From Desulfobacterales bacterium (lineage in GTDB: Bacteria; Desulfobacterota; Desulfobacteria; Desulfobacterales; JAHEIW01): a stretch of DNA of 64,000 bases. The notes beneath the pieces are model-generated. The model was given only the letters and a program-made list of their open reading frames with translations, was not told the DNA's origin and searched no databases. Positions 1 to 64,000 of the stretch are shown piece by piece. The stretch spans positions 4,037 to 68,036 of the forward strand of contig JASFNW010000005.1 in the NCBI GenBank assembly GCA_050116835.1. Direction: 5' to 3'. Numbering within the stretch: position 1 is the stretch's first letter; each line of letters starts with the position of its first letter. Position numbers and translations under genes: made by a program.

Positions 1-1
1 T

Positions 2-295
2 TCAGGCAAGGGCTCGCCCGGCGGGTCTTCAAATGGTCCGGAGCTAGTTGAGGCCTGTCACCAGATGGAATCGCTTTTTATCAATCACCTATTTAAAGAA
101 ATGCGCGCCACCATTCACCGGTCGGGGTTTATCAGCGGTGGCAGGGCTGAGGAAATTTATACTTCGATGATGGATGCGGAAATGGCCGCCAAACTGGCCA
201 ATAGAGGCGGGGTGGGTCTGGCAGAGATGCTGTTGCATCAGCTGGGCACGTCGGTTACAGATCCCGGGGCTGAGGATCCGGGTGATTCAGAGTAA
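2..295 (+). CDS. Flagellar rod-binding protein, FlgJ N-terminal-domain type (5' end outside the window)
   Basis: The frame is open from the window edge. The stretch LVEACHQMESLFINHLFKEMRAT...GLAEMLLHQL fits the rod-binding domain pattern. flgN lies immediately downstream. Confidence 0.6.
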   Translation, partial: SGKGSPGGSSNGPELVEACHQMESLFINHLFKEMRATIHRSGFISGGRAEEIYTSMMDAEMAAKLANRGGVGLAEMLLHQLGTSVTDPGAEDPGDSE

Positions 296-304
296 TATTA
301 TTTA

Positions 305-331
305 TAAAGTTATTGGTTATTTAGCCGATAA
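305..331 (+). promoter_or_regulatory. Sigma-28 (FliA)-type promoter upstream of flgN
   Basis: TAAAGTT at 305-311 is followed by exactly 15 nt after TAAA and then GCCGATAA at 324-331. This is a perfect match to TAAA-N15-GCCGATAA. It lies about 78 nt before the flgN ATG. Confidence 0.6.
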
Positions 332-408
332 TTTTAACTGGCAGGACCTGATCTGTGCTCAATCAAAATGATTGATCCCATCAGGACATGCAATAGGAAA
401 ATCTGTCA

Positions 409-909
409 ATGAGACACCTTTTGGATAAATTGATTCGATTGCTCGCGCATGCGACCGAACTGTATCAATCGCTGTTGTGTGTCGTGGAAAATGAAAAGGA
501 TGCGGTGGTCGGTCTGAATTTAAAACAGCTCAACGAAGTCTGTAAGGCCAAAGATAATGTGCTGTTAAAACTGCGTATTCTGGAAGAACAGCGTCAGCAA
601 GTGATGAAGCGGGTGGCCGCTGAACTCGGCTGCGCGTCCGAAGGGCTGACGTTAACCCGGCTGTCTGAGCAGGTGGATGAATCATACGCTCGACGGTTGC
701 TGGACTGCAGCACAGATCTGTTGGCCCTGATTCAAACCCTGCAGGAGGTCACGCAACAAAATAAATCCCTGATGTCGCACTCAATGCAACTGATCCAGGG
801 CTCGTATAACCTCTTAAATAATCTCATGGTGGAAAATCCGGTATACTACCGCGGTGGCTCTGTAAAGAGCGGTGACAAAACCGGCAGACTGTTGAGCGGT
901 GACGTTTAA
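409..909 (+). CDS. flgN: FlgN-family flagellar export chaperone
   Basis: 166-aa helical protein. The N-terminal pattern LIRLLAHATELYQSLLCVVENEKDAVVGLNLKQLNEV...LEEQRQ is typical of FlgN. It sits in flagellar context behind a sigma-28 promoter. Confidence 0.6.
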   Translation: MRHLLDKLIRLLAHATELYQSLLCVVENEKDAVVGLNLKQLNEVCKAKDNVLLKLRILEEQRQQVMKRVAAELGCASEGLTLTRLSEQVDESYARRLLDCSTDLLALIQTLQEVTQQNKSLMSHSMQLIQGSYNLLNNLMVENPVYYRGGSVKSGDKTGRLLSGDV

Positions 910-912
910 TTA

Positions 913-1392
913 ATGAAATCTGTGGTATCCATAGGGGATATGAGAATCGCCTGTAGCCCGGACCAGCTGGTCACCGATGCGCTGGGCAGTTGCTTGTGCC
1001 TGACGGTATACGACCCGATATCCGGTATTGGCGGCATTTTGCAGGCCATGTTGCCGTTTTCGAAAGTCAATCTGAAAAAGGCGGAAACCAATCCGTTTAT
1101 ATTCGTTGATACCGGGATTCCGGCACTCTTGGAGCAGCTGGCGGCCCAGGAAGATGTGTCGCCCAAACGCAACTGGCTGGTTAAAGCCATCGGCTGTGGC
1201 AATCCCATGGGCCGCAAAGAGGTATTTAAGATTGGCGAGCGAAATTACCGGGTACTGCGTGAGAAACTTTTAAACGAAGGGATTTGTTTGAAAGCCGAAG
1301 ATATCGGCGGCACAGTGAATCGCTCGGTTTGTCTGGATTTATCGATTGGGCAGACTATCGTTCGCAGCAACGGCAAAGAGAGGGTGTTATGA
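913..1392 (+). CDS. cheD: Chemoreceptor glutamine deamidase CheD
   Basis: 159 aa with TDALGSCLCLTVYDP...GGILQAMLP...IGERNYRVLREKL...IGGTVNRSVCLDL, the CheD signature including the catalytic Cys region. Confidence 0.85.
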   Translation: MKSVVSIGDMRIACSPDQLVTDALGSCLCLTVYDPISGIGGILQAMLPFSKVNLKKAETNPFIFVDTGIPALLEQLAAQEDVSPKRNWLVKAIGCGNPMGRKEVFKIGERNYRVLREKLLNEGICLKAEDIGGTVNRSVCLDLSIGQTIVRSNGKERVL

Positions 1393-2240
1393 GCAACACA
1401 AAAATCAACGAAATATTGGATAGGGTAAAATCATTTCCAACTATCCCCGGAGCGGGCACCCGAATGCTGAGCCTGCTTGAAGAACCCGACACCTCCGTTT
1501 CTGAAATCGAAGATATATTACGCTACGACCCGGGACTGACGGCCAACATTTTGAAATTGGCAAACTCCGCCTATTTCGGTCTGCCGTCCAAAATCGGCTC
1601 TCTAAAACAGGCCGTTATTTTACTGGGCCTAAAGCGCCTCATTCAGCTGGTGGTTGCTTCCTGTGTGAGTGCCGTTATGGACAAGTCGGTACCCGGCTAC
1701 AATTTACCTTCAGGCGATTTATGGCGGCATTCGATTGCAGTCTCCATTGCCTCCGAGGCGCTGGTAAAAGGGAAAAAAAGAATTTCTGCTGAAGATGTGT
1801 TTACCCCGGCGCTGTTGCACGATGTCGGCAAGTTGATTTTAGGGTCATTTGTCAGTGAGGAAATGGAAGCCATCCAGAGTATCGCGGCCAAGGATATTCC
1901 CTGGGTGGTGGCCGAAAACATGGTTCTGGGCACCGATCATGCTGAAATCGGAGCGCGCATTCTGGCCAACTGGAATTTGCCTGCCGGTGTCATCAATTCG
2001 GTTCGATGGCACCACGATCCGGATTCGCCGGATGCCAGCAACGTACAAATGGATGTGGTCTATCTGGCCAATATTTTATGCCAGACACCGGATACCAGCG
2101 GGCCGACAGCCGGTCACGCAGTTGAATTATCACCGGCGGTGATTGATCGACTGGGGATTCAGCTCGAGCAATTCGAGAGCATTTCAGAAAAGGTGGCTCA
2201 GTGGGTGGATGAGTTGTCAAATGCGTTGGCATTTAATTGA
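1389..2240 (+). CDS. HDOD domain protein (paralogue 1)
   Basis: The start overlaps the cheD stop as ATGA. It carries LRYDPGLTANILKLANSAYFG...AVILLGLKRL...LLHDVGKL...GTDHAEIGA, which matches HDOD. The ORF-track start at 1284 lies inside cheD and was rejected. Confidence 0.85.
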   Translation: MSNTKINEILDRVKSFPTIPGAGTRMLSLLEEPDTSVSEIEDILRYDPGLTANILKLANSAYFGLPSKIGSLKQAVILLGLKRLIQLVVASCVSAVMDKSVPGYNLPSGDLWRHSIAVSIASEALVKGKKRISAEDVFTPALLHDVGKLILGSFVSEEMEAIQSIAAKDIPWVVAENMVLGTDHAEIGARILANWNLPAGVINSVRWHHDPDSPDASNVQMDVVYLANILCQTPDTSGPTAGHAVELSPAVIDRLGIQLEQFESISEKVAQWVDELSNALAFN

Positions 2241-2352
2241 ACACCGCCGCAGCACGCGCCCGCGCAGCGCAGAGGTGCGTTAAAGATGAGAGGGACAGGG
2301 TAGAGTGGCGAAAACGGTTAAGCACCAATTTTCAGTGTTGAGGGCAAAATCC

Positions 2353-3195
2353 ATGGAGGTCCAAAAAATCGCACCGGCCATACAGTCGTTTCCCGGCATG
2401 CCGGGCACAGCCGTCAAGTTGCTGGGACTGATCGATGATCCGTCCATGCGGGTATCTCAGATCGAGGAAATATTGCGCCACGACTCCGGTTTGACGGCCA
2501 ACGTGCTCAGACTTGCCAATTCGGCCTATTTCGGGATTCCATCTAAAATCGGCTCTATCAGACAGGCGGTGATATTGTTGGGTCTCAAGCGCTTGATTCA
2601 AATGGTTATTGCCGCCTGCGTCAGTGCCATCATGGATAAACCGGTTCCGGGATATGATCTGCCGCCGGGCGAATTATGGCGCCATTCGATTGCCGTCTCG
2701 GTCGCAGCGGAGGCGCTGGTGAAAGAGTTGAAAATCGAAGCTTCCGAGGAAATATTTACTGCCGCTTTGCTGCATGATGTCGGCAAACTGGTTTTGGGCG
2801 AGTTTGTCAAAGATGAATTCAATAAAATAGAAGCTGCCGTTTCGGAGGGTGTGAGCTTTGAGATGGCGGAAACCATGGTGTTGGGCATCAATCACGCCGA
2901 TGTGGGCGCCAAAATATTAGCCCGTTGGTCGCTACCGCCGGAAATTATCAATGCGGTTCAATGGCACCATGATCCCGAAGCACTTGAGCACACCAGTGTC
3001 ATGTTAGATATCGTGCATGTGACCAATGTGATGAGTATGCTGATCGGCATCGGCATCGGCCGGGATGGTTTGCAACATCAGCCGAGCGTTGCGGTCAGCG
3101 AGCGGCTTGGGCTCGAGCCCCGTGTGCTGGAAAAGGTGGCCAGTCAGACCACGCAATGGGTTAACGAGTTGACCGGTATCCTGGATTCCGGTTGA
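2353..3195 (+). CDS. HDOD domain protein (paralogue 2, tandem duplicate)
   Basis: The core is roughly 80% identical by eye to the preceding gene (GLTANVLRLANSAYFGIPSKIGSIRQAVILLGLKRLIQ...). ATG 2353 has a GAGGG 8 nt upstream and aligns with the paralogue's N-terminus. GTG 2305 is an alternative start. Confidence 0.8.
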   Translation: MEVQKIAPAIQSFPGMPGTAVKLLGLIDDPSMRVSQIEEILRHDSGLTANVLRLANSAYFGIPSKIGSIRQAVILLGLKRLIQMVIAACVSAIMDKPVPGYDLPPGELWRHSIAVSVAAEALVKELKIEASEEIFTAALLHDVGKLVLGEFVKDEFNKIEAAVSEGVSFEMAETMVLGINHADVGAKILARWSLPPEIINAVQWHHDPEALEHTSVMLDIVHVTNVMSMLIGIGIGRDGLQHQPSVAVSERLGLEPRVLEKVASQTTQWVNELTGILDSG

Positions 3196-3222
3196 CCCTG
3201 ATTTATCAAAAGAGGAAGGCTT

Positions 3223-4614
3223 ATGTCAGACATCAATGGCGTTTTGAGCATTGCAGGCCAGGCCCTGATCACCCAGCAACGGGCGATTCATGTGACGGGC
3301 CACAATATTGCCAATGTGAACACCCCCGGGTATTCGCGTCAACGGCTAACCATGGCACCCACCGTTGCGTTTGATTCGGCGGTCGGGATTATGGGCAACG
3401 GGGTCAGTGCGGACGAGGTCGAACGAATTTATGATCGCTTCTTAAATGCCCAGATCAACAGTGAAACCTATGTGATGGGACGATGGGATGCGCAAAAACA
3501 GTCGGTTGAATCACTTGAAATTATTTTCAATGAAAGTACTGGAGACGGCTTAAACCAGGCCATGAGTGAGTTCTGGAATGCCTGGCAGGCGTTGTCCAAC
3601 AATCCATCCGGTCCCACCGAAAGACAGATCCTCGTGACCCGTTCGCAGGTTTTAGCGTCGACTTTCAATAAGCTTGACGCCGATCTTGCGCAAGCGCAGC
3701 AGGATCTGGATCGTTCCATCGTCGGAACCGTTGCCGACATCAACAAATTGTCCGCCCAACTGGCCGATTTAAACCAAAAGATTGTTTCCTTTGAGACCGT
3801 CAGCCATAGCGCCAATGATTATCGCGATCAACGCGACGTCGTACTCAAAGAGCTGGCCGAATTGATAGACATTTATGCATTTGAAGACGCAGACGGTGCT
3901 GTCACAGCGCTGATTGCCAACGGCAGGCCGCTGGTGAGTGGAAGCATCCAATGGCAGCTTTCCACCGAGACCAATGCCTCCGGACTGGAGGATGTCGTCT
4001 GGGTCGATGGGGCCGGCAATACCGTCAACATCAATACGGATATTTCCGGTGGTAAGTTAAAAGGATGGCTCGAGACCCGGGATGGCATAATTGTCGATTT
4101 GGTCAACCGACTGGATACCCTGGCCCAGAATTTAATGACCGAGGTCAATAATTTGCATCAGGCCGGGTTTGATTTAAACGGCATAGGCGGTCAGGTGTTT
4201 TTTGATGGAAGCGCCACGGCCGCAGGTATTGCCGTCAATGCCGGTATCGTCGCTGACGTAAATTTGATTGCGGCTGCAGCTGATCAATTGACCGTTCCGG
4301 GTGACAATCGCAATGCAATTGATATCGCAAACTTGCAGCATCAGTTGGTAATGAGCGGCAATACCGCCACCTTTAGTGATTACTACAGCACCCTGGTTAG
4401 AGACGTCGGCAATGAAGTCCTCAATGCAGACTCCTATCACACGCACCAGTCTGAAATGGTGGCGCAGCTGAATAATTACCGGGAATCGATTTCAGGGGTT
4501 TCGCTGGACGAGGAGATGATCAATTTGCTCAAATTTCAAAACGCGTATGCAGCTGCCGCCAAACTGGTCACTGCATCGGATGAAATGATCAAAACGGTTA
4601 TCGAGATGATTTAA
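3223..4614 (+). CDS. flgK: Flagellar hook-associated protein 1 FlgK
   Basis: The N-terminus reads GQALITQQRAIHVTGHNIANVNTPGYSRQ. The C-terminus reads SLDEEMINLLKFQNAYAAAAKLVTASDEMIKTVIEM. Confidence 0.9.
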   Translation: MSDINGVLSIAGQALITQQRAIHVTGHNIANVNTPGYSRQRLTMAPTVAFDSAVGIMGNGVSADEVERIYDRFLNAQINSETYVMGRWDAQKQSVESLEIIFNESTGDGLNQAMSEFWNAWQALSNNPSGPTERQILVTRSQVLASTFNKLDADLAQAQQDLDRSIVGTVADINKLSAQLADLNQKIVSFETVSHSANDYRDQRDVVLKELAELIDIYAFEDADGAVTALIANGRPLVSGSIQWQLSTETNASGLEDVVWVDGAGNTVNINTDISGGKLKGWLETRDGIIVDLVNRLDTLAQNLMTEVNNLHQAGFDLNGIGGQVFFDGSATAAGIAVNAGIVADVNLIAAAADQLTVPGDNRNAIDIANLQHQLVMSGNTATFSDYYSTLVRDVGNEVLNADSYHTHQSEMVAQLNNYRESISGVSLDEEMINLLKFQNAYAAAAKLVTASDEMIKTVIEMI

Positions 4615-4689
4615 ACCGCCAGGGGTCAATGGGGATAACATGCGGTACCTAAACGAAGCGCTAAATTACGGCGCCAGGAAGTTCAGATT

Positions 4690-4795
4690 TTATACCGCTC
4701 GTCATAATGCTGTTCCGAAAAAAGGATGGCGGCATACGTGTTGTCGCAAACAAACGTTCTGCCATCGGAACGTTTTTTTGACAACGACGATAAAA
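4690..4795 (+). promoter_or_regulatory. Conserved ~105-nt structured element, copy 1 of 3 (ends at the flgL Shine-Dalgarno)
   Basis: ATACCGCTCGTCATAATGCTGTTCCGAAAAAAGGATGGCGGCATACGTGTTGTCGCAAACAAACGTTCTGCCATCGGAACGTTTTTTTGACAACGACGATAAAAGG aligns with copies at 10612-10712 (+) and 36173-36277 (-). Confidence 0.5.
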
Positions 4796-4806
4796 GGAGA
4801 AGAATC

Positions 4807-5721
4807 ATGCGAGTGACCAATAATACCATGATACAATCCGTTGTGCGGTACCTGACCCGCCAGAACGAAGCGATCTTTGATCGCCAGAATATCATCGCAT
4901 CCGGCAAGAAAATCAACAAGCCTTCGGATGATCCGCTGGGCATGGGCCGGGTGCTGAGTTATCGTCAATCCATTGCTTCAATTGAGCAGTACCAGAGCAA
5001 TATCCAGTCCGGTAAAACCCGCCTGGAGGTGATTGAAGCCGATCTGGATCTGGTGGATAATTTGCTGCAGGTGGTGCGATCACTCGCTGAAACCGAGGTT
5101 GCCGGCACAACCAACAGCCGTCAACTGGCGGCCGAAAACCTCAAATCCATATATGATCAGGTACTGGATCTGGCGAATTCAAAACTCAACGACAATTATC
5201 TGTTCTCGGGCTATCAAACCAAAACAGCACCCTTTACGCGTGACGATTCCCTGGGCACGACATTTGATCAATTCACCGTCACCTATAACGGTGATGACGG
5301 GGACAAGCAGTATATCATTGCCGATAATTCCAAAGTCATCATGGACGCCGACGGCCGGCCCATTTTTCACGATGCCGCTTCCGGCGGACTGAATATTTTT
5401 GATGAGATGAGAGATTTAATCGTGGCCCTGGAAAACGACGACATGGTGGCGATTTCAACGCAGAGCGACCGTCTGAATCAAGCCCGAACCCAGATAAAAA
5501 ATATTCGCAGCGCCAATGCAGGCATTATTTACCAGTTGAAAACCACCGAAAACCACTGGGATAATTATAAACCGAAAATTGAAAATCTATTGGGCGATGA
5601 AGAAGTTGCCGACATCACCCAGTCCGTGTTGGAGTTGAAAAGTCTGGAAATTGCTTATGAAAGCACGCTGGCGACTGCCGCCCAGATCACGCAGCCCGGG
5701 TTTCTCAATTTTCTGAAGTAA
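4807..5721 (+). CDS. flgL: Flagellar hook-associated protein 3 FlgL
   Basis: MRVTNNTMIQSVVRYLTRQNE... is a flagellin-N-type start preceded by AAGGAG. The ORF-track start at 4726 reads through the upstream noncoding element and was rejected. Confidence 0.85.
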   Translation: MRVTNNTMIQSVVRYLTRQNEAIFDRQNIIASGKKINKPSDDPLGMGRVLSYRQSIASIEQYQSNIQSGKTRLEVIEADLDLVDNLLQVVRSLAETEVAGTTNSRQLAAENLKSIYDQVLDLANSKLNDNYLFSGYQTKTAPFTRDDSLGTTFDQFTVTYNGDDGDKQYIIADNSKVIMDADGRPIFHDAASGGLNIFDEMRDLIVALENDDMVAISTQSDRLNQARTQIKNIRSANAGIIYQLKTTENHWDNYKPKIENLLGDEEVADITQSVLELKSLEIAYESTLATAAQITQPGFLNFLK

Positions 5722-5725
5722 AAAA

Positions 5726-6196
5726 ATGAAAAAAACATTGATCACCATAAGCTGTATCGCCGTGCTCGTATTCATCATTACCCATCCGCTTTCCGGCCTC
5801 AACAGTGAAAGTATCGTGCGTTTAAAGCAAGCCGGCATCAGCGACAGCACCATTCAGCTGATGGTCAGGGAAAAGGTCGTTGAAACCGCATCTTTTAGCG
5901 TTCAGGAAATTATTGACATGAAAAAGGCAGGGCTCAGCGAGAAAACCATCCAGATGGTTATCCAGGAAGGCTCTTTTCTCAAGGATACCGCCCCGATCAT
6001 TTATGGCAAAGACGTACGCTCGATAGAGTTTACGACAGCCGATGATATTATTGCCCTCAAAAATGCCGGTGTCAGCAATGATGTTATCCAGGCCATCATC
6101 AAGGTGGTGGGAGATAGTACCGATACCGAGCGACGGGATGCTTACCGACTGCTGGATGATATGGAGATCCGCGTCGATTTGCGGGACGGGGATTAA
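5726..6196 (+). CDS. Secreted or membrane-anchored protein with three internal repeats
   Basis: It has a hydrophobic N-terminal signal or anchor (ITISCIAVLVFIITHPL). A unit recurs three times: LKQAGISDSTIQLMV, MKKAGLSEKTIQMVI and LKNAGVSNDVIQAII. The start is 4 nt after the flgL stop. Confidence 0.5.
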   Translation: MKKTLITISCIAVLVFIITHPLSGLNSESIVRLKQAGISDSTIQLMVREKVVETASFSVQEIIDMKKAGLSEKTIQMVIQEGSFLKDTAPIIYGKDVRSIEFTTADDIIALKNAGVSNDVIQAIIKVVGDSTDTERRDAYRLLDDMEIRVDLRDGD

Positions 6197-6215
6197 TGGC
6201 GCACAGAGCGCGCTT

Positions 6216-6322
6216 GATTTTGGATTTTGGAATTTGGATTTCAGATTGACAAAGGGTGGAAGTCGATGCTTAGCCCTTTAATCTGCTGTTAAATCCAAAA
6301 TCCGAAATCTAAAATCCAAAAT
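6216..6322. repeat. Long imperfect dyad built from period-7 GATTTTG units
   Basis: The left arm is gattttggattttggaatttggatttcagatt. The right arm is aaatccaaaatccgaaatctaaaatccaaaat. The outer 12 bp (6217-6228 with 6311-6322) are perfectly complementary. Confidence 0.7.
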
Positions 6323-6360
6323 ATAAGCAGCCCTGTTTCTGCTTTACTGATAAAACCCTT

Positions 6361-6561
6361 ATGCCCATTTCATGCCACAAATGTATTCATTATTATGTCA
6401 CCTGGGATCGAAATTTTCCTCACGGCTGCCGGGGGATGGGATTCAAGGGCCGATGCTATCCGCTGTATACGGTACGCCAGATTATGAACGGCCAAGACTG
6501 TCTGCTGTTTGTGGCCAAATCAACGTCTAAAAAACGATCGATCAAAAAAGGTCGCCACTAG
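6361..6561 (+). CDS. Small Cys/His-rich basic protein (hypothetical)
   Basis: 66 aa with CHKC...HGC...C spacing and a Lys/Arg tail. No family was recognised. Confidence 0.35.
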   Translation: MPISCHKCIHYYVTWDRNFPHGCRGMGFKGRCYPLYTVRQIMNGQDCLLFVAKSTSKKRSIKKGRH

Positions 6562-6608
6562 GATCTGTTTTCATGCCCGCCCGTTGCGGCAGATGCCCGG
6601 CGATCTTG

Positions 6609-7541
6609 TCAATTTTCCCGATCAACTTCTGCTATCGTCGTTGCCCGCGCGCGCAAATGAGCTCTCAAATCATGGATAACCAGGTCTGCTGCCTGCTTCA
6701 GCAGTGACGGGAAGATCCGTGCATAGCCACTCGAACGTAATCGGGTTTGAATTTGTTCGCGGTAATTTCTTTTGCCTTCCTCGATGGTGGCCCGCAGCAT
6801 ATGATAAAGATCCATCGGTGCGATATCTTTGGGCAGGGAAAACTGACCGACAATGGTGGTAGCCTGGCGGGCAATATGCTGTAAATAATTATCGTTATTC
6901 AGCGGCACGACGGTATCGCGGATGTCATGAAATTTTACGGCCTCACAAATTTGGGTGGGAACATTAAACCGCTGCAACACGAGTGCACCGATTTCGGCAT
7001 GACTGATCCCCAAAATCATTTTTTCCGCCTCGCATGAGGGCAGATCCTGTGATTTTTTCAAGGCCACAATTTGCTCGTGTTCATCTTTGAAGTATACTGC
7101 AATAACCAGTTTGCCGATATTTTGCAGCGTGGCCACCGTGAACAGATCATCCAGCTGGTTAAAATTCAGTATTTCCCCCAAAACCTTGGCAACCGCTGCA
7201 CAGACCTGAGCCTGTTTGAGGAATTTTTCGAAATTAAATTGTTTGAGGCGCTTGGTAAAATGATCCATTAAGATGGAGGTGACTAAAATATCTTTCATTT
7301 TACCGTAGCCCAGTAACTGAACCGCATAGGAAATCGAGCGCACTTCACGGCTGCCGTAATAGGCTGAGTTGGCCATGTTTAAAAAGCGGGCCGCAAGGCT
7401 TGGCGACAGCTTTGCAACAATTTGATCAAAATTGCTGGCCGGATTATTGAGCAACGTAATGATCTCGACCACTTCCGTGTCGACCAACGGCAGTTTGTTG
7501 ATTTTATTTTGAATTCTTTCAATTGTTTCCTCTGTTGTCAT
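6609..7541 (-). CDS. HDOD domain protein (paralogue 3)
   Basis: It carries VEIITLLNNPASNFDQIVAKLSPSLAARFLNMANSAYYG...AVQLLGYGKMKDI...TLQNIGKL...GISHAEIGA. A GGGGAGGA RBS lies before the ATG. Confidence 0.8.
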   Translation of the reverse strand: MTTEETIERIQNKINKLPLVDTEVVEIITLLNNPASNFDQIVAKLSPSLAARFLNMANSAYYGSREVRSISYAVQLLGYGKMKDILVTSILMDHFTKRLKQFNFEKFLKQAQVCAAVAKVLGEILNFNQLDDLFTVATLQNIGKLVIAVYFKDEHEQIVALKKSQDLPSCEAEKMILGISHAEIGALVLQRFNVPTQICEAVKFHDIRDTVVPLNNDNYLQHIARQATTIVGQFSLPKDIAPMDLYHMLRATIEEGKRNYREQIQTRLRSSGYARIFPSLLKQAADLVIHDLRAHLRARATTIAEVDREN

Positions 7542-7676
7542 TCGATATCCTCCCCGCTAAAATTTTCATCGTAGCGGCGTTGACAGCACGGCCCCATCAA
7601 CTGGGATTCTTATTATCGACTTCTGCGGAGCCTGTTTGAGTCGGACATGCCTCTTAAAGATATATCTAATCACAAC

Positions 7677-7692
7677 AGCAATAGGCATGCCA
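7677..7692 (-). promoter_or_regulatory. Sigma-54 promoter (P2) upstream of the HDOD gene 6609-7541
   Basis: The minus strand reads TGGCATGCCTATTGCT, which equals TGGCAY-N5-TTGCW with correct GG-N10-GC spacing. It lies about 135 nt upstream of the ATG at 7541. Confidence 0.6.
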
Positions 7693-7839
7693 ACCAAAGG
7701 CATGATGGGCGCTATCAGCCAATGGGTCGCACAAGCCTATAAAAATCGGTTCCCACGGTCGATTTATTGGGTAAAAAAAGCTCACTGAACGCTAAGCCCA
7801 CGATTTCGCTCACCATATCTGACAAAGCCTTGACATCTG

Positions 7840-7857
7840 TTGCCAAAATCTTGGCAA
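7840..7857. promoter_or_regulatory. Perfect dyad TTGCCAA-N4-TTGGCAA (candidate activator site for P2)
   Basis: A 7+7 bp inverted repeat read directly from the sequence, about 150-165 bp upstream of the sigma-54 P2 element. Confidence 0.35.
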
Positions 7858-7859
7858 CA

Positions 7860-7947
7860 AGAGAAAAACCCTGTTAGGGGGGGGTGCCTAACAGGGTTCG
7901 TCGGAGGTGGGAATGAAGGAAAGGAGGAAACTTCATTCCATATTTGC
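7860..7947 (-). ncRNA. Candidate sigma-54-dependent small RNA (~85 nt)
   Basis: It is bracketed by the sigma-54 promoter at 7958-7973 and an intrinsic terminator. Hairpin 1 is GGAAUGAAG-UUUCCUCCUUUC-CUUCAUUCC, followed by single-stranded CACCUCCGACGAA. The terminator is CCCUGUUAGG-CACCCCCC-CCUAACAGGG followed by UUUUUCUCUU. Confidence 0.45.
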
Positions 7948-7957
7948 CATAAAACAA

Positions 7958-7973
7958 TGCAACTATTGTGCCA
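7958..7973 (-). promoter_or_regulatory. Sigma-54 promoter (P1)
   Basis: The minus strand reads TGGCACAATAGTTGCA, which equals the consensus TGGCAC-N5-TTGCA. No ORF follows it; only the hairpin and terminator do. Confidence 0.65.
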
Positions 7974-8515
7974 TTTAGATATAAATAAAGATCGATTTGA
8001 AAATTGACTGCTGACAAAACCGGTATTTACTTTATTAACATGTATTTTCAGTGACTTAAAATACAATCGAGTTTCTTTGATCGTTCCCAACGGATTTTGC
8101 AGATATTTGATCCGTTGTGGCACACTGCACAATTTAGGTTCAAATTTTTGCCTACCCGGCAAATATTTGCATCCTTTTGAAACTGCCATCACCGCAGGAT
8201 CCGGATCCGTCTATTCGCTATCTAACTAAATTAATTTAGAATACCGACAGTAATCGGCTGATTTCCGATACTGGAGTAAAACATTAGGCGCATCATTTTT
8301 TATCAAATTCATCAAAATTGGCACAATTTTGTTCATTTGCAAATTGCGAACAATATTTTTGCATTTTGCGAATTTTAGTCGTCCACTGATCGATTCAGCA
8401 GCGGATTTTCGAAACTAAAGCGGGCATACGAGCACTTTCAACCCACCAATTGTGACGCTAAGTGGATTTAAACATCAAGTTTTGGGCCAAAATTCCGATA
8501 CTATTATAGATTCTT

Positions 8516-9328
8516 ATGTTCAGGGGGTTCATTTGCGATATGGAAGAAGGCATTAAAACCTTATCGGTTTCTCAGGCAGCGGCCCTTTGCGATGTTGGAC
8601 GCACAACCGTTGGATACTGGATTCGTTCCAAAAAGTTGGCTGCCACCCGCCGGGGCAAAAAATATGAAATACCGGTTCAGAATCTGCTTTATTATTTAAA
8701 AGCCAACGGCCAAGAAATACCCGCGCAGCTTGAGAACGAGAATTTAAGCGGGCCGGTTTTTCAATCCTTGCAAAATTGTTGGCAATACCATCGGGACCAT
8801 TCCCATGGCTTGAATTGCCCGCAATGTATCGTCTTCAAAAATAAGCTTCCGGTATGCTTTAGCGCACGCAACGATGGCAAACTCAACTGTACGGGGGGAT
8901 GCCAAAAATGCCGCTATTACCGGGAAGCGTATTATCCGCGGGTTCAGTTCATCTATCAATTCGAAATACCGGCGGCGATTATTAAAGATTTGAATTTCTG
9001 GGCTGGAAACCCGGCGATGGCAGATCTTTGTCAAGTCGGTCAAAAGCATTTGGTGGGGATGGGCATTGAAAAAATCATCCACCCGCGATCCCTGGAACAG
9101 GTCATTTCGTGTGCAAAACGTAAGGCTCTGGGGGATGCGGGGACCCAATCCGAGTGCCGAATCTACATAAAAAACCATCAGGCCGATGGGTTGAAAATAA
9201 AATGCTCGGTCTTTGTCTTAAAACAGCCGCCCGGCGCCTTTTTGATAACGGCCGCACCTGACCTCAGTGATCTTCCGCATTTTCAATATCAGGCATTAAA
9301 CAAATCGGGTGAAGAGTTGGCCCAATGA
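8516..9328 (+). CDS. Excisionase/MerR-type HTH protein with a 7-Cys block and a PAS-like C-terminus
   Basis: The HTH reads LSVSQAAALCDVGRTTVGYWIRSKKL. The Cys block reads CWQYHRDHSHGLNCPQCIVFKNKLPVCFSARNDGKLNCTGGCQKC. The C-terminal roughly 110 aa is PAS-like. The stop overlaps the next gene as ATGA. ATG 8540 is an alternative start. Confidence 0.6.
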   Translation: MFRGFICDMEEGIKTLSVSQAAALCDVGRTTVGYWIRSKKLAATRRGKKYEIPVQNLLYYLKANGQEIPAQLENENLSGPVFQSLQNCWQYHRDHSHGLNCPQCIVFKNKLPVCFSARNDGKLNCTGGCQKCRYYREAYYPRVQFIYQFEIPAAIIKDLNFWAGNPAMADLCQVGQKHLVGMGIEKIIHPRSLEQVISCAKRKALGDAGTQSECRIYIKNHQADGLKIKCSVFVLKQPPGAFLITAAPDLSDLPHFQYQALNKSGEELAQ

Positions 9329-10449
9329 AATGGGGATTAAAAAAAGAAAAGCCTGCGATCATTGAACCGCAAGCGCTACCTGAATGTCTTGAGACCTGCC
9401 CGGAGAAAAATGACTTCTTCCTGTCTGCTATACAAGCGCTTTTACAATTCCTCAACGATTTTGCCCTTGATATCAAAGATCTCAAAAGCGATGCCTTCAA
9501 ACAGCAGCTGGCTGAACTTGAAGCTGAGTTTATGCAGAACGCCAAACTGAAGAAAACAGCCTCGGTTTTCCGCAAGCATAGCAAGCGGATCCGACGGTTT
9601 ATCGATCGGCAGAATCGATATTTGACGGACCGTGAAACGGAGCTTAAAGATATCATCGATTTGCTGGCCAAGGCGATGGTTACCCTGGATATCGACAATC
9701 AGCGATATCATCAGAAGATCTACCGGCAAAGTGAAAAAATCGAGCAATTTACCCGTCTGGACGACATTAAAAAGCTCAAGCAAGCCCTGATCCGTGAAAT
9801 TGAAGATATACGTAAAACCGTGCGCGCAAAGCAGGACCGCGACAGCAGACATCTGAAAAGTCTCTCCAAACAGGTGAGCACCTTAAACCTCGAATTGAAG
9901 AAAGCCAGAGTCGACTCGGTGACCGATGGGCTAACCGGGGTTTTTAACCGTAAAGCCCTTGACAGCCACTTGGATTCTCTGGTCGAACAAAATACCCGGA
10001 CGCCGGCTACATTTGCAGTTCTGATGGTGGACATCGATGATTTCAAGGCCATCAATGACGCCTATGGCCATCCTACCGGCGATCGGGTTCTGCTGGCCCT
10101 GGCTCAGAAATGCCAGGGGCTGATTCGCAATGATGATTTTATCGCGCGTTACGGGGGTGAAGAATTTGTGATCGTGCTATCCAACGCATCGCTAGCCAAT
10201 GCCGCAAAAAAAGCCCAGCGGATCTGCACATCAGTTGGTGATACCCGTTACGCGTTGAGCGACAACCGGGACGTCCATATTCTAAACATCACCGTTTCCA
10301 TCGGCGTTAGCCTTTATCAAGCCGGCGACACGGCCCGATCGGTTATCGCCCGGGCCGATCGAGCCCTTTATCTGGCTAAGCATACCGGCAAAAATCGGGT
10401 GATATCGGAAAAGGAATTGATAACCGACAATGCTGTTAAAGCGCAATGA
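9325..10449 (+). CDS. Diguanylate cyclase (coiled-coil N-terminus plus GGDEF domain)
   Basis: It carries DGLTGVFNRKAL, the active site RYGGEEF, and an RNDD I-site five residues upstream of GGEEF. Confidence 0.9.
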   Translation: MKWGLKKEKPAIIEPQALPECLETCPEKNDFFLSAIQALLQFLNDFALDIKDLKSDAFKQQLAELEAEFMQNAKLKKTASVFRKHSKRIRRFIDRQNRYLTDRETELKDIIDLLAKAMVTLDIDNQRYHQKIYRQSEKIEQFTRLDDIKKLKQALIREIEDIRKTVRAKQDRDSRHLKSLSKQVSTLNLELKKARVDSVTDGLTGVFNRKALDSHLDSLVEQNTRTPATFAVLMVDIDDFKAINDAYGHPTGDRVLLALAQKCQGLIRNDDFIARYGGEEFVIVLSNASLANAAKKAQRICTSVGDTRYALSDNRDVHILNITVSIGVSLYQAGDTARSVIARADRALYLAKHTGKNRVISEKELITDNAVKAQ

Positions 10450-10611
10450 CTTGATACCTGAAGGCAATTTTTACCGCCTAAAATAATCGACCGCTAAAAA
10501 CGATTTAAAGTCATATTTATAATATAAATAATGATTTCAAATATATATAAAGTAATTTAATTGGAATTTATGCTTGCATGATTTTTGCATATTTGTCTCT
10601 GCATCGAATTG

Positions 10612-10712
10612 TGCCGCTTGTCTTAATAATATTCAAAAAAGAATGGCGGCATAAATGTTGCGGCAACAAAAACGTTCCGCAATCGGAACATTTTTTTGAC
10701 AACCACGATAAA
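10612..10712 (+). promoter_or_regulatory. Conserved ~105-nt structured element, copy 2 of 3
   Basis: TGCCGCTTGTCTTAATAATATTCAAAAAAGAATGGCGGCATAAATGTTGCGGCAACAAAAACGTTCCGCAATCGGAACATTTTTTTGACAACCACGATAAAACC lies 36 nt upstream of the ATG at 10748. Confidence 0.5.
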
Positions 10713-10747
10713 ACCGATATCCATATTCAGAAGCAAGGATTCATACC

Positions 10748-11212
10748 ATGAAAATTGATGGCAACAATGACATTGGACGCAGCGCATATGCTGATCAATC
10801 AGCACCCGAAAAAGCAACTTCGGCGGACGAATTTAAAAAGATCCTCAAAGCATCTGTGGATCGTTCTAAAACGCAAGCGACCACAGTTCAGACCGCTCCC
10901 CCGCCGAACCCCTTGGGCACGATTCGATTTACGCCGCTATCGCCTGAGGCCAGAGGGACAACCGTCGATCGTCTTGATAACCTGCTAAGTTTACTTGATC
11001 AATATCGAAACCAGCTGGCAGATCCAAAGGTGACCCTGCGACAGATTGAACCGCTCTTGAAAACGATTGCCAAAGAAAAAGAGCAGCTGACGGCAACGCT
11101 GGAAACCATGCCCGACGAAGAAGGTCTCAAGAATATTGTTCATCGCGCCCTGATTACCACATCCCTGGAAGTTGTGAAATTTAACAGGGGTGATTACAAC
11201 CCGGTCGATTGA
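10748..11212 (+). CDS. Hypothetical 154-aa protein in flagellar context (possibly FlbF/DUF327-like)
   Basis: It starts MKIDGNNDIG, has a helical C-terminal half, and has an AAGGA RBS. Its size and start are reminiscent of small flagellar-operon proteins, but I cannot place it securely. Confidence 0.45.
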   Translation: MKIDGNNDIGRSAYADQSAPEKATSADEFKKILKASVDRSKTQATTVQTAPPPNPLGTIRFTPLSPEARGTTVDRLDNLLSLLDQYRNQLADPKVTLRQIEPLLKTIAKEKEQLTATLETMPDEEGLKNIVHRALITTSLEVVKFNRGDYNPVD

Positions 11213-11228
11213 TATCACGGCGTAGAAG

Positions 11229-12137
11229 ATGCATGCATGTTCCAGCGATCAGTCGTCGTATTTAATACGAATTGAGGCCTATGTTGCCCGGATGCCGAGT
11301 CTATCGACAACCGCAACAAAGGTGCTCGCAACATGTAACGATCCACAAGCTTCACCCAATGATCTGAATCGCTTAATTTCGCTGGATCCGGTGCTCGCCG
11401 GCCAGGTCCTGCGGCTGATCAACTCCGCTTATTATTCACTCAGCCACCCGATTTCTTCGCTAACCCGTGCCATCATCATGCTGGGGGTAAACACCGTTAA
11501 AAATCTGGTGTTAAGCTTTGCGATTCTGCAGCAGTTACCGATGGCAAGATCATTCGGGACCCTATCGCCGGTTATATTTTGGGAACACTCCGTTGCTGTC
11601 GGTGTAATTGCCAAATGGCTGGCCGAGTTTAAAGGGGTGCACCTGATCGATCAGGAGGACTATTTTGTGGCGGGGCTTTTGCACGATTTGGGTAAAATAC
11701 CGCTCAACCACCAGTTTGCCGATGAAACCCGGCAGGCGATGGCGTTGGCCAGACAACATCGCTGGTCAGCGGTTCATGCTGAACGCATCATCTTTGGCTT
11801 CGATCATAGTGTGGTCGGCGGTCTGATTGCCCGCAAATGGCGTTTGAGCCCGGCCTTCGTTGATGTGCTCGCCTATCACCATCGACCTGCAGAATCTCCG
11901 GACAACAGCCCTCAGCTGGTATTTATGGTCGCATTGGCCGATCTTTATGCGTGGATGCTGGAAAACGATTCGGATGAAGACACATTGGCCCATGACAAAT
12001 TTGCAGCATCCGTTATGGCGCGGGTCGGCCTGGATGCGTCTACCTTGGCACAAGTACGGGATACCGTGCTTGCCGAAATCGATCGCGCGAAAATATTTTT
12101 AGAAATCTCTCAAAGGAAGCCCGGTCATGATCGTTAA
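11229..12137 (+). CDS. HDOD domain protein (paralogue 4)
   Basis: It carries LISLDPVLAGQVLRLINSAYYSLSHPISSLTRAIIMLGVNTVKNL...GLLHDLGKI...GFDHSVVGG. ATG 11292 is an alternative start. Confidence 0.8.
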   Translation: MHACSSDQSSYLIRIEAYVARMPSLSTTATKVLATCNDPQASPNDLNRLISLDPVLAGQVLRLINSAYYSLSHPISSLTRAIIMLGVNTVKNLVLSFAILQQLPMARSFGTLSPVIFWEHSVAVGVIAKWLAEFKGVHLIDQEDYFVAGLLHDLGKIPLNHQFADETRQAMALARQHRWSAVHAERIIFGFDHSVVGGLIARKWRLSPAFVDVLAYHHRPAESPDNSPQLVFMVALADLYAWMLENDSDEDTLAHDKFAASVMARVGLDASTLAQVRDTVLAEIDRAKIFLEISQRKPGHDR

Positions 12138-13044
12138 ATTTTGGGGCGTGCGGGGATCCATACCAACCCCGGGGACTGACACCGTCAGATATGGCGGCAA
12201 CACGGTATGTATCGAAATGATTTTCGCTGATGTTCACAGGCGTATTGTTATTGATGCAGGCTCCGGCCTGCGCCTGCTGGGCGATCACCTGCTGGCCGAA
12301 AAAACCGCCGGCAATGCATTTCAAACCGATATTTTTTTAACCCACACCCACCTGGATCACATCATCGGATTTCCCTTTTTTACGCCCATTTTTATGCCCG
12401 ACACCCGTCTGAGGGTATACGGACCGGTAACATGTGAGACGGAATCCCTGGAAACCGTCATCGGCGGGCAGCTGTCCTATCGTTATTTCCCGGTCCGCCA
12501 GCAGGAGCTGGCCGCTCACATTGATTATATCAATCTGGCGGAGGGCTGTTTTGACCTGGGAGATGATATCCGTTTAACGACCAAATATCTGAATCACCCA
12601 CTTCTGTGTCTCGGACTGCGGTTTGAATACCACGGCCAGGTCTGCTGTACCGCCTATGACACCGAACCCTTTCAAAATCTGTTTGTCACCGATCCCCAGG
12701 ACCCGGCCTTTGATACCCTTATGGCCCATCAAGGCGAGGCGGCTGCCAGAGAGGAAAATCAGCGTATGGCCGAATATTTTGCAGATGCGGACCTGCTCAT
12801 TCATGATGCTCAATATACACAACAGGAATATGAGGCGTCGCGCAAGGGCTGGGGGCACTCACCGATGGAGTCCGTGATACAGGCGGCACGGCAATCTGGC
12901 GTCAGGATGCTGGCGCTTTTTCACCACGATCCCATGCGAACCGACGTCCAATTGGATGAATTGACAGAATTGTTGTGTGATCGCAGGCATACCGGGGACA
13001 CCGATGTTTTTTTTGCCCGGGAGGGCATGCAGGTTAAGATTTAG
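12127..13044 (+). CDS. MBL-fold metallo-hydrolase
   Basis: It carries the THTHLDHIIGF metal-binding motif and later HD/HH residues. It overlaps the HDOD gene by 11 nt. Confidence 0.8.
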   Translation: MIVKFWGVRGSIPTPGTDTVRYGGNTVCIEMIFADVHRRIVIDAGSGLRLLGDHLLAEKTAGNAFQTDIFLTHTHLDHIIGFPFFTPIFMPDTRLRVYGPVTCETESLETVIGGQLSYRYFPVRQQELAAHIDYINLAEGCFDLGDDIRLTTKYLNHPLLCLGLRFEYHGQVCCTAYDTEPFQNLFVTDPQDPAFDTLMAHQGEAAAREENQRMAEYFADADLLIHDAQYTQQEYEASRKGWGHSPMESVIQAARQSGVRMLALFHHDPMRTDVQLDELTELLCDRRHTGDTDVFFAREGMQVKI

Positions 13045-13046
13045 CA

Positions 13047-13143
13047 AATTTAAAATGTGCTAAAATGCCTAAAGTGCCTAAAATTTAAAATCGTACTTGC
13101 GCTGTATTTTGATTTTAGACATTTTAGGCAGTTTTAATTTTAG
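13047..13143. repeat. Long imperfect dyad built from CCTAAAAT(G) units
   Basis: The left arm ctaaaatgcctaaagtgcctaaaatttaaaatc pairs with the right arm gattttagacattttaggcagttttaattttag in three blocks. Confidence 0.65.
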
Positions 13144-13150
13144 TCACGCT

Positions 13151-13879
13151 TCAAAGGTCTACCGGTAGCCGATGGCGTAAGTACTGCCTTTGCAATTCAT
13201 AGATCAGGTCGGTCAAGCGCTTCTTTTCGTTATCGCTGATCTCACAGAACTCGAGACCCAACTCATAACGGTTTGCCGGTGGCTTTTGTTCGATGCGCTT
13301 TATTTCGAGGGATCGAATGTGTATCGGCTCCCGCATGACTTCCGCTGGGAATAACAGAGCAACATCTTCTAACCGCTGGGCCACCGCAAGCGGTGAATTT
13401 TCGGGCATGTCGGTGCGGGTTTGAGCCCATGCAGCCAGCGAGCCGCCGATACTGATATTCATGACTTCCAGTTCGAGTCGATTTCCATCTTTTGAAAAAT
13501 GGATACATGTGCCTTCGGGTGCGTCGATTCGAAAAAGCTCTCTTCGCTGGCGTCGCTCTATTTCTTGCGGTACTTTCAGGTAGATGCAGTTGTCCGCCAT
13601 TTCGCCGACGACTGTTGTGAAGGCATATTTGATCCGATCCAGTCCGCTAAATTCAAATCGTATCTGCCACACCTTCAAATCGGCAGCAGCTTTTTCAAAT
13701 CCCTCCGGATTGTCGATAACCAAGTAGGGAGTTTGTTTATGATCCGCCATTCTGCGAATCCGAGTCAGATTTTCATATTCGGTATCGATAAGGATTAGTT
13801 TGATGAGGGTTTTATGCTGGATAAGGGTGTCCAATAATGCGGTGATAGCACTGCCCGTAATGATTTCAAAATCGGCCAT
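13151..13879 (-). CDS. PilZ domain c-di-GMP receptor with an N-terminal YcgR-like domain
   Basis: It has RRQRRELFRI (RxxxR) and NISIGG (D/NxSxxG). The start MADFEI at 13879 was chosen. The ORF-track extension to 14053 overlaps the receiver gene. Confidence 0.8.
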   Translation of the reverse strand: MADFEIITGSAITALLDTLIQHKTLIKLILIDTEYENLTRIRRMADHKQTPYLVIDNPEGFEKAAADLKVWQIRFEFSGLDRIKYAFTTVVGEMADNCIYLKVPQEIERRQRRELFRIDAPEGTCIHFSKDGNRLELEVMNISIGGSLAAWAQTRTDMPENSPLAVAQRLEDVALLFPAEVMREPIHIRSLEIKRIEQKPPANRYELGLEFCEISDNEKKRLTDLIYELQRQYLRHRLPVDL

Positions 13880-13899
13880 GGCTCTTGCTGTCTGCACGC

Positions 13900-14349
13900 T
13901 TAAAGTTTTGCGACACTGTCGGCATATGAAGGATCCTGCAACAGTTTTTTGGCAAAGTCCAGGTATTTGCCGGTGATGGCCCGGACTGCCAGCTGCAGTG
14001 CATAAGGTTTTATCGGTTTTTCCAGCAGATAATTCACCCGTGATGCCAAACACATATTGACGACATCGTCACTGGCATTTCCGCTAATGATAATTGCATC
14101 CTCATGGGCGCTCGGATATTTTTTTTCAATCGCATCCAGAAAGGAGAACCCACTCAGACCGCCCAGAAATACATCGATGATAAAAATGGCGACGCCAACT
14201 TCACGCTGCAGGCAATGATCGATGGCTTCGTCGGCGTTTGTGAAGGCAATGATATTGCCCCAGTTGTAGAAGGTTTCGACCAGTTCGCTGATGACATCAC
14301 AAATGCCTTTGTCATCATCGATGATAATGACATCTAAACCATCCGACAT
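13900..14349 (-). CDS. Single-domain response regulator receiver
   Basis: It carries VIIIDDD...FIIDVFLGGLSG...EKPIK. A GGAGGA RBS lies 6 nt before ATG 14349. Confidence 0.85.
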   Translation of the reverse strand: MSDGLDVIIIDDDKGICDVISELVETFYNWGNIIAFTNADEAIDHCLQREVGVAIFIIDVFLGGLSGFSFLDAIEKKYPSAHEDAIIISGNASDDVVNMCLASRVNYLLEKPIKPYALQLAVRAITGKYLDFAKKLLQDPSYADSVAKL

Positions 14350-14424
14350 GTTTCTTCCTCCCATCGGTACTCAAATTTTTGCAGCTTGACCTGGCTAGGG
14401 GCTAGGGCATACTCCTGCCGGGTT

Positions 14425-15825
14425 TTACATTTCACCATCCGCCCGGCCTTCCAGTTTGTATTTTTCAATTTTGCGGTACACAGTTGAGACGTTTACACCC
14501 AGTATTTTGGCTGCCTTGGGGCGGTTTCCGTCCGTAATACTCAACACTTTTTCAATGTGCCGTTTTTCGAGTTCTTCCAGCGTTAACAATTCCACGTTTT
14601 TGCGTCGCTCCGGGCCCTCATAGGGCAGCAGGTTTAGCGTTGCTTCCAGGGTCAGAGTGTCTGATTTTTCCAGCAACACGGCGGCTGCAATGATGTTCTC
14701 CAATTCGCGCACATTGCCTGGGAAAGAATACTGCATCAGCCGTTGCTCCAGATCCGGTGATAGGGTACGGATATATTTGTCGTTTGCGCGGGCATGGATT
14801 TTGAGAAAATGCCGGGCAATCGGCAGGATATCTTTTTTTCTTTCCCTAATTGGCGGCACGTTTATGTTGTACATATTGATGCGGTAATAAAGGTCCGCCC
14901 GAAATTTGCCTTTAAGGATTTCCTCGTTGATATCTTTATTGGTGGCGGCAATGATGCGCACATCCACATTGCGAATTTCGGTGCTGCCCAGGCGATAGAG
15001 TTCACGCTCCTCGATAACGCGCAATAGTTTGCCCTGAAGTGACGGATCCAATTCAGTGATTTCATCTAAAAACAGGGTGCCGCCGTTGGCAGCCTCGAAA
15101 AACCCGATTTTTTCATTCCCCGCATCTGTATAGGCGCCTTTGGCATGCCCGAAAAATTCGTCTTCAAATATCGTTTTGCTGAAGGAGGCCATGTTAACAG
15201 CGTAAAATGGCGCATTGGAACGGTTGCTCAATTGATGAATAACGCGCGCCAGCATTTCTTTGCCGGTGCCGGATTCGCCGTTGATTATAACGCTGTAATC
15301 GGTTCCAGCAACGGCTTCCACCTGATGAAATACCAGGGCCATAGCTTCATCTTCGGCGACGATACCCGCAAATGCAGTCGGGTTCTTAAGATTTGAAAAT
15401 ACCTTCTTGCTGCCGAACTGCGCCAAATCATGCTGCACGGTTATCTTTTCAAGCGTGCGGTTGACAAGCGCGATCAGTTTATCGCTGTTAAGCGGTTTGA
15501 CCAAATAGTCTGAAGCGCCCAGGCTCATGGCTTGCACGGCAGATGCAACGTCATCAATGGCACTGACAATCACACAGTCGATATCGGGAGCTTCTGCTTT
15601 GATGGTCTGAAGCACTTCCATTCCCGACAACTGCGGCATCATGAGATCCAGTAAAATCAATTGAAAATCATGTTTGCGAACCAGATCCATGACCCGCTGG
15701 CTGTCGGAAACCAAAGCGGGCTCCGGCAGATCCGAAGAGACCAGCGTCGCTTTAATACTCAATAACAGACCTTCATCATCATCTACGACCAGGACCGGGC
15801 TTTTTTTCTGCGGAATTGATTCCAT
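14425..15825 (-). CDS. Sigma-54-dependent response regulator (REC-AAA+-Fis HTH, NtrC family)
   Basis: The REC domain reads VLVVDDDEG...LLDLMMP. The Walker A motif is GESGTGKE. The GAFTGA-type loop reads FGHAKGAYTDA. The C-terminal HTH reads AAKILGVNVSTVYRKI. Confidence 0.9.
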   Translation of the reverse strand: MESIPQKKSPVLVVDDDEGLLLSIKATLVSSDLPEPALVSDSQRVMDLVRKHDFQLILLDLMMPQLSGMEVLQTIKAEAPDIDCVIVSAIDDVASAVQAMSLGASDYLVKPLNSDKLIALVNRTLEKITVQHDLAQFGSKKVFSNLKNPTAFAGIVAEDEAMALVFHQVEAVAGTDYSVIINGESGTGKEMLARVIHQLSNRSNAPFYAVNMASFSKTIFEDEFFGHAKGAYTDAGNEKIGFFEAANGGTLFLDEITELDPSLQGKLLRVIEERELYRLGSTEIRNVDVRIIAATNKDINEEILKGKFRADLYYRINMYNINVPPIRERKKDILPIARHFLKIHARANDKYIRTLSPDLEQRLMQYSFPGNVRELENIIAAAVLLEKSDTLTLEATLNLLPYEGPERRKNVELLTLEELEKRHIEKVLSITDGNRPKAAKILGVNVSTVYRKIEKYKLEGRADGEM

Positions 15826-16203
15826 AAATTTATAAAATAATGATATTTTTCGTGTTCACCGGCAATCGTGCGCGAGGCTTGAATGGTGCCGACATTCAGG
15901 TGTGCGCGGTCATGATATTTTTTGAAATGCACGCATCGGAGAAATGAAACAATACGAGACACTTCCGATACCATTTATGTTAAATTGAAATGTGAAAACA
16001 GTCAATGTTTTTCTATTGAAGTGAAACGTAACTTATTAATATTACCCTATTTACTGTTTATTTGCAAATTGCAACAGCCGTAGCTGCGTTCTTCGTTATC
16101 GGTTATTGGTTTTGGCGGTCTTTGATAATTCAATCAGGCGCCCACTTAATAAAATTGAATCACCAGCTAAGCATCGATCCAATTAACAAACGACCCTCAC
16201 TGG

Positions 16204-16236
16204 ATAACTGATAACCCATAACAAATAACGCATAAC
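16204..16236. repeat. Five phased ATAAC units (period exactly 7)
   Basis: ATAAC starts at 16204, 16211, 16218, 16225 and 16232. Two inverted GTTAT units, also period 7, start at 16095 and 16102. Confidence 0.8.
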
Positions 16237-16241
16237 GGTTC

Positions 16242-17126
16242 TTAGCTACCGGTGAGGATGCGCTCAATGGTATCTTGCAGGCTGTGCTGCCAGGGTTGGG
16301 TATTGATTCCGAATTGAACTTTTAAGCGGGTGCAATCCAGAGCGGAATACAGCGGACGTGGTGCGCGCGTAGGCCATTCTGCAGTTGAAATAGCGTCCAC
16401 TTGCCCGATCTTAAGGGCGATATACGGGGCGGCCAATTCGATAATTTTTTCGGCCAAACCATGCCAGGTGGTAATGCCGGCACCGCAGTAATGGTAAGTT
16501 CCCCATGCCAATTTTTCAGCAGTGCCAATTTTCCGGGCAATAATCAGAGTTGCCGCAGCAAGGTCCGCCGCGCTGGTCGGCGATCCCGACTGATCGGCGA
16601 CAACTTTCAGCGCTTTTTTTGCAGCGGCGAGCTTCAAAATGGTTTTGACAAAATTATGGCCGTAAACACCGTAAAGCCAGGATGTGCGCACAATGATGTG
16701 ATCTGACAATATGGATCGGACAGCGGCTTCACCCTTGGCTTTGCTTTGGCCATAGATTCCCAGAGGAGCGATCGGATCGCTTTCCTGGTAAGGCCGGTGC
16801 GCTGCGCCATCAAAAACATAATCAGTGGAAATGTGAATGAGTGCATAACGGTAATCGGCACAATATCGGGCCAGAAAAGACGGTCCGTCTGAGTTGACGG
16901 CATACGCCCGATGCGGTTCATCTTCAGCCCGGTCTACGTCAGTGTATGCGGCGGCGTTTATCACCACAGCTGATGACAGGCCGGCCAAAATCTTCTTGAT
17001 GCGGTTTTCATTGGTAATATCGAGTTGCTGGCGATCAAACGGATGAACGTCAAAATCAGCGCCCTCGGCTTGGCGAACGAGTTCGCGGCCCAGCTGTCCG
17101 TTTGCACCTGTAATCACAACGTTCAT
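16242..17126 (-). CDS. rfbD: dTDP-4-dehydrorhamnose reductase
   Basis: It carries VVITGANGQLG...AAYTDVDRAE...STDYVFDG, the RmlD signature. Confidence 0.9.
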   Translation of the reverse strand: MNVVITGANGQLGRELVRQAEGADFDVHPFDRQQLDITNENRIKKILAGLSSAVVINAAAYTDVDRAEDEPHRAYAVNSDGPSFLARYCADYRYALIHISTDYVFDGAAHRPYQESDPIAPLGIYGQSKAKGEAAVRSILSDHIIVRTSWLYGVYGHNFVKTILKLAAAKKALKVVADQSGSPTSAADLAAATLIIARKIGTAEKLAWGTYHYCGAGITTWHGLAEKIIELAAPYIALKIGQVDAISTAEWPTRAPRPLYSALDCTRLKVQFGINTQPWQHSLQDTIERILTGS

Positions 17127-17686
17127 GGTTTCTTGAGCGGATTGTAAAGTTCTTTGGAAGGAATCTCACCCAAAACCGGCAAAGCGGCATCCTTTTCAGA
17201 AACAATCGGATCCGGAATGGGCCAATCAATCGCAAGGGCCGGATCCGACCACAGAATTCCGCCTTCATCCTGCGGGTCGTAAAAATCCGAACATTTATAA
17301 AAAACACGGGCGCTTTCGCTGAGCACGCAAAATCCATGGGCACATCCAGGTGGGATATACACCTGCCGGTTATTCTGCTCTGAGAGATGGACACTCACCC
17401 AGCGGCCGAAGGTGGGAGAGGTGCGGCGGATATCCACCGCCACATCAAATATTTCTCCGCTGACCACCTGAACCAGCTTTGCCTGGGGACGGGTGACCTG
17501 AAAATGCAGTCCGCGGAGAACATTTTGGATGGAGTAGGACATATTATCCTGTACAAAGACGGTGGTCAATCCGGCGGATTCAAAGCGGCGGCCGTGGTAG
17601 GTTTCTAAAAAAAATCCACGATCATCTTTAAAGACCTGAGGTTCGATAATGTGAAGATCCGGTATTTCAGTTGCGATGAGGTGCAT
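17123..17686 (-). CDS. rfbC: dTDP-4-dehydrorhamnose 3,5-epimerase
   Basis: It carries EPQVFKDDRGFFLETY...LRGLHFQ...GCAHGF. It has a 4-nt overlap with rfbD. Confidence 0.9.
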   Translation of the reverse strand: MHLIATEIPDLHIIEPQVFKDDRGFFLETYHGRRFESAGLTTVFVQDNMSYSIQNVLRGLHFQVTRPQAKLVQVVSGEIFDVAVDIRRTSPTFGRWVSVHLSEQNNRQVYIPPGCAHGFCVLSESARVFYKCSDFYDPQDEGGILWSDPALAIDWPIPDPIVSEKDAALPVLGEIPSKELYNPLKKP

Positions 17687-17807
17687 GGCAGCTCCGCTGG
17701 TTTCAATCTCGATTGGCGCTTTATGGATAGGGCTTAATATCTATATGTTACGCCATTTTCGGCGAGCCTGCAATATCTGTTTTCACCATCGCCGGCCGGC
17801 AGACCCT

Positions 17808-18728
17808 TTAAAAACTCTGACCTTTATCAATTCTGTCCAGCAGATCCAAAATGTGCTCGCGTGCTTTCATTTCCTGCAGCCATTCGGGGGGTATGGCCTC
17901 CATTCCCAGGTAGGCACCGAGCACCATCCCCACGAGCAAGCCTCGGCCGGCAGAGTCGCCGCCTGCCATGCCGTTTTCAATCAAAGCGGTCTTCAGATGG
18001 GTTTCATATTTAGTGATCAGATGGATGACGCTCGGAAAGGCCGCCTGGATTTCACACATCTGGCCAAAATCCGAGATTGCCTGACGACTGTTTTGCGCCA
18101 CGCTTGCCAGCCCCATTTGAATCCATTCATCTAAGGATGCCGAATATTGCATCTCCTTGTGGGCCTGCTCAATGGCTGCCGTCGGAGAAGTTCCGGCCAG
18201 AATCCGGTAGGTGATGGCGGCAAAAAAAGCCGCGCTTTCGATCACCGCTTCATGATTGTGGGTAAACGCCGTCTGCACTCTGGCACTGTCGATCAGGGCC
18301 GGCAGATCATTGCGATATACATAAACCAGCGCGGCAACGCGGGATGCGCCGGCAAGATCATCAGAACCGGATCCTGATTCAGAAGGCGATTTTCCGGATG
18401 CCAGGTTTTCAAGGGTTCCCTTGGTTGCCCCGTCGATATATCCGTCATACGTGGCAAACAATTTCTGCCAGCGGTTTGAAAAATCGGACAAATCAAACCC
18501 ATTACACGCTGAAACGGATTCCAGTAAAATCAATGCTTGATCCCCGTAATGGGTAAATTCTCCAAGGTCCTTGGTCGGATGGTAAGTTGGCCGCTCGGGC
18601 TTTATAAAGCGTTCAACCCGACCGAATTTTTTGTCAATCACGCCGGTATTATAAATCCAATGGACGCCCAGCGCTAAAGAATCGGCGGCAAAAGATGCCA
18701 GTACCATTGCTTTTGGCCTATCGTGCAT
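17808..18728 (-). CDS. ADP-ribosylglycohydrolase family protein
   Basis: It carries ASFAADSLALGVHWIYN... and a C-terminal GGDSAGRG metal-site region. An AGGAG RBS precedes ATG 18728. Confidence 0.75.
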   Translation of the reverse strand: MHDRPKAMVLASFAADSLALGVHWIYNTGVIDKKFGRVERFIKPERPTYHPTKDLGEFTHYGDQALILLESVSACNGFDLSDFSNRWQKLFATYDGYIDGATKGTLENLASGKSPSESGSGSDDLAGASRVAALVYVYRNDLPALIDSARVQTAFTHNHEAVIESAAFFAAITYRILAGTSPTAAIEQAHKEMQYSASLDEWIQMGLASVAQNSRQAISDFGQMCEIQAAFPSVIHLITKYETHLKTALIENGMAGGDSAGRGLLVGMVLGAYLGMEAIPPEWLQEMKAREHILDLLDRIDKGQSF

Positions 18729-18828
18729 GGAGATGCTCCTTTGATGCGGATAAATGTTATACAAACGGGAATAAAACCGGTTTGTCAGGCTGTAAGTGAT
18801 GCTGACGGTTTGGGGTTTTCCGGCCGTA

Positions 18829-19725
18829 TCAGGACATGTTGTATTTTTCGGCTAGTTCCTGCAATTTTGATACGTATTGGTTATGATAGATCAGACCCAT
18901 TCGGCCCTCAAAATCATTTAATAGAAATTCAATGTGGGGCCGGATATCAATACCGGCTGAATTAAATTTTTCGTCGTTGGCCTTATCGAGGATGAGTACC
19001 GAATAATAGGTTGTTAGAATTCGGATCTTTGAATCCCTGCGCAGCAGATAACTCCTGCCGGCCAGCGTATTCAAGAAAAATCCGGAATAGGCATACAGTG
19101 TCTGCAACGATGGCTGGCCGGTTACGCTGATGTCGCCGGCATCATAGGTGGCCCAGCGGTAAAACGTCTGCATGGCCGACTCAAGGATTTCACCTTCATT
19201 TTGCAGTATGTCGCGAACGAGATTCGCCCGTTTCTTTCCTAAAATTCGGAAGAAGTGCGCCATATTGCGATAGAGATTGTAAAGTGAACTGGTCTCACCG
19301 GTGATGCTGGGCAGGTTTGCAGACATTTTTTTCAGTGCCACCTGAAACTGCCCGTAGGTCCCGTCTTTTAGGTCATAAGCCTGTACATAGTCCTGTTCGT
19401 CAAGATAGGTGAAAAATGCATTAATTTGCTGTTCGATTTCCTCGAAATCAAGGGGTTCTTCTTCTTTCACAGCGGCTGACTCGGACCCGAAGACCTCTTT
19501 GAGCTTTCCCTCCGGTATATTTTCCCCCTTTATAGAGGCCATTTCTTCCTCCAGCCCCGTGACTTTTTCCATCAATTCCTTGGTTCGTTTTTCCCATGCC
19601 ACCCGTTCTTGCTGTTTGGCCGTCTCAATACTTTCTTTGTGCCAGCTGCTGAACAGATTATAGCCGAAATATGCGGCGATACCGATGATGGCGACAACGA
19701 GGCCCACTTTAATGGCTTTGTCCAT
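18829..19725 (-). CDS. Hypothetical N-terminally membrane-anchored protein
   Basis: MDKAIKVGLVVAIIGIAAYFGYN forms the anchor, followed by a coiled-coil and a globular domain. The ORF-track extension to 19806 overlaps the tRNA and was rejected. Confidence 0.55.
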   Translation of the reverse strand: MDKAIKVGLVVAIIGIAAYFGYNLFSSWHKESIETAKQQERVAWEKRTKELMEKVTGLEEEMASIKGENIPEGKLKEVFGSESAAVKEEEPLDFEEIEQQINAFFTYLDEQDYVQAYDLKDGTYGQFQVALKKMSANLPSITGETSSLYNLYRNMAHFFRILGKKRANLVRDILQNEGEILESAMQTFYRWATYDAGDISVTGQPSLQTLYAYSGFFLNTLAGRSYLLRRDSKIRILTTYYSVLILDKANDEKFNSAGIDIRPHIEFLLNDFEGRMGLIYHNQYVSKLQELAEKYNMS

Positions 19726-19771
19726 TATGAATGTTATCCTTTTGTGTGTAAAAATGTCTGTATCTGACGCC

Positions 19772-19847
19772 TGGTGCCCCCGGCAGGGATCGAACCTGCG
19801 GCGCATGGATTAGGAATCCATTGCTCTATCCACTGAGCTACGGGGGC
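19772..19847 (-). tRNA. tRNA-Arg (anticodon CCT), CCA encoded
   Basis: GCCCCCGTAGCTCAGTGGATAGAGCAATGGATTCCTAATCCATGCGCCGCAGGTTCGATCCCTGCCGGGGGCACCA folds as a cloverleaf with anticodon loop TTCCTAA. Confidence 0.9.
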
Positions 19848-19860
19848 ATGTATAATAATT

Positions 19861-21081
19861 TCAGCCGTTTACTTGATCCGCATTTTCCTCATTTTCGGTG
19901 ATTGTGCCCAAAATTGTGACCATTTTGGATTTGAGGTAGGATTCCTGTTGTTGTGCAGCAAGTTTTAAAACGTCTTCATCAACAATGTTGTAACGGTCAA
20001 AAACTGCTCTTGTTTTATGGCCTGAAATCATCATTGCCACCCGTTCAGGAATTCCAGATCTGACCATATTTCGGACCGCAGTCCGCCTCAAATCATGAAA
20101 ACGTCTTAAACCAATTTTGGCTTCATTGCAAGCGCTCTTCCATGCTTTGTCAAACCTTTTAACCCTGTCGGTGTCATAAGCATTTAAAAACACATATGTG
20201 TGGCGCAGGCAGTGAAGCGTGTAGCCCTTATGGGCCAGAGCAGCTTTGTCTATATAGCTTTTAAACATCGCCCGGGCTGCTTCGTAGCTAAGCGGTCCGG
20301 CACCATAGCCATAAAAGATAAATTTGCTCTGATATTTTCTTATCTTTAACCATTTTTCCAACGCGCCCACCGCATCAGTGCTCAAATAAACCACTCGACC
20401 TACCCGGTTTTTGTATGCTTCAAAGATCTCAACCCATTGCTCGCGCAAATTGACATCCTTAACCCTGGTGGTTAAAAGCTCACCGATGCGCATGCCGGTG
20501 CGAAGAAGTGTCAGTATCAGTGCCCGATCGTGAACCTTTTTGATGATCGCCAACAGCTGCTGGATATCTTCCGGATCAATTGCGCGCGGCAGAGCCTCGG
20601 GCACCCGGATGCGAAGCTTACGCTTGATCACATTAGCGCTGATCACATCGCGCTCAACTAAAAAGTTTAAAAACGCATATAATCGCTTTAGCCGCCCATC
20701 CACAGATACTGGAGCAAGACCGCGATCTTGTTCATGTTCAACAAAAGCGCTGATATGCTCATGGCCGATCGCCGATAAACGCTGACCACCGCTATGCTTA
20801 AAAAACTCAAAAAATAAAGCGATAGTGGTTGCGCTGCTGCGAATAGTGCTGGGCCGACAGTTGTGCCGCAGCTGCCGGCGAAGGTAATCGCGCACCTTGG
20901 CCCTTCCACACAAACCTGTAGCAGACATTCGCCGCAGACTACGATCGATCTGCTCATTGGATACATGATAGGCGGGGCGAACAGATATTTTGGGGAAAAT
21001 TGAAAGTTGAATCGCTTTGGGCCGGATCGCTGGCGGGCTATAACGGCTTTTTCCTGCAGACACATGCTCGAGGTTCATCAC
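19861..21081 (-). CDS. Tyrosine recombinase/integrase, apparently chimeric
   Basis: It has box I (LLRTGMRIGEL) and a first HxxR (HCLRHTY). A second complete C-terminal module follows: FHDLRRTAVRNMVRSGIPERVAMMISGHKTRAVFDRYNIV. Confidence 0.8.
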   Translation of the reverse strand: MMNLEHVSAGKSRYSPPAIRPKAIQLSIFPKISVRPAYHVSNEQIDRSLRRMSATGLCGRAKVRDYLRRQLRHNCRPSTIRSSATTIALFFEFFKHSGGQRLSAIGHEHISAFVEHEQDRGLAPVSVDGRLKRLYAFLNFLVERDVISANVIKRKLRIRVPEALPRAIDPEDIQQLLAIIKKVHDRALILTLLRTGMRIGELLTTRVKDVNLREQWVEIFEAYKNRVGRVVYLSTDAVGALEKWLKIRKYQSKFIFYGYGAGPLSYEAARAMFKSYIDKAALAHKGYTLHCLRHTYVFLNAYDTDRVKRFDKAWKSACNEAKIGLRRFHDLRRTAVRNMVRSGIPERVAMMISGHKTRAVFDRYNIVDEDVLKLAAQQQESYLKSKMVTILGTITENEENADQVNG

Positions 21082-21530
21082 TACCTCCTTTCGCTTTTTG
21101 CAGAAAAAACAGGTAGATAATGACCTCGATAAACCGTTTAGTCAATTATCATTTTATGTCGTACAGGTTGGAGATATTGCAGGTTTTAGAACTGTAAAGA
21201 AGCTTATGTCACAGAGCAGATTAAAACCTGAGACTCTATGTCAATTATCAGTTTCAGACGACCAATCCTCAAGGAAGGATCCGGATTTATTAAGCTCAAA
21301 GATGATTTGCCGAGCGAATAGACGGCCAAAGGCCACCGAACCGAACCATCCAACATTGAATCTTATTGATGTCATGGTATCTGTACGACGCTATGAGCAT
21401 ATTTTCATCATCATGCCTCAGGCTGTAGTACATTGAGATTATGTTTAAGACCGAAAAACTCCAAATACCATAATCTTGTATCACAGATTTTCAGGGTCGG
21501 TCAATTTAACATAGAGTTGCAGTCGCAGGT

Positions 21531-22064
21531 CTATTGGGACTCTGAATTGTTGTCTTTATAAGGTTTTAAGCGTGGAATCCAGCGAGGTACAGAATTGCAA
21601 TACTGTTTGTAAGTGGATCCAAATTCTTCTGCTAATTGCTTTTCCTCCATAATTATATGGACATTGAAAATCCCAAACATCAGTAAGCAATAAATGAATA
21701 TGCCTCCAGATTGAAACAGCAAAGCTTCTCCTGCCAATACAAAAACACCAGCAATGTACAAAGGATTTCTAACAAATTTATAAAATCCAGTTACTATTAG
21801 TTCTTTAGTAGTTGGCGTAAAAGGTATTGGTGATCCTTTACCAACAAATACAAAACTAACAGAACAATAAAAGTATATCACACCACCGAGAACAATAGGA
21901 ACTATCCCAAGATACCGGAATACACCAATGTCAAAACGGTAAATATGCTCGGGTGATAAAAGTATTTGACGTGGTATCCAGATTAAAAAGAATGGTATTA
22001 CTAAAATTAAGAATAATAAGGTCCCCAATAATGCTGACAAAATTTCAGATGCTTTAGCCTTCAT
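21531..22064 (-). CDS. Membrane methyltransferase of the isoprenylcysteine carboxyl / phospholipid methyltransferase type
   Basis: It has multiple TM helices and GFYKFVRNPLYIAGVFVLAGEALLF. It lies in the low-GC islet. Confidence 0.65.
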   Translation of the reverse strand: MKAKASEILSALLGTLLFLILVIPFFLIWIPRQILLSPEHIYRFDIGVFRYLGIVPIVLGGVIYFYCSVSFVFVGKGSPIPFTPTTKELIVTGFYKFVRNPLYIAGVFVLAGEALLFQSGGIFIYCLLMFGIFNVHIIMEEKQLAEEFGSTYKQYCNSVPRWIPRLKPYKDNNSESQ

Positions 22065-22288
22065 TTTGTAGAACCTCAGAATTTTCTCTTAAAAATTTTC
22101 CTGGGCTCAAATTTTAAGATTATGATCAGATACTGATATATTTATAGAAACCCAAATATCGCAATTTTACAGATACATATCGAATATCGCAAGGTTTTTA
22201 GACAGCTGATATTTACATAGTTGTTGGATATCAAAGGCTTTGATGGTTTTTAGTTTAATATGACACGCAAAGAGTTAAATGTTTGGTT

Positions 22289-22699
22289 TCAAGGAATAAT
22301 AAGTTCAATTTCAACTCGTCGATTTAGACGTCTTCCTTCTGCACTTTTTTTGTTTGCAATAAATTTTTGGGCTCCATGACCGAAAGCCATCATTCGGGAA
22401 GGCTTAATCCCCTTACCCGATAGATAGCTCTTAACTGAAAGGGCCCTGATCTCAGAAACCTCTTGGTTATAGGAAGGAGGACCGACAGAATCCGAATAGC
22501 CATTGAGCGTCAACTTAACAGCTAAGTTAAATGCCAGAATTCTATAAAGCCGATCCAGTTTTTCAATGGCTTTGGGTGAAAGTTCATTTGAATTTTGCTC
22601 AAAAAAAATGCAGAAGTCTGAGTCAACTTTGTTTTCAGCTGACAAGGCAGCCAAGGCAAAGAAAAATGTGGTAGCAAAAATGGTTGCGAATACTTTCAT
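22289..22699 (-). CDS. OmpA-family protein with signal peptide
   Basis: The signal peptide is MKVFATIFATTFFFALAALSA. The OmpA-C-like core reads NGYSDSVGPPSYNQEVSEIRALSVKSYL...NRRVEIELI. Confidence 0.8.
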   Translation of the reverse strand: MKVFATIFATTFFFALAALSAENKVDSDFCIFFEQNSNELSPKAIEKLDRLYRILAFNLAVKLTLNGYSDSVGPPSYNQEVSEIRALSVKSYLSGKGIKPSRMMAFGHGAQKFIANKKSAEGRRLNRRVEIELIIP

Positions 22700-23010
22700 T
22701 CTACTAACCCCTTTATTACTTTTTTTCACTTAACATCAATATTAGATGGAACAATATCCCATCTACTGGCATGTTATCTTGTAAAATGGAATCTTTCTTA
22801 TAATTGTTCATTGTCCCAGATATCCTTCAAGTGGTGATACATTGAGAATAATTGTACTTCACCCATATTGCAGATATCTTCAAAAGACAATAAAAAATCC
22901 AGACCGATAGGACCGGGGCTTTTGATCTAAAAACTGTGCCTAAATTGTGCCCACTGAGCCTATTTTTTACTAAAATTACCTAACATTTCCCAACATCTAA
23001 AATAAAAAAA

Positions 23011-23058
23011 AGCCAATGAAATCATAGTATTTACTGAAATCATTGGCTTTTAATTTTT
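23011..23058. terminator. Bidirectional hairpin terminator just inside the islet boundary
   Basis: The stem AGCCAATGA/TCATTGGCT is flanked by A8 upstream and TTTTAATTTTT downstream. Confidence 0.5.
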
Positions 23059-23070
23059 GCCCTTATCGGT

Positions 23071-23108
23071 TTAGGAATCCATTGCTCTATCCACTGAGCT
23101 ACGGGGGC
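23071..23108 (-). repeat. Orphan copy of tRNA-Arg positions 1-38 (acceptor 5' strand through anticodon loop)
   Basis: ttaggaatccattgctctatccactgagctacgggggc is identical to 19810-19847. Similarity stops at the anticodon-loop edge. Confidence 0.85.
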
Positions 23109-23396
23109 TGATGAATGCCGAAAAGATGAATATGATACTCGCATAGCAAATCAACTTTCAGATTACAAGAACCTTGTCTACATTAGCCGCCTGACAGTTG
23201 AATTAAAAATCCGATCTCTCGGCAGGCGGCAATACGACAAATCTACGCTGATGGGCCTGTTGTTTCCGGTCAAAGATGGTTGCTAACGACCGGGGCTCTA
23301 TGATATATTCATATCTTAATCATTTTAATTGCTTACAAAACGGAAGCAGCATGTCTGCGATCTGATCATCTGTATTCAGCCATTGGAGATTTTCTT

Positions 23397-24338
23397 ATGC
23401 ACATTCGTAAACGTGTACTGGTGACCGGCGGGGCCGGGTTTCTCGGTTCATTTCTGTGTGAACGCCTCTTGAACGAAAAATGCGATGTGGTGTGCGTCGA
23501 TAATTTTTATACGGGAACCAAACGCAATATTGTCCACTTGTTGGACAATCCTTACTTTGAACTGGTGCGGCATGACATCACCTTTCCGCTTTATCTGGAA
23601 GTCGATGAAATCTATAATTTTGCCTGTCCGGCATCGCCGATCCATTACCAAAATGATCCGGTTCAGACCACCAAGGTCAATGTGCACGGATCCATCAATA
23701 TGCTCGGTCTGGCCAAGCGCACGCATGCGAAAATTTTACAGGCGTCGACTTCCGAGGTTTACGGTGACCCCGCTGTTCATCCCCAGACAGAAGACTACTG
23801 GGGTAACGTAAATTGCGTTGGCATTCGATCTTGCTATGATGAAGGCAAACGATGTGCCGAAACCCTTTTTTTTGATTATTATCGTCAGCATGACCTTAAT
23901 ATTCGGGTCGTCCGGATTTTCAACACTTACGGGCCCCGCATGCACCCCAATGACGGTCGCGTGGTCAGCAATTTTATTTTGCAGGCCCTTAAGAATGAAG
24001 ATATAACGGTTTACGGTGACGGCCGCCAAACGCGTTCTTTTTGCTATGTCGATGATATGATCGACGGTGTCATCCGAATGATGGATGCCCGCGATGGTTT
24101 TACCGGGCCGGTAAATTTAGGTAATCCGGAAGAGTTTACGATTCTTGAGTTGGCCGAAAAGATTATTGCGCTGACGCAATCCAATTCAAAAATTGTCTTT
24201 AAACCGCTTCCTCAGGATGATCCCCTGCAGCGCAAACCGAACATTGCGTTGGCCCAAAAAAAATTAAAATGGGAACCTCAAATACCATTAGATAAGGGGC
24301 TGAAACAAACCATCGATTATTTCAAGACCCTGCAATAA
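23397..24338 (+). CDS. UDP-glucuronate decarboxylase (UDP-xylose synthase)
   Basis: It carries [18 protein letters not shown]...[12 protein letters not shown]...[11 protein letters not shown], a short-chain dehydratase of the UXS type. Confidence 0.85.
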
Positions 24339-24375
24339 AAGTCACGAACCTGCAACCCTATTACAGGAGACGTTG

Positions 24376-25461
24376 ATGAAACGTGCCTTGATAACCGGGA
24401 TTACCGGCCAGGACGGCGCCTATCTGGCCGAATATCTGTTGAACAAAAATTATGAGGTCCATGGGATCAAACGTCGGGCTTCTTCTTTTAACACCGCACG
24501 GGTGGACCATCTATACAAGGATCCCCACGATAAAGATGTGCGCTTTTGGATGCACTATGGGGATCTGACCGATGCCACCAACCTGATTCGTATCATTCAG
24601 GAAGTCCGGCCGGATGAAATCTATAACCTGGCAGCGCAGAGCCATGTGATGGTCTCTTTTGAGACACCTGAATATACCGCCAACGCAGATGCCCTCGGCA
24701 CGTTGCGGTTGCTGGAGGCCATCCGGATCCTGAACCGGATTGATCAGACACGTTTTTACCAGGCGTCCACCTCCGAGCTTTATGGACGGGTCAAAGAGAC
24801 ACCGCAGACTGAAACCACCCCTTTTTACCCCCGTTCGCCGTATGGTGTGGCCAAACTGTATGCTTACTGGATTACGGTTAATTACCGCGAGGCCTATGGC
24901 ATGTATGCCTGCAACGGTATTTTGTTTAACCACGAGTCCCCCATTCGGGGCGAAACCTTTGTTTCGCGCAAAATTACGCGCGCTATGGCGCGTATCCATA
25001 AAGGCTTGCAGAAAAAGCTTTACATCGGTAATCTTGACGCGCGCCGGGATTGGGGCCACGCCAGAGATTATGTTGAAATGCAATGGCTGATGCTCCAGCA
25101 GGATCTGCCCGATGACTACGTCATTTCAAGCGGCGAGCAGCATTCGGTGCGAGAATTTATCGAAATGGCGGCCGATGCTGTGGGCATTTCCATTCGTTGG
25201 GAAGGGCAGGGGCTTGACGAAAAGGGGATGGATGCCAATAACGGCGATGAACTGGTCTGCATTGACCCCCGCTATTTTCGTCCGACTGAAGTGGACACAC
25301 TGCTGGGTGACAGTTCCAAAGCTCGCCGGAAACTGGGATGGGAACCCAAAACCACCTTCGCGGAACTGGTCAAAGAAATGGTAACCATGGACCTTTTGGA
25401 GGCTGAAAAAGACGAGCTGTGCCTCCAGGAGGGCTTTCAAACTTTCAATCAGGCTGAATAG
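24376..25461 (+). CDS. gmd: GDP-mannose 4,6-dehydratase
   Basis: It carries [19 protein letters not shown]...[10 protein letters not shown]...[10 protein letters not shown]. An AGGAGA RBS precedes ATG 24376. Confidence 0.9.
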
Positions 25462-25484
25462 AGCATTATCCATAATCAAACGAG

Positions 25485-26690
25485 ATGTCAGTGCCCATAG
25501 CGACAATAGACGGATTCGAGCAGCAACCCGGAATTATTCCTCGGGATGCGTGCATCTTTTTAGCCGGACATCAGGGTATGGTCGGCTCGGCGATCTATCG
25601 CTGTCTGCAAGCCCGGCAGTATACCAACATCATCACGCGCTCCCATCATGAATTGGATCTGATCGATCAAGCTGCGGTACGCCAATTTTTTGCAGATGAG
25701 AAAATTGATGCGCTGATTTTGGCCGCCGCCAGAGTTGGCGGCATCCAGGCCAATGATACCTATCGGGCCGAGTTTATTTTTGAAAATATCATGATCCAGG
25801 CCAATGTTATTCACGAGGCCTATCGGTCCGGTGTCAAGCGTTTGTTGTTTCTGGGCAGTTCCTGTATTTATCCGAAATATGCGGAGCAGCCCATGCGCGA
25901 AGAGCAACTTTTAACCGGTGTTCTGGAGTCTACCAACGAGCCCTATGCCATTGCCAAAATTGCCGGCATTAAGCTTTGTGAATCATACAATCGTCAGTAC
26001 GGCACCCATTATCGTTCGATCATGCCCACCAATTTATACGGGCCCAATGATAATTTTGACCTGGAAGACTCACACGTCTTGCCGGCCCTGATCCGAAAAT
26101 TTCACCTGGCCAAACTGGCATCTCAGAGAAATTGGCAGAAAATAAGAGAAGACGAAGATGTTTTCGGGCCGATTTCATCTGAATTTATGAAAGGATTAAC
26201 GGCGATTGCAGAGACAAAGACCGAAGACGCTGGCTTGCCACCCGCCATTGAGCTATGGGGCAGCGGTCGACCGAAGCGGGAATTTTTGCATGTCGACGAT
26301 CTGGCAGCAGCCTGCCTGTTTGTGAATAATCTGGCCGATGACGTTTATGCGGAGGGTTGCGCCTCTATGGATCAGCAGCCTGACTCGGACGCCGCCCAGA
26401 CGGCGTCTGCAGATTCGGCCAACTCTGATTGCACCCATCGAGGCCGGGTGTCTCACATCAATGTGGGCAGTGGCAAAGATATTCACATTGCCGAGCTGGC
26501 TCAAATGGTTCAGGCCATTGTCGGCTACGAAGGCGCTGTTCGCTGGAACACTGCCAAACCGGATGGTACCCCGCGCAAATTGCTCGATATTACCCGCATA
26601 TCCCATCTGGGCTGGTCACCCCGCATCGGTCTGAATGAAGGAATTAAAAGCACCTACAGCTGGTATTTGGCGCAATCGGAATTAGATTAA
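25485..26690 (+). CDS. fcl: GDP-L-fucose synthase with two inserted segments
   Basis: It carries [13 protein letters not shown]...LGSSCIYPK...YAIAKIAG...[11 protein letters not shown]. At 401 aa it is longer than the usual length of about 320. Confidence 0.85.
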
Positions 26691-26899
26691 ACCTCGGGGG
26701 AGAATTTCCATTCAACGCAAGCCAATTTAACGGTAACGGCACGCGCCGCGTCTGGAAACGGATATTCTCGGCGACGGCAGCTCAGGCAGTTCTGTTCTGA
26801 AGTCTGAAAACGGTCACACTTTAGCGTACGGTTGTCCGAAAGTGAACCGCTCGAAAAGATACACGGGGTTTTTGAGTCAACCCTAAAAAAGGAGGATAA

Positions 26900-27382
26900 A
26901 TGCAGATTATGGACGCCCGAAAAACGATTCAGCTTGTAGTTGTCGGACTCATCGTGGTAATGCTTATTGCAGTCGGCGGTTGCGCAGCAACTCAAAAGGA
27001 TAAGAGCGCTACGGCACCTTCAGCCCAGGGCAGCTCCGGGGTTCCGGCTTTGTACTATGATTTTGGCGATGTTTTGGTTCCCAAGGAGCTCAAGGTTGAT
27101 AAAAAATCTTCTTTTGTTTATCAAAGCGGGGGATTTTCTGCCGGTGTTCTGGTTTTAAAGGGCCGGATTGACAGCAGCTCTCTGATTTCATTTTTTGAAA
27201 GAAACATGGCTCAGGATAATTGGCAGATGATCAGCTCATTTAAATCCGATCGGACCATGTTGCTGTTTCAAAAAGCCCGTCGCTGGTGCGTAATGAATAT
27301 CAATGATGAAATGTTTAGTACCTATGTCGAAATCTGGGTGGCTCCGACAACCCAGGACGGTGAAGCCGGCTTGTTGAAATAG
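26900..27382 (+). CDS. Lipoprotein (hypothetical)
   Basis: It has a signal sequence ending in the lipobox IAVGGC and an AAGGAGGA RBS. Confidence 0.6.
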   Translation: MQIMDARKTIQLVVVGLIVVMLIAVGGCAATQKDKSATAPSAQGSSGVPALYYDFGDVLVPKELKVDKKSSFVYQSGGFSAGVLVLKGRIDSSSLISFFERNMAQDNWQMISSFKSDRTMLLFQKARRWCVMNINDEMFSTYVEIWVAPTTQDGEAGLLK

Positions 27383-27462
27383 CAAATGGATCATCTGTCC
27401 TAAAACTTCAGGCCCAGCAAGGCGGTTGAAGATGGCAGGCCTTTGCGGAAAAAAATGCAATC

Positions 27463-28680
27463 ATGACGACCGTATCCCTTCAAAACAAAAATATTATGCT
27501 AGGTGTCAGCGGCGGCATTGCGGCTTACAAAAGCGTGGAGATTCTCAGACGTTTGACTCAGGCCGGCGCCAGCGTGCGAGTGATAATGACCCGAAGTGCC
27601 CAGTGGTTTGTGGGGGCGTTAACCTTTGAAGCGCTTTCGCGTCAACCGGTTTTCAAAGATATGTTTGTCGATGACCATGAGGCTTCGATCCGGCACATTG
27701 ATTGGGCTCAGGCCACCGACGGTGTCATTATTGCACCGGCTACCGCCAATACGATTGGCAAACTGGCCCATGGTATAGCCGATGACCCCCTGAGTACCTT
27801 TATGCTGGCCGTAACGGCTCCGGTTTTGATTTGCCCGTCGATGAATAGCCAAATGTACGCAAGCAAAGCGGTTCAACGAAATCTTGACACGCTCAGGTCT
27901 GATGGATATTTTGTGTTGGATCCCGGATCCGGCGAGTTGGCTTGCGGCACCACCGGCCCGGGAAGACTCCCCGAACCAGACGTCATTCTTGAACGATTTC
28001 TCAGTTGCTTTGCACCCAGTGACCTGGCCGGAAAGAAAATTGTTGTCACCGCCGGCCCCACTGTCGAACCCATCGATCCGGTCAGATTTATCAGCAATCC
28101 TTCATCCGGCAAGATGGGTTACGCCATTGCCAGGGCTGCAGCGCAGCGGGGTGCTGACGTTGTCCTCGTTACCGGCCCCACGCATCTGCCTGACCCGGCA
28201 AATGTGAACATGATACGGATTCGAACAACTGACGAAATGGCTGAGGCTGTATTTAACGAATTTGAAAATGCAGATGTGGTCATCAAAGCGGCTGCCGTAT
28301 CCGATTATAGACCGCGGGCAAGTGCCGATCATAAAATAAAAAAAGGCAAAAGCGAGTGGGTTTTGCCGCTCAAACAGAACCCGGATATTCTGCGGGATCT
28401 CGGTTGCCGAAAGACACACCAGGGGCTGGTTGGATTTGCGGCCGAAACCAGAGACCTGGAACAAAATGCCACTCAAAAACTGACTGAAAAAAACCTGGAT
28501 ATCATTGTCGGCAACCTGGTGGGGTCTTCACATTCCGGTTTTGAATCCGATACGAACACAGTGACTTTTTTCTTTGCAGACGGTACCAAAGAAGTACTAC
28601 CACCGATGGAAAAACAGGCGGTTGCGCATATCCTACTGGATCGGATCATTGAAAAAGTGCTGCGTTCCGCAATTAAATAA
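27463..28680 (+). CDS. coaBC: Bifunctional phosphopantothenoylcysteine decarboxylase / phosphopantothenate-cysteine ligase
   Basis: It carries LGVSGGIAAYK...APATANTIGKLAHGIADD...TAGPT.EPIDPVRFISNPSSGKMG. Confidence 0.9.
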   Translation: MTTVSLQNKNIMLGVSGGIAAYKSVEILRRLTQAGASVRVIMTRSAQWFVGALTFEALSRQPVFKDMFVDDHEASIRHIDWAQATDGVIIAPATANTIGKLAHGIADDPLSTFMLAVTAPVLICPSMNSQMYASKAVQRNLDTLRSDGYFVLDPGSGELACGTTGPGRLPEPDVILERFLSCFAPSDLAGKKIVVTAGPTVEPIDPVRFISNPSSGKMGYAIARAAAQRGADVVLVTGPTHLPDPANVNMIRIRTTDEMAEAVFNEFENADVVIKAAAVSDYRPRASADHKIKKGKSEWVLPLKQNPDILRDLGCRKTHQGLVGFAAETRDLEQNATQKLTEKNLDIIVGNLVGSSHSGFESDTNTVTFFFADGTKEVLPPMEKQAVAHILLDRIIEKVLRSAIK

Positions 28681-28712
28681 ATGGTTCTGAAAACGATTCG
28701 CTCTAGGTTGTC

Positions 28713-29414
28713 GTGGTCTCGAGATCTCAAATAATTGAATCGATCGATGCCTTAAGCCATTGCCTCGAGCGTCTGTCCCGAAACGGACGTCGTGGTTTTG
28801 ATTGCCATCCTGACAGCCTTGCAAAATTGTCCACCTGGGGTATGGCATCGCAAAAGCGTCTTGAAACCCTGACGGATATTCGCGAGGTATTGGGCGATTG
28901 TCAGCGTTGCAGACTGGCGCAGCATCGCCGCAATATTGTCTTTGGTTCCGGCAGTGCTGCGGCAAAGCTGGTATTTGTGGGCGAGGGGCCGGGTTTTGAC
29001 GAAGATCGACAGGCCGAGCCGTTTGTCGGGCCGGCCGGGCAGCTGCTGACCAAAATCATCGGTGCCATAAATCTGAGCCGCAACCAAGTTTACATTAGCA
29101 ACATCGTTAAGTGCCGCCCACCCAACAATCGCAACCCGCGACCCGATGAGATCCAGACCTGCTTTCCTTTTCTGGACCGCCAGCTGGACGCCATCCAGCC
29201 GATTTTTATCTGTGCACTCGGATCGATTGCGGCTCAAACGCTTTTGAATACGCCCGAACCGATATCCAAACTGAGAGGCCGATTTTACGATTACCGGGGT
29301 ATAAGACTGCTTCCAACCTACCACCCGGCTTATTTACTTCGGAATGCCGAAAAAAAAAGGGAGGTGTGGGAAGACATGAAAATGCTGATGAAGGAATATC
29401 CATATGAAAGCTAA
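28713..29414 (+). CDS. Uracil-DNA glycosylase, family 4
   Basis: It carries CQRCRL...VFVGEGPGFDEDRQAEPFVGPAGQLL...YHPAYLLRN. It has a GTG start. Confidence 0.85.
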   Translation: MVSRSQIIESIDALSHCLERLSRNGRRGFDCHPDSLAKLSTWGMASQKRLETLTDIREVLGDCQRCRLAQHRRNIVFGSGSAAAKLVFVGEGPGFDEDRQAEPFVGPAGQLLTKIIGAINLSRNQVYISNIVKCRPPNNRNPRPDEIQTCFPFLDRQLDAIQPIFICALGSIAAQTLLNTPEPISKLRGRFYDYRGIRLLPTYHPAYLLRNAEKKREVWEDMKMLMKEYPYES

Positions 29415-30699
29415 ATCGACGATCGTCATCATGATATCTTTATTTGGGTTGCTGTTTGCAAGCGGCGCCTGGGCGGCAAAGGGTGACGTTTATGTTGCCG
29501 TCATCAATGATGCCATTAGCCCGGGGATAGCGGAATATATTAAAAACAGCATCGAGCGGGCTGAAAAAGAAGAAGCGGCCTGCCTGATCATAGAGATGGA
29601 TACTCCCGGTGGTCTGGCTGAATCCATGCGGTTGATCATCAAAGACATCCTGGGCAGCAGTGTGCCGATTGTGGTTTTCGTGTCACCGCGAGGTGCCCGC
29701 GCTGCATCAGCCGGTGTGATGATTACGATGGCCGCCGACGTGGCGGCGATGGCTCCCGGGACGAACATCGGCGCGGCGCATCCGGTCGGGGCAGGGGGCA
29801 AGGATATCAGCGGAAAAATGTCGGAAAAGGTGATCAATGATATGGTGGCGCATGCCAAAAGTGTCGCCGAAAAGCGCGGGCGCAATCAAGAATGGGTGGA
29901 ACAGGCCATTCGAGAAAGTGTTTCTGTCACCGAAACCGAGGCCCTCAAGGAAAACATCATCGATTTGATTGCCGATGACACCGACGATCTTATCCGGCAG
30001 CTCAATGGCCGGCAGATTGCCGGCAAAGGCGAATTGAAACTGGATGAGGCCCAGAAGGTCATCGTCGAACCCTCGCTGCGAACCAATATTTTAAAGACCA
30101 TCAGCAATCCCAATATTGCTTATATTTTGCTGATGATCGGATTGGCCGGCCTTTATTTTGAGCTATCCCATCCGGGTGCCATTTTTCCCGGTGTGATCGG
30201 CGGGATATCGCTGATTCTGGCTTTTTTTGCGTTGCAAACCCTGCCGGTTAATTATGCCGGTATCCTGCTGATTATTCTGGCCATCGTATTATTCATTATG
30301 GAGATGAAAATTCCCAGCTACGGACTGCTAAGCGTGGCCGGTGTGCTTTCACTGCTGCTGGGTTCGCTGATGATGTTCAAAGGCGAAGGTCCGGATATGA
30401 GATTGTCTTTGAAGGTTCTGTTGCCGACCCTCATATTAATATCGGGCTTTTTTGTTTTTGTGGCCGGGCTGGTATTTCGGGCCCAGATATCCAAGCCCAA
30501 GACCGGCACCAAAGGCCTGGTCGGTGAAATTGGCATTGTTAGAAAAGCCCTGAAACCCGAGGGCAAGGTCTTTGTTCATGGGGAATTATGGAATGCCCGA
30601 GCGAAAGAAGAAATAGATGAAAATCGTAAAGTGCGGGTGATCAACGTGGTCAATTTGATGCTGGAAGTCGAACTGGCGGATGAATCTTCCAGCGCTTAG
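29404..30699 (+). CDS. NfeD-family membrane-bound ClpP-class serine protease
   Basis: It has an N-terminal ClpP-like domain (DTPGGLAES...GARAASAG), multiple TM helices and a C-terminal OB-like NfeD domain. Confidence 0.85.
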
Positions 30700-30821
30700 T
30701 GCGCCACGCGCTGCTTGTCTTTATCAATATTTTGATCCATTTGAGGTTGTCATCCTTTAGTGCGAGGGCATGCCGACCTTGCCGCCATCAACCCCCACCG
30801 CCAACAAAAAAGGAGGAAAGC

Positions 30822-31586
30822 ATGAGTCTTTTTACCCCAGTTGCCATTCTTGTACTGGTCATCTTTTTTCTATCGGCAGCGTTGCGGATTCTGAACGAAT
30901 ATGAGCGCGGCGTAATATTCAGGCTGGGGCGTGTCATCGCTGCCAAAGGGCCGGGGCTCATCATTTTGATTCCGCTGATTGACAAAATGGTCAAGGTCAG
31001 CCTGCGTCTGGTTGCCATGGATGTGGATCCGCAAGATGTGATCACCCGAGACAATGTCTCGGTTAAGGTCAATGCTGTTATCTATTTCAGAGTGATCGAG
31101 CCCATCAAGGCGATTGTGGAAGTCGAAAATTACAGCTATGCCATGTCGCAACTGGCTCAAACCACTCTGAGAAGTGTCTGCGGTCAGTCCGAGCTGGACG
31201 AATTGCTGTCCGAACGGGAGAAAATTAATACCGAATTACAGGAAATATTGGATACCCACACGGATCCGTGGGGCATTAAAGTCGCTACCGTTGAACTTAA
31301 ACACATCGATCTGCCCAGCGAAATGCAGCGGGCGATTGCGCGCCAGGCGGAGGCCGAGCGGGAAAGACGTGCCAAAGTGATTAATGCCGAGGGTGAATAT
31401 CAGGCTGCCACCAAATTGGCAGAGGCGTCCGAGATCATCGAAAAACACCCGACGGCCTTGCAACTGCGGTATCTGCAAACCGTGAATGAAATGTCAACCG
31501 AAAGTAATTCAACGACGATCTTTCCCATTCCCATCGAGCTTTTCAAGCCCTTTTTGCGCTTGGCCGAAAGGGCGGATAAAGAATAA
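30822..31586 (+). CDS. SPFH/band-7 (stomatin-like) protein
   Basis: It carries [16 protein letters not shown]...[17 protein letters not shown]...LAQTTLR. An AGGAGGAAAG RBS precedes the start. The ORF-track start at 30699 was rejected. Confidence 0.9.
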
Positions 31587-31675
31587 ATGATTGAACTTAT
31601 CGGCCGAATTTGATACTAGGCATTCTTAAATTTGATGACCCAATTTGGAACATTGATTATACCTGCGTAAAAACA

Positions 31676-31709
31676 GGCGGGGGCTTTGCAGCCTCCGCTT
31701 GTATTTTCA
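31676..31709 (+). terminator. Intrinsic terminator after the nfeD-SPFH pair
   Basis: The stem GGCGGGGGCU-UUGC-AGCCUCCGCU is 10 bp with two G:U pairs. It is followed by UGUAUUUU. Confidence 0.5.
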
Positions 31710-31736
31710 AACGATGAAATAAGGAGATACAGACAA

Positions 31737-32234
31737 ATGAGTGAGAACGCTGAAGAAAAGAGCCAAAAACCCGTCAAAGCCGCCGACGTCAGCGATGAAG
31801 CGCAAGCGGCGACTGCAAAAGTAGACAATACCGCTGAGCAAACGCAGGAGAATGCCGAGCCTGCCGAAGAAGCGGTTGAAGCGTCAGATGAAAAGCCAGC
31901 CAAGGCGCGCCCAAAGCCATCGCCAACCACAGATAAACCGCTGGAAAAGATGACGGTCAAAGATCTGCGCGAGATCGCCAAAGACATACCGGGGATGACC
32001 GGTGTGCATGCCATGAAAAAAGACGAATTGATATCCGCAATCAAAGACGCCAAGGGTATCGAAGATAAACCGGTGAAAACAGCCAGCGGCAGTGTGCGAG
32101 AATTGAAGCTAAAAATAAGGGCCTTGAAGGCTGAACGGCAGGCTGCGCTCGAGGCCAAAGATAAGAAAAAGGCTGCTATTTTCAGGCGACGCATTTCCAG
32201 ATTAAAAAAGAAAACCCGAAAGATCGTCGCCTAG
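31737..32234 (+). CDS. Rho-N/SAP-like domain protein with charged low-complexity flanks
   Basis: MTVKDLREIAKDIPGMTGVHAMKKDELISAIKD resembles the Rho N-terminal helical motif. It has a Lys/Arg tail and an AAGGAGA RBS. Confidence 0.55.
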   Translation: MSENAEEKSQKPVKAADVSDEAQAATAKVDNTAEQTQENAEPAEEAVEASDEKPAKARPKPSPTTDKPLEKMTVKDLREIAKDIPGMTGVHAMKKDELISAIKDAKGIEDKPVKTASGSVRELKLKIRALKAERQAALEAKDKKKAAIFRRRISRLKKKTRKIVA

Positions 32235-32370
32235 CGTCGACGTTATTTATTATGCGTTAACCGTTCACAAAGATCGCCTGACATTCAGAACGCCTGCACG
32301 GTGGATTAAGCCAATTCCACGATGAATTGAAACTATGGCTGGGCTTTTAAATCTGTTCATCATCAATCCA

Positions 32371-32396
32371 ATAACCAATAACCATTAACGATTAAG
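32371..32396. repeat. Phased ATAAC-type units (period 7) abutting the start codon at 32398
   Basis: The sequence reads ataac caataac cattaac gattaag, with unit starts at 32371, 32378, 32385 and 32392. Confidence 0.7.
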
Positions 32397-32397
32397 C

Positions 32398-32970
32398 ATG
32401 AAAATCGATCCAGCTTCAGTTGCTTTTGATATTGATGGCGTTGTGGCCGATACGATGACACTTTTTCTGGATATCGCCCGGCAGGAGCATAATATCAATA
32501 GCATCACTTATGCAGACATCACCTGTTATAATCTGGCAGACTGTCTTGATATCGAACCGAAGACAATCGATGCGGTCGTCACCCGTATTTTGGATGGGAA
32601 CTACAAAGCGACTTTAAATCCAATTGCAGGAGCCGCAGACGTTTTGTTTCAGCTCGGAAGTCGATTTGGACCGATTGTGTTTGTAACGGCTCGCCCCTAT
32701 GCGGGTCCCCTGGGAAAGTGGATCAACCAAGCGCTGCATCTTGATCCGGCCTTGATCGAGGTTATTACCACGGGTTCGCATGAGGCCAAAACCAGCATTT
32801 TACAGCAGCGTCAAATTCAATACTTTGTCGACGATCGACTCGATACCTGTTTTCTGCTTGAGGCGGCTGGTATCCAACCGATTCTTTTTAAACAGCCCTG
32901 GAATCGCGAGCCCCACAGCTTTTTCGAAGTAGGTTCCTGGTTTGAGATAAAGAAACTTCTTGCACTTTAG
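32398..32970 (+). CDS. HAD-superfamily hydrolase (nucleotidase-like)
   Basis: The N-terminal motif FDIDGVVADT is the DxD motif. Confidence 0.6.
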   Translation: MKIDPASVAFDIDGVVADTMTLFLDIARQEHNINSITYADITCYNLADCLDIEPKTIDAVVTRILDGNYKATLNPIAGAADVLFQLGSRFGPIVFVTARPYAGPLGKWINQALHLDPALIEVITTGSHEAKTSILQQRQIQYFVDDRLDTCFLLEAAGIQPILFKQPWNREPHSFFEVGSWFEIKKLLAL

Positions 32971-32983
32971 AAAAAAGATCCGT

Positions 32984-33919
32984 ATGGAATCCCATCCGGC
33001 AAATCCGCTGGTCGAGTCGTTTTTAGAGTCCCTTTTCACCGAAAAGGGATATTCAGATCATACCTGCCGCGCCTACCGCAAGGATCTCAACGATTTCCTC
33101 GCTTTTGCGGCCGATTACCACCTACCCCGGAAAACTTCCCGGAAACGCCTGACTACAGTCAGATTAGAGCAGATCGATGGATTAACGATCAGAGGATATC
33201 TGGGTTTTTTGCATCGCAAGAACAAAAAAACAACTGTTGCCCGCAAGCTTTCAGCCATTCGATCATTTTTCAAGTATTTGGAAAAAAGGGGGCATATTTC
33301 CGAAAACCCGGCCCAGCATGTCATCACACCCAAACAGGATAAAACCATACCGGTTTATCTTTCGGTCGATGAGATGTTTCGTCTGCTGGACTCGATTCAG
33401 ACAGATACAGTGCTGGATCTAAGGAATCGAGCCATTTTTGAAACCCTTTACTCCAGTGGGATTCGTGTTTCCGAGCTAACCCAGATGAATGTGTCGGATG
33501 TGGATTTTGAAGCCGCCGTGATCCGGGTGCATGGCAAGGGCAACCAGCAGCGAATGGTTCCTCTGGGGCAGAAGGCGTTAACCGTCATGGAGGCCTATCG
33601 CGATCGGCTGCAAAAAAAATATGGTCAGCAAGCCACAGCTGGCGGGCCTTTATTTTTAAACCGCTATAATAAACGCCTGTCCTCACGCTCGGTTGCCAGA
33701 ATTTTAAAACAGCTGGTCGCTGCGGTGGGGCTCTTGACACCGGTGTCCCCCCATGCACTGCGACATACCTTTGCCACCCATATGCTGGATGCGGGAGCAG
33801 ATTTGCGTGCCGTACAGGAATTATTAGGACACAAAAGCCTTTCAACGACCCAGAAATATACACATGTCAGTATTGATCATTTGATGGAAACCTATGACAA
33901 GGCACATCCAAGGAAGTAA
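32984..33919 (+). CDS. xerC: Site-specific tyrosine recombinase XerC/XerD
   Basis: It carries NRAIFETLYSSGIRVSEL...HALRHTFATHMLDAGADLRAVQELLGHKSLSTTQKYTHV. The xerC-hslVU synteny is classic. Confidence 0.8.
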   Translation: MESHPANPLVESFLESLFTEKGYSDHTCRAYRKDLNDFLAFAADYHLPRKTSRKRLTTVRLEQIDGLTIRGYLGFLHRKNKKTTVARKLSAIRSFFKYLEKRGHISENPAQHVITPKQDKTIPVYLSVDEMFRLLDSIQTDTVLDLRNRAIFETLYSSGIRVSELTQMNVSDVDFEAAVIRVHGKGNQQRMVPLGQKALTVMEAYRDRLQKKYGQQATAGGPLFLNRYNKRLSSRSVARILKQLVAAVGLLTPVSPHALRHTFATHMLDAGADLRAVQELLGHKSLSTTQKYTHVSIDHLMETYDKAHPRK

Positions 33920-34075
33920 TAGGTTGGTGCCTGAGGCAGGTTTGATAAAAAGTGTGGAAAAATAGTAAAACTTGGATCATAATGGATTGCGATGACAGAG
34001 CTTGATCAACAGACGGTGGCGTGTCTGGGGTAAACCTGTGGCGTTATTTTAGTGATCCGAACGAAGGGGTGTAAG

Positions 34076-34606
34076 ATGGGCATGCACGGAACCACCATTT
34101 TGGCGGTCAAACACAATGGCAAAGCAGTGGTTGCCGGTGACGGTCAGGTGACGCTGAACAACAATATCATCAAACATCAGGCAAAAAAAGTCAGAAGGAT
34201 TTACCAGCAAAAAATTATTGTCGGATTTGCCGGTGCCACAGCGGATGCGCTGAATCTCTCCGAGCGTCTGGAACACAAACTCGAGCAGTACAATGGCAAC
34301 CTGACCCGCGCAGCTGTTGAATTGGCCCGCGACTGGCGGACCGATAAGTATTTGAGACGACTTGAAGCGCTCATGGTTGCCGTGGATGCGAAACAAATGT
34401 ATCTGATTTCCGGAAATGGTGATGTGATTGAACCGGATCAACCCATAATTGGCATTGGATCCGGCGGCGTGGCCGCACAGGCCGCGGCACTGGCGCTTGC
34501 CGGGCATACGCAAATCAGCGCTCGTGAGATTGTCCAAGAGGCCATGAAGATTGCAGCATCTATTTGTGTGTTTACCAACGCGCATATTGTGATAGAGGAA
34601 CTCTAA
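34076..34606 (+). CDS. hslV: ATP-dependent protease subunit HslV
   Basis: It carries HGTTILAVKHNGK...GDGQVT...GFAGATADA. Confidence 0.9.
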   Translation: MGMHGTTILAVKHNGKAVVAGDGQVTLNNNIIKHQAKKVRRIYQQKIIVGFAGATADALNLSERLEHKLEQYNGNLTRAAVELARDWRTDKYLRRLEALMVAVDAKQMYLISGNGDVIEPDQPIIGIGSGGVAAQAAALALAGHTQISAREIVQEAMKIAASICVFTNAHIVIEEL

Positions 34607-35980
34607 ATGAACCCATTGAAACCTTCTGAGGTCGTCGCAGAACTGGATAAATATATTATCGGCCAGGACAAAGCCAAACGCTCGGTCGCGATTGCTTTAC
34701 GCAATCGGTGGCGTCGGCAGCAGGTCCCTGAAGAGTTGCGCGATGAAATTGCCCCCAAAAATATTATTATGATCGGCCCCACCGGTGTCGGCAAAACCGA
34801 AATCGCCAGGCGCTTGTCCCTTTTGACGGATTCGCCCTTTTCAAAGGTGGAAGCGTCCAAATTTACCGAAGTGGGTTATGTCGGGCGCGATGTTGAGTCC
34901 ATGGTCAGAGATTTGCTCGAATTAACGATCAACACCCTTAAGTCACGGGAGCAAGAAGCCGTTAAAGATAAAGCCTGGCAGGCTGCTGAAGAACGAATGC
35001 TGGATCTATTGTTGCCCAAATCGGGCAAGGCGGCACCTGCGCGAACCGAGGATACCAAAGAAGTTCAGTTTGAACTGGTCACCTCTTCAAATGAGGAATC
35101 ATCGTCAACTCGGGAAAAGCTGCGAGACATGTTGCGGCGCGGTAAACTGAAGAATCGCTTTGTCGACCTGGATGTGACCGATCGCAGCGGTCCCATGGTT
35201 GAGATTTTTTCAAATGTCGGCATGGAGGAGATGGGCATTAACTTTAAAGACATGCTGGGCGGGATGTTTCCCAAAGCCACCAAACGGCGGAAAGTCAAGG
35301 TGCCCGAGGCACTGGACATATTGGCTCAGGAGGAAGCCCAGGGGCTAGTGGACATGGATAAAGTCGTTAAGCAAGCCATTCAAAAAGTTGAACAGTCGGG
35401 GATCATTTTTTTGGATGAGATTGATAAAATTGCCGGGCGCAGCAGCAGCCAGGGACCGGATGTTTCCCGGGAAGGGGTTCAGAGAGATTTGCTGCCGATT
35501 GTTGAAGGTTCCACCGTGACGACAAAATACGGACCGGTAAAAACCGATCATATTTTGTTTGTCGCTTCCGGTGCATTCCACACCGTTAAACCTTCCGACT
35601 TGATTCCCGAGCTGCAAGGCCGCTTTCCGATTCGCGTTGAGCTCGATGCCCTTGGCGAAAAGGAGTTTGTCAGGATTTTAACGGAACCCAAAAATGCGCT
35701 TTTGCTCCAGTATGTCGCTTTATTAAAGACCGAAGGCGTTGACGTTGCCTTTGAAGACGATGCGGTTGAAACCATTGCCAGGATTGCCGAAGAGGTTAAT
35801 AATCGGACAGAGAATATCGGCGCTCGCAGACTGCAGACCATCATGGAGCGGCTGCTGGAAGACATTCTTTTCCAGGCACCGGATCTGCCCCGTCGGCAAA
35901 TTGTGATCGACAAAGATGAGGTGGAAACCAAGCTAAAGGACATCAAAGACGATGAAGACCTGAGCCGGTATATTCTCTAG
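34607..35980 (+). CDS. hslU: ATP-dependent protease ATPase subunit HslU
   Basis: It carries [32 protein letters not shown]...[14 protein letters not shown]...[10 protein letters not shown]. Confidence 0.95.
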
Positions 35981-36172
35981 CACCGGATAAGCATCGTTTC
36001 GGGCGTTTTGACACTGAAGGGCACCGACAACGGATAGACAGGCAGAGCGCACAGCGCATCGGGAAAAGGGTTTCGGTTGGCAGAAATCCGATTTCGATTT
36101 TCCGGCACTTTGTGCCTGGCTGCATGCTCCAACCGCAGCCTGCGATGCGCGGTAATGTCAGCTGAACTCTAA

Positions 36173-36277
36173 TTTTATCGTCGTTGTCAAAAAAACCTTC
36201 CGATTGCAAAACGTTTTTTTGCGACAACACTTATACCGGTACCTTTTTGCGGACCATTTTAATGACAAGCGGTATAT
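36173..36277 (-). promoter_or_regulatory. Conserved ~105-nt structured element, copy 3 of 3 (orphan, antisense to the argB leader)
   Basis: The minus strand reads ATATACCGCTTGTCATTAAAATGGTCCGCAAAAAGGTACCGGTATAAGTGTTGTCGCAAAAAAACGTTTTGCAATCGGAAGGTTTTTTTGACAACGACGATAAAATT. Confidence 0.5.
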
Positions 36278-36293
36278 TTTAAATTGAGCGAAA

Positions 36294-37190
36294 ATGACAC
36301 AATCCCAAAATGATACCCATCCCAACGTCGCTGATATCCTCATCGAGGCACTGCCCTATATTCGGCGCTTTTACGGCATGACGATTGTGATCAAATACGG
36401 CGGCCATGCCATGGTCGATGAACAGCTCAAACTGGGTTTCGCCCGCGACATTACCTTATTGAAATTTATCGGCCTGAATCCGGTGGTGGTGCATGGCGGC
36501 GGACCCCAGATCAATTCGGTACTGGATCAGATGGGGATTCGGCCTCAATTTGTGCGCGGAATGCGCCTGACCGATGAACGCACCATGGACGTGGTTGAAA
36601 TGGTTTTGGGCGGCAAAGTCAACAAAGCAATCGTTCATCAGATCAATCAACAGGGCGGCAAAGCAATCGGCCTGAGCGGTAAAGACGGCGGCTTAATCCA
36701 AGCCGAAAAGCTTCAAATCGTTGATCAGCCGGACCGCAACAAGCCGTCAGAAATCATTGACCCGGGGTTGGTCGGAGAGGTAACCCACATCAATTCCGAT
36801 ATCATTGATAAGCTGACCCAGCAGGGTTTTATCCCCATTATTGCACCGGTGGGCGCCGGATCGGCCGGAGAAACCTTTAATATCAATGCGGATCTGGTAG
36901 CCAGTCGCATCGCAATGGCGCTTAAGGCCGGTCGTCTTGTTCTGCTGACGGATGTGGATGGCGTCCTGGACGCCGATGGCTCCCTGATCAGTTCAATAAA
37001 TGCGACTCAGATTAAAAAGATGATTGACGATCAAGGCATCTCCGGTGGTATGATTCCCAAAATCGAATTTGCCCTTGAAGCGATCGAAAATGGTGTTGAA
37101 AAAGTTCAGATCATCAACGGTGCCCAGCGACACTCCATTTTACTGGAATTATTTACTGACAGCGGGATCGGAACGGAGGTGATGGCATGA
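36294..37190 (+). CDS. argB: Acetylglutamate kinase
   Basis: It carries VIKYGGHAM...[10 protein letters not shown]. Confidence 0.9.
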
Positions 37191-38374
37191 CCGCAGCACT
37201 GATGCAACGCGCTGATCAGGTGATAGCAGCCACCTATCAACGGTTTGCAGTTGCTTTTGAAAAGGGACAGGGCTGTCAACTCTGGGATACAGAGGGGCGA
37301 TCTTACACTGACTTTGTGGCCGGAATTGCCGTGTGTAATTTGGGCCACGCCCACCCGCGCATCAGTTCAGTGGTTTGTAGGCAGGTCGAGACGCTTCTGC
37401 ACGTATCCAATTTGTATTATACAATTCCGCAGGTGGATCTGGCGGCCTGGCTGGTGGACAACAGTTTTGCTGACCGTGTTTTTTTTGGAAACAGCGGTGC
37501 CGAAGCCAATGAGGCGGCCATAAAACTGGCAAGAAAATATTTCAAAGACCGCGGTGAAGCGGATCGGTTTCGAATTGTTACCATGGAGCGCTCGTTTCAT
37601 GGTCGGACGCTGGCGGCCCTCTCAGCCACGGGTCAGGAGAAAATTAGAAAGGGTTTTGATCCGATTTTAGATGGCTTTGATTTTGTGCCGTTCAATGATA
37701 TCGGGGCTCTACGTGACTGCATCGGCCCCGCCACAGCTGCTGTGATGCTTGAACCGATTCAGGGTGAAGGTGGTGTCCGTTGCCCGGATGAACATTATTT
37801 GAAAACGGTCAGACAAATTTGCGATCAGAGGGGCACGCTGCTCATATTCGATGAAATTCAGACCGGAATGGGACGGACCGGAACGCTTTTCGCCTATCAA
37901 CATTTTGGCATCGAACCGGATATCATGACGCTGGCCAAGGCATTGGCCAACGGTCTGCCCATCGGTGCAATGCTGGCTCGTGAATCCATCGCTACCGCTT
38001 TTGGTCACGGCGCGCACGCGTCGACTTTCGGTGGAACTCCCATTGTGACGGCCGCAGCCTTAGAAGTCTGCAAAATTCTGATGGACGACGGGATTATCGA
38101 AAATGGCATGGCGACCGGGGCGTATCTCAAAGAGCAACTGCTGGCCTTAAAAGATCGGTATGCCGTCATTGAAGACGTCCGTGGCAGAGGGCTGTTGCTG
38201 GGCATGAAACTTAAAATTGACGGTGCGCCGATCGTCAAGCAATGTATGCAAAATGGATTTTTAATTAATTGCATTCAGGATCGCATTTTAAGGTTTATTC
38301 CGCCGTTGATTATTTCCCGGGAAGAAATTGATCAGCTGATTGTGTGTCTCGACAAAGTTTTCGCTGACACGTGA
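37187..38374 (+). CDS. argD: Acetylornithine aminotransferase
   Basis: It is a class-III aminotransferase: [17 protein letters not shown]...[11 protein letters not shown]...TFGGTP. Confidence 0.9.
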
Positions 38375-38466
38375 TCTAGAATAGATGAAAATTTTTTAAT
38401 CCTTTCGGCGCCGCAGGCGCGTTTACCATTCAGCAAACGACGATAAAACGCTGAGGGAGTATTTGT

Positions 38467-39381
38467 ATGACGGCACATTTGCTGACGCTGGCCGATCTGG
38501 CCAAAGAAGAATTTGAAGCCTATTTCAAGCGCGCGATTGAGCTCAAAGATGCACATCGTAAGGGCATGGTCCAACCTTCGAAGGCTGGTAAAAGCCTGGG
38601 GCTGCTGTTTGACAAACCCTCGACCCGCACCCGTGTTTCATTTGAGACCGCTATGGTGCAGTTGGGCGGTGCGCCGCTGTTTATCAGTTCTAAAGATACG
38701 CAGATGTCAAGGGCCGAACCCATAAAAGATACGGCCAGGGTGCTTTCGCGCTATCTGGATGCACTGGCCATTCGCACTTTTTCGCAAGAAAAGATCGAAA
38801 AATTTGCGCAATTTTCGACCATTCCGGTGATCAATGCCTTAACGGATGCTTATCATCCCTGCCAAGTGTTGAGCGATTTGCTGACCGTAATGGAACACAA
38901 AGGGCCTGTTGAGAATTTAAAAATTGCCTGGATCGGCGATGGCAACAATATGGCACAATCCTGGATCAATGCCGCCGCAATTCTCGGTTTTGATCTACAT
39001 TTGGCATGTCCCGAGAATTTTCTTCCGGATAAGCAGATTGTGGCCGGCGCCATAAACAAACCGGCAGCGCGGATCACGTTTGGCTCGGATCCCGTTGCCG
39101 CGGTTAAAGATGCGGATGTCGTCAATACTGATGTCTGGGCCAGCATGGGCCAGGAGGCCGAACAGGAGGCGCGCAAAAATATTTTTGCTCCCTTTCAAGT
39201 GAATGCAAAGCTTTTGGAAAATGCCGCCGAGGATGCCATCGTACTGCATTGCCTGCCAGCCCATCGTGATGAAGAAATTACCGAAGCAGTCTTAGAAGGA
39301 CCCCAGTCGGTTGTCTGGGAGCAATCCGAGAACAAGTTGCATATGCACAAGGCCATTCTTGATATACTGATAAGTAACTGA
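38467..39381 (+). CDS. argF: Ornithine carbamoyltransferase
   Basis: It carries FDKPSTRTRVSFE...DGNNMAQS...HCLPAHR. Confidence 0.9.
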   Translation: MTAHLLTLADLAKEEFEAYFKRAIELKDAHRKGMVQPSKAGKSLGLLFDKPSTRTRVSFETAMVQLGGAPLFISSKDTQMSRAEPIKDTARVLSRYLDALAIRTFSQEKIEKFAQFSTIPVINALTDAYHPCQVLSDLLTVMEHKGPVENLKIAWIGDGNNMAQSWINAAAILGFDLHLACPENFLPDKQIVAGAINKPAARITFGSDPVAAVKDADVVNTDVWASMGQEAEQEARKNIFAPFQVNAKLLENAAEDAIVLHCLPAHRDEEITEAVLEGPQSVVWEQSENKLHMHKAILDILISN

Positions 39382-39634
39382 GGGGTCACGGTGCACGATT
39401 GGGCAGCCGATAATTCATTCCGCGATTATCAGGGGTTGGAGGAATAACTCCCAGACCCTTCAAGGAACTAGAATCGACCTTGATAACGGAAAGTACGCTA
39501 TGCATCGTAAGTTATCTCAAAATGCGATTAGAGCACGGTTTGAGCCCGTTGCCTCCTTGGCCCTTTTAGAACGGGGGGTATCGTTTTTAATTTCAGCCGG
39601 CTAAACGGGATAACCGAAAGGAGATGTAAATATT

Positions 39635-40837
39635 TTGACGACTAAAATCAACAAAGTGGTGCTGGCCTACTCCGGCGGACTGGATACATCGGTTATTTTA
39701 AAATGGCTGATTGAAACCTACGATTGTGAGGTGGTCACTTTTTCAGCGGCCATCGGGCAAGGGGACGATCTGGAAGAGATCAAAGATAATGCCTACAAGA
39801 CTGGCGCAACCAAGGCTTATGTAGAGGATCTGACCGAGGAATTTGCCAGGGATTATGTCTTTGCGGCTTTTCGCGCCAATGCGATCTACGAAGGACAGTA
39901 TTTGCTGGGTACGTCTCTGGCCAGGCCTCTGATTGCAAAGCGTCAGATCGAAATCGCTCACCTTGAAAAAGCCGATGCAGTCAGTCATGGTGCCACCGGT
40001 AAAGGAAATGATCAGGTCCGATTCGAACTGGGCTATCTGGCGCATGACCCCGGCATCAAAATAATTGCGCCCTGGCGGGAGTGGGATTTAAATTCACGGA
40101 CCGCCCTGATGGATTTTGCCGCCCTGCATGGTATCACTGTTCAGGCCACTCATGACAAACCCTACAGCACAGATTCCAACTTGTTGCATATCAGCTACGA
40201 GGGTGGCATCCTTGAAGACCCGTGGGCCGAAGCACCCGAAGACATATTTACCCTGACGGTTTCGCCCCAGCAGGCACCGGATGAACCCGAAATCCTCGAG
40301 TTGACATTTCAAAGCGGCAATCCGGTCAAGCTAAACGGAAACGAACTGACGCCGGCGAATATGCTCAAGGCTTTAAATACGCTGGGTGGCAAACACGGCA
40401 TTGGCCGGGTGGATCTGGTCGAGAATCGATTTGTGGGCATGAAATCCCGTGGTGTCTATGAAACTCCCGGCGGCACCATTTTGCGTGCTGCGCACATGGC
40501 ATTGGAAACCATCACCCTGGACCGTGAGGTCGTGCATCTGCGGGATTCATTGATCCCCAAATATGCCCAGCTGGTTTACAATGGATTCTGGTTTGCACCT
40601 GAAATGAACCTGTTGCAAAACATGATGGACATGACCCAGCAGAAGGTGTCCGGAACCGTGCGTCTTGAATTGTATAAGGGCAACTGCCGTATTTTGGGTC
40701 GCAGATCAGACAATTCTCTGTATCGCGAAGATTTTGCCACTTTTGAAGACGACCGGGTTTACAACCAGAAAGATGCCGAAGGGTTTATCCGTTTAAACGC
40801 CCTGAGATTACGGATTCAAAAGTTGATCGAAAAATAG
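39635..40837 (+). CDS. argG: Argininosuccinate synthase
   Basis: It carries [12 protein letters not shown]...[15 protein letters not shown]. It has a TTG start. Confidence 0.9.
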
Positions 40838-40980
40838 GCACAGAGGATGATCCTCTCTTCTGGGCTGAATCCAGACAGATAAGTTCTAACCACGAAAGCA
40901 CGAAAGGATAAAAACACGAAAACGAAAAGAATAATTTCGTGATAAAAAGATCTACAAAACTATACAGATTCTCTATTCAG

Positions 40981-41011
40981 ATAACCAATAACGAATAACG
41001 AATAACGTTAT
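40981..41011. repeat. Phased ATAAC units (period 7) ending 5 nt before the argH ATG
   Basis: ATAAC starts at 40981, 40988, 40995 and 41002, followed by an inverted GTTAT. Confidence 0.75.
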
Positions 41012-41015
41012 CGCC

Positions 41016-42395
41016 ATGTCAGAAAAACTCTGGGCCGGACGGTTTCAAGAAAAAACCGCTAAAAGTGTCGAAGCATTTACGTCTTCAATCGATGTTGACC
41101 GGCGTCTGTATGCCTATGATATTCAGGGCAGCATCGCGCATTGCAAAACTCTGGCAAAAGCAGGCATTATCTCACCCAAAGAGGCCCGGGAATTGACGGC
41201 TGGCCTCAACAAAATAAAACAAGAAATCGATGCCCATACATTTGATTTTCATCATGCCCTGGAAGATATTCACACCCATATCGAATCCCGCCTGGCAGAA
41301 ATTGTGGGCCCGGTGGCCCAGAAACTACATACCGCCAGAAGCCGTAACGATCAGGTCGCGCTGGACGTGCGACTGTATCTGCGGGATACGGCTGCTAAGA
41401 TCATCCAGCTTCTCGGGCGATTACAAAAGGTCGTGGTGCGCGTTGCCAAACGCCATATTGAGACCGTGATGCCAGGCTACACCCACCTTCAGCGGGCACA
41501 GCCGGTTTTGCTGGCGCATCATCTAATGGCCTATTATGAAATGTTTTCAAGGGATACCCAACGCCTGCAAGATTGCCTGGCCCGCATCAATGTCATGCCG
41601 CTGGGCAGCGCGGCGCTGGCCGGCACACCCCATCCGATCGACAGAAAATATACCGCCGAGTTGCTTGGATTTAAAAAGGTTTCAGCCAACAGTATGGATG
41701 CAGTGGCCGATCGCGATTTTATGATCGAATTTGCATCCGCCGCCAGTATTTGCATAATGCATTTAAGCCGATTGTCGGAAGAGCTGATTCTGTGGTCTTC
41801 AGCTGAGTTTAACTTCCTTGAATTGCCGGATGCTTTCGCCACCGGAAGCAGTATTATGCCGCAGAAAAAAAATCCAGATATTGCCGAACTGGTCAGAGGA
41901 AAAGCCGGTCGCGTATTCGGTGACCTGATGGCCCTGCTGACCTTAATGAAATCTTTGCCCCTGTCCTATAATCGCGATATGCAGGAGGATAAAGCACTTC
42001 TTTTTGATGCGGCCGATACGCTGAGCGCCTGCATTGACATAACAACTCAATTGCTTCCAAAGATAAAGTTCAACAAAGCCGGCATGCAGGCGGCAGCCCG
42101 TCGAGGATATCTGAATGCAACCGATTTGGCTGATTATCTGGTCATCAAAGGTATGCCTTTCAGAGAGGCTCACCATTGTGTCGGACAAATTGTGCGTTAT
42201 GCCGTTCGCAGCCGCAAAGAATTGCACGAGCTTTCGTTAACCGATTTGCAGAGATTTTCAGAGCGAATCGAAGACGAAATTTTCGACTTTATGAAGACCC
42301 CACAGATGATCGATCGGCGTACCACAATCGGCGGTACGGCCACCCGGGCGGTCAAGGCTGCGATTCGAGCCGCTGAAAAAAGGCTGAATAAATAG
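41016..42395 (+). CDS. argH: Argininosuccinate lyase
   Basis: It carries LWAGRF...HTARSRNDQVALD...GSSIMPQKKNPD. Confidence 0.9.
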   Translation: MSEKLWAGRFQEKTAKSVEAFTSSIDVDRRLYAYDIQGSIAHCKTLAKAGIISPKEARELTAGLNKIKQEIDAHTFDFHHALEDIHTHIESRLAEIVGPVAQKLHTARSRNDQVALDVRLYLRDTAAKIIQLLGRLQKVVVRVAKRHIETVMPGYTHLQRAQPVLLAHHLMAYYEMFSRDTQRLQDCLARINVMPLGSAALAGTPHPIDRKYTAELLGFKKVSANSMDAVADRDFMIEFASAASICIMHLSRLSEELILWSSAEFNFLELPDAFATGSSIMPQKKNPDIAELVRGKAGRVFGDLMALLTLMKSLPLSYNRDMQEDKALLFDAADTLSACIDITTQLLPKIKFNKAGMQAAARRGYLNATDLADYLVIKGMPFREAHHCVGQIVRYAVRSRKELHELSLTDLQRFSERIEDEIFDFMKTPQMIDRRTTIGGTATRAVKAAIRAAEKRLNK

Positions 42396-42466
42396 GTAGA
42401 AGTTATAAAAAATCTCTTGTAGAAAAAGCCCGCACGTGATGGCATCTAACGGAAAATGATAAATCC

Positions 42467-42955
42467 GTGTTTAAATGCAAGCCGCAACATACGAGACGTT
42501 TTCTGCATCGCACATGGCTGGTGTGCCTGCTGGTGGCGATCGGCGGAGTAAGCCTTGTTTGGCAGGGCTGCGGCAAAAAAGGTCCGCCGCGGCCGCCGGA
42601 ACGGCCATTGCCGCCAGCAGTTGAAGATCTGCGTTATGCGATCCAGGACGATTGGGTTGAACTCAGCTGGACCCAACCCGCAACAGCAGAGGGCGAATTT
42701 TCCGAGCCGGCCTCGATTAAAGTGTTTCGGGCCATATTATCGGATGAAGAAATCCAATGCGAAAATTGTCCGCTGCGCTTTGAGACCGTGGCTGAGATAC
42801 CGATTCATGAAAAGGCCTTAAAAGAGGAAGATCTCCGCACGTTTCATTATAGTGAAAAGATTGATCCCGGTTATCGATATATCTATAAAGTGATTGTCTT
42901 CGATGAATACGGAATCGGCGGCAAGAATTCAAATGTCGTTCAATTCGACCACTAA
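42467..42955 (+). CDS. Lipoprotein with an LptM-like GCGKKGPP N-terminus and a beta-rich C-terminal domain
   Basis: The lipobox WQGC is followed by GKKGPPRPPERPLPP. The gene lies directly upstream of lysA-dapF. Confidence 0.55.
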   Translation: MFKCKPQHTRRFLHRTWLVCLLVAIGGVSLVWQGCGKKGPPRPPERPLPPAVEDLRYAIQDDWVELSWTQPATAEGEFSEPASIKVFRAILSDEEIQCENCPLRFETVAEIPIHEKALKEEDLRTFHYSEKIDPGYRYIYKVIVFDEYGIGGKNSNVVQFDH

Positions 42956-42995
42956 TGGAATTGAGTTAAACTCAATTCCATTATAAAGGCAGAAC

Positions 42996-44255
42996 ATGAA
43001 TCATTTCACCTATCGCAAAAATCAATTATACTGTGAAGATGTTCCGGTCCAAAAAATTGCTGCAGCAGTAGGCACGCCGTTTTATTTGTACAGTCATGCG
43101 ACCCTGATCCGGCATTTAAATGCGTTTCGAGATGCCTTTGAGAAAATTAACCACTTGGTGTGCTTTTCTGCCAAAGCCAACACCAACTCAGCTATTCTAA
43201 AATTATTTGCCGATCGCGGATGCGGCCTTGACATCGTATCGGGGGGAGAACTTTACCGCGGTCTGAATGCCGGTTTTGCGCCTGAAAGGATTGTCTACTC
43301 CGGAGTGGGAAAGCGCGTCGATGAAATCGACGATGCACTCAAAGCCGGAATCCTCATGTTCAATCTGGAATCCATAGATGAGCTAAAACTGATTGACCAG
43401 CGTGCTGGCAAATTAAATCAGCGGGCGCGGGTTGCCATCCGGGTCAATCCAGACGTAGATCCCAAAACCCATCCGTATATTTCTACGGGCCTTAAAAAAA
43501 ATAAATTCGGCATTAACAGCGAAGCGGCGATCGAGGGGTACCGTCTGGCTGCCCGTCTGGCGCATGTTGACGTCATTGGCATTGATTGTCACATCGGATC
43601 TCAGATAACCGAAGCCACGCCCTTTGAAGATGCGCTCCAAAGCGTAAAATCGTTGATGCAGCGCATAAAGTCTGAAACGGGCATTGATATCCAATATGTC
43701 GATATGGGTGGCGGACTGGGCATTACCTATGGCGATGAGAGCCCGCCTTCCTTAGAAGAATATGCAAAGTCTTTCAAGCAAAGCCTTGACGGCATGTCTG
43801 TTACGCTTATTCTGGAGCCGGGAAGGGTATTGGTCGGCAATGCCGGCATCCTGGTGACCCGCGTGTTATATAAAAAGGACGGTCAGGACAAGAAATTTGT
43901 TATTGTCGATGCCGGAATGAACGACCTAATGCGACCGACCCTGTACAATGCCTTTCATGCGATTGAGCCGGTTGTTCGGAACAAGACATCGAAAACCGTC
44001 GCTGATGTTGTCGGGCCCATCTGTGAAAGCGGCGATTTTTTGGCAGTCGATCGCAGCCTGGCCGAGGTGGACAGCGGTGATCTTTTAGCCATAATGAGCA
44101 CCGGTGCCTATGGCTTTGTCATGTCTTCGAATTACTGTTCGCGACCCAGAGTGGCAGAAGTAATGGTCAAAAAAGACCAGTACCATGTTGTCAAAAAAAG
44201 AGAAGCTTACGTGGATCTCGTCCGGGGTGAATCGTTTCCGCCTTTTTTGGAATGA
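42996..44255 (+). CDS. lysA: Diaminopimelate decarboxylase
   Basis: It carries PFYLYS...FSAKAN...GGGLGI...CESGD. Confidence 0.9.
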   Translation: MNHFTYRKNQLYCEDVPVQKIAAAVGTPFYLYSHATLIRHLNAFRDAFEKINHLVCFSAKANTNSAILKLFADRGCGLDIVSGGELYRGLNAGFAPERIVYSGVGKRVDEIDDALKAGILMFNLESIDELKLIDQRAGKLNQRARVAIRVNPDVDPKTHPYISTGLKKNKFGINSEAAIEGYRLAARLAHVDVIGIDCHIGSQITEATPFEDALQSVKSLMQRIKSETGIDIQYVDMGGGLGITYGDESPPSLEEYAKSFKQSLDGMSVTLILEPGRVLVGNAGILVTRVLYKKDGQDKKFVIVDAGMNDLMRPTLYNAFHAIEPVVRNKTSKTVADVVGPICESGDFLAVDRSLAEVDSGDLLAIMSTGAYGFVMSSNYCSRPRVAEVMVKKDQYHVVKKREAYVDLVRGESFPPFLE

Positions 44256-44353
44256 CTAGATGCTGTTCCAAACCCCTTTACAGCCGGTTTGCGACTGTTT
44301 TAAACAAAAATATCCATTCAGTACTGGTCTTCGATAATTGACAAAGGTTGAAT

Positions 44354-45178
44354 ATGAATCCAATCCCATTTTATAAAATGAGCGGAGCCGGCAATGACTT
44401 TATTATTATCGATAACCGTGACGGGAAGGTTAAAGACACGCATTTGACCGACTTTATTAGTGCTGTCTGCCGGCGCAAGATGTCAGCCGGGGCCGATGGG
44501 CTTATTCTGATTGAAACCTCCGCGAGATGTGATTTTCGCTGGCGATTTTTCAATTCCGACGGCAGCAAGGCTGAAATGTGCGGTAATGGCGCTAGATGTG
44601 CAGCCCGATTCGCCCATGTGACCGGCATTAGCGGAACGGCCTTATCCTTTGAAACCGAGGCCGGCATCATCAGTGCCCAGGTTGACGCTGATCGCGTTAA
44701 AGTACAGATGCCGGAACCCTCGGAGCTGAAGCTGGCCTATGTGCTGGAGCTGTCAAAGCGTTCACTGGAAATCAACAGTATCAATACCGGTGTGCCCCAC
44801 GTCGTCGTCATGGTCGAGCAAGTTGATGAATTCGACATTCTATCGCTGGGTCGTGAAATTCGTTATCATCCGAGTTTTGCGCCGGCCGGGACCAATGTGA
44901 ATTTCGTCCAGCGCAATAAAGGCAATTCCATTGACATCCGTACATATGAGCGCGGTGTTGAAGATGAAACCCTGGCATGCGGAACCGGCGCGATTGCCAG
45001 TGCGATCATTTCCGCCGGCTGCTTTAAGATGACCTCACCGGTATCTGTTAGGACCCGTAGTGGCCTGTATCTGACCATTTATTTTGATGCCAAAGAGGGT
45101 CAATTCCATGATATTTACATGGAGGGTGATGCCCGCATTATTTATGTCGGCGAGCTTCAACCCGAAGCCTGGCAGTGA
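44354..45178 (+). CDS. dapF: Diaminopimelate epimerase
   Basis: It carries FYKMSGAGNDFIIID...EMCGNGARC...ETLACGTG. Confidence 0.9.
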   Translation: MNPIPFYKMSGAGNDFIIIDNRDGKVKDTHLTDFISAVCRRKMSAGADGLILIETSARCDFRWRFFNSDGSKAEMCGNGARCAARFAHVTGISGTALSFETEAGIISAQVDADRVKVQMPEPSELKLAYVLELSKRSLEINSINTGVPHVVVMVEQVDEFDILSLGREIRYHPSFAPAGTNVNFVQRNKGNSIDIRTYERGVEDETLACGTGAIASAIISAGCFKMTSPVSVRTRSGLYLTIYFDAKEGQFHDIYMEGDARIIYVGELQPEAWQ

Positions 45179-45188
45179 GGAGATCTAA

Positions 45189-45310
45189 CTGGAATTATGG
45201 AACAGTGGGATAATGGAATATTGGGTTATTGATTTTTTGACTTAATTTTTGAAAAATGGTTGATTCTAATCGTCCCATTCTTCCAGCACTTCAGTATTCC
45301 AATATTCCAG
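45189..45310. repeat. Long imperfect dyad built from GGAATATT-type 8-nt units
   Basis: The left arm is ctggaattatggaacagtgggataatggaatattgg. The right arm is cccattcttccagcacttcagtattccaatattccag. Confidence 0.65.
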
Positions 45311-45350
45311 CTTGTTATTGACCCATAATGTGTCTTGCTTGCGAATTCAC

Positions 45351-45851
45351 ATGTCAGACCGCCATATCGTCTATATTTCGGTGGGCTCCAATATGGGAAA
45401 CCGCCTGCAGAATTGCCGTCAGGGAATCACAGCTCTCGTCCGTTCCGGCGAATCCCAAATATTAGCACAATCGCGTATTTATATGACCGAGCCGGTGGAT
45501 TATGAGGATCAGGACTGGTTTGTCAATATGGCTGTCAAACTCAAGACATCTTCTGATCCGTTTGAATTGCTCGATAAAATCAAAAGCGTGCAGCGGGCTG
45601 CCGGCCGTAAGCGAGATGTGATCCGTTTTGGTCCACGGGTGCTGGATCTGGATATCATTTTCTTTGACGACCGGGTCATTGACTCAGACCGTCTGGTGGT
45701 GCCCCATCCACGGATGCACCAAAGACGTTTTGTCTTAAAGCCGATCTGTGATATAGATCCCACTATCATTCATCCGGTTCTGAAAAAAGATATGCAATCC
45801 CTGCTGGATGGTCTGGGTAAGGATGAACAAAAGGTAGTTGAATATACATGA
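45351..45851 (+). CDS. folK: 2-amino-4-hydroxy-6-hydroxymethyldihydropteridine pyrophosphokinase
   Basis: It carries VYISVGSNMGN...GPRVLDLDIIFF...VVPHPRMHQRRFVL. Confidence 0.85.
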   Translation: MSDRHIVYISVGSNMGNRLQNCRQGITALVRSGESQILAQSRIYMTEPVDYEDQDWFVNMAVKLKTSSDPFELLDKIKSVQRAAGRKRDVIRFGPRVLDLDIIFFDDRVIDSDRLVVPHPRMHQRRFVLKPICDIDPTIIHPVLKKDMQSLLDGLGKDEQKVVEYT

Positions 45852-46114
45852 TTAAATTTTTAATATTTTTAGCTGTGGGCTATTTACTGTACCGTTCAAT
45901 GAAAAACTGGATGTTTCCCGATGCCCGTCAGAAAAAAAACGTGTCCTCCCGAGAAAACGGACAAATCGATGATGTCATGATCAAGGATCCGTTTTGTGAG
46001 GCATATTTTCCACGGCGCAATGCCGTCAGTTTAGAATTCAAAGGGAATGTTTATTATTTTTGCAGTGAGGCTTGCCGGGACAAATACATTGCCCGACATT
46101 CCGACGAAGCATAA
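45848..46114 (+). CDS. Small membrane protein with a YHS/TRASH-type metal-binding domain
   Basis: It has an N-terminal TM helix followed by DPFCEAYFP...GNVYYFCSEACRDKY. Confidence 0.6.
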   Translation: MIKFLIFLAVGYLLYRSMKNWMFPDARQKKNVSSRENGQIDDVMIKDPFCEAYFPRRNAVSLEFKGNVYYFCSEACRDKYIARHSDEA

Positions 46115-46132
46115 AATGGTAACGAATATTTC

Positions 46133-46690
46133 ATGGCAACTTTCCAAAACTTAATCCATGGCCCCAATCTGTTGACGCTGTTTCGCATTGCAGCAGTGCC
46201 GATTATTATTATATTGATGCTGTTTCCCAACAGATTTTTCGTCTTTGTCGCGGCCCTGGTGTTCAGTGCTGCCGCCATTACCGACTATCTGGATGGTTTT
46301 TATGCGCGCAAACGAAACATGGTGACCACACTGGGCAAAATCTTGGATCCGGTTGCCGACAAGCTGCTGGTGTCATCGGCCTTCATCATGCTGGCAGCGT
46401 TGAACTGGGTTCCGGCCTGGATGGTCTGCATCATTATCGGCCGCGAACTGGCCGTAAACGGTTTGCGCAACATCATTGCCGAAAAAGGTGAAGATCTGTC
46501 TGCATCCAATCTGGGAAAATTCAAAACCGGCTTTCAGATTGCGGCAATTATTCCTTTGATGATCCACTTTCCACTTTTTGGCCTGAACGTTCAGGCCGTC
46601 GGTAGCTTTTTTTTATGGGGAGCACTGGTGTTCACCATATGGTCGGGTGCGGACTATTTTATCCGCTCCAGAAGTCTTTTGCAGGGCTGA
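46133..46690 (+). CDS. pgsA: CDP-diacylglycerol-glycerol-3-phosphate 3-phosphatidyltransferase
   Basis: It carries the CDP-alcohol transferase motif DYLDGFYARKRNMVTTLGKILDPVADKL. Confidence 0.85.
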   Translation: MATFQNLIHGPNLLTLFRIAAVPIIIILMLFPNRFFVFVAALVFSAAAITDYLDGFYARKRNMVTTLGKILDPVADKLLVSSAFIMLAALNWVPAWMVCIIIGRELAVNGLRNIIAEKGEDLSASNLGKFKTGFQIAAIIPLMIHFPLFGLNVQAVGSFFLWGALVFTIWSGADYFIRSRSLLQG

Positions 46691-46741
46691 TTTTTTGTTG
46701 ACAAACGAGTGTTTACCGGCTAAAAAATGGCGTTTACAAGA

Positions 46742-46816
46742 GCGGGAATAACTCAGTGGTAGAGTGCGACCTTGCCAAGGTCGAAGTCGCGGGTTCAAAT
46801 CCCGTTTCCCGCTCCA
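46742..46816 (+). tRNA. tRNA-Gly (anticodon GCC)
   Basis: GCGGGAATAACTCAGTGGTAGAGTGCGACCTTGCCAAGGTCGAAGTCGCGGGTTCAAATCCCGTTTCCCGCTCCA folds as a cloverleaf. Confidence 0.9.
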
Positions 46817-46824
46817 TTTTTTTT

Positions 46825-46899
46825 GGCGGCATAGCCAAGTGGTAAGGCAGCGGTCTGCAAAACCGCAATTCGTCGGTTCGACTCCGACTGCCGCCTCCA
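46825..46899 (+). tRNA. tRNA-Cys (anticodon GCA)
   Basis: GGCGGCATAGCCAAGTGGTAAGGCAGCGGTCTGCAAAACCGCAATTCGTCGGTTCGACTCCGACTGCCGCCTCCA folds as a cloverleaf. Confidence 0.9.
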
Positions 46900-46910
46900 G
46901 CTCTGACATA

Positions 46911-46953
46911 AAAGGGCTTGCAAGCAATATCGATAGCCTGCAGCCCTTTTTTT
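46911..46953 (+). terminator. Intrinsic terminator after tRNA-Cys
   Basis: The stem GGGCT(T)GCA / TGCAGCCC is followed by T7. Confidence 0.55.
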
Positions 46954-47099
46954 ATGCTTTCTATTACGGATTTTTCGGCCTTACCGGATAATTGTTTTAT
47001 TATAATAATTAAATAAAGTAAGAATTATTTATTTATCAATATAACTTTTGTCAGCAAATAATGCTTGTTTTGCAGGCTAAAAAAATGTAATCTGAATTC

Positions 47100-47288
47100 A
47101 TGGGAGAGAAGAAAATATTTTCCACACGCCTTGATTCCGATCGAATCAAAGACCTCAAGCACCTTGCGGTTGATGTGGAAAAGTCGTTGGGTGTTTTGCT
47201 GGAAGAGGCCATCGGGGATTTATGCCGCAAGTACAGACAAAAGTCCGCCGCGCAAAATGGCCCTGAAAATGCAAAAGGATCTTTTTAG
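47100..47288 (+). CDS. Small ribbon-helix-helix (CopG/ParD-like) protein, tentative
   Basis: 62 aa. KKIFSTRLDSDRIKDLKHLAVDVEKSLGVLLEEAI fits a beta-strand plus two helices. It is preceded by a very AT-rich stretch. Confidence 0.4.
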   Translation: MGEKKIFSTRLDSDRIKDLKHLAVDVEKSLGVLLEEAIGDLCRKYRQKSAAQNGPENAKGSF

Positions 47289-47549
47289 TTCAACTTCCCC
47301 CTGAGATGGTAATGGCCATTACCTATCGACCCGCCGAAAAACAGACAGCCGACGGATTGCAGAACTCATCAGCGTTGACATGCCAGATTTACGGATAATC
47401 CATCACTTGTAACGTTATTCGGGTTACCGGCAACAGCTGAGTGATGGCCGGTTATTTTTTCAAAGCGCGCTGCAATGGCCATTAGATCCGCACCCATTTG
47501 ATGCATATCTGCCATCGTAATTCCTTTATGGCGAAACCGTCGCTAGGGG

Positions 47550-48443
47550 TCAAATTGGGTCCTGAATGAGCATGGTGGCGGGGTCCAGAATCAAATCCGG
47601 TTCGTCTCCACTGGAACCTGGGCCCTTAAAGGCCTTTATCTGAATGTTTTTTCCCAACGGCACCAGCTGGATAACAACTTCAAACAAATCGTCGACATTT
47701 ATCAACTGTGACGGCGTTCCATTCGGCTCGGATTCTTCGTGGCGATGGGTTCGAATGGTAAACCACACATGCATGTCCAGTCGTGCCGCCAGGTGTTTTA
47801 GGTCTGCCAAGTCTTGCTGGTTTGATGTTTCAAAGGGGACACCATCAATAATCATTGCATCCGGTTTGAAGATCTCTTGTTCGACCAGATCGGTGAGTCG
47901 TTCTTCGAGTTTCGGAACACTAAAACCTTCAACGCGAAAGGTCATGATAAACCGATGGGGTAAAATTATGTCCCACAGCTGATTACTCTGCTGGATATGG
48001 TGGTGGGATGTGATGCGGCTGAAAACCTCCCGATACCACAGACTGACTTTTTTTACGGGATCGTTGAGGCTGATATGCAAAACATTTTTTTCTCTGAGCA
48101 TGCTATTTAAAGCCAGCTGAACGAGAAATGCCGTTTTACCCACACCGGCCCGGGCCATTACCGCACCGAATTCGCCTTTATTCAGGATATCGTCGCTTTT
48201 ATAACCCAACCGCCGCAGGGGATTTTTCAAGATAAGCTCGTTTTTCAGCATGCTGAGATTCCTTTCCCGCATATAGCAAATATTATCAAGCGGCTGTACG
48301 ACAATCTGATCGGTGGTCTGAGCGGCTTGAACCGGCAACACCCGGTAATTAAATTCAGCCTGCTTGCGGGGATCAAATAATCTATGCTTATTTTTTAAAC
48401 ACTTGATTTCAGCCATTGAACGTCTGATACTGGTGCGTTGCAT
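47550..48443 (-). CDS. RecA-superfamily (KaiC/DnaB-like) P-loop ATPase
   Basis: The Walker A motif is ARAGVGKT within GEFGAVMARAGVGKTAFLVQLAL. The Walker B motif is DAMIIDG. It lies 38 nt downstream of the EF-G paralogue. Confidence 0.6.
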   Translation of the reverse strand: MQRTSIRRSMAEIKCLKNKHRLFDPRKQAEFNYRVLPVQAAQTTDQIVVQPLDNICYMRERNLSMLKNELILKNPLRRLGYKSDDILNKGEFGAVMARAGVGKTAFLVQLALNSMLREKNVLHISLNDPVKKVSLWYREVFSRITSHHHIQQSNQLWDIILPHRFIMTFRVEGFSVPKLEERLTDLVEQEIFKPDAMIIDGVPFETSNQQDLADLKHLAARLDMHVWFTIRTHRHEESEPNGTPSQLINVDDLFEVVIQLVPLGKNIQIKAFKGPGSSGDEPDLILDPATMLIQDPI

Positions 48444-48481
48444 TTTACCTATAGCAGGTATAGTTGCACGCGCAACTGTTT

Positions 48482-50569
48482 TTAGGCAACATTCTTTTTT
48501 TCTGCCGCTGCTTTTTTGACCAGTTCGTCTGTGATGGACTGCGGTACCCGCCGGTAGGTTGAAAATTCCATTGTAAATTGGGCCTGACCTTTGGTTACAG
48601 ATCTTAAGTCGGTGGAATAACCGAACATCTCAGACAACGGAACTTGGGCTTCAATTTCACTGAATGGCCCTTCATCCTGTGAGCCCACAATCATGGCGCG
48701 CCGCTGGTTTAAAGTTGACATGACGGCTCCCTGGAATTCAGTGGGGGTCTCAACTACCACTTTCATGATCGGCTCCTGAATAACCGCCTTGGCCTTGGCA
48801 TATCCTTGCAAAAAAGCGCCGCGAGCCGCCGCCTGGAAAGCCATATCCGAGGAATCCACTGAATGCGAGGCACCGTCATTGATGACGATTCGCACGCCGG
48901 TGACGGGAAATTCCATTTTGGGACCTTTTCGCATACAATTTCGGAAGCCTTTTTCGCAGGCGCCAATATACTGGGTCGGAATCGTACCCCCCACCACCTT
49001 GCTTTCGAATACGAAGTCCTCATTTTGAACGGGCTCCATATAACCGGAAACTCTACCGAATTGCCCCGCGCCGCCGGTTTGTTTCTTATGGATATAATCA
49101 AATTCGGCTTTTTGGGTAATGGTTTCGCGATAGGCCACCCGCGGGGCGCTGGTCGTCACTTCGGCCTGGTACTCGCGCCGCATGCGCTCGATATAAACGT
49201 CCAGATGCAGTTCCCCCATCCCTGAAATAATCGTGTCGCCGGTTTCGGAATTCACAGACACCGTGAAGGTCGGATCCTCTTTGGTAAATCGCCCCAGGGC
49301 TTTGGCCACATTGGTTTCCGATTTGTTATCCTTGGGAAATATGGCTAAAGAAATGACCGGTTCGGGCACATACATGGAGGTCATGGTCAGACTGAGACCC
49401 GGGGCAACGAAGCTGTCACCGGAGGCACAGTCAATACCGAACAGCGCGCCGATATAGCCGGCGTAAATGGTCTCGATATCTTCCATTTGGTCTGCATGCA
49501 TGCGGATCACACGTCCGACTTTTACTTTTTTGCCGGTGCGCACATTTACGATCGTATCCCCCTTGGTCAGAGAGCCCTGATAAACGCGGACATACGTAAG
49601 CTGACCGTATGGGCCGTCTTCCAGCTTGAAGGCCAATGCAACCAGTGGCTTGTCGTTGTCGTTACTTAAAACGATCGGTTGTTCTGACTGGTTCATGTCC
49701 AGCGCTTCGTTTTTAACGTCGAGCGGGCAGGGCAGAAACCGGGTAACGGCATCCAATAACGGTTGAATACCTTTGTTCTTATATGCAGAGCCCATGTAAA
49801 CCGGTGTTATCTGACGTTCGATGACGCCGCGACGGACAGCGGCGATAATCAAATCCTCGCTGACTTCTTTTTCTTCCAATACGGCTTCGGTCAATTCATC
49901 TGAAAACATGGATGCCTGATCGATGAGGTGCTCGCGGGCGGCTTGCACGGCGGGCATCTGTTCGGCAGGGATTTGCGCGTGGCATACGGTTTCGCCTTTA
50001 TCCCCTTCAAAATAAACGGCCTTCATCGAAATGAGATCGATCACACCCTCAAAGTCGGCTTCTAACCCGATGGGCAACTGCATGGCGACAGCATTGTGCC
50101 CCAGTTTTTCTTTGAGCTGTGCTACCACCCGGTGCGGATTGGCACCGCTGCGGTCACACTTATTGACAAACGCAATGCCGGGTACCTTATAGCGCTTCAT
50201 CTGCTGATCGACGGTAATCGACTGGGATTGAACGCCGGCGACGGCGCAAAGAACCAGTACGGCGCCGTCGAGCACCCGTAGCGAGCGTTCAACCTCTATC
50301 GTGAAATCGACGTGACCGGGGGTGTCAATGATATTGATTTCGTGGTCCCGCCATTCGCAATATGTGGCAGCCGAAGCAATGGTGATGCCCCGTTCCTTCT
50401 CAAGTTCCATGGAATCCATGGTTGCGCCCACGCCGTCTTTACCTTTTACATCGTGCATGGTATGGATGCGCTGGGTGTAGTAAAGAATGCGTTCCGTCAA
50501 TGTTGTTTTACCGGAATCAATGTGGGCACTGATACCGATATTTCTGACTTTCTGGATGTCTGTATTCAT
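48482..50569 (-). CDS. Elongation factor G paralogue
   Basis: It carries [20 protein letters not shown]...[23 protein letters not shown]...NKCDR, and all five EF-G domains are recognisable. ATG 50569 has an AAGGA RBS. Confidence 0.9.
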
Positions 50570-50666
50570 ATGGCAATCCTTCAATGTTCTGGATTAAAAA
50601 CCCCCATCTGCTGACCACGCGATGGGGGCGGCTGTCCCTTACGGTAAAGCGGCACTATTTAATGAT

Positions 50667-51398
50667 CTATTTTGCTTTTGTCAAGCTATTTTTTTTCTGG
50701 TGCTTTTTCTTTTTTAGGCGTTTGGTTGCCGGACGGTTTCTTAAGAGCACATAGGTGGCACCTGCTCCGCCGTCACATAATCGAGCACTGGCGTATGCCA
50801 TGACCCATTTGCGCCACGGTCCGGTGGTAAGCCATTGAATGACCCTTGTCTTTAAAACCGGATCCGCTGGAGAAGACAGCCCGCGACCGTGAATGATTAA
50901 AATCATTCTTTTGCCGCCGGCGATAGTTTTCTTGAAAAATTGATCAAAAAGCGTTTGCGCGCTTTCCACGGTCTGGCCGTGTAGATCGATATGATCCTGA
51001 ATGGCAAATTCACCGCTGTGAAGACGCCTGGCGATGGCACAATTCACATTGTAGCCGGTTCCTTCGATGTATTCGGCGGTATCGGCGACAACAAATCCCT
51101 TTCCGTTTTTGATCAGTTCTCTCAAGTGAAGCAACGTTTCGGAGTCATCCGTTTTATCCGGCCCTGAAACCATAACGGGTTGGAATTCAGGGTCAGCACG
51201 GGTGTCTTGAGGCAGCTTTTTGACATCCGCCATGGCAGATTCAAATAGCTTACGCTCTTGATCCGGGTCGTCTTCAGGTTCGGGGATATCTGGCGTCTGT
51301 TTTTTCGTGGCGGCTTTAAGCGGTATCGACCGGTTGCCCAGTAGCATCTTGAGATCTTCAAACGGGCGATACAGCCCTTTTTTTTGGGAAGGCTTCAT
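50667..51398 (-). CDS. Smr domain protein (SmrB-like)
   Basis: It carries HIDLHGQTVESAQ...ILIIHGRGLSS...LKTRVIQWL plus a basic C-terminal tail. Confidence 0.8.
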   Translation of the reverse strand: MKPSQKKGLYRPFEDLKMLLGNRSIPLKAATKKQTPDIPEPEDDPDQERKLFESAMADVKKLPQDTRADPEFQPVMVSGPDKTDDSETLLHLRELIKNGKGFVVADTAEYIEGTGYNVNCAIARRLHSGEFAIQDHIDLHGQTVESAQTLFDQFFKKTIAGGKRMILIIHGRGLSSPADPVLKTRVIQWLTTGPWRKWVMAYASARLCDGGAGATYVLLRNRPATKRLKKKKHQKKNSLTKAK

Positions 51399-51613
51399 CT
51401 TTCAACATCTCGTTTCGATGTGGTTTCGATTTTAGCGGAAATCCGCAGTATAGTATAGGATCTTTTTGTGCAGAAAACAAATGCGGATTGCACTTCCCAT
51501 TATCAAAATCATTTCTGAAGTTGATTTATTACACATTCGTATTACTATGGACATTTAAATCAGAGGCGAAGGGGTCAATACCTAAAACCATGAGCTAGAG
51601 GCGTATACACGCG

Positions 51614-53509
51614 ATGGAGCTAAAAAAACGATTTGCAGATAAGGTGATTGATGCAGCAACGGCTGTCTCCCATATTAAAAGCGGCAGCCGTGTGTTTATC
51701 GGTACCGGGTGCGGCGAACCCCAGCACCTGATCAAGGCCATGGTCAATGATGCATCTATTCAAGACATCATGGTCTATCAGATGCTATCATCGACATTTT
51801 CACGGTATATCGACGACGATTCATTTCGGCGCAGATTTTCTCCCAAGCTGTTCTTCATCAGCGATAGCATGCGCAAGGCTGCTTTTGAGGGTAAAATTGA
51901 CTATCTTCCGGCGTATTTGTCCCAGATTCCCCGGATGTTTGCCAGTCACCGCATCGGACTCGATGTGGCACTGGTTCAAGTCAGCCCTCCCGATAAATTC
52001 GGTTATTGCAGCCTGGGCGTTTCGGTGGACATCACCCGTTCAGGTCTGGAAAACGCCAGGCGGGTCATTGCCCAGGTGAATCCGCTCATGCCGCGTACCT
52101 GGGGGGATAGTTTTGTACATGTGGATGCGATCGACTGGCTGGTGCCTTTTGAAGAGCCCTTAGTGGAAATGTTTCCGGCCGTCAAGCACTCCGAGATAGC
52201 TCGGCGCATCGGGCATTTTGTATCTCAGCTGGTGGATGACGAGGCCACGCTTCAAATCGGATTCGGCCATTTGCCGATCGCGATCGTGCAGTCCTTGGAT
52301 ACCAAAAAGGATCTGGGCCTGCACACCCAATGGATCACCGATGGCCTGCTGCCGTTGTTTGAAAAAAAGGTGATTACCAACAAGAAAAAGTCGCTATTGC
52401 CGGACAGAGTGGTGGCTTCGTTGTGTATGGGCTCAAAAAAGCTATATGACTATGTGGACAACAATCCGGCCTTTTACTTCCGTTCTTCTGAATTTGTAAA
52501 TGATCCCACCGTAATTGCCCGCAACGATCATCTAATTTCCATTAGCTCAGCCCTGGAGGTTGATTTAACCGGTCAGATTTGTTCGGATTCTGTGGGGTAC
52601 ATGTTTTACAGCGGCATTGGAGATCAGGTTGACTTTCTAAGGGGCAGCTCCATGTCAAAGGGCGGATTTTCGATTGTGGCGTTGCCGTCTACGGCGCAGA
52701 ACGGAGCCGTTTCACGCATCGTGTCCCATTTGAGTCAAGGTGCCGGGGTTGCAACCACTCGCGGGGATGTCAACTTCGTTATTACCGAATACGGCATTGC
52801 CGAATTGCAGGGCAAGAGCATTTACCAGCGTGTCATGGAGTTGGCCCAAATTGCGCACCCGAAATTTCGTGAAGAGCTTATAGAGGTGGCCAAACAGCGT
52901 CATTACATATTTGCCGACCAGCTTCCGCCTTCAACCGAAGATTTACTGTTTCTGGAAGGCTACAAAAGTACTTTTACCCTGAAAAATGGAAAAGCCATTG
53001 AATTTAGGCCCCTGTTGCCTTCGGATGAAATTGCCTACCGAAATTTCTTTTACTCATTGCAGGAAAAAACCATATACATGCGATTTTTTTACCGGATGCG
53101 CTCCTTTTCGCATGAGGTCGTGCAAAAGCACTGGGCCAGCATCGATTATCGTAAAAATATGACTATCGTCGGCCTTGTGCAAAAAGGCGGCCACAAGGCG
53201 ATCATAGCGATTGGAACTTATGCGTACGATCAGGATCAACAGGCGGAAGTCGCTTTTGTTGTTCGTGAAGATTACCAGGGCCAGGGAATCGCGTCTTATC
53301 TTCTCAGCGTTCTTGAGCGGATTGCCAGAGAAAATCAGTATACGCGTTTTTCAGCAACGGTTCTGCGGGAAAACACTGCCATGATCCGGGTTTTCAAAAA
53401 GCGTTACCCAAATTTAAAAATTTCAACGCAAAACGGCAACGAAATTCTGATGACCATGGATATAGCGGACGTTCAGAAAAATCCAGAATCACCGTCCGAA
53501 AAATCCTAA
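51614..53509 (+). CDS. Acetyl-CoA hydrolase/CoA-transferase family domain fused to a Pat-type GNAT acetyltransferase
   Basis: The N-terminal roughly 430 aa carries IKSGSRVFIGTGCGEPQHL...SGIGDQVDFLRGS. The C-terminal GNAT reads AEVAFVVREDYQGQGIASYLLSVLERIARE...VLRENTAMIRVF. Confidence 0.8.
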   Translation: MELKKRFADKVIDAATAVSHIKSGSRVFIGTGCGEPQHLIKAMVNDASIQDIMVYQMLSSTFSRYIDDDSFRRRFSPKLFFISDSMRKAAFEGKIDYLPAYLSQIPRMFASHRIGLDVALVQVSPPDKFGYCSLGVSVDITRSGLENARRVIAQVNPLMPRTWGDSFVHVDAIDWLVPFEEPLVEMFPAVKHSEIARRIGHFVSQLVDDEATLQIGFGHLPIAIVQSLDTKKDLGLHTQWITDGLLPLFEKKVITNKKKSLLPDRVVASLCMGSKKLYDYVDNNPAFYFRSSEFVNDPTVIARNDHLISISSALEVDLTGQICSDSVGYMFYSGIGDQVDFLRGSSMSKGGFSIVALPSTAQNGAVSRIVSHLSQGAGVATTRGDVNFVITEYGIAELQGKSIYQRVMELAQIAHPKFREELIEVAKQRHYIFADQLPPSTEDLLFLEGYKSTFTLKNGKAIEFRPLLPSDEIAYRNFFYSLQEKTIYMRFFYRMRSFSHEVVQKHWASIDYRKNMTIVGLVQKGGHKAIIAIGTYAYDQDQQAEVAFVVREDYQGQGIASYLLSVLERIARENQYTRFSATVLRENTAMIRVFKKRYPNLKISTQNGNEILMTMDIADVQKNPESPSEKS

Positions 53510-54033
53510 TCATGAAATGGCTATTATTATGTCCTTTTACTTGTGGTGGGTTGTATTCAAGCGGGTGTCATGCCCTCCTTCCTGACAGCGTTTAAATTTT
53601 CCATCTTGTAGACCTGCACGAATCGTCATATCAGCACCGTAACGCAAAGATTTAGCTTGCTAAAACCGTGTTTTTTTTGTAATTTAAGAAAGATAAGGGC
53701 TGTTTTTGATTATTTCCCAAAGGTTGTGGATTGCAGCGTGTATCTGTTGAATAATATTAAAATTTTTAAAAAAAATAACCGAAATTTACGGTTGTTGGAA
53801 ACCCGGAAACACGCAGTAAATTCAAATTCGCCATCGTTTGAGCTGCATTTTTGCAGAAGGGTGAAATAGGTCAATTAAACCCCTTTTAGGACTGAGGTGA
53901 GCAGAGGTGTTGTTGAATATGGATCCTTTCCGCTGTTGTTTTTTATTTTTTTAAAGTGCCGGGGTCAAAAGTCAGGTTGGACAATCACTGGCGCAATTAT
54001 CAACCAAGATAAACTACTTATCAGGAGGGGCAA

Positions 54034-54438
54034 TTGTCATACACGCTGGGTCAAAAACAACTCGATCGAATAGAGGATATTTTAAATCAGGATTTGATTG
54101 AAAATGGGGTCCGCTGCGTTTTTCTGATTGATATGGCCGGCAATATCATCGCGAACCTCGACAACGGGGAAAAACAGCACGATATCTATTCACTGGCAGC
54201 CTTAGCTGCCGGAAATTTCGGTGCAGTCAGTGCTATGGCCAAAATCATCGGCGAGAATGAATTTTCGTTGCTGTTTCACAAAGGTAAAAAAGAAAATATC
54301 CATTTCAACAAAATTACGACGGAATTTTTACTAATTACCATTTTCGGCAATGATATTTCATTAGGATTCTTACGATTGAAAGTCGCCGATTCCGTTGAGC
54401 AGCTAAAAACCATATTAGAACCGCTCCTGTCGCTGTAA
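54034..54438 (+). CDS. mglB: Roadblock/LC7 protein MglB (GTPase-activating partner of MglA)
   Basis: VFLIDMAGNIIANLD...SLAALAAGNFGAVSAMAKIIGENEF...ISLGFLRLKV aligns closely by eye with Myxococcus MglB. It has a TTG start after AGGAGGGG. Confidence 0.85.
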   Translation: MSYTLGQKQLDRIEDILNQDLIENGVRCVFLIDMAGNIIANLDNGEKQHDIYSLAALAAGNFGAVSAMAKIIGENEFSLLFHKGKKENIHFNKITTEFLLITIFGNDISLGFLRLKVADSVEQLKTILEPLLSL

Positions 54439-54496
54439 GACTATAATACCTGCTGTCTCGGCACTTAATTTGGATCTTCGTGCGTTAAACGATCAC

Positions 54497-55102
54497 ATGG
54501 CATTTGTAAATTTAAAAAATAAGGAAATCCAGGTAAAAATTGTCTATTACGGTCCCGGTCGAGGTGGCAAAACGACAAACCTGGAATATGTATATAGAAA
54601 GTTCCGGAAGCGTATCAACACCGAGATGGTCACGGTTAAAACTCACGGTGATCGTACACTTTTCTTTGACTTTTTACCATTCGATATCGGCATGATCAAT
54701 GGTTATGACGTCAAGATACAGCTTTACACTGTACCCGGCCAGGTCAAATATAACGCCACCCGGCGGTTGGTACTCAGAGGCGTGGATGGCATCGTTTTTG
54801 TGGCCGATGCAATGGCAGTCCGCCGCGAAAAGAATATTTTATCTTTAAAAAATCTTCAGGAAAATCTTGCCAACTATAAAAAGAGTATCTTCAAGATTCC
54901 GTGTGTCATGCAATATAACAAGCTCGACCTGTTAGAGCAAGGTATACCGCTGCTTCCGACCGATATTCTTGAAAATGATCTCAACAGCCAGCTTAAAAGG
55001 CCTTCTTTTTCCGCCAGCGCGTTGAAGGGCACCAATGTCGTAACGACCTTGAAAAAAATTATCTCAATGACCGTAGCGTCCATTAAGCGGGATTTGAAGT
55101 AG
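54497..55102 (+). CDS. mglA: Ras-like small GTPase MglA
   Basis: It starts MAFVNLKNKEIQVKIVYYGPGRGGKTTNLEYVY and carries DRTLFFDFLP. The MglA-specific G3 motif is LYTVPGQ and the G4 motif is QYNKLDL. Confidence 0.9.
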   Translation: MAFVNLKNKEIQVKIVYYGPGRGGKTTNLEYVYRKFRKRINTEMVTVKTHGDRTLFFDFLPFDIGMINGYDVKIQLYTVPGQVKYNATRRLVLRGVDGIVFVADAMAVRREKNILSLKNLQENLANYKKSIFKIPCVMQYNKLDLLEQGIPLLPTDILENDLNSQLKRPSFSASALKGTNVVTTLKKIISMTVASIKRDLK

Positions 55103-55111
55103 GAGGGTAAA

Positions 55112-55924
55112 TTGGCCGACAACACCAAAGACAATAACCTCGACTCGGAAATTGCCAAACGGCTCGATGATCTTTTCGGAGAAGGAGATAGCGCTTCTGA
55201 TGACGATCTCCCTGACGAATCTGAGGACAGGGCTTTGGCCGGAAATGAACCTCAAAAAGAAGAACCGGCGGCGGCTGCCGAAACGGAAATGTTAGATTTA
55301 AAAGAAGCGAACGCCGACAAAGCCGAAGTGGAAGATGTGCCGGATGATTATCCGCTGGCTGAATTGAAGAATTTGGTGCTTTCAATTGACTGGGAGATAA
55401 CCGATGAGGCATTGGCCAGTTTGCTGTCCGAAATAAACAGCCTTAAGAAAGCCTACGAGCAGGAAAAAATTGTATCGATGTTTTTACAGCTTCTGGCATC
55501 TCTGGGGCAATACATCAAAACAAACCGCGGCGATGCCCATCCGAAAACATTTAAGATTTTAAATTCGGTATTTGCACGCCTGGAAGAGGTTGTTCTCAAC
55601 AAAAGCATGACAGAGGCTGACAAGAAAAATTTATTACGCGCCGAAATGCAAAAATATAAACAGCTGCGAAATAAGGTTTCGCAGAAAAAAGCAGCCGCCG
55701 GAGGCCGCAAGGCTGCACCGACAGCAGCAAAAACAGAACAACCCGTTGCGGTGGCTTTGGATCAAAAAGCTGAGCGGCGGGATAACGTCCGAGCGCCGTC
55801 AGCCGATGCGGGTGCACCCTCTGCTGAAGCACTGGCAGAAGCCATAAAAGAGTTGAAACAATTTATTCATTCCGAATTAAATGCCCTAAAACAGGAATTG
55901 AGAAAACTCCAAAAATCTAAATAA
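55112..55924 (+). CDS. Acidic N-terminus / helical core / coiled-coil C-terminus protein (hypothetical)
   Basis: It has a TTG start 4 nt after AGGAGGG. Residues 1-80 are D/E-rich. The core reads LKNLVLSIDWEITDEALASLLSEINSLKK. The C-terminal heptads read ELKQFIHSELNALKQELRKLQ. Confidence 0.55.
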   Translation: MADNTKDNNLDSEIAKRLDDLFGEGDSASDDDLPDESEDRALAGNEPQKEEPAAAAETEMLDLKEANADKAEVEDVPDDYPLAELKNLVLSIDWEITDEALASLLSEINSLKKAYEQEKIVSMFLQLLASLGQYIKTNRGDAHPKTFKILNSVFARLEEVVLNKSMTEADKKNLLRAEMQKYKQLRNKVSQKKAAAGGRKAAPTAAKTEQPVAVALDQKAERRDNVRAPSADAGAPSAEALAEAIKELKQFIHSELNALKQELRKLQKSK

Positions 55925-56051
55925 CATTCCTTTAAATCCCCTTTGCCCGGAAGAGTAAGTCGCCGCAAGCGAATGGGATTTATTGTCAACCGCACCCATG
56001 CAGTTATTACGTTGATCCCAGGACTGGAAACGGCACCGTTGAGGTAGAATT

Positions 56052-56531
56052 ATGGATTTTTCGTCAAGCGAATTATCCGCCATGGTATTTAAGCGTGTCG
56101 TACGGCAAGATTTCGAAGAAGTCCCGCTCGATCGCCAAATGCTTTCCGTGTTCATGGAATTGGACGGAAAGACACCATTGGGCAGTGTGGCGCAGAAGGT
56201 TGGATTAACAATGAGTGCCATGCGCCAACTGATTGCCAAACTGATGCAAAGCGGGCTTGTCCAAAAGGTAGAGCAAGGTATCGCCACGCTGGACAAGGAT
56301 TTCTTCGACTATCTGGTCGTCCATCTATCGCTTGCTGTCGGACCTATTGCGCAGGTGCTGATAGAAGAGGAAGTTGCAAGCCTGGGTTACAAACTGGCGC
56401 ATTTTCCCGGGCATCGGGTTGCAGAACTCGTAGACAATTTAGCTCGTGAAATCCGACGGAAAGAAAAAAAGGACGTTTTCCTGAAATCAATGGCCGTTAA
56501 GATACGTAAAAAAAAATATCTGTCACCCTAA
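56052..56531 (+). CDS. Winged-helix-like small protein (hypothetical)
   Basis: MELDGKTPLGSVAQKVGLTMSAMRQLIAKLMQSGLVQKV resembles a MarR/TrmB-type wHTH. The C-terminal helical domain is unassigned. Confidence 0.5.
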   Translation: MDFSSSELSAMVFKRVVRQDFEEVPLDRQMLSVFMELDGKTPLGSVAQKVGLTMSAMRQLIAKLMQSGLVQKVEQGIATLDKDFFDYLVVHLSLAVGPIAQVLIEEEVASLGYKLAHFPGHRVAELVDNLAREIRRKEKKDVFLKSMAVKIRKKKYLSP

Positions 56532-56643
56532 GCAGCGTACTTGCTGTCTTTAACTCCTTTATGAAATCAATTTTGTGTCTAAGATTAACAGACAGCCGCC
56601 GGCCCATCGAATCGACTAGACATCTTTTTTGAGGAGCGCAACC

Positions 56644-57801
56644 ATGATTGTCATTTGCGAGGAATGCGGTAAAAAGTACCGGATCGACCCTTCAAAGATC
56701 AAAGGTGACGCTGCGCGCTTTAAATGCCGGGTGTGCATGCATATGATCATGGTCTCCAAACCATCACCTGTATCGTCGACAGCCGTGCCGGCTGACTTGT
56801 CCGACAGCGAGCCGACTACCGACTCAGGGTTAAAGGCGCCACCGACCGACGAGTCTGAGATCAAACTTGACCGAGTCGCCAGCGAACATGCTCAGGTCCA
56901 GGCAGCTCGCAAATCCGGCCCGTTGAATTTGCGCATCAAAATGCTGTTGCTGTTTTTCTTTATCCCATTGGCTTTGCTAATCGGTGCCAGCTTTCTGTAT
57001 CTATGGCAACAGGATAAATTGGCGACCCTGCTAACCGAACAAAGCACAAAAGTCGTCAACCAAATGGCAGAAGAAAAAATTGCAGATCTATCAACCGCCG
57101 TTGCCATTCAATGTCGGCTATATCTGCTGGCCAACCCGAACTTGGCCGAAGAAGACTTTATGAATGATATGGGCTTTAAAACCCTTGCTGTGCAAAAAGT
57201 CGGCTTAACCGGCTATACGGCGCTTTACGAGCTGCCGGATTTAGATGGTATCTGGCGCACTTGGGCGCATGTGAATCCAAAGATTGTCGGTATTGATATG
57301 GCAACATTGAAAGGACCAATGGGTCGGAATTTTCCCGGGTTCTGGAAAATATTCAGCGGCGTAAAAGGAGGCCAACGATCTCAAGGCTATTACACCTGGC
57401 AGGACAAGGACGGCCAATTTCGCGAAAAATTTATGGTCTGTACGCCGGTCGCCGGAACCCCGTATGTTGTTGCTGCGACGACCTATTTGGATGAATTTCA
57501 CGGACCGGTTCAACTTATGCAAAACCGTGCAGATGAGTTGACGAAAAAAACGCGCTGGATTATCTGGGCCATTCTGGGTGCAACTGTGGTGTTGATCGGA
57601 TTGATAGTCTCCATATACAGCCATCGGCTAACAACGAAAATCAAAAATTTAACCGATGTCGCTGAACGGATCAGCATCGGTGACCTTGGTATCGAAATCA
57701 AAGCCCACTCCAAAGATGAAATCGGTGAGCTGGCGGAAGCGATATCCAGAATGCAGGAGAGCATCCGCATGTCAATTGAGCGATTGCGGCGACGCCGATA
57801 A
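56644..57801 (+). CDS. MJ0042-type zinc ribbon - TM - periplasmic sensor (Cache-like) - TM - HAMP protein with no output domain
   Basis: The zinc ribbon reads MIVICEECGKKYRIDPSKIKGDAARFKCRVCMHMI. There are two TM helices. The HAMP domain reads LTTKIKNLTDVAERISIGDLG...DEIGELAEAISRMQ, and the protein ends 15 aa later. Confidence 0.7.
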   Translation: MIVICEECGKKYRIDPSKIKGDAARFKCRVCMHMIMVSKPSPVSSTAVPADLSDSEPTTDSGLKAPPTDESEIKLDRVASEHAQVQAARKSGPLNLRIKMLLLFFFIPLALLIGASFLYLWQQDKLATLLTEQSTKVVNQMAEEKIADLSTAVAIQCRLYLLANPNLAEEDFMNDMGFKTLAVQKVGLTGYTALYELPDLDGIWRTWAHVNPKIVGIDMATLKGPMGRNFPGFWKIFSGVKGGQRSQGYYTWQDKDGQFREKFMVCTPVAGTPYVVAATTYLDEFHGPVQLMQNRADELTKKTRWIIWAILGATVVLIGLIVSIYSHRLTTKIKNLTDVAERISIGDLGIEIKAHSKDEIGELAEAISRMQESIRMSIERLRRRR

Positions 57802-57908
57802 TTGCTCTTGTGTAATATCTTACACGACGGTCACTTCTCATTCAGCTCGGCCAGAAAAAAAGCCTAACAATTCGACGCCAAGAAAACAGTATTGTCCAAG
57901 GAGTCATA

Positions 57909-58907
57909 ATGGTTGTTATTCCAACTCAGCAGCCGGTACTTCAAAATTTAAATGCCTACTATCTTGATATTAGAAAACTGCTGGAGCATTTCCAGGGCGA
58001 AATCGGATCGGGCGGCATTCATTTTCAATCGCATAAAGCCGAGGGCGTGTTATTTTTCGATCAAGATCAGCTGCTGAGTGGTTTTTTGCAGGAAAAAAAT
58101 AACACTCTGTCAGGAAATGAAGCGATCGAACGTCTGCTGCAGGCAGGCAACGTCTATAATTTCAGCGTGACTGTCTATCATATTGATTCAGAAGAAGTAT
58201 ATTACTGGGCCGCTATTCAAGCAGCGGAAAAAATTTATAAAGATCTGAGTACAGAATTTACGGATCTGGAAGGACTCATTAAAAAAATGGGTTCTGAAAA
58301 GCTGACCGGCTATATTGATATCCGTATCGGCGACGGCGAACAAAAAGGTTTCATATTCCTGATCAACGGAAAAATCAGGGGGGGCTCGTGCTCCTGGGGC
58401 AACGGGATGCCAAGTCCATCCAGTGAGCATCAAGAGTTGCTCATCCAAAAAACCAAAGAATTCGGTGGTACCTTTAATGTTAGCCGAATTGATTTAAACC
58501 ATCTGCCCGCTGACAGCACTCCGACCGAAGAAGGTCAGACCCATTCAGAATCCGCAATTGTGATGTTGGAGGCCTTGCTGGTGATATTTGAAACAGTGGT
58601 TCGCGAAAATACCAAAAAAAAGACCAATTTTCAGAAGTTGCTCAAGCAAAACCTGGTCGAAAGTGCAGACCGTTTTGCTTTTCTTGATCCATTTGCAGGC
58701 GAATTCGAATACACCCAGCAAAGCATCGCCTTTTCAGGCCGCGCCAGCGATCGCGATTTGGTTCAGGGTGTCTGTGCGGTGGTAAAGAAAATGGCTCACG
58801 ACCTGGGCCTGTTATCAGCTCTGTTGCAAAAGTTGGAATCGTGGTCAGAAGAATATGTGGATGAATTGCTTTATTACGATATCAATTTGACTGAAATAGA
58901 CATGTAA
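57909..58907 (+). CDS. Hypothetical protein with two DUF4388-like modules
   Basis: Module 1 reads LDIRKLLEHFQGEIGSGGIHFQSHKAEGVLFFDQDQLLSG...GNEAIERLL. Module 2 reads LEGLIKKMGSEKLTGYIDIRIGDGEQKGFIFLINGKIRGG. Confidence 0.5.
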   Translation: MVVIPTQQPVLQNLNAYYLDIRKLLEHFQGEIGSGGIHFQSHKAEGVLFFDQDQLLSGFLQEKNNTLSGNEAIERLLQAGNVYNFSVTVYHIDSEEVYYWAAIQAAEKIYKDLSTEFTDLEGLIKKMGSEKLTGYIDIRIGDGEQKGFIFLINGKIRGGSCSWGNGMPSPSSEHQELLIQKTKEFGGTFNVSRIDLNHLPADSTPTEEGQTHSESAIVMLEALLVIFETVVRENTKKKTNFQKLLKQNLVESADRFAFLDPFAGEFEYTQQSIAFSGRASDRDLVQGVCAVVKKMAHDLGLLSALLQKLESWSEEYVDELLYYDINLTEIDM

Positions 58908-58956
58908 TCAAAAAAAACGTATCGCATGGTGCATTCCAAAATCAAAGTGCGGGACC

Positions 58957-60018
58957 ATGGCTGGTAAAAATTTGATAGATGGCAGAGATGATTCGGCTCG
59001 CCGGTATGCGGCGTTTTTTGACAATCTTCCGGCACCCCTGTTTCGTAGCACCGTCGAAGGTAAAATTATATATTGCAATCATGCGCTTGCCAGTTTACTG
59101 GGCTTTGACTCCGCTGTGGATCTCGTCGATGTTCCGGTCATTGAATTTTATCAGAACAAAAAAGATCGCGGGCAAATTATTCACACCGCCATCCAAACCG
59201 GTGGGGTTTTTGATCTGCCGGTGGCGCTCAAAAAAAAGGACGGGACTCCCATCTGGTGTGCGCTTTCCGCCAAAGCTATTTTTGATGATGACGGTAATGC
59301 CATTCATCTTGACGGTGTTTTAAAAGAAATAACATCTGAAATCGATTCTGATATTGATATGCCAAGAATCGTAGGACCCGCAGGAGATCTTAACCAGATC
59401 AGTATTAATTTCGATTTTCGAGGTGCGCTGATCAATGTGAACTCAGCTGCGGAAACTTTTTTTGGACTGCCCAAAGCTAAATTGTTGGGTAAATTGTTAT
59501 CCGAATTTCTAGCGCCCAGCGATCGCGACCTGTTCCTTATTTTTTTGGCTGATATCTTTAAAATCGGTCGCAGCGAAATTATTCTGTCCGTTCTGGACGG
59601 CAGCTCAAACGTGCACCACCTAAAATGTCAGGCCTATCTAATTAAAAGTAATGGCCGTGCAAACCATATTAAATGTATTACTAAAGATGTCACGCATATT
59701 ATAAAGCAACAACGACGAAAAGCGGAAAGCCAGAAATTTCAAGGTGTCCTGGAAATGGCTGGTGGTGTCGCGCATAGTTTGAACCAGCCCCTGACCATTA
59801 TCAATAATCAGATCAATGAAATAATGTCCGAATTTGAGCAGGATAGACGCCTGCATGGCAAAATGGTAAAGATACACAATCAGATCAAGAAAATGAATGA
59901 TATTACCGATAAATTAAGCAGGATTAAGAAGTATGAAGCAATGGATTATGTCGCCGGAATCAGAATCGTGGATATCGAAAAATCATCCTGGCCCCATGAT
60001 GGCGAGGAGGAAAGATGA
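58957..60018 (+). CDS. PAS-PAS-DHp histidine-kinase-like protein lacking a catalytic ATP-binding domain
   Basis: It has two PAS-like regions and then the H-box MAGGVAHSLNQPLTII. Only about 75 aa follow, with no N, G1 or G2 boxes. It overlaps the next gene as ATGA. Confidence 0.7.
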   Translation: MAGKNLIDGRDDSARRYAAFFDNLPAPLFRSTVEGKIIYCNHALASLLGFDSAVDLVDVPVIEFYQNKKDRGQIIHTAIQTGGVFDLPVALKKKDGTPIWCALSAKAIFDDDGNAIHLDGVLKEITSEIDSDIDMPRIVGPAGDLNQISINFDFRGALINVNSAAETFFGLPKAKLLGKLLSEFLAPSDRDLFLIFLADIFKIGRSEIILSVLDGSSNVHHLKCQAYLIKSNGRANHIKCITKDVTHIIKQQRRKAESQKFQGVLEMAGGVAHSLNQPLTIINNQINEIMSEFEQDRRLHGKMVKIHNQIKKMNDITDKLSRIKKYEAMDYVAGIRIVDIEKSSWPHDGEEER

Positions 60019-61058
60019 TTAAAAACGTTCTACTGGTGGATGATGATACGGAGATGCTGCACGCCCTCAAAGAGGGCTTCAAGCGTTATCAGGATTCCTT
60101 TGCGATTTTGCTGGCAGAAGACGGTCTAAAGGCCCTGGAGGTTCTCAAACAAAATATTATCTCCCTGGTGGTGACCGATCTAAAAATGCCCAATATGGAC
60201 GGTTTTGAGCTTTTGGCACACATCATGCAATATTATCCAGACATTCCGGTCATTATTATTACCGGTTACAGCACTCCTGAAATGGAGCAACTGGCGCGCG
60301 AAGGCGGCGCCGTTGGATATATTGCCAAGCCGTTTTTAATTGAAAATTTAGCCCGTCAAATTTTGACCACTTTAAGGAAGGAATCCGAGGGCGGCACGCT
60401 GCATAATATATCATCCGGCATGTTTTTGCAGCTGATCGAGATGGAACAGAAAACCTGCACGATTCGTTTGGAGGAAAAAACAGGCGGGAAAAAGGGAATT
60501 CTTTTTTTCAGCAACGGTGAATTGTTTGATGCCAGGATAAACAATATCCATGGCAAAGCTGCCGCACACGAAATTTTTTCATGGGATGCAGTCAATCTTT
60601 CCATTCAAAATGGTTGTGCCCTAAAAGAAAATAGAATTCAAAGCGACTTGCAGCCGCTCATCCTGGAGGCCATGCGACGCAAGGACGAAAAAGCGCCCAA
60701 ACCCATGCGCACCGAAGATGAGGAAGAGCCGGAGATCGTGCCCGAAGGCGTTATGGAACAGATTGAATCCGCGCCCGAGACGCCGGCTGAACGACTGAAC
60801 ACACTCAAGGCCAAAATCGAAGCAGAAATCGGACAACAAAGCGGTTTGGAAGATCTGTATCAGGATTCGCTCTGGGATTACCGTATCACCCAGCTATCGA
60901 GAATCGGTGAAATTTTCCAACTGGGTAAATTCATGCTGGCCTACATCGATCGGGGAGATGCCCATGATTACATTCTCATACCGGGCCAAAAAACCACTGT
61001 CGTCACGGTAGACCCCCGGTGTCCGCGAGATAAGATATTGCAGGTCATCAGCAGTTAA
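60015..61058 (+). CDS. Response regulator: REC - DUF4388 - C-terminal roadblock-like region
   Basis: The REC domain reads LLVDDD...VVTDLKMPNMDG...YIAKP. The DUF4388 domain reads GTLHNISSGMFLQLIEMEQKTCTIRLE...GILFFSNGELFDARINNIHGKAAAHEIFSWD. Confidence 0.8.
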   Translation: MIKNVLLVDDDTEMLHALKEGFKRYQDSFAILLAEDGLKALEVLKQNIISLVVTDLKMPNMDGFELLAHIMQYYPDIPVIIITGYSTPEMEQLAREGGAVGYIAKPFLIENLARQILTTLRKESEGGTLHNISSGMFLQLIEMEQKTCTIRLEEKTGGKKGILFFSNGELFDARINNIHGKAAAHEIFSWDAVNLSIQNGCALKENRIQSDLQPLILEAMRRKDEKAPKPMRTEDEEEPEIVPEGVMEQIESAPETPAERLNTLKAKIEAEIGQQSGLEDLYQDSLWDYRITQLSRIGEIFQLGKFMLAYIDRGDAHDYILIPGQKTTVVTVDPRCPRDKILQVISS

Positions 61059-61101
61059 ACTATAACGAGCGTTTTGAAATAAAAATATGGGACATACTTT
61101 T
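61053..61101 (+). repeat. 49-bp direct repeat, copy A (spans the stop codon of the REC-DUF4388 gene)
   Basis: agttaaactataacgagcgttttgaaataaaaatatgggacatactttt is identical to 61261-61309. Confidence 0.9.
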
Positions 61102-61260
61102 TATATCACGGAATTCTATCATTTTAATATTTTTATTTTAAAACCCTTCGGGCTTGCCGATTTTACCGCATCTACGGTGTTAGATGCCGTTTCGCATAGT
61201 TCACTATAGCGAAACGCCATCTGCCGTGTAGCTGCGGCAATCTCGACAAGCGCTCAATAT

Positions 61261-61309
61261 AGTTAAACTATAACGAGCGTTTTGAAATAAAAATATGGGA
61301 CATACTTTT
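61261..61309 (+). repeat. 49-bp direct repeat, copy B (runs into the TTG start of the roadblock-like gene)
   Basis: It is identical to 61053-61101, with a period of 208 bp. The intervening 159 bp contain a roughly 90-nt imperfect hairpin. Confidence 0.9.
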
Positions 61310-61655
61310 GCAGGAATTGTTTAAGGATATATTAAATACAGATGGCGTGACCGGCGTTATGCTGTTTGCAGCCAACGGGGATGTTCTTTTCAAAGAGTTC
61401 TCGACAACGGTCACTGAGGCGCCTGAACACCGGGATTGCCGATTCTTAATTGATTCATTGGAAGGTATGCGCGAAACCGACCTTATTTTTGAAAAGGGTC
61501 GCATTTATATTCGCAAAACCGAGATGGGGTTTCTGGTTGTATTCATGGCGCTCTATGTGCCGATTGCGATGATAAGATTAAATTGCGACATTCTTTTACC
61601 GTCTTTGCAGCCGTCAAAGCCGGGTCGAAAATTCGGCCGGTTCTTTAAAAAATAA
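61308..61655 (+). CDS. Roadblock/LC7-like small protein
   Basis: LNTDGVTGVMLFAANGDVLFKEF...GRIYIRKTEMGFLVVFMALYVPIAMIRL follows the roadblock fold pattern. It has a TTG start. Confidence 0.55.
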   Translation: MQELFKDILNTDGVTGVMLFAANGDVLFKEFSTTVTEAPEHRDCRFLIDSLEGMRETDLIFEKGRIYIRKTEMGFLVVFMALYVPIAMIRLNCDILLPSLQPSKPGRKFGRFFKK

Positions 61656-61705
61656 GCAGAATCCAACGCATTGTTCCATTTTAAATGAAAGGGTTATCCA
61701 GGTAA

Positions 61706-64000
61706 ATGAATACTGACATTGAATCCAAAATCAACGAGGCCGAAGTTTGCCGTTCAATGGGGCTGTTTGAGGACTCGCTCAAAATTTACGAAAATATTCT
61801 CGGCAACGTGTCCGAACAGGACAAACAGACCCAGGATACAATTCAAAAACGCATCCGGTTGCTCAAGCATGAAATCGACAATGAAGAGCAAACGGCGCCC
61901 AAAGGGGTCTCGGCGAAAGATATCACAATCCTACGGGAACGATTGTCCAACCAGGGCCAGGGAGACGTACCGGCCATTTTGGACAGTGCTTCAGCCTTCA
62001 AGGAAATGGGACTGCACGGAGAGGCCCTTCCGGAATACGCCAAGCTATTAAAAGAAGATTATCCGTTGAACAAGGTGATGCCGGAAATCAGCGAATGTCT
62101 CTTGAAGCTGCAATCCCCTTCAAAAGCATCCGAAAAACTGGACAGCCTTTTGAAACCGCTTAAACTTGATAAAGCCCGTACCGCCGACATTCTGTTCCTG
62201 TTCGGACAGGAAATGGAAAAGCGCGATCACCGTGAAGTGGCCCTTGACAACTACAGGGCGGCACATAAATTGAGTCCCGACAATGCTGAAATTAAGAAGC
62301 GGATGGACTCGGTTGCGGCCACTTTTACCACCGGCTCAAAATATGATTACCTGCTGCGCGAGAAATTGGTAACCACCCAGCAGTTGCAACAGGCGTTTGC
62401 ATTGGCCAAAAAGATGAACAAAAGCGTTGAATTTGTTCTGATTGAGCACAACAAAATCAATAAAGCGACCATCGGCAAATCCTTTTCACTTTTCTATGAT
62501 ACGCAGTTTCGCGATTACGACCCTTCTTTCACGGTGCCGGTTGAACTGCTATCCAATTTGAAAAAGGCATTTTTGCTGAACGAGTACTGGGTTCCCATGA
62601 GCTGGGACAAAGAGGGGGTCGAGATTTTGGTTGACGATCCACGGGATCTGAATAAAACCGACAACATCAGGACCCTGATGAAAACCAACCGGATTAATTT
62701 TACCGTCGCCATCCGCGAAGATATCGAGCAGTACATTAAACTGTTTTTTGACGGGGGACAACCGGGCGCCGAGGCGGCCACGCAGCAGCAGGCGCTCGAT
62801 GACTTTGATCTAATGCCGGATGTCTCGTTTGAAGAAGAAGAGGAAGAAGAAGAGGTCGACGCGGGCCTCGATGAGGCCTCCGGTAAAATCGTCAAGCTGG
62901 TGGATCAGACGGTCATTGCCGCCTACCGTAAAAATGCGTCGGATATCCATATTGAACCGTCATCCATCAGCAAATCAACGTCGATTCGCTTCCGTCTGGA
63001 TGGCGTCTGTCAGGAGTATCTCAAGGTCCCCAATTCCATGGCGCGCGGGATTGTATCCAGAGTCAAAATCATGTCAAACCTGGATATCGCCGAGCGGCGT
63101 CTGCCCCAGGACGGAAAGATAAAATTCAAACGTAAAGGTGTTCCCACCTTTGAGCTCCGTGTGGCCACCCTGCCGACTCAAGGTGGATTCGAAGATGTGG
63201 TGCTCAGAATTCTAGCCTCAGCCGGGGCGATGGAGCTCGACGAGATGGGCATGACCGAGCGCAATACCAAAGTTATGAAGCGTATCGTCGCCAAGCCCTA
63301 TGGACTGGTGCTGGCGGTGGGCCCCACCGGTTCGGGTAAAACCACCTCACTGCATGCGATTCTTGGCTACATCAACAAACCGGGCATTAAAATATGGACG
63401 GCTGAAGATCCGATCGAAATTACCCAGGGCGGGCTGCGCCAGGTTGAAGTGAAACCCAAAATCGGTCTGGATTTTGCTCGCGTGATGCGGGCTTTCCTCA
63501 GGGCCGACCCGGACGTCATCATGATCGGAGAAATGCGGGATGAGGAGACAGCCTCCATCGGCATAGAGGCTTCGTTGACCGGTCATCTGGTCTTTTCAAC
63601 CCTGCACACCAACAGCGCACCGGAAACCATTACCCGTTTGCTGGATATGGGGCTCAATCCCCTTAATTTTTCAGACGCCTTTCTGGGAGTGCTGGCCCAG
63701 CGGCTGACGCGTCGGTTGTGCAAAGACTGTATGGAAGAATATCCGTTGACCAAAGATGAATATGAGATGATTTACGTCGATTACGGCGAAAAATATTGGG
63801 CGCAAACCGGTATCGAATATGACCCGGACACAACCCTTTACCGGGCTGTAGGCTGCGATGCCTGCTCGAACACCGGCTATCGAGGTCGCATGGGTATCCA
63901 CGAGCTTATGGAAGGCACACCCAAAATCAAATTGATGATCAAAAAGCAGGCCAACACCGAAATGCTTTTTGCCCAGGCCATGAAGGAGGGCATGTCTACG
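61706..64000 (+). CDS. TPR-like N-terminus + T2SSE_N + GspE/PilB-family secretion ATPase (3' end outside the window)
   Basis: I translated the frame by hand from 61706 and it stays open to the window edge, so it is absent from the ORF track. The Walker A motif is GPTGSGKTT and the Walker B motif is DPDVIMIGEMRD. The His box is TGHLVFSTLHTN, and it has CKDC...CDAC. Confidence 0.85.
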   Translation, partial: MNTDIESKINEAEVCRSMGLFEDSLKIYENILGNVSEQDKQTQDTIQKRIRLLKHEIDNEEQTAPKGVSAKDITILRERLSNQGQGDVPAILDSASAFKEMGLHGEALPEYAKLLKEDYPLNKVMPEISECLLKLQSPSKASEKLDSLLKPLKLDKARTADILFLFGQEMEKRDHREVALDNYRAAHKLSPDNAEIKKRMDSVAATFTTGSKYDYLLREKLVTTQQLQQAFALAKKMNKSVEFVLIEHNKINKATIGKSFSLFYDTQFRDYDPSFTVPVELLSNLKKAFLLNEYWVPMSWDKEGVEILVDDPRDLNKTDNIRTLMKTNRINFTVAIREDIEQYIKLFFDGGQPGAEAATQQQALDDFDLMPDVSFEEEEEEEEVDAGLDEASGKIVKLVDQTVIAAYRKNASDIHIEPSSISKSTSIRFRLDGVCQEYLKVPNSMARGIVSRVKIMSNLDIAERRLPQDGKIKFKRKGVPTFELRVATLPTQGGFEDVVLRILASAGAMELDEMGMTERNTKVMKRIVAKPYGLVLAVGPTGSGKTTSLHAILGYINKPGIKIWTAEDPIEITQGGLRQVEVKPKIGLDFARVMRAFLRADPDVIMIGEMRDEETASIGIEASLTGHLVFSTLHTNSAPETITRLLDMGLNPLNFSDAFLGVLAQRLTRRLCKDCMEEYPLTKDEYEMIYVDYGEKYWAQTGIEYDPDTTLYRAVGCDACSNTGYRGRMGIHELMEGTPKIKLMIKKQANTEMLFAQAMKEGMST

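Follow-up and report, generated by a model that had tools for sequence, protein, structure and literature searches.

The stretch of DNA that we have analysed, which is 64,000 nucleotides long and is called the window hereafter, carries on its minus strand what is, on the grounds of sequence comparison, the gene of a hitherto undescribed small regulatory RNA from uncultured Desulfobacterales, a new family of a known kind. We consider it probable that this family is made of stand-alone, non-coding RNAs of ~85 nt, which would be transcribed in a sigma-54- and activator-dependent manner and would act in trans through seeds that resemble the anti-Shine-Dalgarno (anti-SD) sequence. The proteins encoded nearby identify the source as an uncultured member of this order, whose bacteria have a major part in sulfate reduction in marine sediments; to our knowledge, hardly anything has been learnt of how they regulate gene expression after transcription. 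The locus has the appearance of a ready circuit, in which a response-regulator activator, upstream sites, a sigma-54 promoter and the small RNA (sRNA) lie amid HDOD, GGDEF, PilZ, CheW and flagellar genes. It may thereby give an entry point to the way in which a phosphorelay is coupled with motility or c-di-GMP decisions in these uncultured bacteria.

The RNA and Its Promoter

The promoter, termed P1 (TGGCACAATAGTTGCA, 7958..7973, minus strand), is a perfect match to TGGCAC-N5-TTGCA, just as the preliminary description of this DNA had it. It has the GG at -24 and the GC at -12 of the sigma-54 criterion (TGGCAC-N5-TTGCW), and it is the sole perfect sigma-54 match, as well as one of two good intergenic sigma-54-like sites, in the 64 kb. 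Shuffling the window 100 times gave at least one exact match of this kind in 13 cases; on its own, such a match in a single window therefore carries no significance, and that of P1 comes from its conservation. Indeed, among the earlier loci and the matches listed in the metagenome scan, both described below, TGGCA[CT]-N5-TTGC[ATC] is found in 91 of the 93 copies whose upstream sequence is uncut; the copies L053 and L109 are without a sigma-54 promoter. In the homologous copies, this promoter ends 15-19 nt ahead of the first hairpin. The 5-nt spacer and the flanks of P1 vary freely across copies while the contacts are fixed, which is the pattern expected if selection acts on the sigma-54 contacts.

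If, as is usual at sigma-54 promoters, the C of the GC element is placed at -12, the +1 is predicted near 7947, and transcription would stop at an intrinsic terminator near 7860. The predicted sRNA (~85 nt, 7863..7947, minus strand) is thus composed of a leader, a first hairpin, a single-stranded linker, a terminator hairpin and a U-tract. The 5' leader, GCAAAUAU, is ~8 nt long. Hairpin 1 (7910..7939, minus strand) begins after a gap of 18 A/T-rich nucleotides following the TTGCA, rather than the ~25 nt downstream of the promoter that had first been given. It has a perfect stem of 9 bp (GGAAUGAAG/CUUCAUUCC) and a 12-nt loop, UUUCCUCCUUUC (7930-7919, minus strand), which is the first anti-SD-like seed. 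The single-stranded linker that comes next, CACCUCCGACGAA (7909-7897, minus strand), contains CACCUCC, the second anti-SD-like seed, and homologues differ within the RNA body at one spot only, the 4 bases that follow its CCGA. The intrinsic terminator (7859..7896, minus strand) consists of a G+C-rich stem of 10 bp (CCCUGUUAGG/CCUAACAGGG, at 7896-7869) and of the U-tract UUUUUCUCUU (7868-7859, minus strand), which makes its 3' end; its C-rich loop, CACCCCCC (7886-7879, minus strand), is a possible third seed.

Folding 91 nt with ViennaRNA gives exactly two hairpins, with a minimum free energy of -32.5 kcal/mol, to be compared with -15.8 ± 2.7 kcal/mol for shuffles (z = -6.2; 0 of 200 shuffles fold equally well), and the 3' hairpin is the best match of a terminator scan in the region. 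The hairpin, the GC-rich terminator and the run of U that had been noticed from the sequence are all present. The loop UUUCCUCCUUUC and the CACCUCC of the linker are unpaired in the predicted fold. In the homologues, every terminator loop contains 5-9 consecutive C. The second CCUCC and the C-rich terminator loop, to which further anti-SD potential had been ascribed, are both present. The covariance model built for this RNA (R1) scores the window RNA at 107 bits (E = 2e-25). No second copy was found in the 64-kb window with the covariance model, filters off; the other matches were of at most 19 bits and terminator-like.

Conservation Across Related Loci

Related loci were retrieved blind to the RNA sequence, 8 of them through the HDOD protein encoded downstream and 4 through the activator protein encoded upstream. 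In all 12, the RNA, its promoter, its hairpins and its terminator are found as one unit, with no change in either the loop UUUCCUCCUUUC or the linker CACCUCC. Each of the 8 HDOD-anchored loci with enough upstream DNA carries the element and both promoters, that is, P1 and the promoter of the HDOD gene itself; the neighbouring proteins of this set are 58-95% identical, and one member of the set is a complete chromosome, with an HDOD protein of only 58% identity. CP070697.1 and CAMYLV01 are examples of genomes, complete or nearly so, that carry the RNA. In the alignment of the HDOD loci, identity is ~100% from AAATGGCAC to the U-tract, and beyond these limits the sequences can hardly be aligned. 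The 4 long contigs that are anchored on the activator all carry the RNA, with covariance-model scores of 91-98 bits, and each has the promoter.

Sediment metagenomes are rich in this gene. The pattern used to scan them fixed only the two CCUCC motifs, which amounts to 19 of the 39 core bases, the 20 others being free; with 19 of 39 bases fixed, more divergent relatives are invisible to the scan. It gave at least 120 matches, and ~95 of those listed are true copies; among the matches listed, ~90 are further copies beyond the anchored loci. Conservation of the promoter and hairpins in relatives, on which the preliminary description had made its proposal depend, is thus borne out by the 12 blind loci and by these metagenomic copies. 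Taken together, the scan matches listed and the earlier loci make 97 copies that share a 39-nt core, GGAAUGAAGUUUCCUCCUUUCCUUCAUUCCCACCUCCGA. This core stays the same in lineages that share ~50-60% protein identity, whereas the flanks and the neighbouring proteins diverge. At the 20 core positions left free by the pattern, the matches listed hold three variants only, all of which keep the pairing. Hairpin 1 is invariant in all homologues except for two G-U variants and one compensatory change of A-U to G-C in L134, and 7 of its 9 pairs never vary.

In an alignment of 46 sequences, the 874 base-pair cells all form standard pairs (874/874). Compensatory double changes occur at 5 pairs, of which 4 are in the terminator, out of its 10 stem pairs, and 1 is in hairpin 1. 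None of 500 shuffles reaches any of the pairing measures, and no slid register comes close. Joint conservation and compensatory changes lead us to conclude that we are dealing with a gene rather than with a match due to chance, and the covariance model R1 can be used for annotating the RNA family.

The Upstream Control Region and Its Candidate Activator

Of the 79 distinct upstream regions among the matches listed, 62 have a strict inverted repeat, GTC[AG]-N6-TGAC, between -167 and -189; in shuffles, it occurs in 0.4 regions on average and in 3 at most. Most of the remaining regions have a version of the repeat with one or two mismatches at the same place. This is also the case of the window, where a degenerate copy, GGCAAAAATTTGAA (8139..8152, minus strand), lies at -179 from P1 with two mismatches, as aligned by eye. 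We consider the GTCR-N6-TGAC repeat to be a candidate activator-binding site (UAS). It is of the same form as the yGTCA-N6-TGACr motif predicted in Desulfovibrio for the FlrA/FleQ-like activator DVU2894 and as the GTCA-N6-TGGC of the FlrA-binding region in Vibrio cholerae (PMC4641369), a resemblance to be taken as a lead rather than as an assignment.

The window carries in addition a pair of palindromes, 22 bp apart (8337..8372, minus strand), namely TTCGCAAAATGCAA (8372-8359) and TTCGCAATTTGCAA (8350-8337). They resemble the LuxO consensus, TTGCAW3TGCAA (PMC11443567), and may constitute a second UAS. The pair occurs in all loci of the window's subtype that extend far enough upstream, its palindromes being perfect TTGCAW3TGCAA in some relatives, and it is absent from the other subtypes, in which GTCR-N6-TGAC is the sole repeat type. 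Conversely, the LuxO-like palindromes are the sole type in L013 (at -195/-173) and in L058 (at -176/-154), both of which are without the GTCR repeat. Two kinds of activator site may consequently feed P1, and the two repeat types match a situation demonstrated in Vibrio fischeri, where the single promoter of qrr1 is served by two activators (bioRxiv 10.1101/2022.04.27.489697).

A sigma-54 activator had been pointed out in the window at 14425-15825, and it withstands closer inspection. This gene (14425..15825, minus strand) encodes a response regulator of the NtrC family, in which Pfam and the sequence itself identify a REC domain with its acceptor Asp, an AAA+ domain with a GAYTDA motif of the GAFTGA type and an HTH_8 domain. 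It is adjoined by the gene of a single-domain CheY-like response regulator (13900..14364, minus strand), which is co-conserved with it. In 13 of the 13 loci that reach far enough, an orthologue of the activator is encoded on the strand of the sRNA, at a distance of 2.4-6.3 kb upstream. It is 74-86% identical across loci, against 33-70% for the intervening genes, whose content varies. Because of this constant synteny with the RNA gene, the activator at 14425-15825 is the leading candidate for the activation of P1. Its assignment to one or the other site is ambiguous, as there are two types of upstream repeats, yet only one DNA-binding helix, this recognition helix being invariant across all the RNA subtypes.

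NCBIfam and PDB comparisons do not separate LuxO, NtrC, FlgR and PEP-CTERM as the subtype of this activator, all the scores being a long way under the equivalog cut-offs. When the activator served as query, the protein searches gave exclusively proteins from MAGs or metagenomes labelled "Desulfobacterales bacterium" or "Deltaproteobacteria bacterium", with no named or cultured host; the activator protein of the window itself is not on record. Two further regulatory links were considered and rejected. Autoregulation of the activator was suggested by a perfect TTGCAAATTGCAA located 237 nt upstream of its gene; this site is unconserved in 14 other loci and is at chance level. The HTH_17 protein (8516-9328) was considered as a required regulator, and it is absent from at least 13 loci that keep the RNA.

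Proposed Mode of Action and Targets

In the mechanism that we propose, the sigma-54 RNA polymerase would bind TGGCAC-N5-TTGCA and would need an ATP-dependent activator, bound ~180 nt upstream at GTCR-N6-TGAC; in the lineage of the window, the pair of TTGCAW3TGCAA-like palindromes may serve as an activator site too. The most likely activator would be the syntenic NtrC-type regulator, and the RNA would be made only when this regulator is phosphorylated. Once made, the RNA would display three pyrimidine-rich, single-stranded patches: the loop UUUCCUCCUUUC, the linker CACCUCC and the terminator loop with its run of C. Of these, the loop UUUCCUCCUUUC and the linker repeat the two halves of what we take to be the anti-SD tail of the 16S rRNA (...CACCUCCUUUC...). 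Because the two motifs repeat the halves of this tail, we propose that the RNA most likely works in trans, by base-pairing to ribosome-binding sites rich in purines, for example GAAAGGAGGAAA or GGAGGUG, and that this pairing would either block the initiation of translation or trigger decay.

The targets are probably to be sought in motility or c-di-GMP signalling, since the constant neighbours of the RNA are HDOD, GGDEF, PilZ, CheW and CheY-like genes, often accompanied by flgK-flgL. We scanned for targets by means of fuzzy matches to the complements of the loop and linker, of blastn-short, and of duplex energies, the latter computed for all the start regions of the window and for gene families clustered from the related loci. 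In the window and in ~0.8 Mb of related DNA, no specific target was found, but only generic strong SDs with no extended conserved complementarity. In particular, the fuzzy matches gave nothing specific, and blastn-short added nothing. FlgL, the CheY-like response regulator gene and the gene near 30820 to which the preliminary description had drawn attention are strong scorers, for which the complementarity stops at the SD; the FlgL start regions hold a generic AGGAGG only. Among the start regions near the activator, that of the CheY-like response regulator has a strong SD and that of the activator gene has none.

In base-pairing sRNAs, the stems usually co-vary. The sequence of the hairpin 1 stem is here invariant (7 of the 9 pairs) across lineages whose proteins are ~50-60% identical. 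A model in which the seed sits in the loop leaves this invariance unexplained; it may point to a protein partner, or else to a pairing that opens hairpin 1. It is this invariance that keeps alive another reading, according to which hairpin 1 and the motifs that look like the 16S tail are recognised by a protein, or the RNA is a general competitor for SDs rather than a regulator of few mRNAs. Candidate partners would be a factor of the 16S rRNA 3' end, an RNA chaperone or a translational regulator. That CCUCCUUUC and CACCUCC jointly reproduce the anti-SD tail (as this tail is generally known), and that no specific mRNA target was found locally, also speak in its favor. The RNA, however, has no repeated protein-binding motif comparable to the many GGA of CsrB-type sponges, as it contains a single GGA; it is short and single-copy, with the classic layout of a seed followed by a terminator, and the candidate partner proteins that are co-conserved with it are signalling proteins only. 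On balance, we hold this alternative to be unlikely.

In a bolder version, which we regard as a long shot, the RNA would be a signal-induced mimic of the 16S rRNA 3' tail, and not an ordinary sRNA with few targets; CCUCCUUUC and CACCUCC would rebuild the anti-SD, and the sequence-invariant hairpin could be a handle for a conserved protein. If this were true, the firing of a chemosensory or c-di-GMP-linked activator would produce an RNA that competes with ribosomes for strong SDs throughout the transcriptome or, alternatively, that titrates a factor binding the 16S tail. In the cell, it would then amount to a global and tunable brake on SD-dependent initiation.

Genomic Neighbourhood and Independence of the Gene

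Returning to the trans-acting sRNA that we favor, its surroundings bear on whether it is a unit of its own. ORF clustering gives the syntenic order activator – CheY-like response regulator – (PilZ) – metallo-beta-lactamase-fold protein – HDOD – 150-aa protein – (GGDEF) – (CheW) – HTH_17 protein – sRNA. What these constant partners have in common is signalling, by way of c-di-GMP, chemotaxis and motility. What one finds on the other side of the RNA depends on the lineage: an HDOD gene that has a sigma-54 promoter to itself, the end of a convergent flgK-flgL operon, or unrelated genes. The flgK-flgL genes are beside the sRNA in many loci and are not adjacent to it in 4 of the 4 activator-anchored loci. 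In the window, the gene downstream of the sRNA is an HDOD-domain gene (6609..7541, minus strand; Pfam), which is an optional neighbour present in some lineages only.

One alternative is a cis-acting leader or attenuator, in which read-through from P1 past the terminator would control the HDOD gene. In the window and in close relatives, this gene is indeed on the same strand, 320 nt downstream of the RNA. It nonetheless has a promoter of its own, P2 (TGGCATGCCTATTGCT, 7677..7692, minus strand), of the sigma-54 type and located ~150 nt upstream of the HDOD start codon, which is kept in 11 of the 11 HDOD loci examined, and this sets the HDOD gene apart as a transcription unit. The 270 nt between the terminator and P2 are poorly conserved, and the terminator is strong, with a stem of 10-13 bp in the homologues and a U-tract. 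Moreover, when the downstream genes were counted in the 48 loci with at least 1.7 kb of downstream sequence among the matches listed, HDOD was downstream of the RNA in 20, and the other 28 were without any co-oriented downstream gene; in 18 of these 28, the next conserved gene converges on the RNA. A general leader function is ruled out by these 28 loci and by P2, and a leader is, all things considered, a very improbable explanation. The preliminary description had stated that its proposal would fall if the region were only a leader reading through into the HDOD gene; that objection fails, and the RNA stands as an independent unit.

We give even less credit to a small-protein or dual-function RNA. 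The preliminary description held that no ORF fits between promoter and terminator. There is, in fact, an ATG at 7936 that opens a frame of 20 codons, MKFPPFLHSHLRRTLLGTPP and a stop, ending at 7874, of which the first 14 codons are within the invariant core, but its evolution is not coding-like. This frame has no upstream Shine-Dalgarno, and its start codon is buried in a stem of the predicted fold. In the core, there is no third-position or synonymous variation, and the one variable codon, in the linker, changes from R to L, P or S. The length of the C-run, which goes from 7 to 9, shifts both the frame and the stop, and L134 has a base deletion in the frame. As for the idea that the block is a protein-binding DNA site, a repeat or a product of chance, it is scarcely credible: an exact sigma-54 match does occur in 13% of the shuffled windows, but the promoter, two helices and U-tract are kept together at fixed spacing in ~100 loci among the matches listed, compensatory changes preserve the RNA pairing, and one copy per syntenic locus, with no second one in 64 kb, is not what a dispersed repeat would give.

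Relation to Known Systems

The RNA had not been recognised in the preliminary description, and Rfam 15 agrees, as no family is matched by the whole window at gathering thresholds or by the region at E up to 10; the weak matches, snoR14 and 6C, are noise. A literature search did not find the 14-16-nt stretches of the RNA that were looked for, and keyword searches gave analogues only. By analogy, the predicted control design is like that of LuxO-Qrr and Nla19-Pxr, and the putative seed type like that of RoxS/RsaE or 6C, and the RNA is a member of none of these families.

In RoxS/RsaE of Firmicutes and in the 6C RNA of Actinobacteria, C-rich motifs of loops or linkers pair with G-rich ribosome-binding sites. 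These RNAs differ from ours in that their motifs are CCCC instead of CCUCC and in that they are not sigma-54 dependent. The 6C family (RF01066) is the only near-match in Rfam, located on the C-loop terminator; its 18.9 bits, against a gathering threshold of 47, and its E = 9.2 make the RNA a non-member.

CJnc230/FlmE of Campylobacter jejuni is RpoN-dependent and located in a flagellar neighbourhood, and it represses the translation of motility regulators (PMC11187230). It differs in that it is processed from the flgE mRNA, has no activator-dependent promoter of its own and has no sequence similarity to our RNA. Closer in taxonomy are the ncRNAs of Desulfovibrio vulgaris found near DVU0653, DVU0679, DVU2357 and DVU3282, which combine an activator, upstream palindromes and a sigma-54 promoter, and which are predictions whose function is unknown (PMC4641369, PMC3333781). 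Their activator sites, TGTCCGC-N4-GCGGACA, CGTGCG-N4-CGCACG and TNACGA-N4-TCGTNA, are different from those described here, the comparison being one of sites.

The production of sRNAs that depend on sigma-54 and on an activator, and that are encoded near this activator, is established for LuxO-Qrr (PMC11443567) and Nla19-Pxr (PMC5568312), so that the present locus may be an independent example of the activator-sigma-54-sRNA design beyond Vibrio (Qrr) and Myxococcus (Pxr). The Qrr RNAs of Vibrionaceae, which are controlled by LuxO, share with our RNA the sigma-54 promoter, the nearby response regulator of the NtrC type and the upstream palindromic sites, of which two are LuxO-like in the window's subtype, as well as a length of ~100 nt with a terminator. 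Nevertheless, the Qrr family (RF00378) is not matched, whether the gathering threshold or E up to 10 is applied, and there are two hairpins here instead of four, anti-SD-like seeds and a different phylum. Furthermore, the activator gene is 2.4-6.3 kb away here, whereas that of LuxO is adjacent and divergent, and the activator is no nearer to LuxO than to other proteins of the NtrC family.

Pxr, which is found in Myxococcus and its relatives, is another sRNA from what used to be the Deltaproteobacteria; it has a sigma-54 promoter, and an NtrC-like response regulator, Nla19, is encoded beside it (PMC5568312). It differs by its 108 nt, its three stem-loops and its control of fruiting-body development, and no sequence similarity to our RNA was detected; its targets are still unknown (PMC11928866). 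Pxr has highly conserved 5' hairpins, a more variable terminator hairpin and occasional paralogues (PMC5568312), all of which is reminiscent of the present family, in which a paralogue occurs in L059.

Variants and coding content of the sRNA

The sRNA gene has been duplicated in at least one lineage, since the 1.6-kb metagenomic contig L059 carries two divergently oriented copies (1162-1245 on the minus strand and 1418-1501 on the plus strand). Each of them has its own sigma-54 promoter, and the two differ in the linker and the loop. A variant copy is found in the locus L053 (1446-1540, minus strand), and the same sequence recurs in L109. This copy keeps the invariant 39-nt core of the sRNA and the C-run loop of the terminator, which is otherwise different and longer; it is devoid of a sigma-54 promoter, and a TTGACA-like hexamer stands upstream in its place.

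The preliminary description held that no ORF fits between the promoter and the terminator, thereby overlooking a 20-codon ATG ORF within the sRNA, MKFPPFLHSHLRRTLLGTPP (7874-7936, minus strand). We rejected this ORF as a coding sequence, as its variation pattern is not of the coding type.

The divergent HTH_17 gene and upstream palindromes

The commonest immediate neighbor of the sRNA, in 35 of the 59 loci, is the HTH_17 gene, which in the window is divergent from it (8516-9328, plus strand) and which is missing from some others. Its product carries an HTH_17 (excisionase/MerR-like) domain, after which comes a segment rich in Cys, CPQC...C...C...CQKC. Two palindromes of the form TTCGCA-W3-TGCAA, resembling the LuxO consensus (TTGCAW3TGCAA) and spaced by 22 bp, are located at 8337-8372 (minus strand), upstream of both the HTH_17 gene (by 144-180 nt) and the sRNA promoter (by about 380-400 nt). 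The pair is restricted to the window's subtype of the sRNA. In the related loci L013 and L058, the HTH_17 gene is absent and the LuxO-like palindromes lie at about -175.

The activator gene and the adjoining response regulator gene

A perfect palindrome, TTGCAAATTGCAA (16062-16074), is found 237 nt upstream of the start of the NtrC-type activator gene (14425-15825, minus strand); it is not kept in the 14 other loci examined, and its occurrence there does not exceed chance expectation. The conserved start of the activator gene is ATGGAATCNATTCC, and none of 16 orthologues has a recognizable Shine-Dalgarno sequence there. The adjoining CheY-like response regulator gene (13900-14364, minus strand) truly starts 15 nt into the listed ORF, at ATGTCG. 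Because a strong GGAGG always precedes this gene, in the window and in the orthologues, the sRNA may target its mRNA in a feedback loop.

The HDOD gene and its neighborhood

Some 150 nt upstream of its start, the HDOD gene has a second sigma-54-type promoter, TGGCATGCCTATTGCT (7677-7692, minus strand), which is kept in all 11 HDOD loci. Upstream of it, at -125 to -165, are the perfect palindrome GTTGCCAAGATTTTGGCAAC (7858-7839, minus strand) and TGTCAAGGCTTTGTCA (7834-7819, minus strand), which have the form GNCA-N6-TGNC in common and which may be activator sites of this promoter.

Four HDOD-domain paralogues (1284-2240, 2305-3195, 6609-7541 and 11229-12137) are gathered within 12 kb, interleaved with flgN, cheD, flgK, flgL, a GGDEF gene, a PilZ gene and two response regulators, an unusual density of HDOD, c-di-GMP and motility genes. 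Next after flgL in most loci comes a conserved gene (5726-6196, plus strand) for a 156-aa protein, which had no family match above threshold, whose N-terminus resembles a signal peptide and in which K(Q/K/N)AG(I/L/V)S..(T/V)IQ occurs three times as a repeat.

Follow-up and report, generated by a model that had tools for sequence, protein, structure and literature searches.

The question raised by this locus is what an MglA/MglB switch controls when it is encoded beside sensors, PATAN proteins and a PilB/GspE-type ATPase. The locus lies in a 64,000-nt stretch of Desulfobacterales DNA (the window). Its genes are referred to here as g1 to g10 (Table 1).

Layout and domain content of the locus

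An ORF check of the window located ten open reading frames, all on the + strand, at positions 54034-64000. With the likely true starts, the intergenic gaps from g1 to g10 are 58, 9, 127, 112, 107, 49, -4, 249, and 50 nt, in line with the original prediction of ten co-directional genes with gaps of -4 to about 250 nt; the negative value reflects a 4-nt overlap of the g7 stop and the g8 start. The g8-g9 gap is unusually long because an insert of 159 nt sits there between the copies of a perfect 49-nt direct repeat (61053-61101 and 61261-61309), and the same gap measures 5-61 nt in several related loci (L007, L009, L011, L014, and L021). Promoter and terminator consensus scans of the locus gave nothing above shuffle expectation, and the sole + strand terminator-like site within an intergenic gap, a stem of 5 pairs, is weak and separates g1 from g2.

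Table 1. Predicted features of the locus, in window coordinates.
Feature	Position	Strand	Description
g1 (mglB)	54034..54438	+	roadblock/LC7 GTPase-activating protein, 134 aa
g2 (mglA)	54497..55102	+	Ras-like GTPase, 201 aa from ATG 54497
g3	55112..55924	+	acidic N-terminus, conserved helical domain, C-terminal coiled-coil region; 270 aa
g4	56052..56531	+	winged-helix-like and conserved helical domain (DUF8082); 159 aa
g5	56644..57801	+	zinc ribbon, TM1, Cache-like, TM2, HAMP; 385 aa
g6	57909..58907	+	double PATAN (duplicated DUF4388-like) and conserved C-terminal region; 332 aa
g7	58957..60018	+	PAS-PAS-DHp; 353 aa
g8	60015..61058	+	REC-PATAN and ~90-aa C-terminal domain; 347 aa
Direct repeat	61053..61309	.	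around the g8-g9 gap (repeat search)
g9	61308..61655	+	small roadblock-fold protein; 115 aa
g10	61706..64000	+	TPR-like, MshEN/N1, PilB/GspE-type ATPase; cut by the window end

The first two genes had been called mglB and mglA, and both calls hold. g1 matches Robl_LC7 (33.1 bits in Pfam; cut-off 23) and M. xanthus MglB (PDB 6h5b_B, E 1.2e-19, aligned to residues 16-134); it has no counterpart of the latter's C-terminal extension and is 97-99% identical across the window clade. g2 aligns at full length with the MglA proteins of T. thermophilus and M. xanthus (3t12_A, E 1e-51; 6hjh_A, E 6e-50) and carries a P-loop (GPGRGGKT, 19-26), the DRTLFFDF and TVPGQ motifs named in the prediction (with R53, and with T78 and Q82, respectively), and NKLD at 141; its mechanical ORF begins upstream, at TTG 54470. 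Judged by these sequences, g2 is a complete GTPase switch that has kept all catalytic motifs, and g1 is its roadblock GAP.

Further roadblock and PATAN proteins are encoded by g6, g8, and g9. The g8 protein contains Response_reg (88.6 bits) and DUF4388/PATAN (54 bits) domains in Pfam, with the receiver residues Asp9-11, Asp55, Thr83, and Lys105 present. Its C-terminal ~90 aa, which had been thought roadblock-like, gave a weak model (pLDDT 56), no significant Foldseek match, and an hhalign E of 0.004 against g9, and the confirmed parts of that prediction are REC and DUF4388. The g6 protein itself scores below threshold for DUF4388 in Pfam; its reading as a double DUF4388-like protein is borne out by its family, in which 18 of 34 diverse members match DUF4388 at aa 19-80 or aa 117-250 (best E 8e-20), and by hhalign comparison of its N and M repeats with each other (99%, E 1e-18) and with the g8 PATAN domain (M repeat, 92.5%, E 5e-7; N repeat, 71%, E 4e-5). 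The family comprises 573 clusters at 50% identity, and the conserved C-terminal region of g6 bears the signature FLDPFAGEFxY. For g9, the suspected roadblock identity falls below Pfam thresholds but is recovered by its AlphaFold2 model (pLDDT 74, pTM 0.68, topology a-b-b-a-b-b-b-a), whose best 50 Foldseek matches are all roadblock/LC7-superfamily folds (LAMTOR, Asgard Roadblock, and MglB; E 7e-5 to 3e-3), one of them coatomer zeta, a related longin fold; hhalign against MglB agrees (74%, E 2.8e-5). A basic-aromatic C-terminal tail of g9 (RKFGRFFKK) is conserved and also present in Desulfoluna. The module carries three PATAN domains (one in g8, two in g6), and besides g1 it encodes another roadblock protein, g9; by sequence, the g8 receiver is phosphorylatable. 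The g8 C-terminus, which had been counted as a third roadblock, is no more than a candidate for one.

Four genes encode putative sensors and adaptors. g3, predicted to be an acidic coiled-coil protein, combines an acidic N-terminus with a C-terminal coiled-coil region. It has zero matches in Pfam and NCBIfam searches; hhalign aligned it with the N-terminal 288 aa of 452-aa "X-CheW" proteins, which come after mglA in modules embedded among type IVa pilus (T4aP) genes (probability 95.5%, E 1.5e-8; controls 0.25-0.43), and it is a homologue of that N-terminal part, itself without a CheW domain. The precomputed Pfam assignment of g4 is DUF8082 (PF26309). The winged-helix fold first proposed for it receives weak support, from a weak HTH_IclR match and PDB winged-helix profile matches at E ~0.003, and does not reach the Pfam threshold; in other lineages a g4-like part is fused behind PATAN (homologues of 262-267 aa, DUF4388 E 2.7e-20). 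The g7 protein matches PAS_9 (E 1.5e-22) and, weakly, HisKA (E 0.0032), its phospho-acceptor His273 is conserved (HSLNQPL at 273), and HATPase_c is absent from its Pfam search, as expected of a PAS-PAS-DHp protein without an ATP-binding domain.

The mechanical ORF of g5 begins at 56629. From the N-terminus, the protein is organized as a cytoplasmic MJ0042-type zinc ribbon (Cys5/8/28/31; Zn_ribbon_4 37 bits, cut-off 30.3), a linker, TM1 (~94-122), a periplasmic Cache-like domain of ~185 aa, TM2 (~303-327), and HAMP (42 bits in Pfam), without an output domain. The zinc ribbon and HAMP had been foreseen correctly, whereas the Cache assignment has a weak Cache_3-Cache_2 match (E 0.0017). Top PDB matches of the ribbon are 2nb9_A (E 0.005), which we take to be ZitP, and 7zok_A (AgmX/GltJ; E 0.012); by sequence it appears closest to the ribbon of GltJ and probably to that of ZitP, a likeness absent from the original prediction.

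The window edge truncates g10, which had been predicted as a TPR/T2SSE_N/GspE-PilB ATPase. In the source contig it is 790 aa long and ends at window-equivalent position 64078, with T2SSE (383 bits) and MshEN (38.6 bits) domains in Pfam, a best PDB match to Geobacter PilB (5tsg, E 8e-103) over residues 214-789, and recognizable Walker A (539), Walker B (604), His box (625), and CKDC/CDAC motifs, consistent with a catalytically intact PilB-like ATPase. An extra N-terminal TPR-like repeat domain of 213 aa (1-213) precedes it. Residues 5-210 align with uncharacterised stand-alone TPR proteins encoded beside related modules (hhalign probability 95.4%, E 1.8e-8), pointing to homology that the prediction had not included; kinship of this domain to SgmX or Bd2492 is not demonstrable.

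Conservation and genomic neighbourhoods

Nine of the ten genes, all but g7, keep an identical order in about 20 uncultured Desulfobacterales genomes, and this order is shared by the window clade, L020, L023, and the cultured Desulfoluna limicola (L108), where g3, g4, g6, g8, and g9 have diverged to identities of 26-35% (g6, 28%). The predicted co-conservation was thus recovered, and in L020 and L108 it persists next to flanking genes unrelated to those of the window clade. Within that clade the flanking housekeeping genes are also syntenic (EF-G paralogue, Smr, acetyl-CoA hydrolase, and rsmG). The ATPase of type A loci holds the same position down to 53% identity. g7 is an accessory gene: its orthologues are uniform in length (15/15 are 344-354 aa), and it is missing from L020, L023, and Desulfoluna. 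The module is real and widely conserved in sulfate-reducing Desulfobacterales.

The original prediction suggested that the remaining filament genes may lie beyond the window. They are not there: the source contig continues from g10 into rsmG and then opposite-strand housekeeping genes, with no pilus structural genes.

In more distant metagenomic lineages the gene order changes, and what recurs is a core that encodes MglA and MglB, REC-PATAN and double PATAN, together with the roadblock protein, DUF8082, and the HAMP receptor. In the 19 metagenomic loci that extend for 5 kb or more on both sides of the g6 homologue, MglA and MglB were each present in 19/19, REC-PATAN in 18, g4 in 14, and g9 and g5 in 13 each. 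In 19 distant loci pilMNOP(Q) follows immediately after the core module, which strongly supports the proposed link to a type IV filament machine. Gene-level Pfam annotation of two such pil-embedded modules gave the order secretin, PilB-like, PilC, ..., TPR, module, X-CheW, PAS kinase, sigma54 regulator, PilMNOPQ in L038, and PilY1, TPR, module, ..., PilM, PilN in L050; in both, a PilS/PilR-like kinase-regulator pair lies between the module and pilM/pilN. Fusions join REC-PATAN to a g6-like part (P0325) and REC to an MglB-like roadblock (L076 and L083). Together with TPR-PilB (g10) and PATAN-DUF8082, these fusions between members tie the parts together.

Proposed function and alternatives

Because the MglA/MglB switch is packaged with sensors, adaptors, and a pilus-extension ATPase, its most likely role is to set the place and time of type IV pilus assembly. 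We consider it probable that the locus is a GTPase-centred signalling module for type IV pilus polarity and activation, with a TPR-fused PilB paralogue, and that it controls where and when this ATPase engages pilus machines whose genes lie at other sites in the genome. MglA-GTP binds TPR12-14 of SgmX, which PilB function requires (PMC7668184, PMC11580455), and MglA also binds the TPR protein Bd2492 (PMC3983030); MglA-GTP would likewise bind the g10 TPR domain and so recruit or license the ATPase. MglB would switch MglA off, possibly aided by g9 and by the g5 zinc ribbon, given that GAP efficiency rises fourfold when the GltJ ribbon binds MglB (PMC11135422). A PATAN domain binds the PilB1 N-terminal domain and PilC (bioRxiv 10.1101/2021.06.11.447907); as in PixE-type proteins, the PATAN domains of g8 and g6 may bind the ATPase N-terminal region, with phosphorylation of the g8 receiver modulating the interaction. 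An envelope or environmental signal could enter the switch via g5, g3, and g4 without a classical kinase output, and g7, a DHp protein without an ATPase domain, may dephosphorylate g8 or work with it in phosphotransfer. We infer all of these protein-protein steps by analogy. Counting against the model, the module encodes no kinase for the g8 receiver, the MglB C-terminal helix contacted by the GltJ zinc ribbon is missing in g1, and neither the 64-kb window nor the 7.6 kb past it contains a gene for pilin, PilC, PilT, or PilMNOPQ.

The same spatial control by MglAB could instead serve another PilB/GspE-driven machine, such as a type II secretion-like system, a competence/MSH-type pilus, or a different type IV filament. 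The NCBIfam scores of g10 for PilB and GspE are nearly equal (466 vs 445 bits) and under the equivalog cut-off for both, which also counts against our preferred reading; type A clusters are detached from pilMNOPQ genes, and the PilB-like and PilC-like genes of L038 adjoin a secretin gene other than AMIN-PilQ. We nevertheless regard such a machine as unlikely, since the best solved matches over the whole PilB length, including N1, are the T4aP PilB proteins of Geobacter and Myxococcus, the pilMNOP(Q) adjacency and the PilS/PilR-like pairs are T4aP hallmarks, and the known outputs of MglA and PATAN are T4aP. Rather improbable, too, is that the seven-gene core is a general polarity or envelope-signalling switch, a conservon-like "bacterial G-protein receptor system" with outputs varying by lineage, in which the ATPase is one effector among several or a secondary acquisition without a dominant role. 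The core is also found in type D and type E loci, some of which have two or three MglA/MglB pairs, and the fetched spans of these loci show no pil genes, a point against the pilus reading that is tempered by the shortness of those spans. The core also has receptor-like TM-HAMP and adaptor-like proteins, resembling the combination of a sensor with roadblock and GTPase proteins in conservons (PMC4316618), and the genes flanking the Desulfoluna cluster encode PilZ and cNMP-binding PATAN proteins, suggesting cross-talk with second messengers. Set against this, the informative neighbour genes are T4aP genes, and the type A ATPase is fused to its TPR partner and kept in position despite divergence.

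That the ten genes are neighbours by shared descent only, rather than a functional unit, is largely refuted and very improbable. The flanking synteny of the window clade would fit, and consensus scans cannot prove a single transcript; however, L020 and Desulfoluna keep the cluster amid entirely different flanks, the same families recur rearranged in distant lineages, multiple domain fusions join members, and the genes are closely spaced, with g7 and g8 overlapping.

Relation to known systems

We found no published account of this gene set in the literature, in agreement with the original view that it is not a described system. It is less unprecedented than that view held, because the MglAB-PATAN association and PATAN-PilB binding are already published; co-occurrence of mglA/mglB with PATAN genes was called "occasional" in MglA Groups 1 and 5 (Makarova et al. 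2006; Wuichet and Sogaard-Andersen 2014). As far as we found, neither study defined the recurrent seven-gene core, the double PATAN family, the roadblock/DUF8082/HAMP partners, the T4aP embedding, or the TPR-PilB fusion.

The MglA/MglB and SgmX-FrzS-SopA pathway to PilB of Myxococcus xanthus shares with the locus an MglA of orthologous grade whose catalytic residues have the same numbering, a roadblock MglB gene immediately before it, a TPR module and PilB-type ATPase as presumed output, and an extra roadblock paralogue, g9 here, in the position that MglC holds there. It differs in that its TPR protein is separate and has 14 TPRs rather than being fused to the ATPase, its MglB has the C-terminal helix, and mglBA is a two-gene operon, whereas here a single cluster includes PATAN proteins, DUF8082, a HAMP receptor, and a DHp-only protein as partners; no counterpart of RomR, RomX, RomY, FrzS, or SopA is obvious in it. 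The cyanobacterial PatA-type (PATAN-REC) proteins PixE, PixG, and PilG, which bind PilB1 and PilC, likewise combine PATAN with a receiver; PATAN is their output domain, and here its tie to a PilB-type ATPase is genomic. In contrast to them, the order in g8 is REC-PATAN with an extra C-terminal domain, g6 is an additional receiver-less double PATAN protein, and MglAB takes the place of a CheA-based Tax/Pil-Chp chemosensory system as the coupling partner. GltJ (AgmX), of the Myxococcus gliding machine, and ZitP, a Caulobacter zinc-finger pilus regulator, are likewise membrane proteins that begin with a cytoplasmic four-cysteine zinc ribbon and continue, as g5 does, with a flexible acidic linker; their similarity to g5 is weak, and the g5 linker leads into TM, Cache-like, TM, and HAMP segments instead of GYF and a TonB-like region. 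The actinobacterial conservons (CvnA-D), finally, use a different MglA group and a full histidine kinase-like protein as sensor, and are without PATAN domains and without an ATPase or pilus link.

Gene layout and surroundings of the cluster

Ten plus-strand open reading frames fill the cluster, as the original prediction of ten co-directional genes had it. They encode MglB (g1), MglA (g2), an acidic coiled-coil protein (g3), a DUF8082 protein (g4), a zinc ribbon/Cache-like/HAMP protein (g5), a double PATAN (DUF4388) protein (g6), a PAS-PAS-DHp protein (g7), a receiver-PATAN protein with a further C-terminal domain (g8), a roadblock protein (g9), and a TPR-like/MshEN/PilB-GspE-type ATPase (g10). 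Using the likeliest start codons (ATG 54497 for g2 and ATG 56644 for g5), the successive gaps from g1 to g10 are 58, 9, 127, 112, 107, 49, -4, 249, and 50 nt. A 106-kb Desulfobacterales MAG contig (GCA_050118375.1), which differs from the window by 5 mismatches in 12.7 kb, encodes g10 as a protein of 790 aa. Scans of the cluster for consensus promoters and terminators gave no excess over shuffled sequence, and within the intergenic gaps they picked out a single plus-strand terminator-like site, a weak stem of 5 pairs that separates g1 from g2. At gathering thresholds, Rfam returned three tRNAs in the window and no other matches, with none inside the cluster. Pairwise BLAST of the ten proteins against each other revealed no internal paralogy.

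The gap between g8 and g9 is 249 nt here, compared to 5-61 nt in several related loci, because of a 159-nt insert that lies between two copies of a 49-nt repeat and contains an imperfect hairpin. The repeat covers the g8 stop codon and reaches up to the g9 start. Such an arrangement could reflect insertion of a small mobile element, in which case the target duplication is unusually long, or else a duplication of local sequence.

Outside the cluster the window holds housekeeping genes. GC content falls to 0.40-0.43 between 20 and 24 kb, compared to about 0.48 elsewhere, in a region bordered by a tRNA/integrase pair. This region, which probably represents a genomic island or an integrated element, has genes for sugar-nucleotide epimerase and dehydratase nearby. 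The acetyl-CoA hydrolase/transferase-GNAT fusion immediately preceding the cluster is syntenic in the window clade and is not beside the cluster in the scanned locus L020 or in Desulfoluna limicola.

Coordinates of features in the window and in related loci
Feature	Location	Strand	Remarks
tRNA gene	window 19775-19847	-	directly beside integrase gene
Phage-type integrase gene	window 19861-21081	-	
Probable integrated element or genomic island	window 19775-24000		
Two tandem tRNA genes	window 46742-46896		12 nt apart
Acetyl-CoA hydrolase/transferase and GNAT acetyltransferase fusion, 631 aa	window 51614-53509		directly upstream of cluster
Cluster g1-g10	window 54034-64000	+	
Direct repeat, perfect, 49 nt	window 61053-61101 and 61261-61309		around 159-nt insert between g8 and g9
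Imperfect long hairpin	window about 61166-61250		within 159-nt insert
rsmG (GidB)	window 63999 onward; L001 12771-13439		overlaps g10 stop
GidB-SpoU fusion	L020 2989-4509	opposite	about 1.8 kb upstream of cluster
REC-PAS protein	L020 14902-15759		starts at ATPase stop codon
Receiver and MglB-like roadblock fusions	L076 7512-8480; L083 1774-2739		directly upstream of mglA
Second MglA paralogue, PATAN plus cNMP-binding protein, and PilZ protein	L108 (Desulfoluna limicola) 2474-4888		upstream of cluster
Two PilZ-domain proteins	L108 (Desulfoluna limicola) 15132-16092		downstream of cluster

Identity of the encoded proteins

The assignment of the first two genes to mglB and mglA, originally made by eye, was supported by comparison with characterised proteins. 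The MglA protein carries a GPGRGGKT P-loop at residues 19-26, the R53 arginine finger in DRTLFFDF, a TVPGQ motif with T78 (Thr replacing the Asp of TxxGQ) and catalytic Q82, and NKLD at 141, all with catalytic residue numbering identical to that of M. xanthus MglA. It can be aligned over its full length with MglA proteins of known structure (E 1e-51 and 6e-50), and these motifs together with a cognate mglB ending 58 nt upstream place it in the MglA type (Group 1, MglB-coupled). For MglB, the Robl_LC7 Pfam match is above cut-off (33.1 bits against 23), with similarity to M. xanthus MglB (E 1.2e-19, residues 16-134) and Thermus MglB (E 9e-12). The protein scores 65 bits against a cut-off of 200 for the NCBIfam MglB equivalog NF052242; as this model is Thermus-type, we take the shortfall as divergence and not as exclusion. 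In the alignment g1 terminates at the position equivalent to M. xanthus MglB residue 136 and is devoid of the C-terminal helix through which the M. xanthus protein touches both MglA and the zinc ribbon of GltJ.

The roadblock-like character suspected for g9 is sub-threshold by Pfam alone (Robl_LC7, best E 0.012), and its profile found no match among PDB sequences. The AlphaFold2 model (pLDDT 74, pTM 0.68) has the topology a-b-b-a-b-b-b-a, and the 50 PDB structures ranked best by Foldseek (TM 0.6-0.7) all belong to the roadblock/LC7 superfamily of folds, among them LAMTOR, Asgard Roadblock, Streptomyces Robl, and MglB, with one related longin fold, coatomer zeta. Comparison of g9 with MglB by hhalign gave 74% (E 2.8e-5) on deeper alignments; throughout, hhalign was significant only when alignments were deepened with metagenomic homologues, shallow alignments being uninformative. 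Topology, structural matches, and profiles thus agree on a roadblock protein. A basic-aromatic tail, RKFGRFFKK, is kept in all type A clusters (those with a window-like gene order), including that of Desulfoluna, and not elsewhere; it may serve membrane or partner binding.

The g8 protein has a receiver at residues 5-115 (Response_reg, 88.6 bits) that is predicted to be phosphorylatable, with D9-D11, D55, T83, and K105 all present, followed by a PATAN domain at 127-226 (PF14332, 54 bits against a cut-off of 25). Its C-terminal domain of about 90 aa, originally called roadblock-like, was poorly modelled by AlphaFold2 in the segment 123-347 (pLDDT 56) and had no Foldseek match below E 0.05; by hhalign it reached E 0.004 with g9 and E 0.022 with MglB, where controls gave 0.1-0.8. 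We rejected a PatA-type regulator (PATAN followed by a C-terminal receiver), as the domain order is reversed and a further domain is added. By inspection, none of the cluster proteins combines a receiver, a Pro-rich region, and an acidic tail in the manner of RomR.

On its own, g6 is sub-threshold for PF14332 (16.3 bits, E 0.01). Its family comprises 573 clusters at 50% identity, nearly all of about 330 aa, and 18 of 34 diverse full-length relatives matched PF14332 at one repeat or the other (best E 8e-20). By hhalign, the two repeats matched each other at 99% and the g8 PATAN domain at 92.5% and 71%. These family matches and profile similarities identify g6 as a double PATAN protein, in line with the initial guess of a double DUF4388-like protein. 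The g6 profile matched no PDB sequence, and no PATAN structure was detectable by sequence search of the PDB. A representative search also recovered P0325, a natural 591-aa fusion of a receiver, a PATAN domain, and a full g6-like double PATAN, which ties g8 and g6 functionally. The g4 protein is assigned to DUF8082 in precomputed Pfam and has a weakly winged-helix N-terminus; its homologues in other lineages have an added N-terminal PATAN domain.

The g5 protein begins with an MJ0042-type zinc ribbon (Cys5/8/28/31, CxxC-x19-CxxC) that passes Zn_ribbon_4 (37 bits against 30.3) and TIGR02098 (23.8 against 20.9). Two transmembrane segments follow, which enclose a periplasmic domain with weak similarity to Cache, and then HAMP. 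The protein ends 10 residues past HAMP, with no cytoplasmic MCP signalling domain, and we therefore discarded its reading as a methyl-accepting chemotaxis protein; the CtpM model is covered over its N-terminal 281 of 558 positions only. The solved sequences closest to the zinc ribbon are AgmX/GltJ (7zok_A) and 2nb9_A (49 aa), the latter of which we take to be Caulobacter ZitP.

Two PAS domains and a DHp domain with His273 in HSLNQPL make up g7, in which HisKA reaches only 17.9 bits and HATPase_c is absent, so that the definition of a sensor histidine kinase (DHp plus HATPase_c) does not apply; the phosphorelay was indeed predicted to lack an ATP-binding kinase domain. A pseudogene or truncated kinase is ruled out by the conserved length of the orthologues (15/15 recovered at 344-354 aa, 13 of them 353 aa). 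The g3 protein matches the N-terminal 288 aa of X-CheW (hhalign 95.5%, E 1.5e-8), a protein ending in a CheW-like domain that follows mglA in modules embedded among type IV-A pilus genes.

The sequence of g10 is that of a PilB/GspE-type ATPase whose catalytic motifs are intact, with T2SSE at 383 bits, MshEN at 38.6 bits, Walker A at 539, Walker B at 604, a His box at 625, and CxxC pairs at 672 and 717. Residues 214-789 span the whole of Geobacter PilB (residues 28-585; E 8e-103), leaving 213 additional N-terminal residues ahead of the PilB-like part. A T2SSE core with a tetracysteine zinc site and an N-terminal MshEN/N1 region is the architecture of PilB; the scores are below both NCBIfam equivalogs (PilB TIGR02538, 465.8 against 675.65 bits; GspE TIGR02533, 444.8 against 630.25 bits). 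Binding of c-di-GMP by MshEN was rejected, given that the tandem RLGxx(L/V/I)(L/V/I)xxG...Q motifs are absent, with KYD and SVE at the RLG positions; the MshEN c-di-GMP receptor model NF053729 gave 20.9 bits against a cut-off of 38. The N-terminal region gave borderline matches to repeat models (TPR_14, E 0.0097; the MamA model, E 6e-6), and residues 5-210 matched residues 94-307 of a stand-alone TPR protein (hhalign 95.4%, E 1.8e-8) that has strong TPR_1, TPR_2, and TPR_8 matches and is divergently encoded beside the pilus-embedded modules. This homology suggests that fusion of the TPR partner to a PilB paralogue took place in the lineage of the window.

Conservation of the module and its probable link to type IV pili

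A scan for the g6 family across one genome per GTDB species recovered 20 loci, all from uncultured Desulfobacterales or 'delta proteobacterium' MAGs. Gene order from g1 to g10 is the same in every sufficiently long locus, with g7 absent from L020 and L023. In the window clade the housekeeping flanks are syntenic too, and thus order within that clade alone proves little and would be consistent with mere synteny of the neighbourhood. That reading is essentially excluded when the other loci are considered. The nine genes retain their order in L020 and L023, where g6 identity is 34% and 25-49%, respectively, and the annotated flanks of L020 are completely different from those of the window. In the closed genome of the cultured Desulfoluna limicola (AP024488.1) these nine genes recur in unchanged order between different flanks; identity is 26-40% for g3, g4, g5, g6, g8, and g9 and 53% for the ATPase over its whole length, N-terminal domain included. 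When metagenomes were scanned with a distant subfamily of g6 as query, they added 80 loci in which the same gene families recur in several different orders. Among the 19 of these with at least 5 kb on each side of the g6 homologue, we found MglA in 19, MglB in 19, REC-PATAN in 18, g4 in 14, g9 in 13, and g5 in 13, a recurrence that defines a conserved core of MglA, MglB, roadblock, DUF8082, HAMP receptor, REC-PATAN, and double PATAN proteins. Co-conservation of the cluster, on which its reading as a unit depended, is therefore borne out.

Several variants accompany this core. The second MglA paralogue in Desulfoluna is 56% identical to the window MglA, and the same upstream flank encodes a PilZ protein and a PATAN protein with a cNMP-binding domain; together with the PilZ proteins downstream, these flanks hint at a cyclic-nucleotide input to the same module. 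The metagenome loci L072, L074, and L092 have two or three MglA/MglB pairs within about 10 kb, and receiver-roadblock fusions precede mglA in two others. In L020, which has no g7, the REC-PAS protein may replace the PAS-DHp protein as input element.

The original prediction that the remaining pilus genes would lie beyond the window was not borne out: g10 is followed by rsmG and then by metallophosphoesterase, tRNA-binding, and RF-1-domain genes. No PilC, PilM, or pilin genes were found in the window or 7.6 kb downstream, nor any PilC/M/N/O/P/Q homologues in the 64-kb window. The recurrence of rsmG/GidB near the clusters of the window and L020 may be coincidence. Taken with the scores of g10 below both the PilB and the GspE equivalog, this isolation leaves some room for a module serving another PilB/GspE-driven machine, which we consider improbable. 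The multiple MglA/MglB pairs of some loci could be read as the mark of a G-protein signalling cassette of more general use whose outputs vary, also rather unlikely in our estimation. Elsewhere, homologues of the module are embedded among type IV-A pilus genes. In L038 the order is secretin, PilB-like, PilC, radical SAM, unknown, TPR (opposite strand), g9-like, PATAN-DUF8082, REC-PATAN, double PATAN, MglB, MglA, X-CheW, PAS kinase, sigma54 regulator, PilM, PilN, PilO, PilP, and AMIN-PilQ. L050 has a PilY1 gene at its start and PilM and PilN at its end, and pilMNOP(Q) directly follows the module in 19 loci. We therefore favour, as reasonably probable, a module that governs the polarity and activation of type IV pili and has a TPR-PilB of its own.

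Proposed wiring and comparison with known systems

Whereas the components could be identified directly, we infer the wiring among them by analogy with published systems. MglA-GTP binds the TPR protein SgmX (TPR12-14) in Myxococcus (PMC7668184) and the TPR protein Bd2492 in Bdellovibrio (PMC3983030), and PATAN domains of Synechocystis bind the PilB1 N-terminal domain and PilC (bioRxiv 10.1101/2021.06.11.447907); the wiring proposed for the pilus module follows from these precedents. MglA-GTP would engage the fused TPR domain of g10, and the PATAN proteins g6 and g8, the latter controlled by its receiver, would target the ATPase at its N1 region. MglB would reset MglA, perhaps helped by g9 and the g5 zinc ribbon. 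The cysteine positions of this ribbon are the same in GltJ, whose ZitP-like zinc ribbon binds MglB and raises GAP efficiency fourfold, and whose adjacent linker binds MglA-GTP (PMC11135422). An envelope signal would be delivered by g5, g3, and g4 without kinase output, and g7 may be a phosphatase or phosphotransfer partner of g8.

A more ambitious proposal, which we regard as possible though doubtful, is that the seven-gene core constitutes a new, widespread, kinase-less receptor-to-G-protein pathway in which the HAMP receptor and adaptors would directly set the nucleotide state or location of MglA, with MglA-GTP acting on the PilB paralogue via the fused TPR domain in the window's lineage.

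We found no literature on the seven-gene core, the double PATAN protein, DUF8082, the tailed roadblock, embedding among type IV-A pilus genes, or the TPR-PilB fusion, and nothing relevant on DUF8082, Desulfoluna with MglA, or Desulfoluna limicola; coverage was incomplete, and this negative should not be taken as evidence of absence. The joint occurrence of PATAN genes and mglA/mglB has been called 'occasional' (Makarova et al. 2006; Wuichet and Sogaard-Andersen 2014), and PATAN-GspE_N fusions were noted in 2021 (bioRxiv 10.1101/2021.06.11.447907). The original view that the gene set is not a described system thus stands for the core and the TPR-PilB fusion, within the literature found, and falls for the mglAB-PATAN association. 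The finding introduces no new principle; the system is well supported and accessible to experiment, given that one organism with the cluster is in culture and its genome is closed. It adds a conserved set of MglAB partners outside the Myxococcota, including two uncharacterised families (double PATAN and DUF8082), and draws attention to pilus regulation or surface behaviour among the abundant sulfate reducers of sediments.

The locus bears on a question from Myxococcus, namely how the ATPase that extends pili is activated by MglA-GTP and its TPR effector. There, SgmX is required for PilB function (PMC7668184; PMC11580455), and direct SgmX-PilB contact was not detected (PMC11580455). A fusion of the TPR partner to a PilB paralogue, in one cluster with MglAB and with PATAN, roadblock, and receptor proteins, provides concrete, testable interaction hypotheses and, if the receptor-to-G-protein proposal is true, would be a 'Rosetta stone' revealing direct contact between the ATPase of pilus extension and the TPR step in the MglA pathway.
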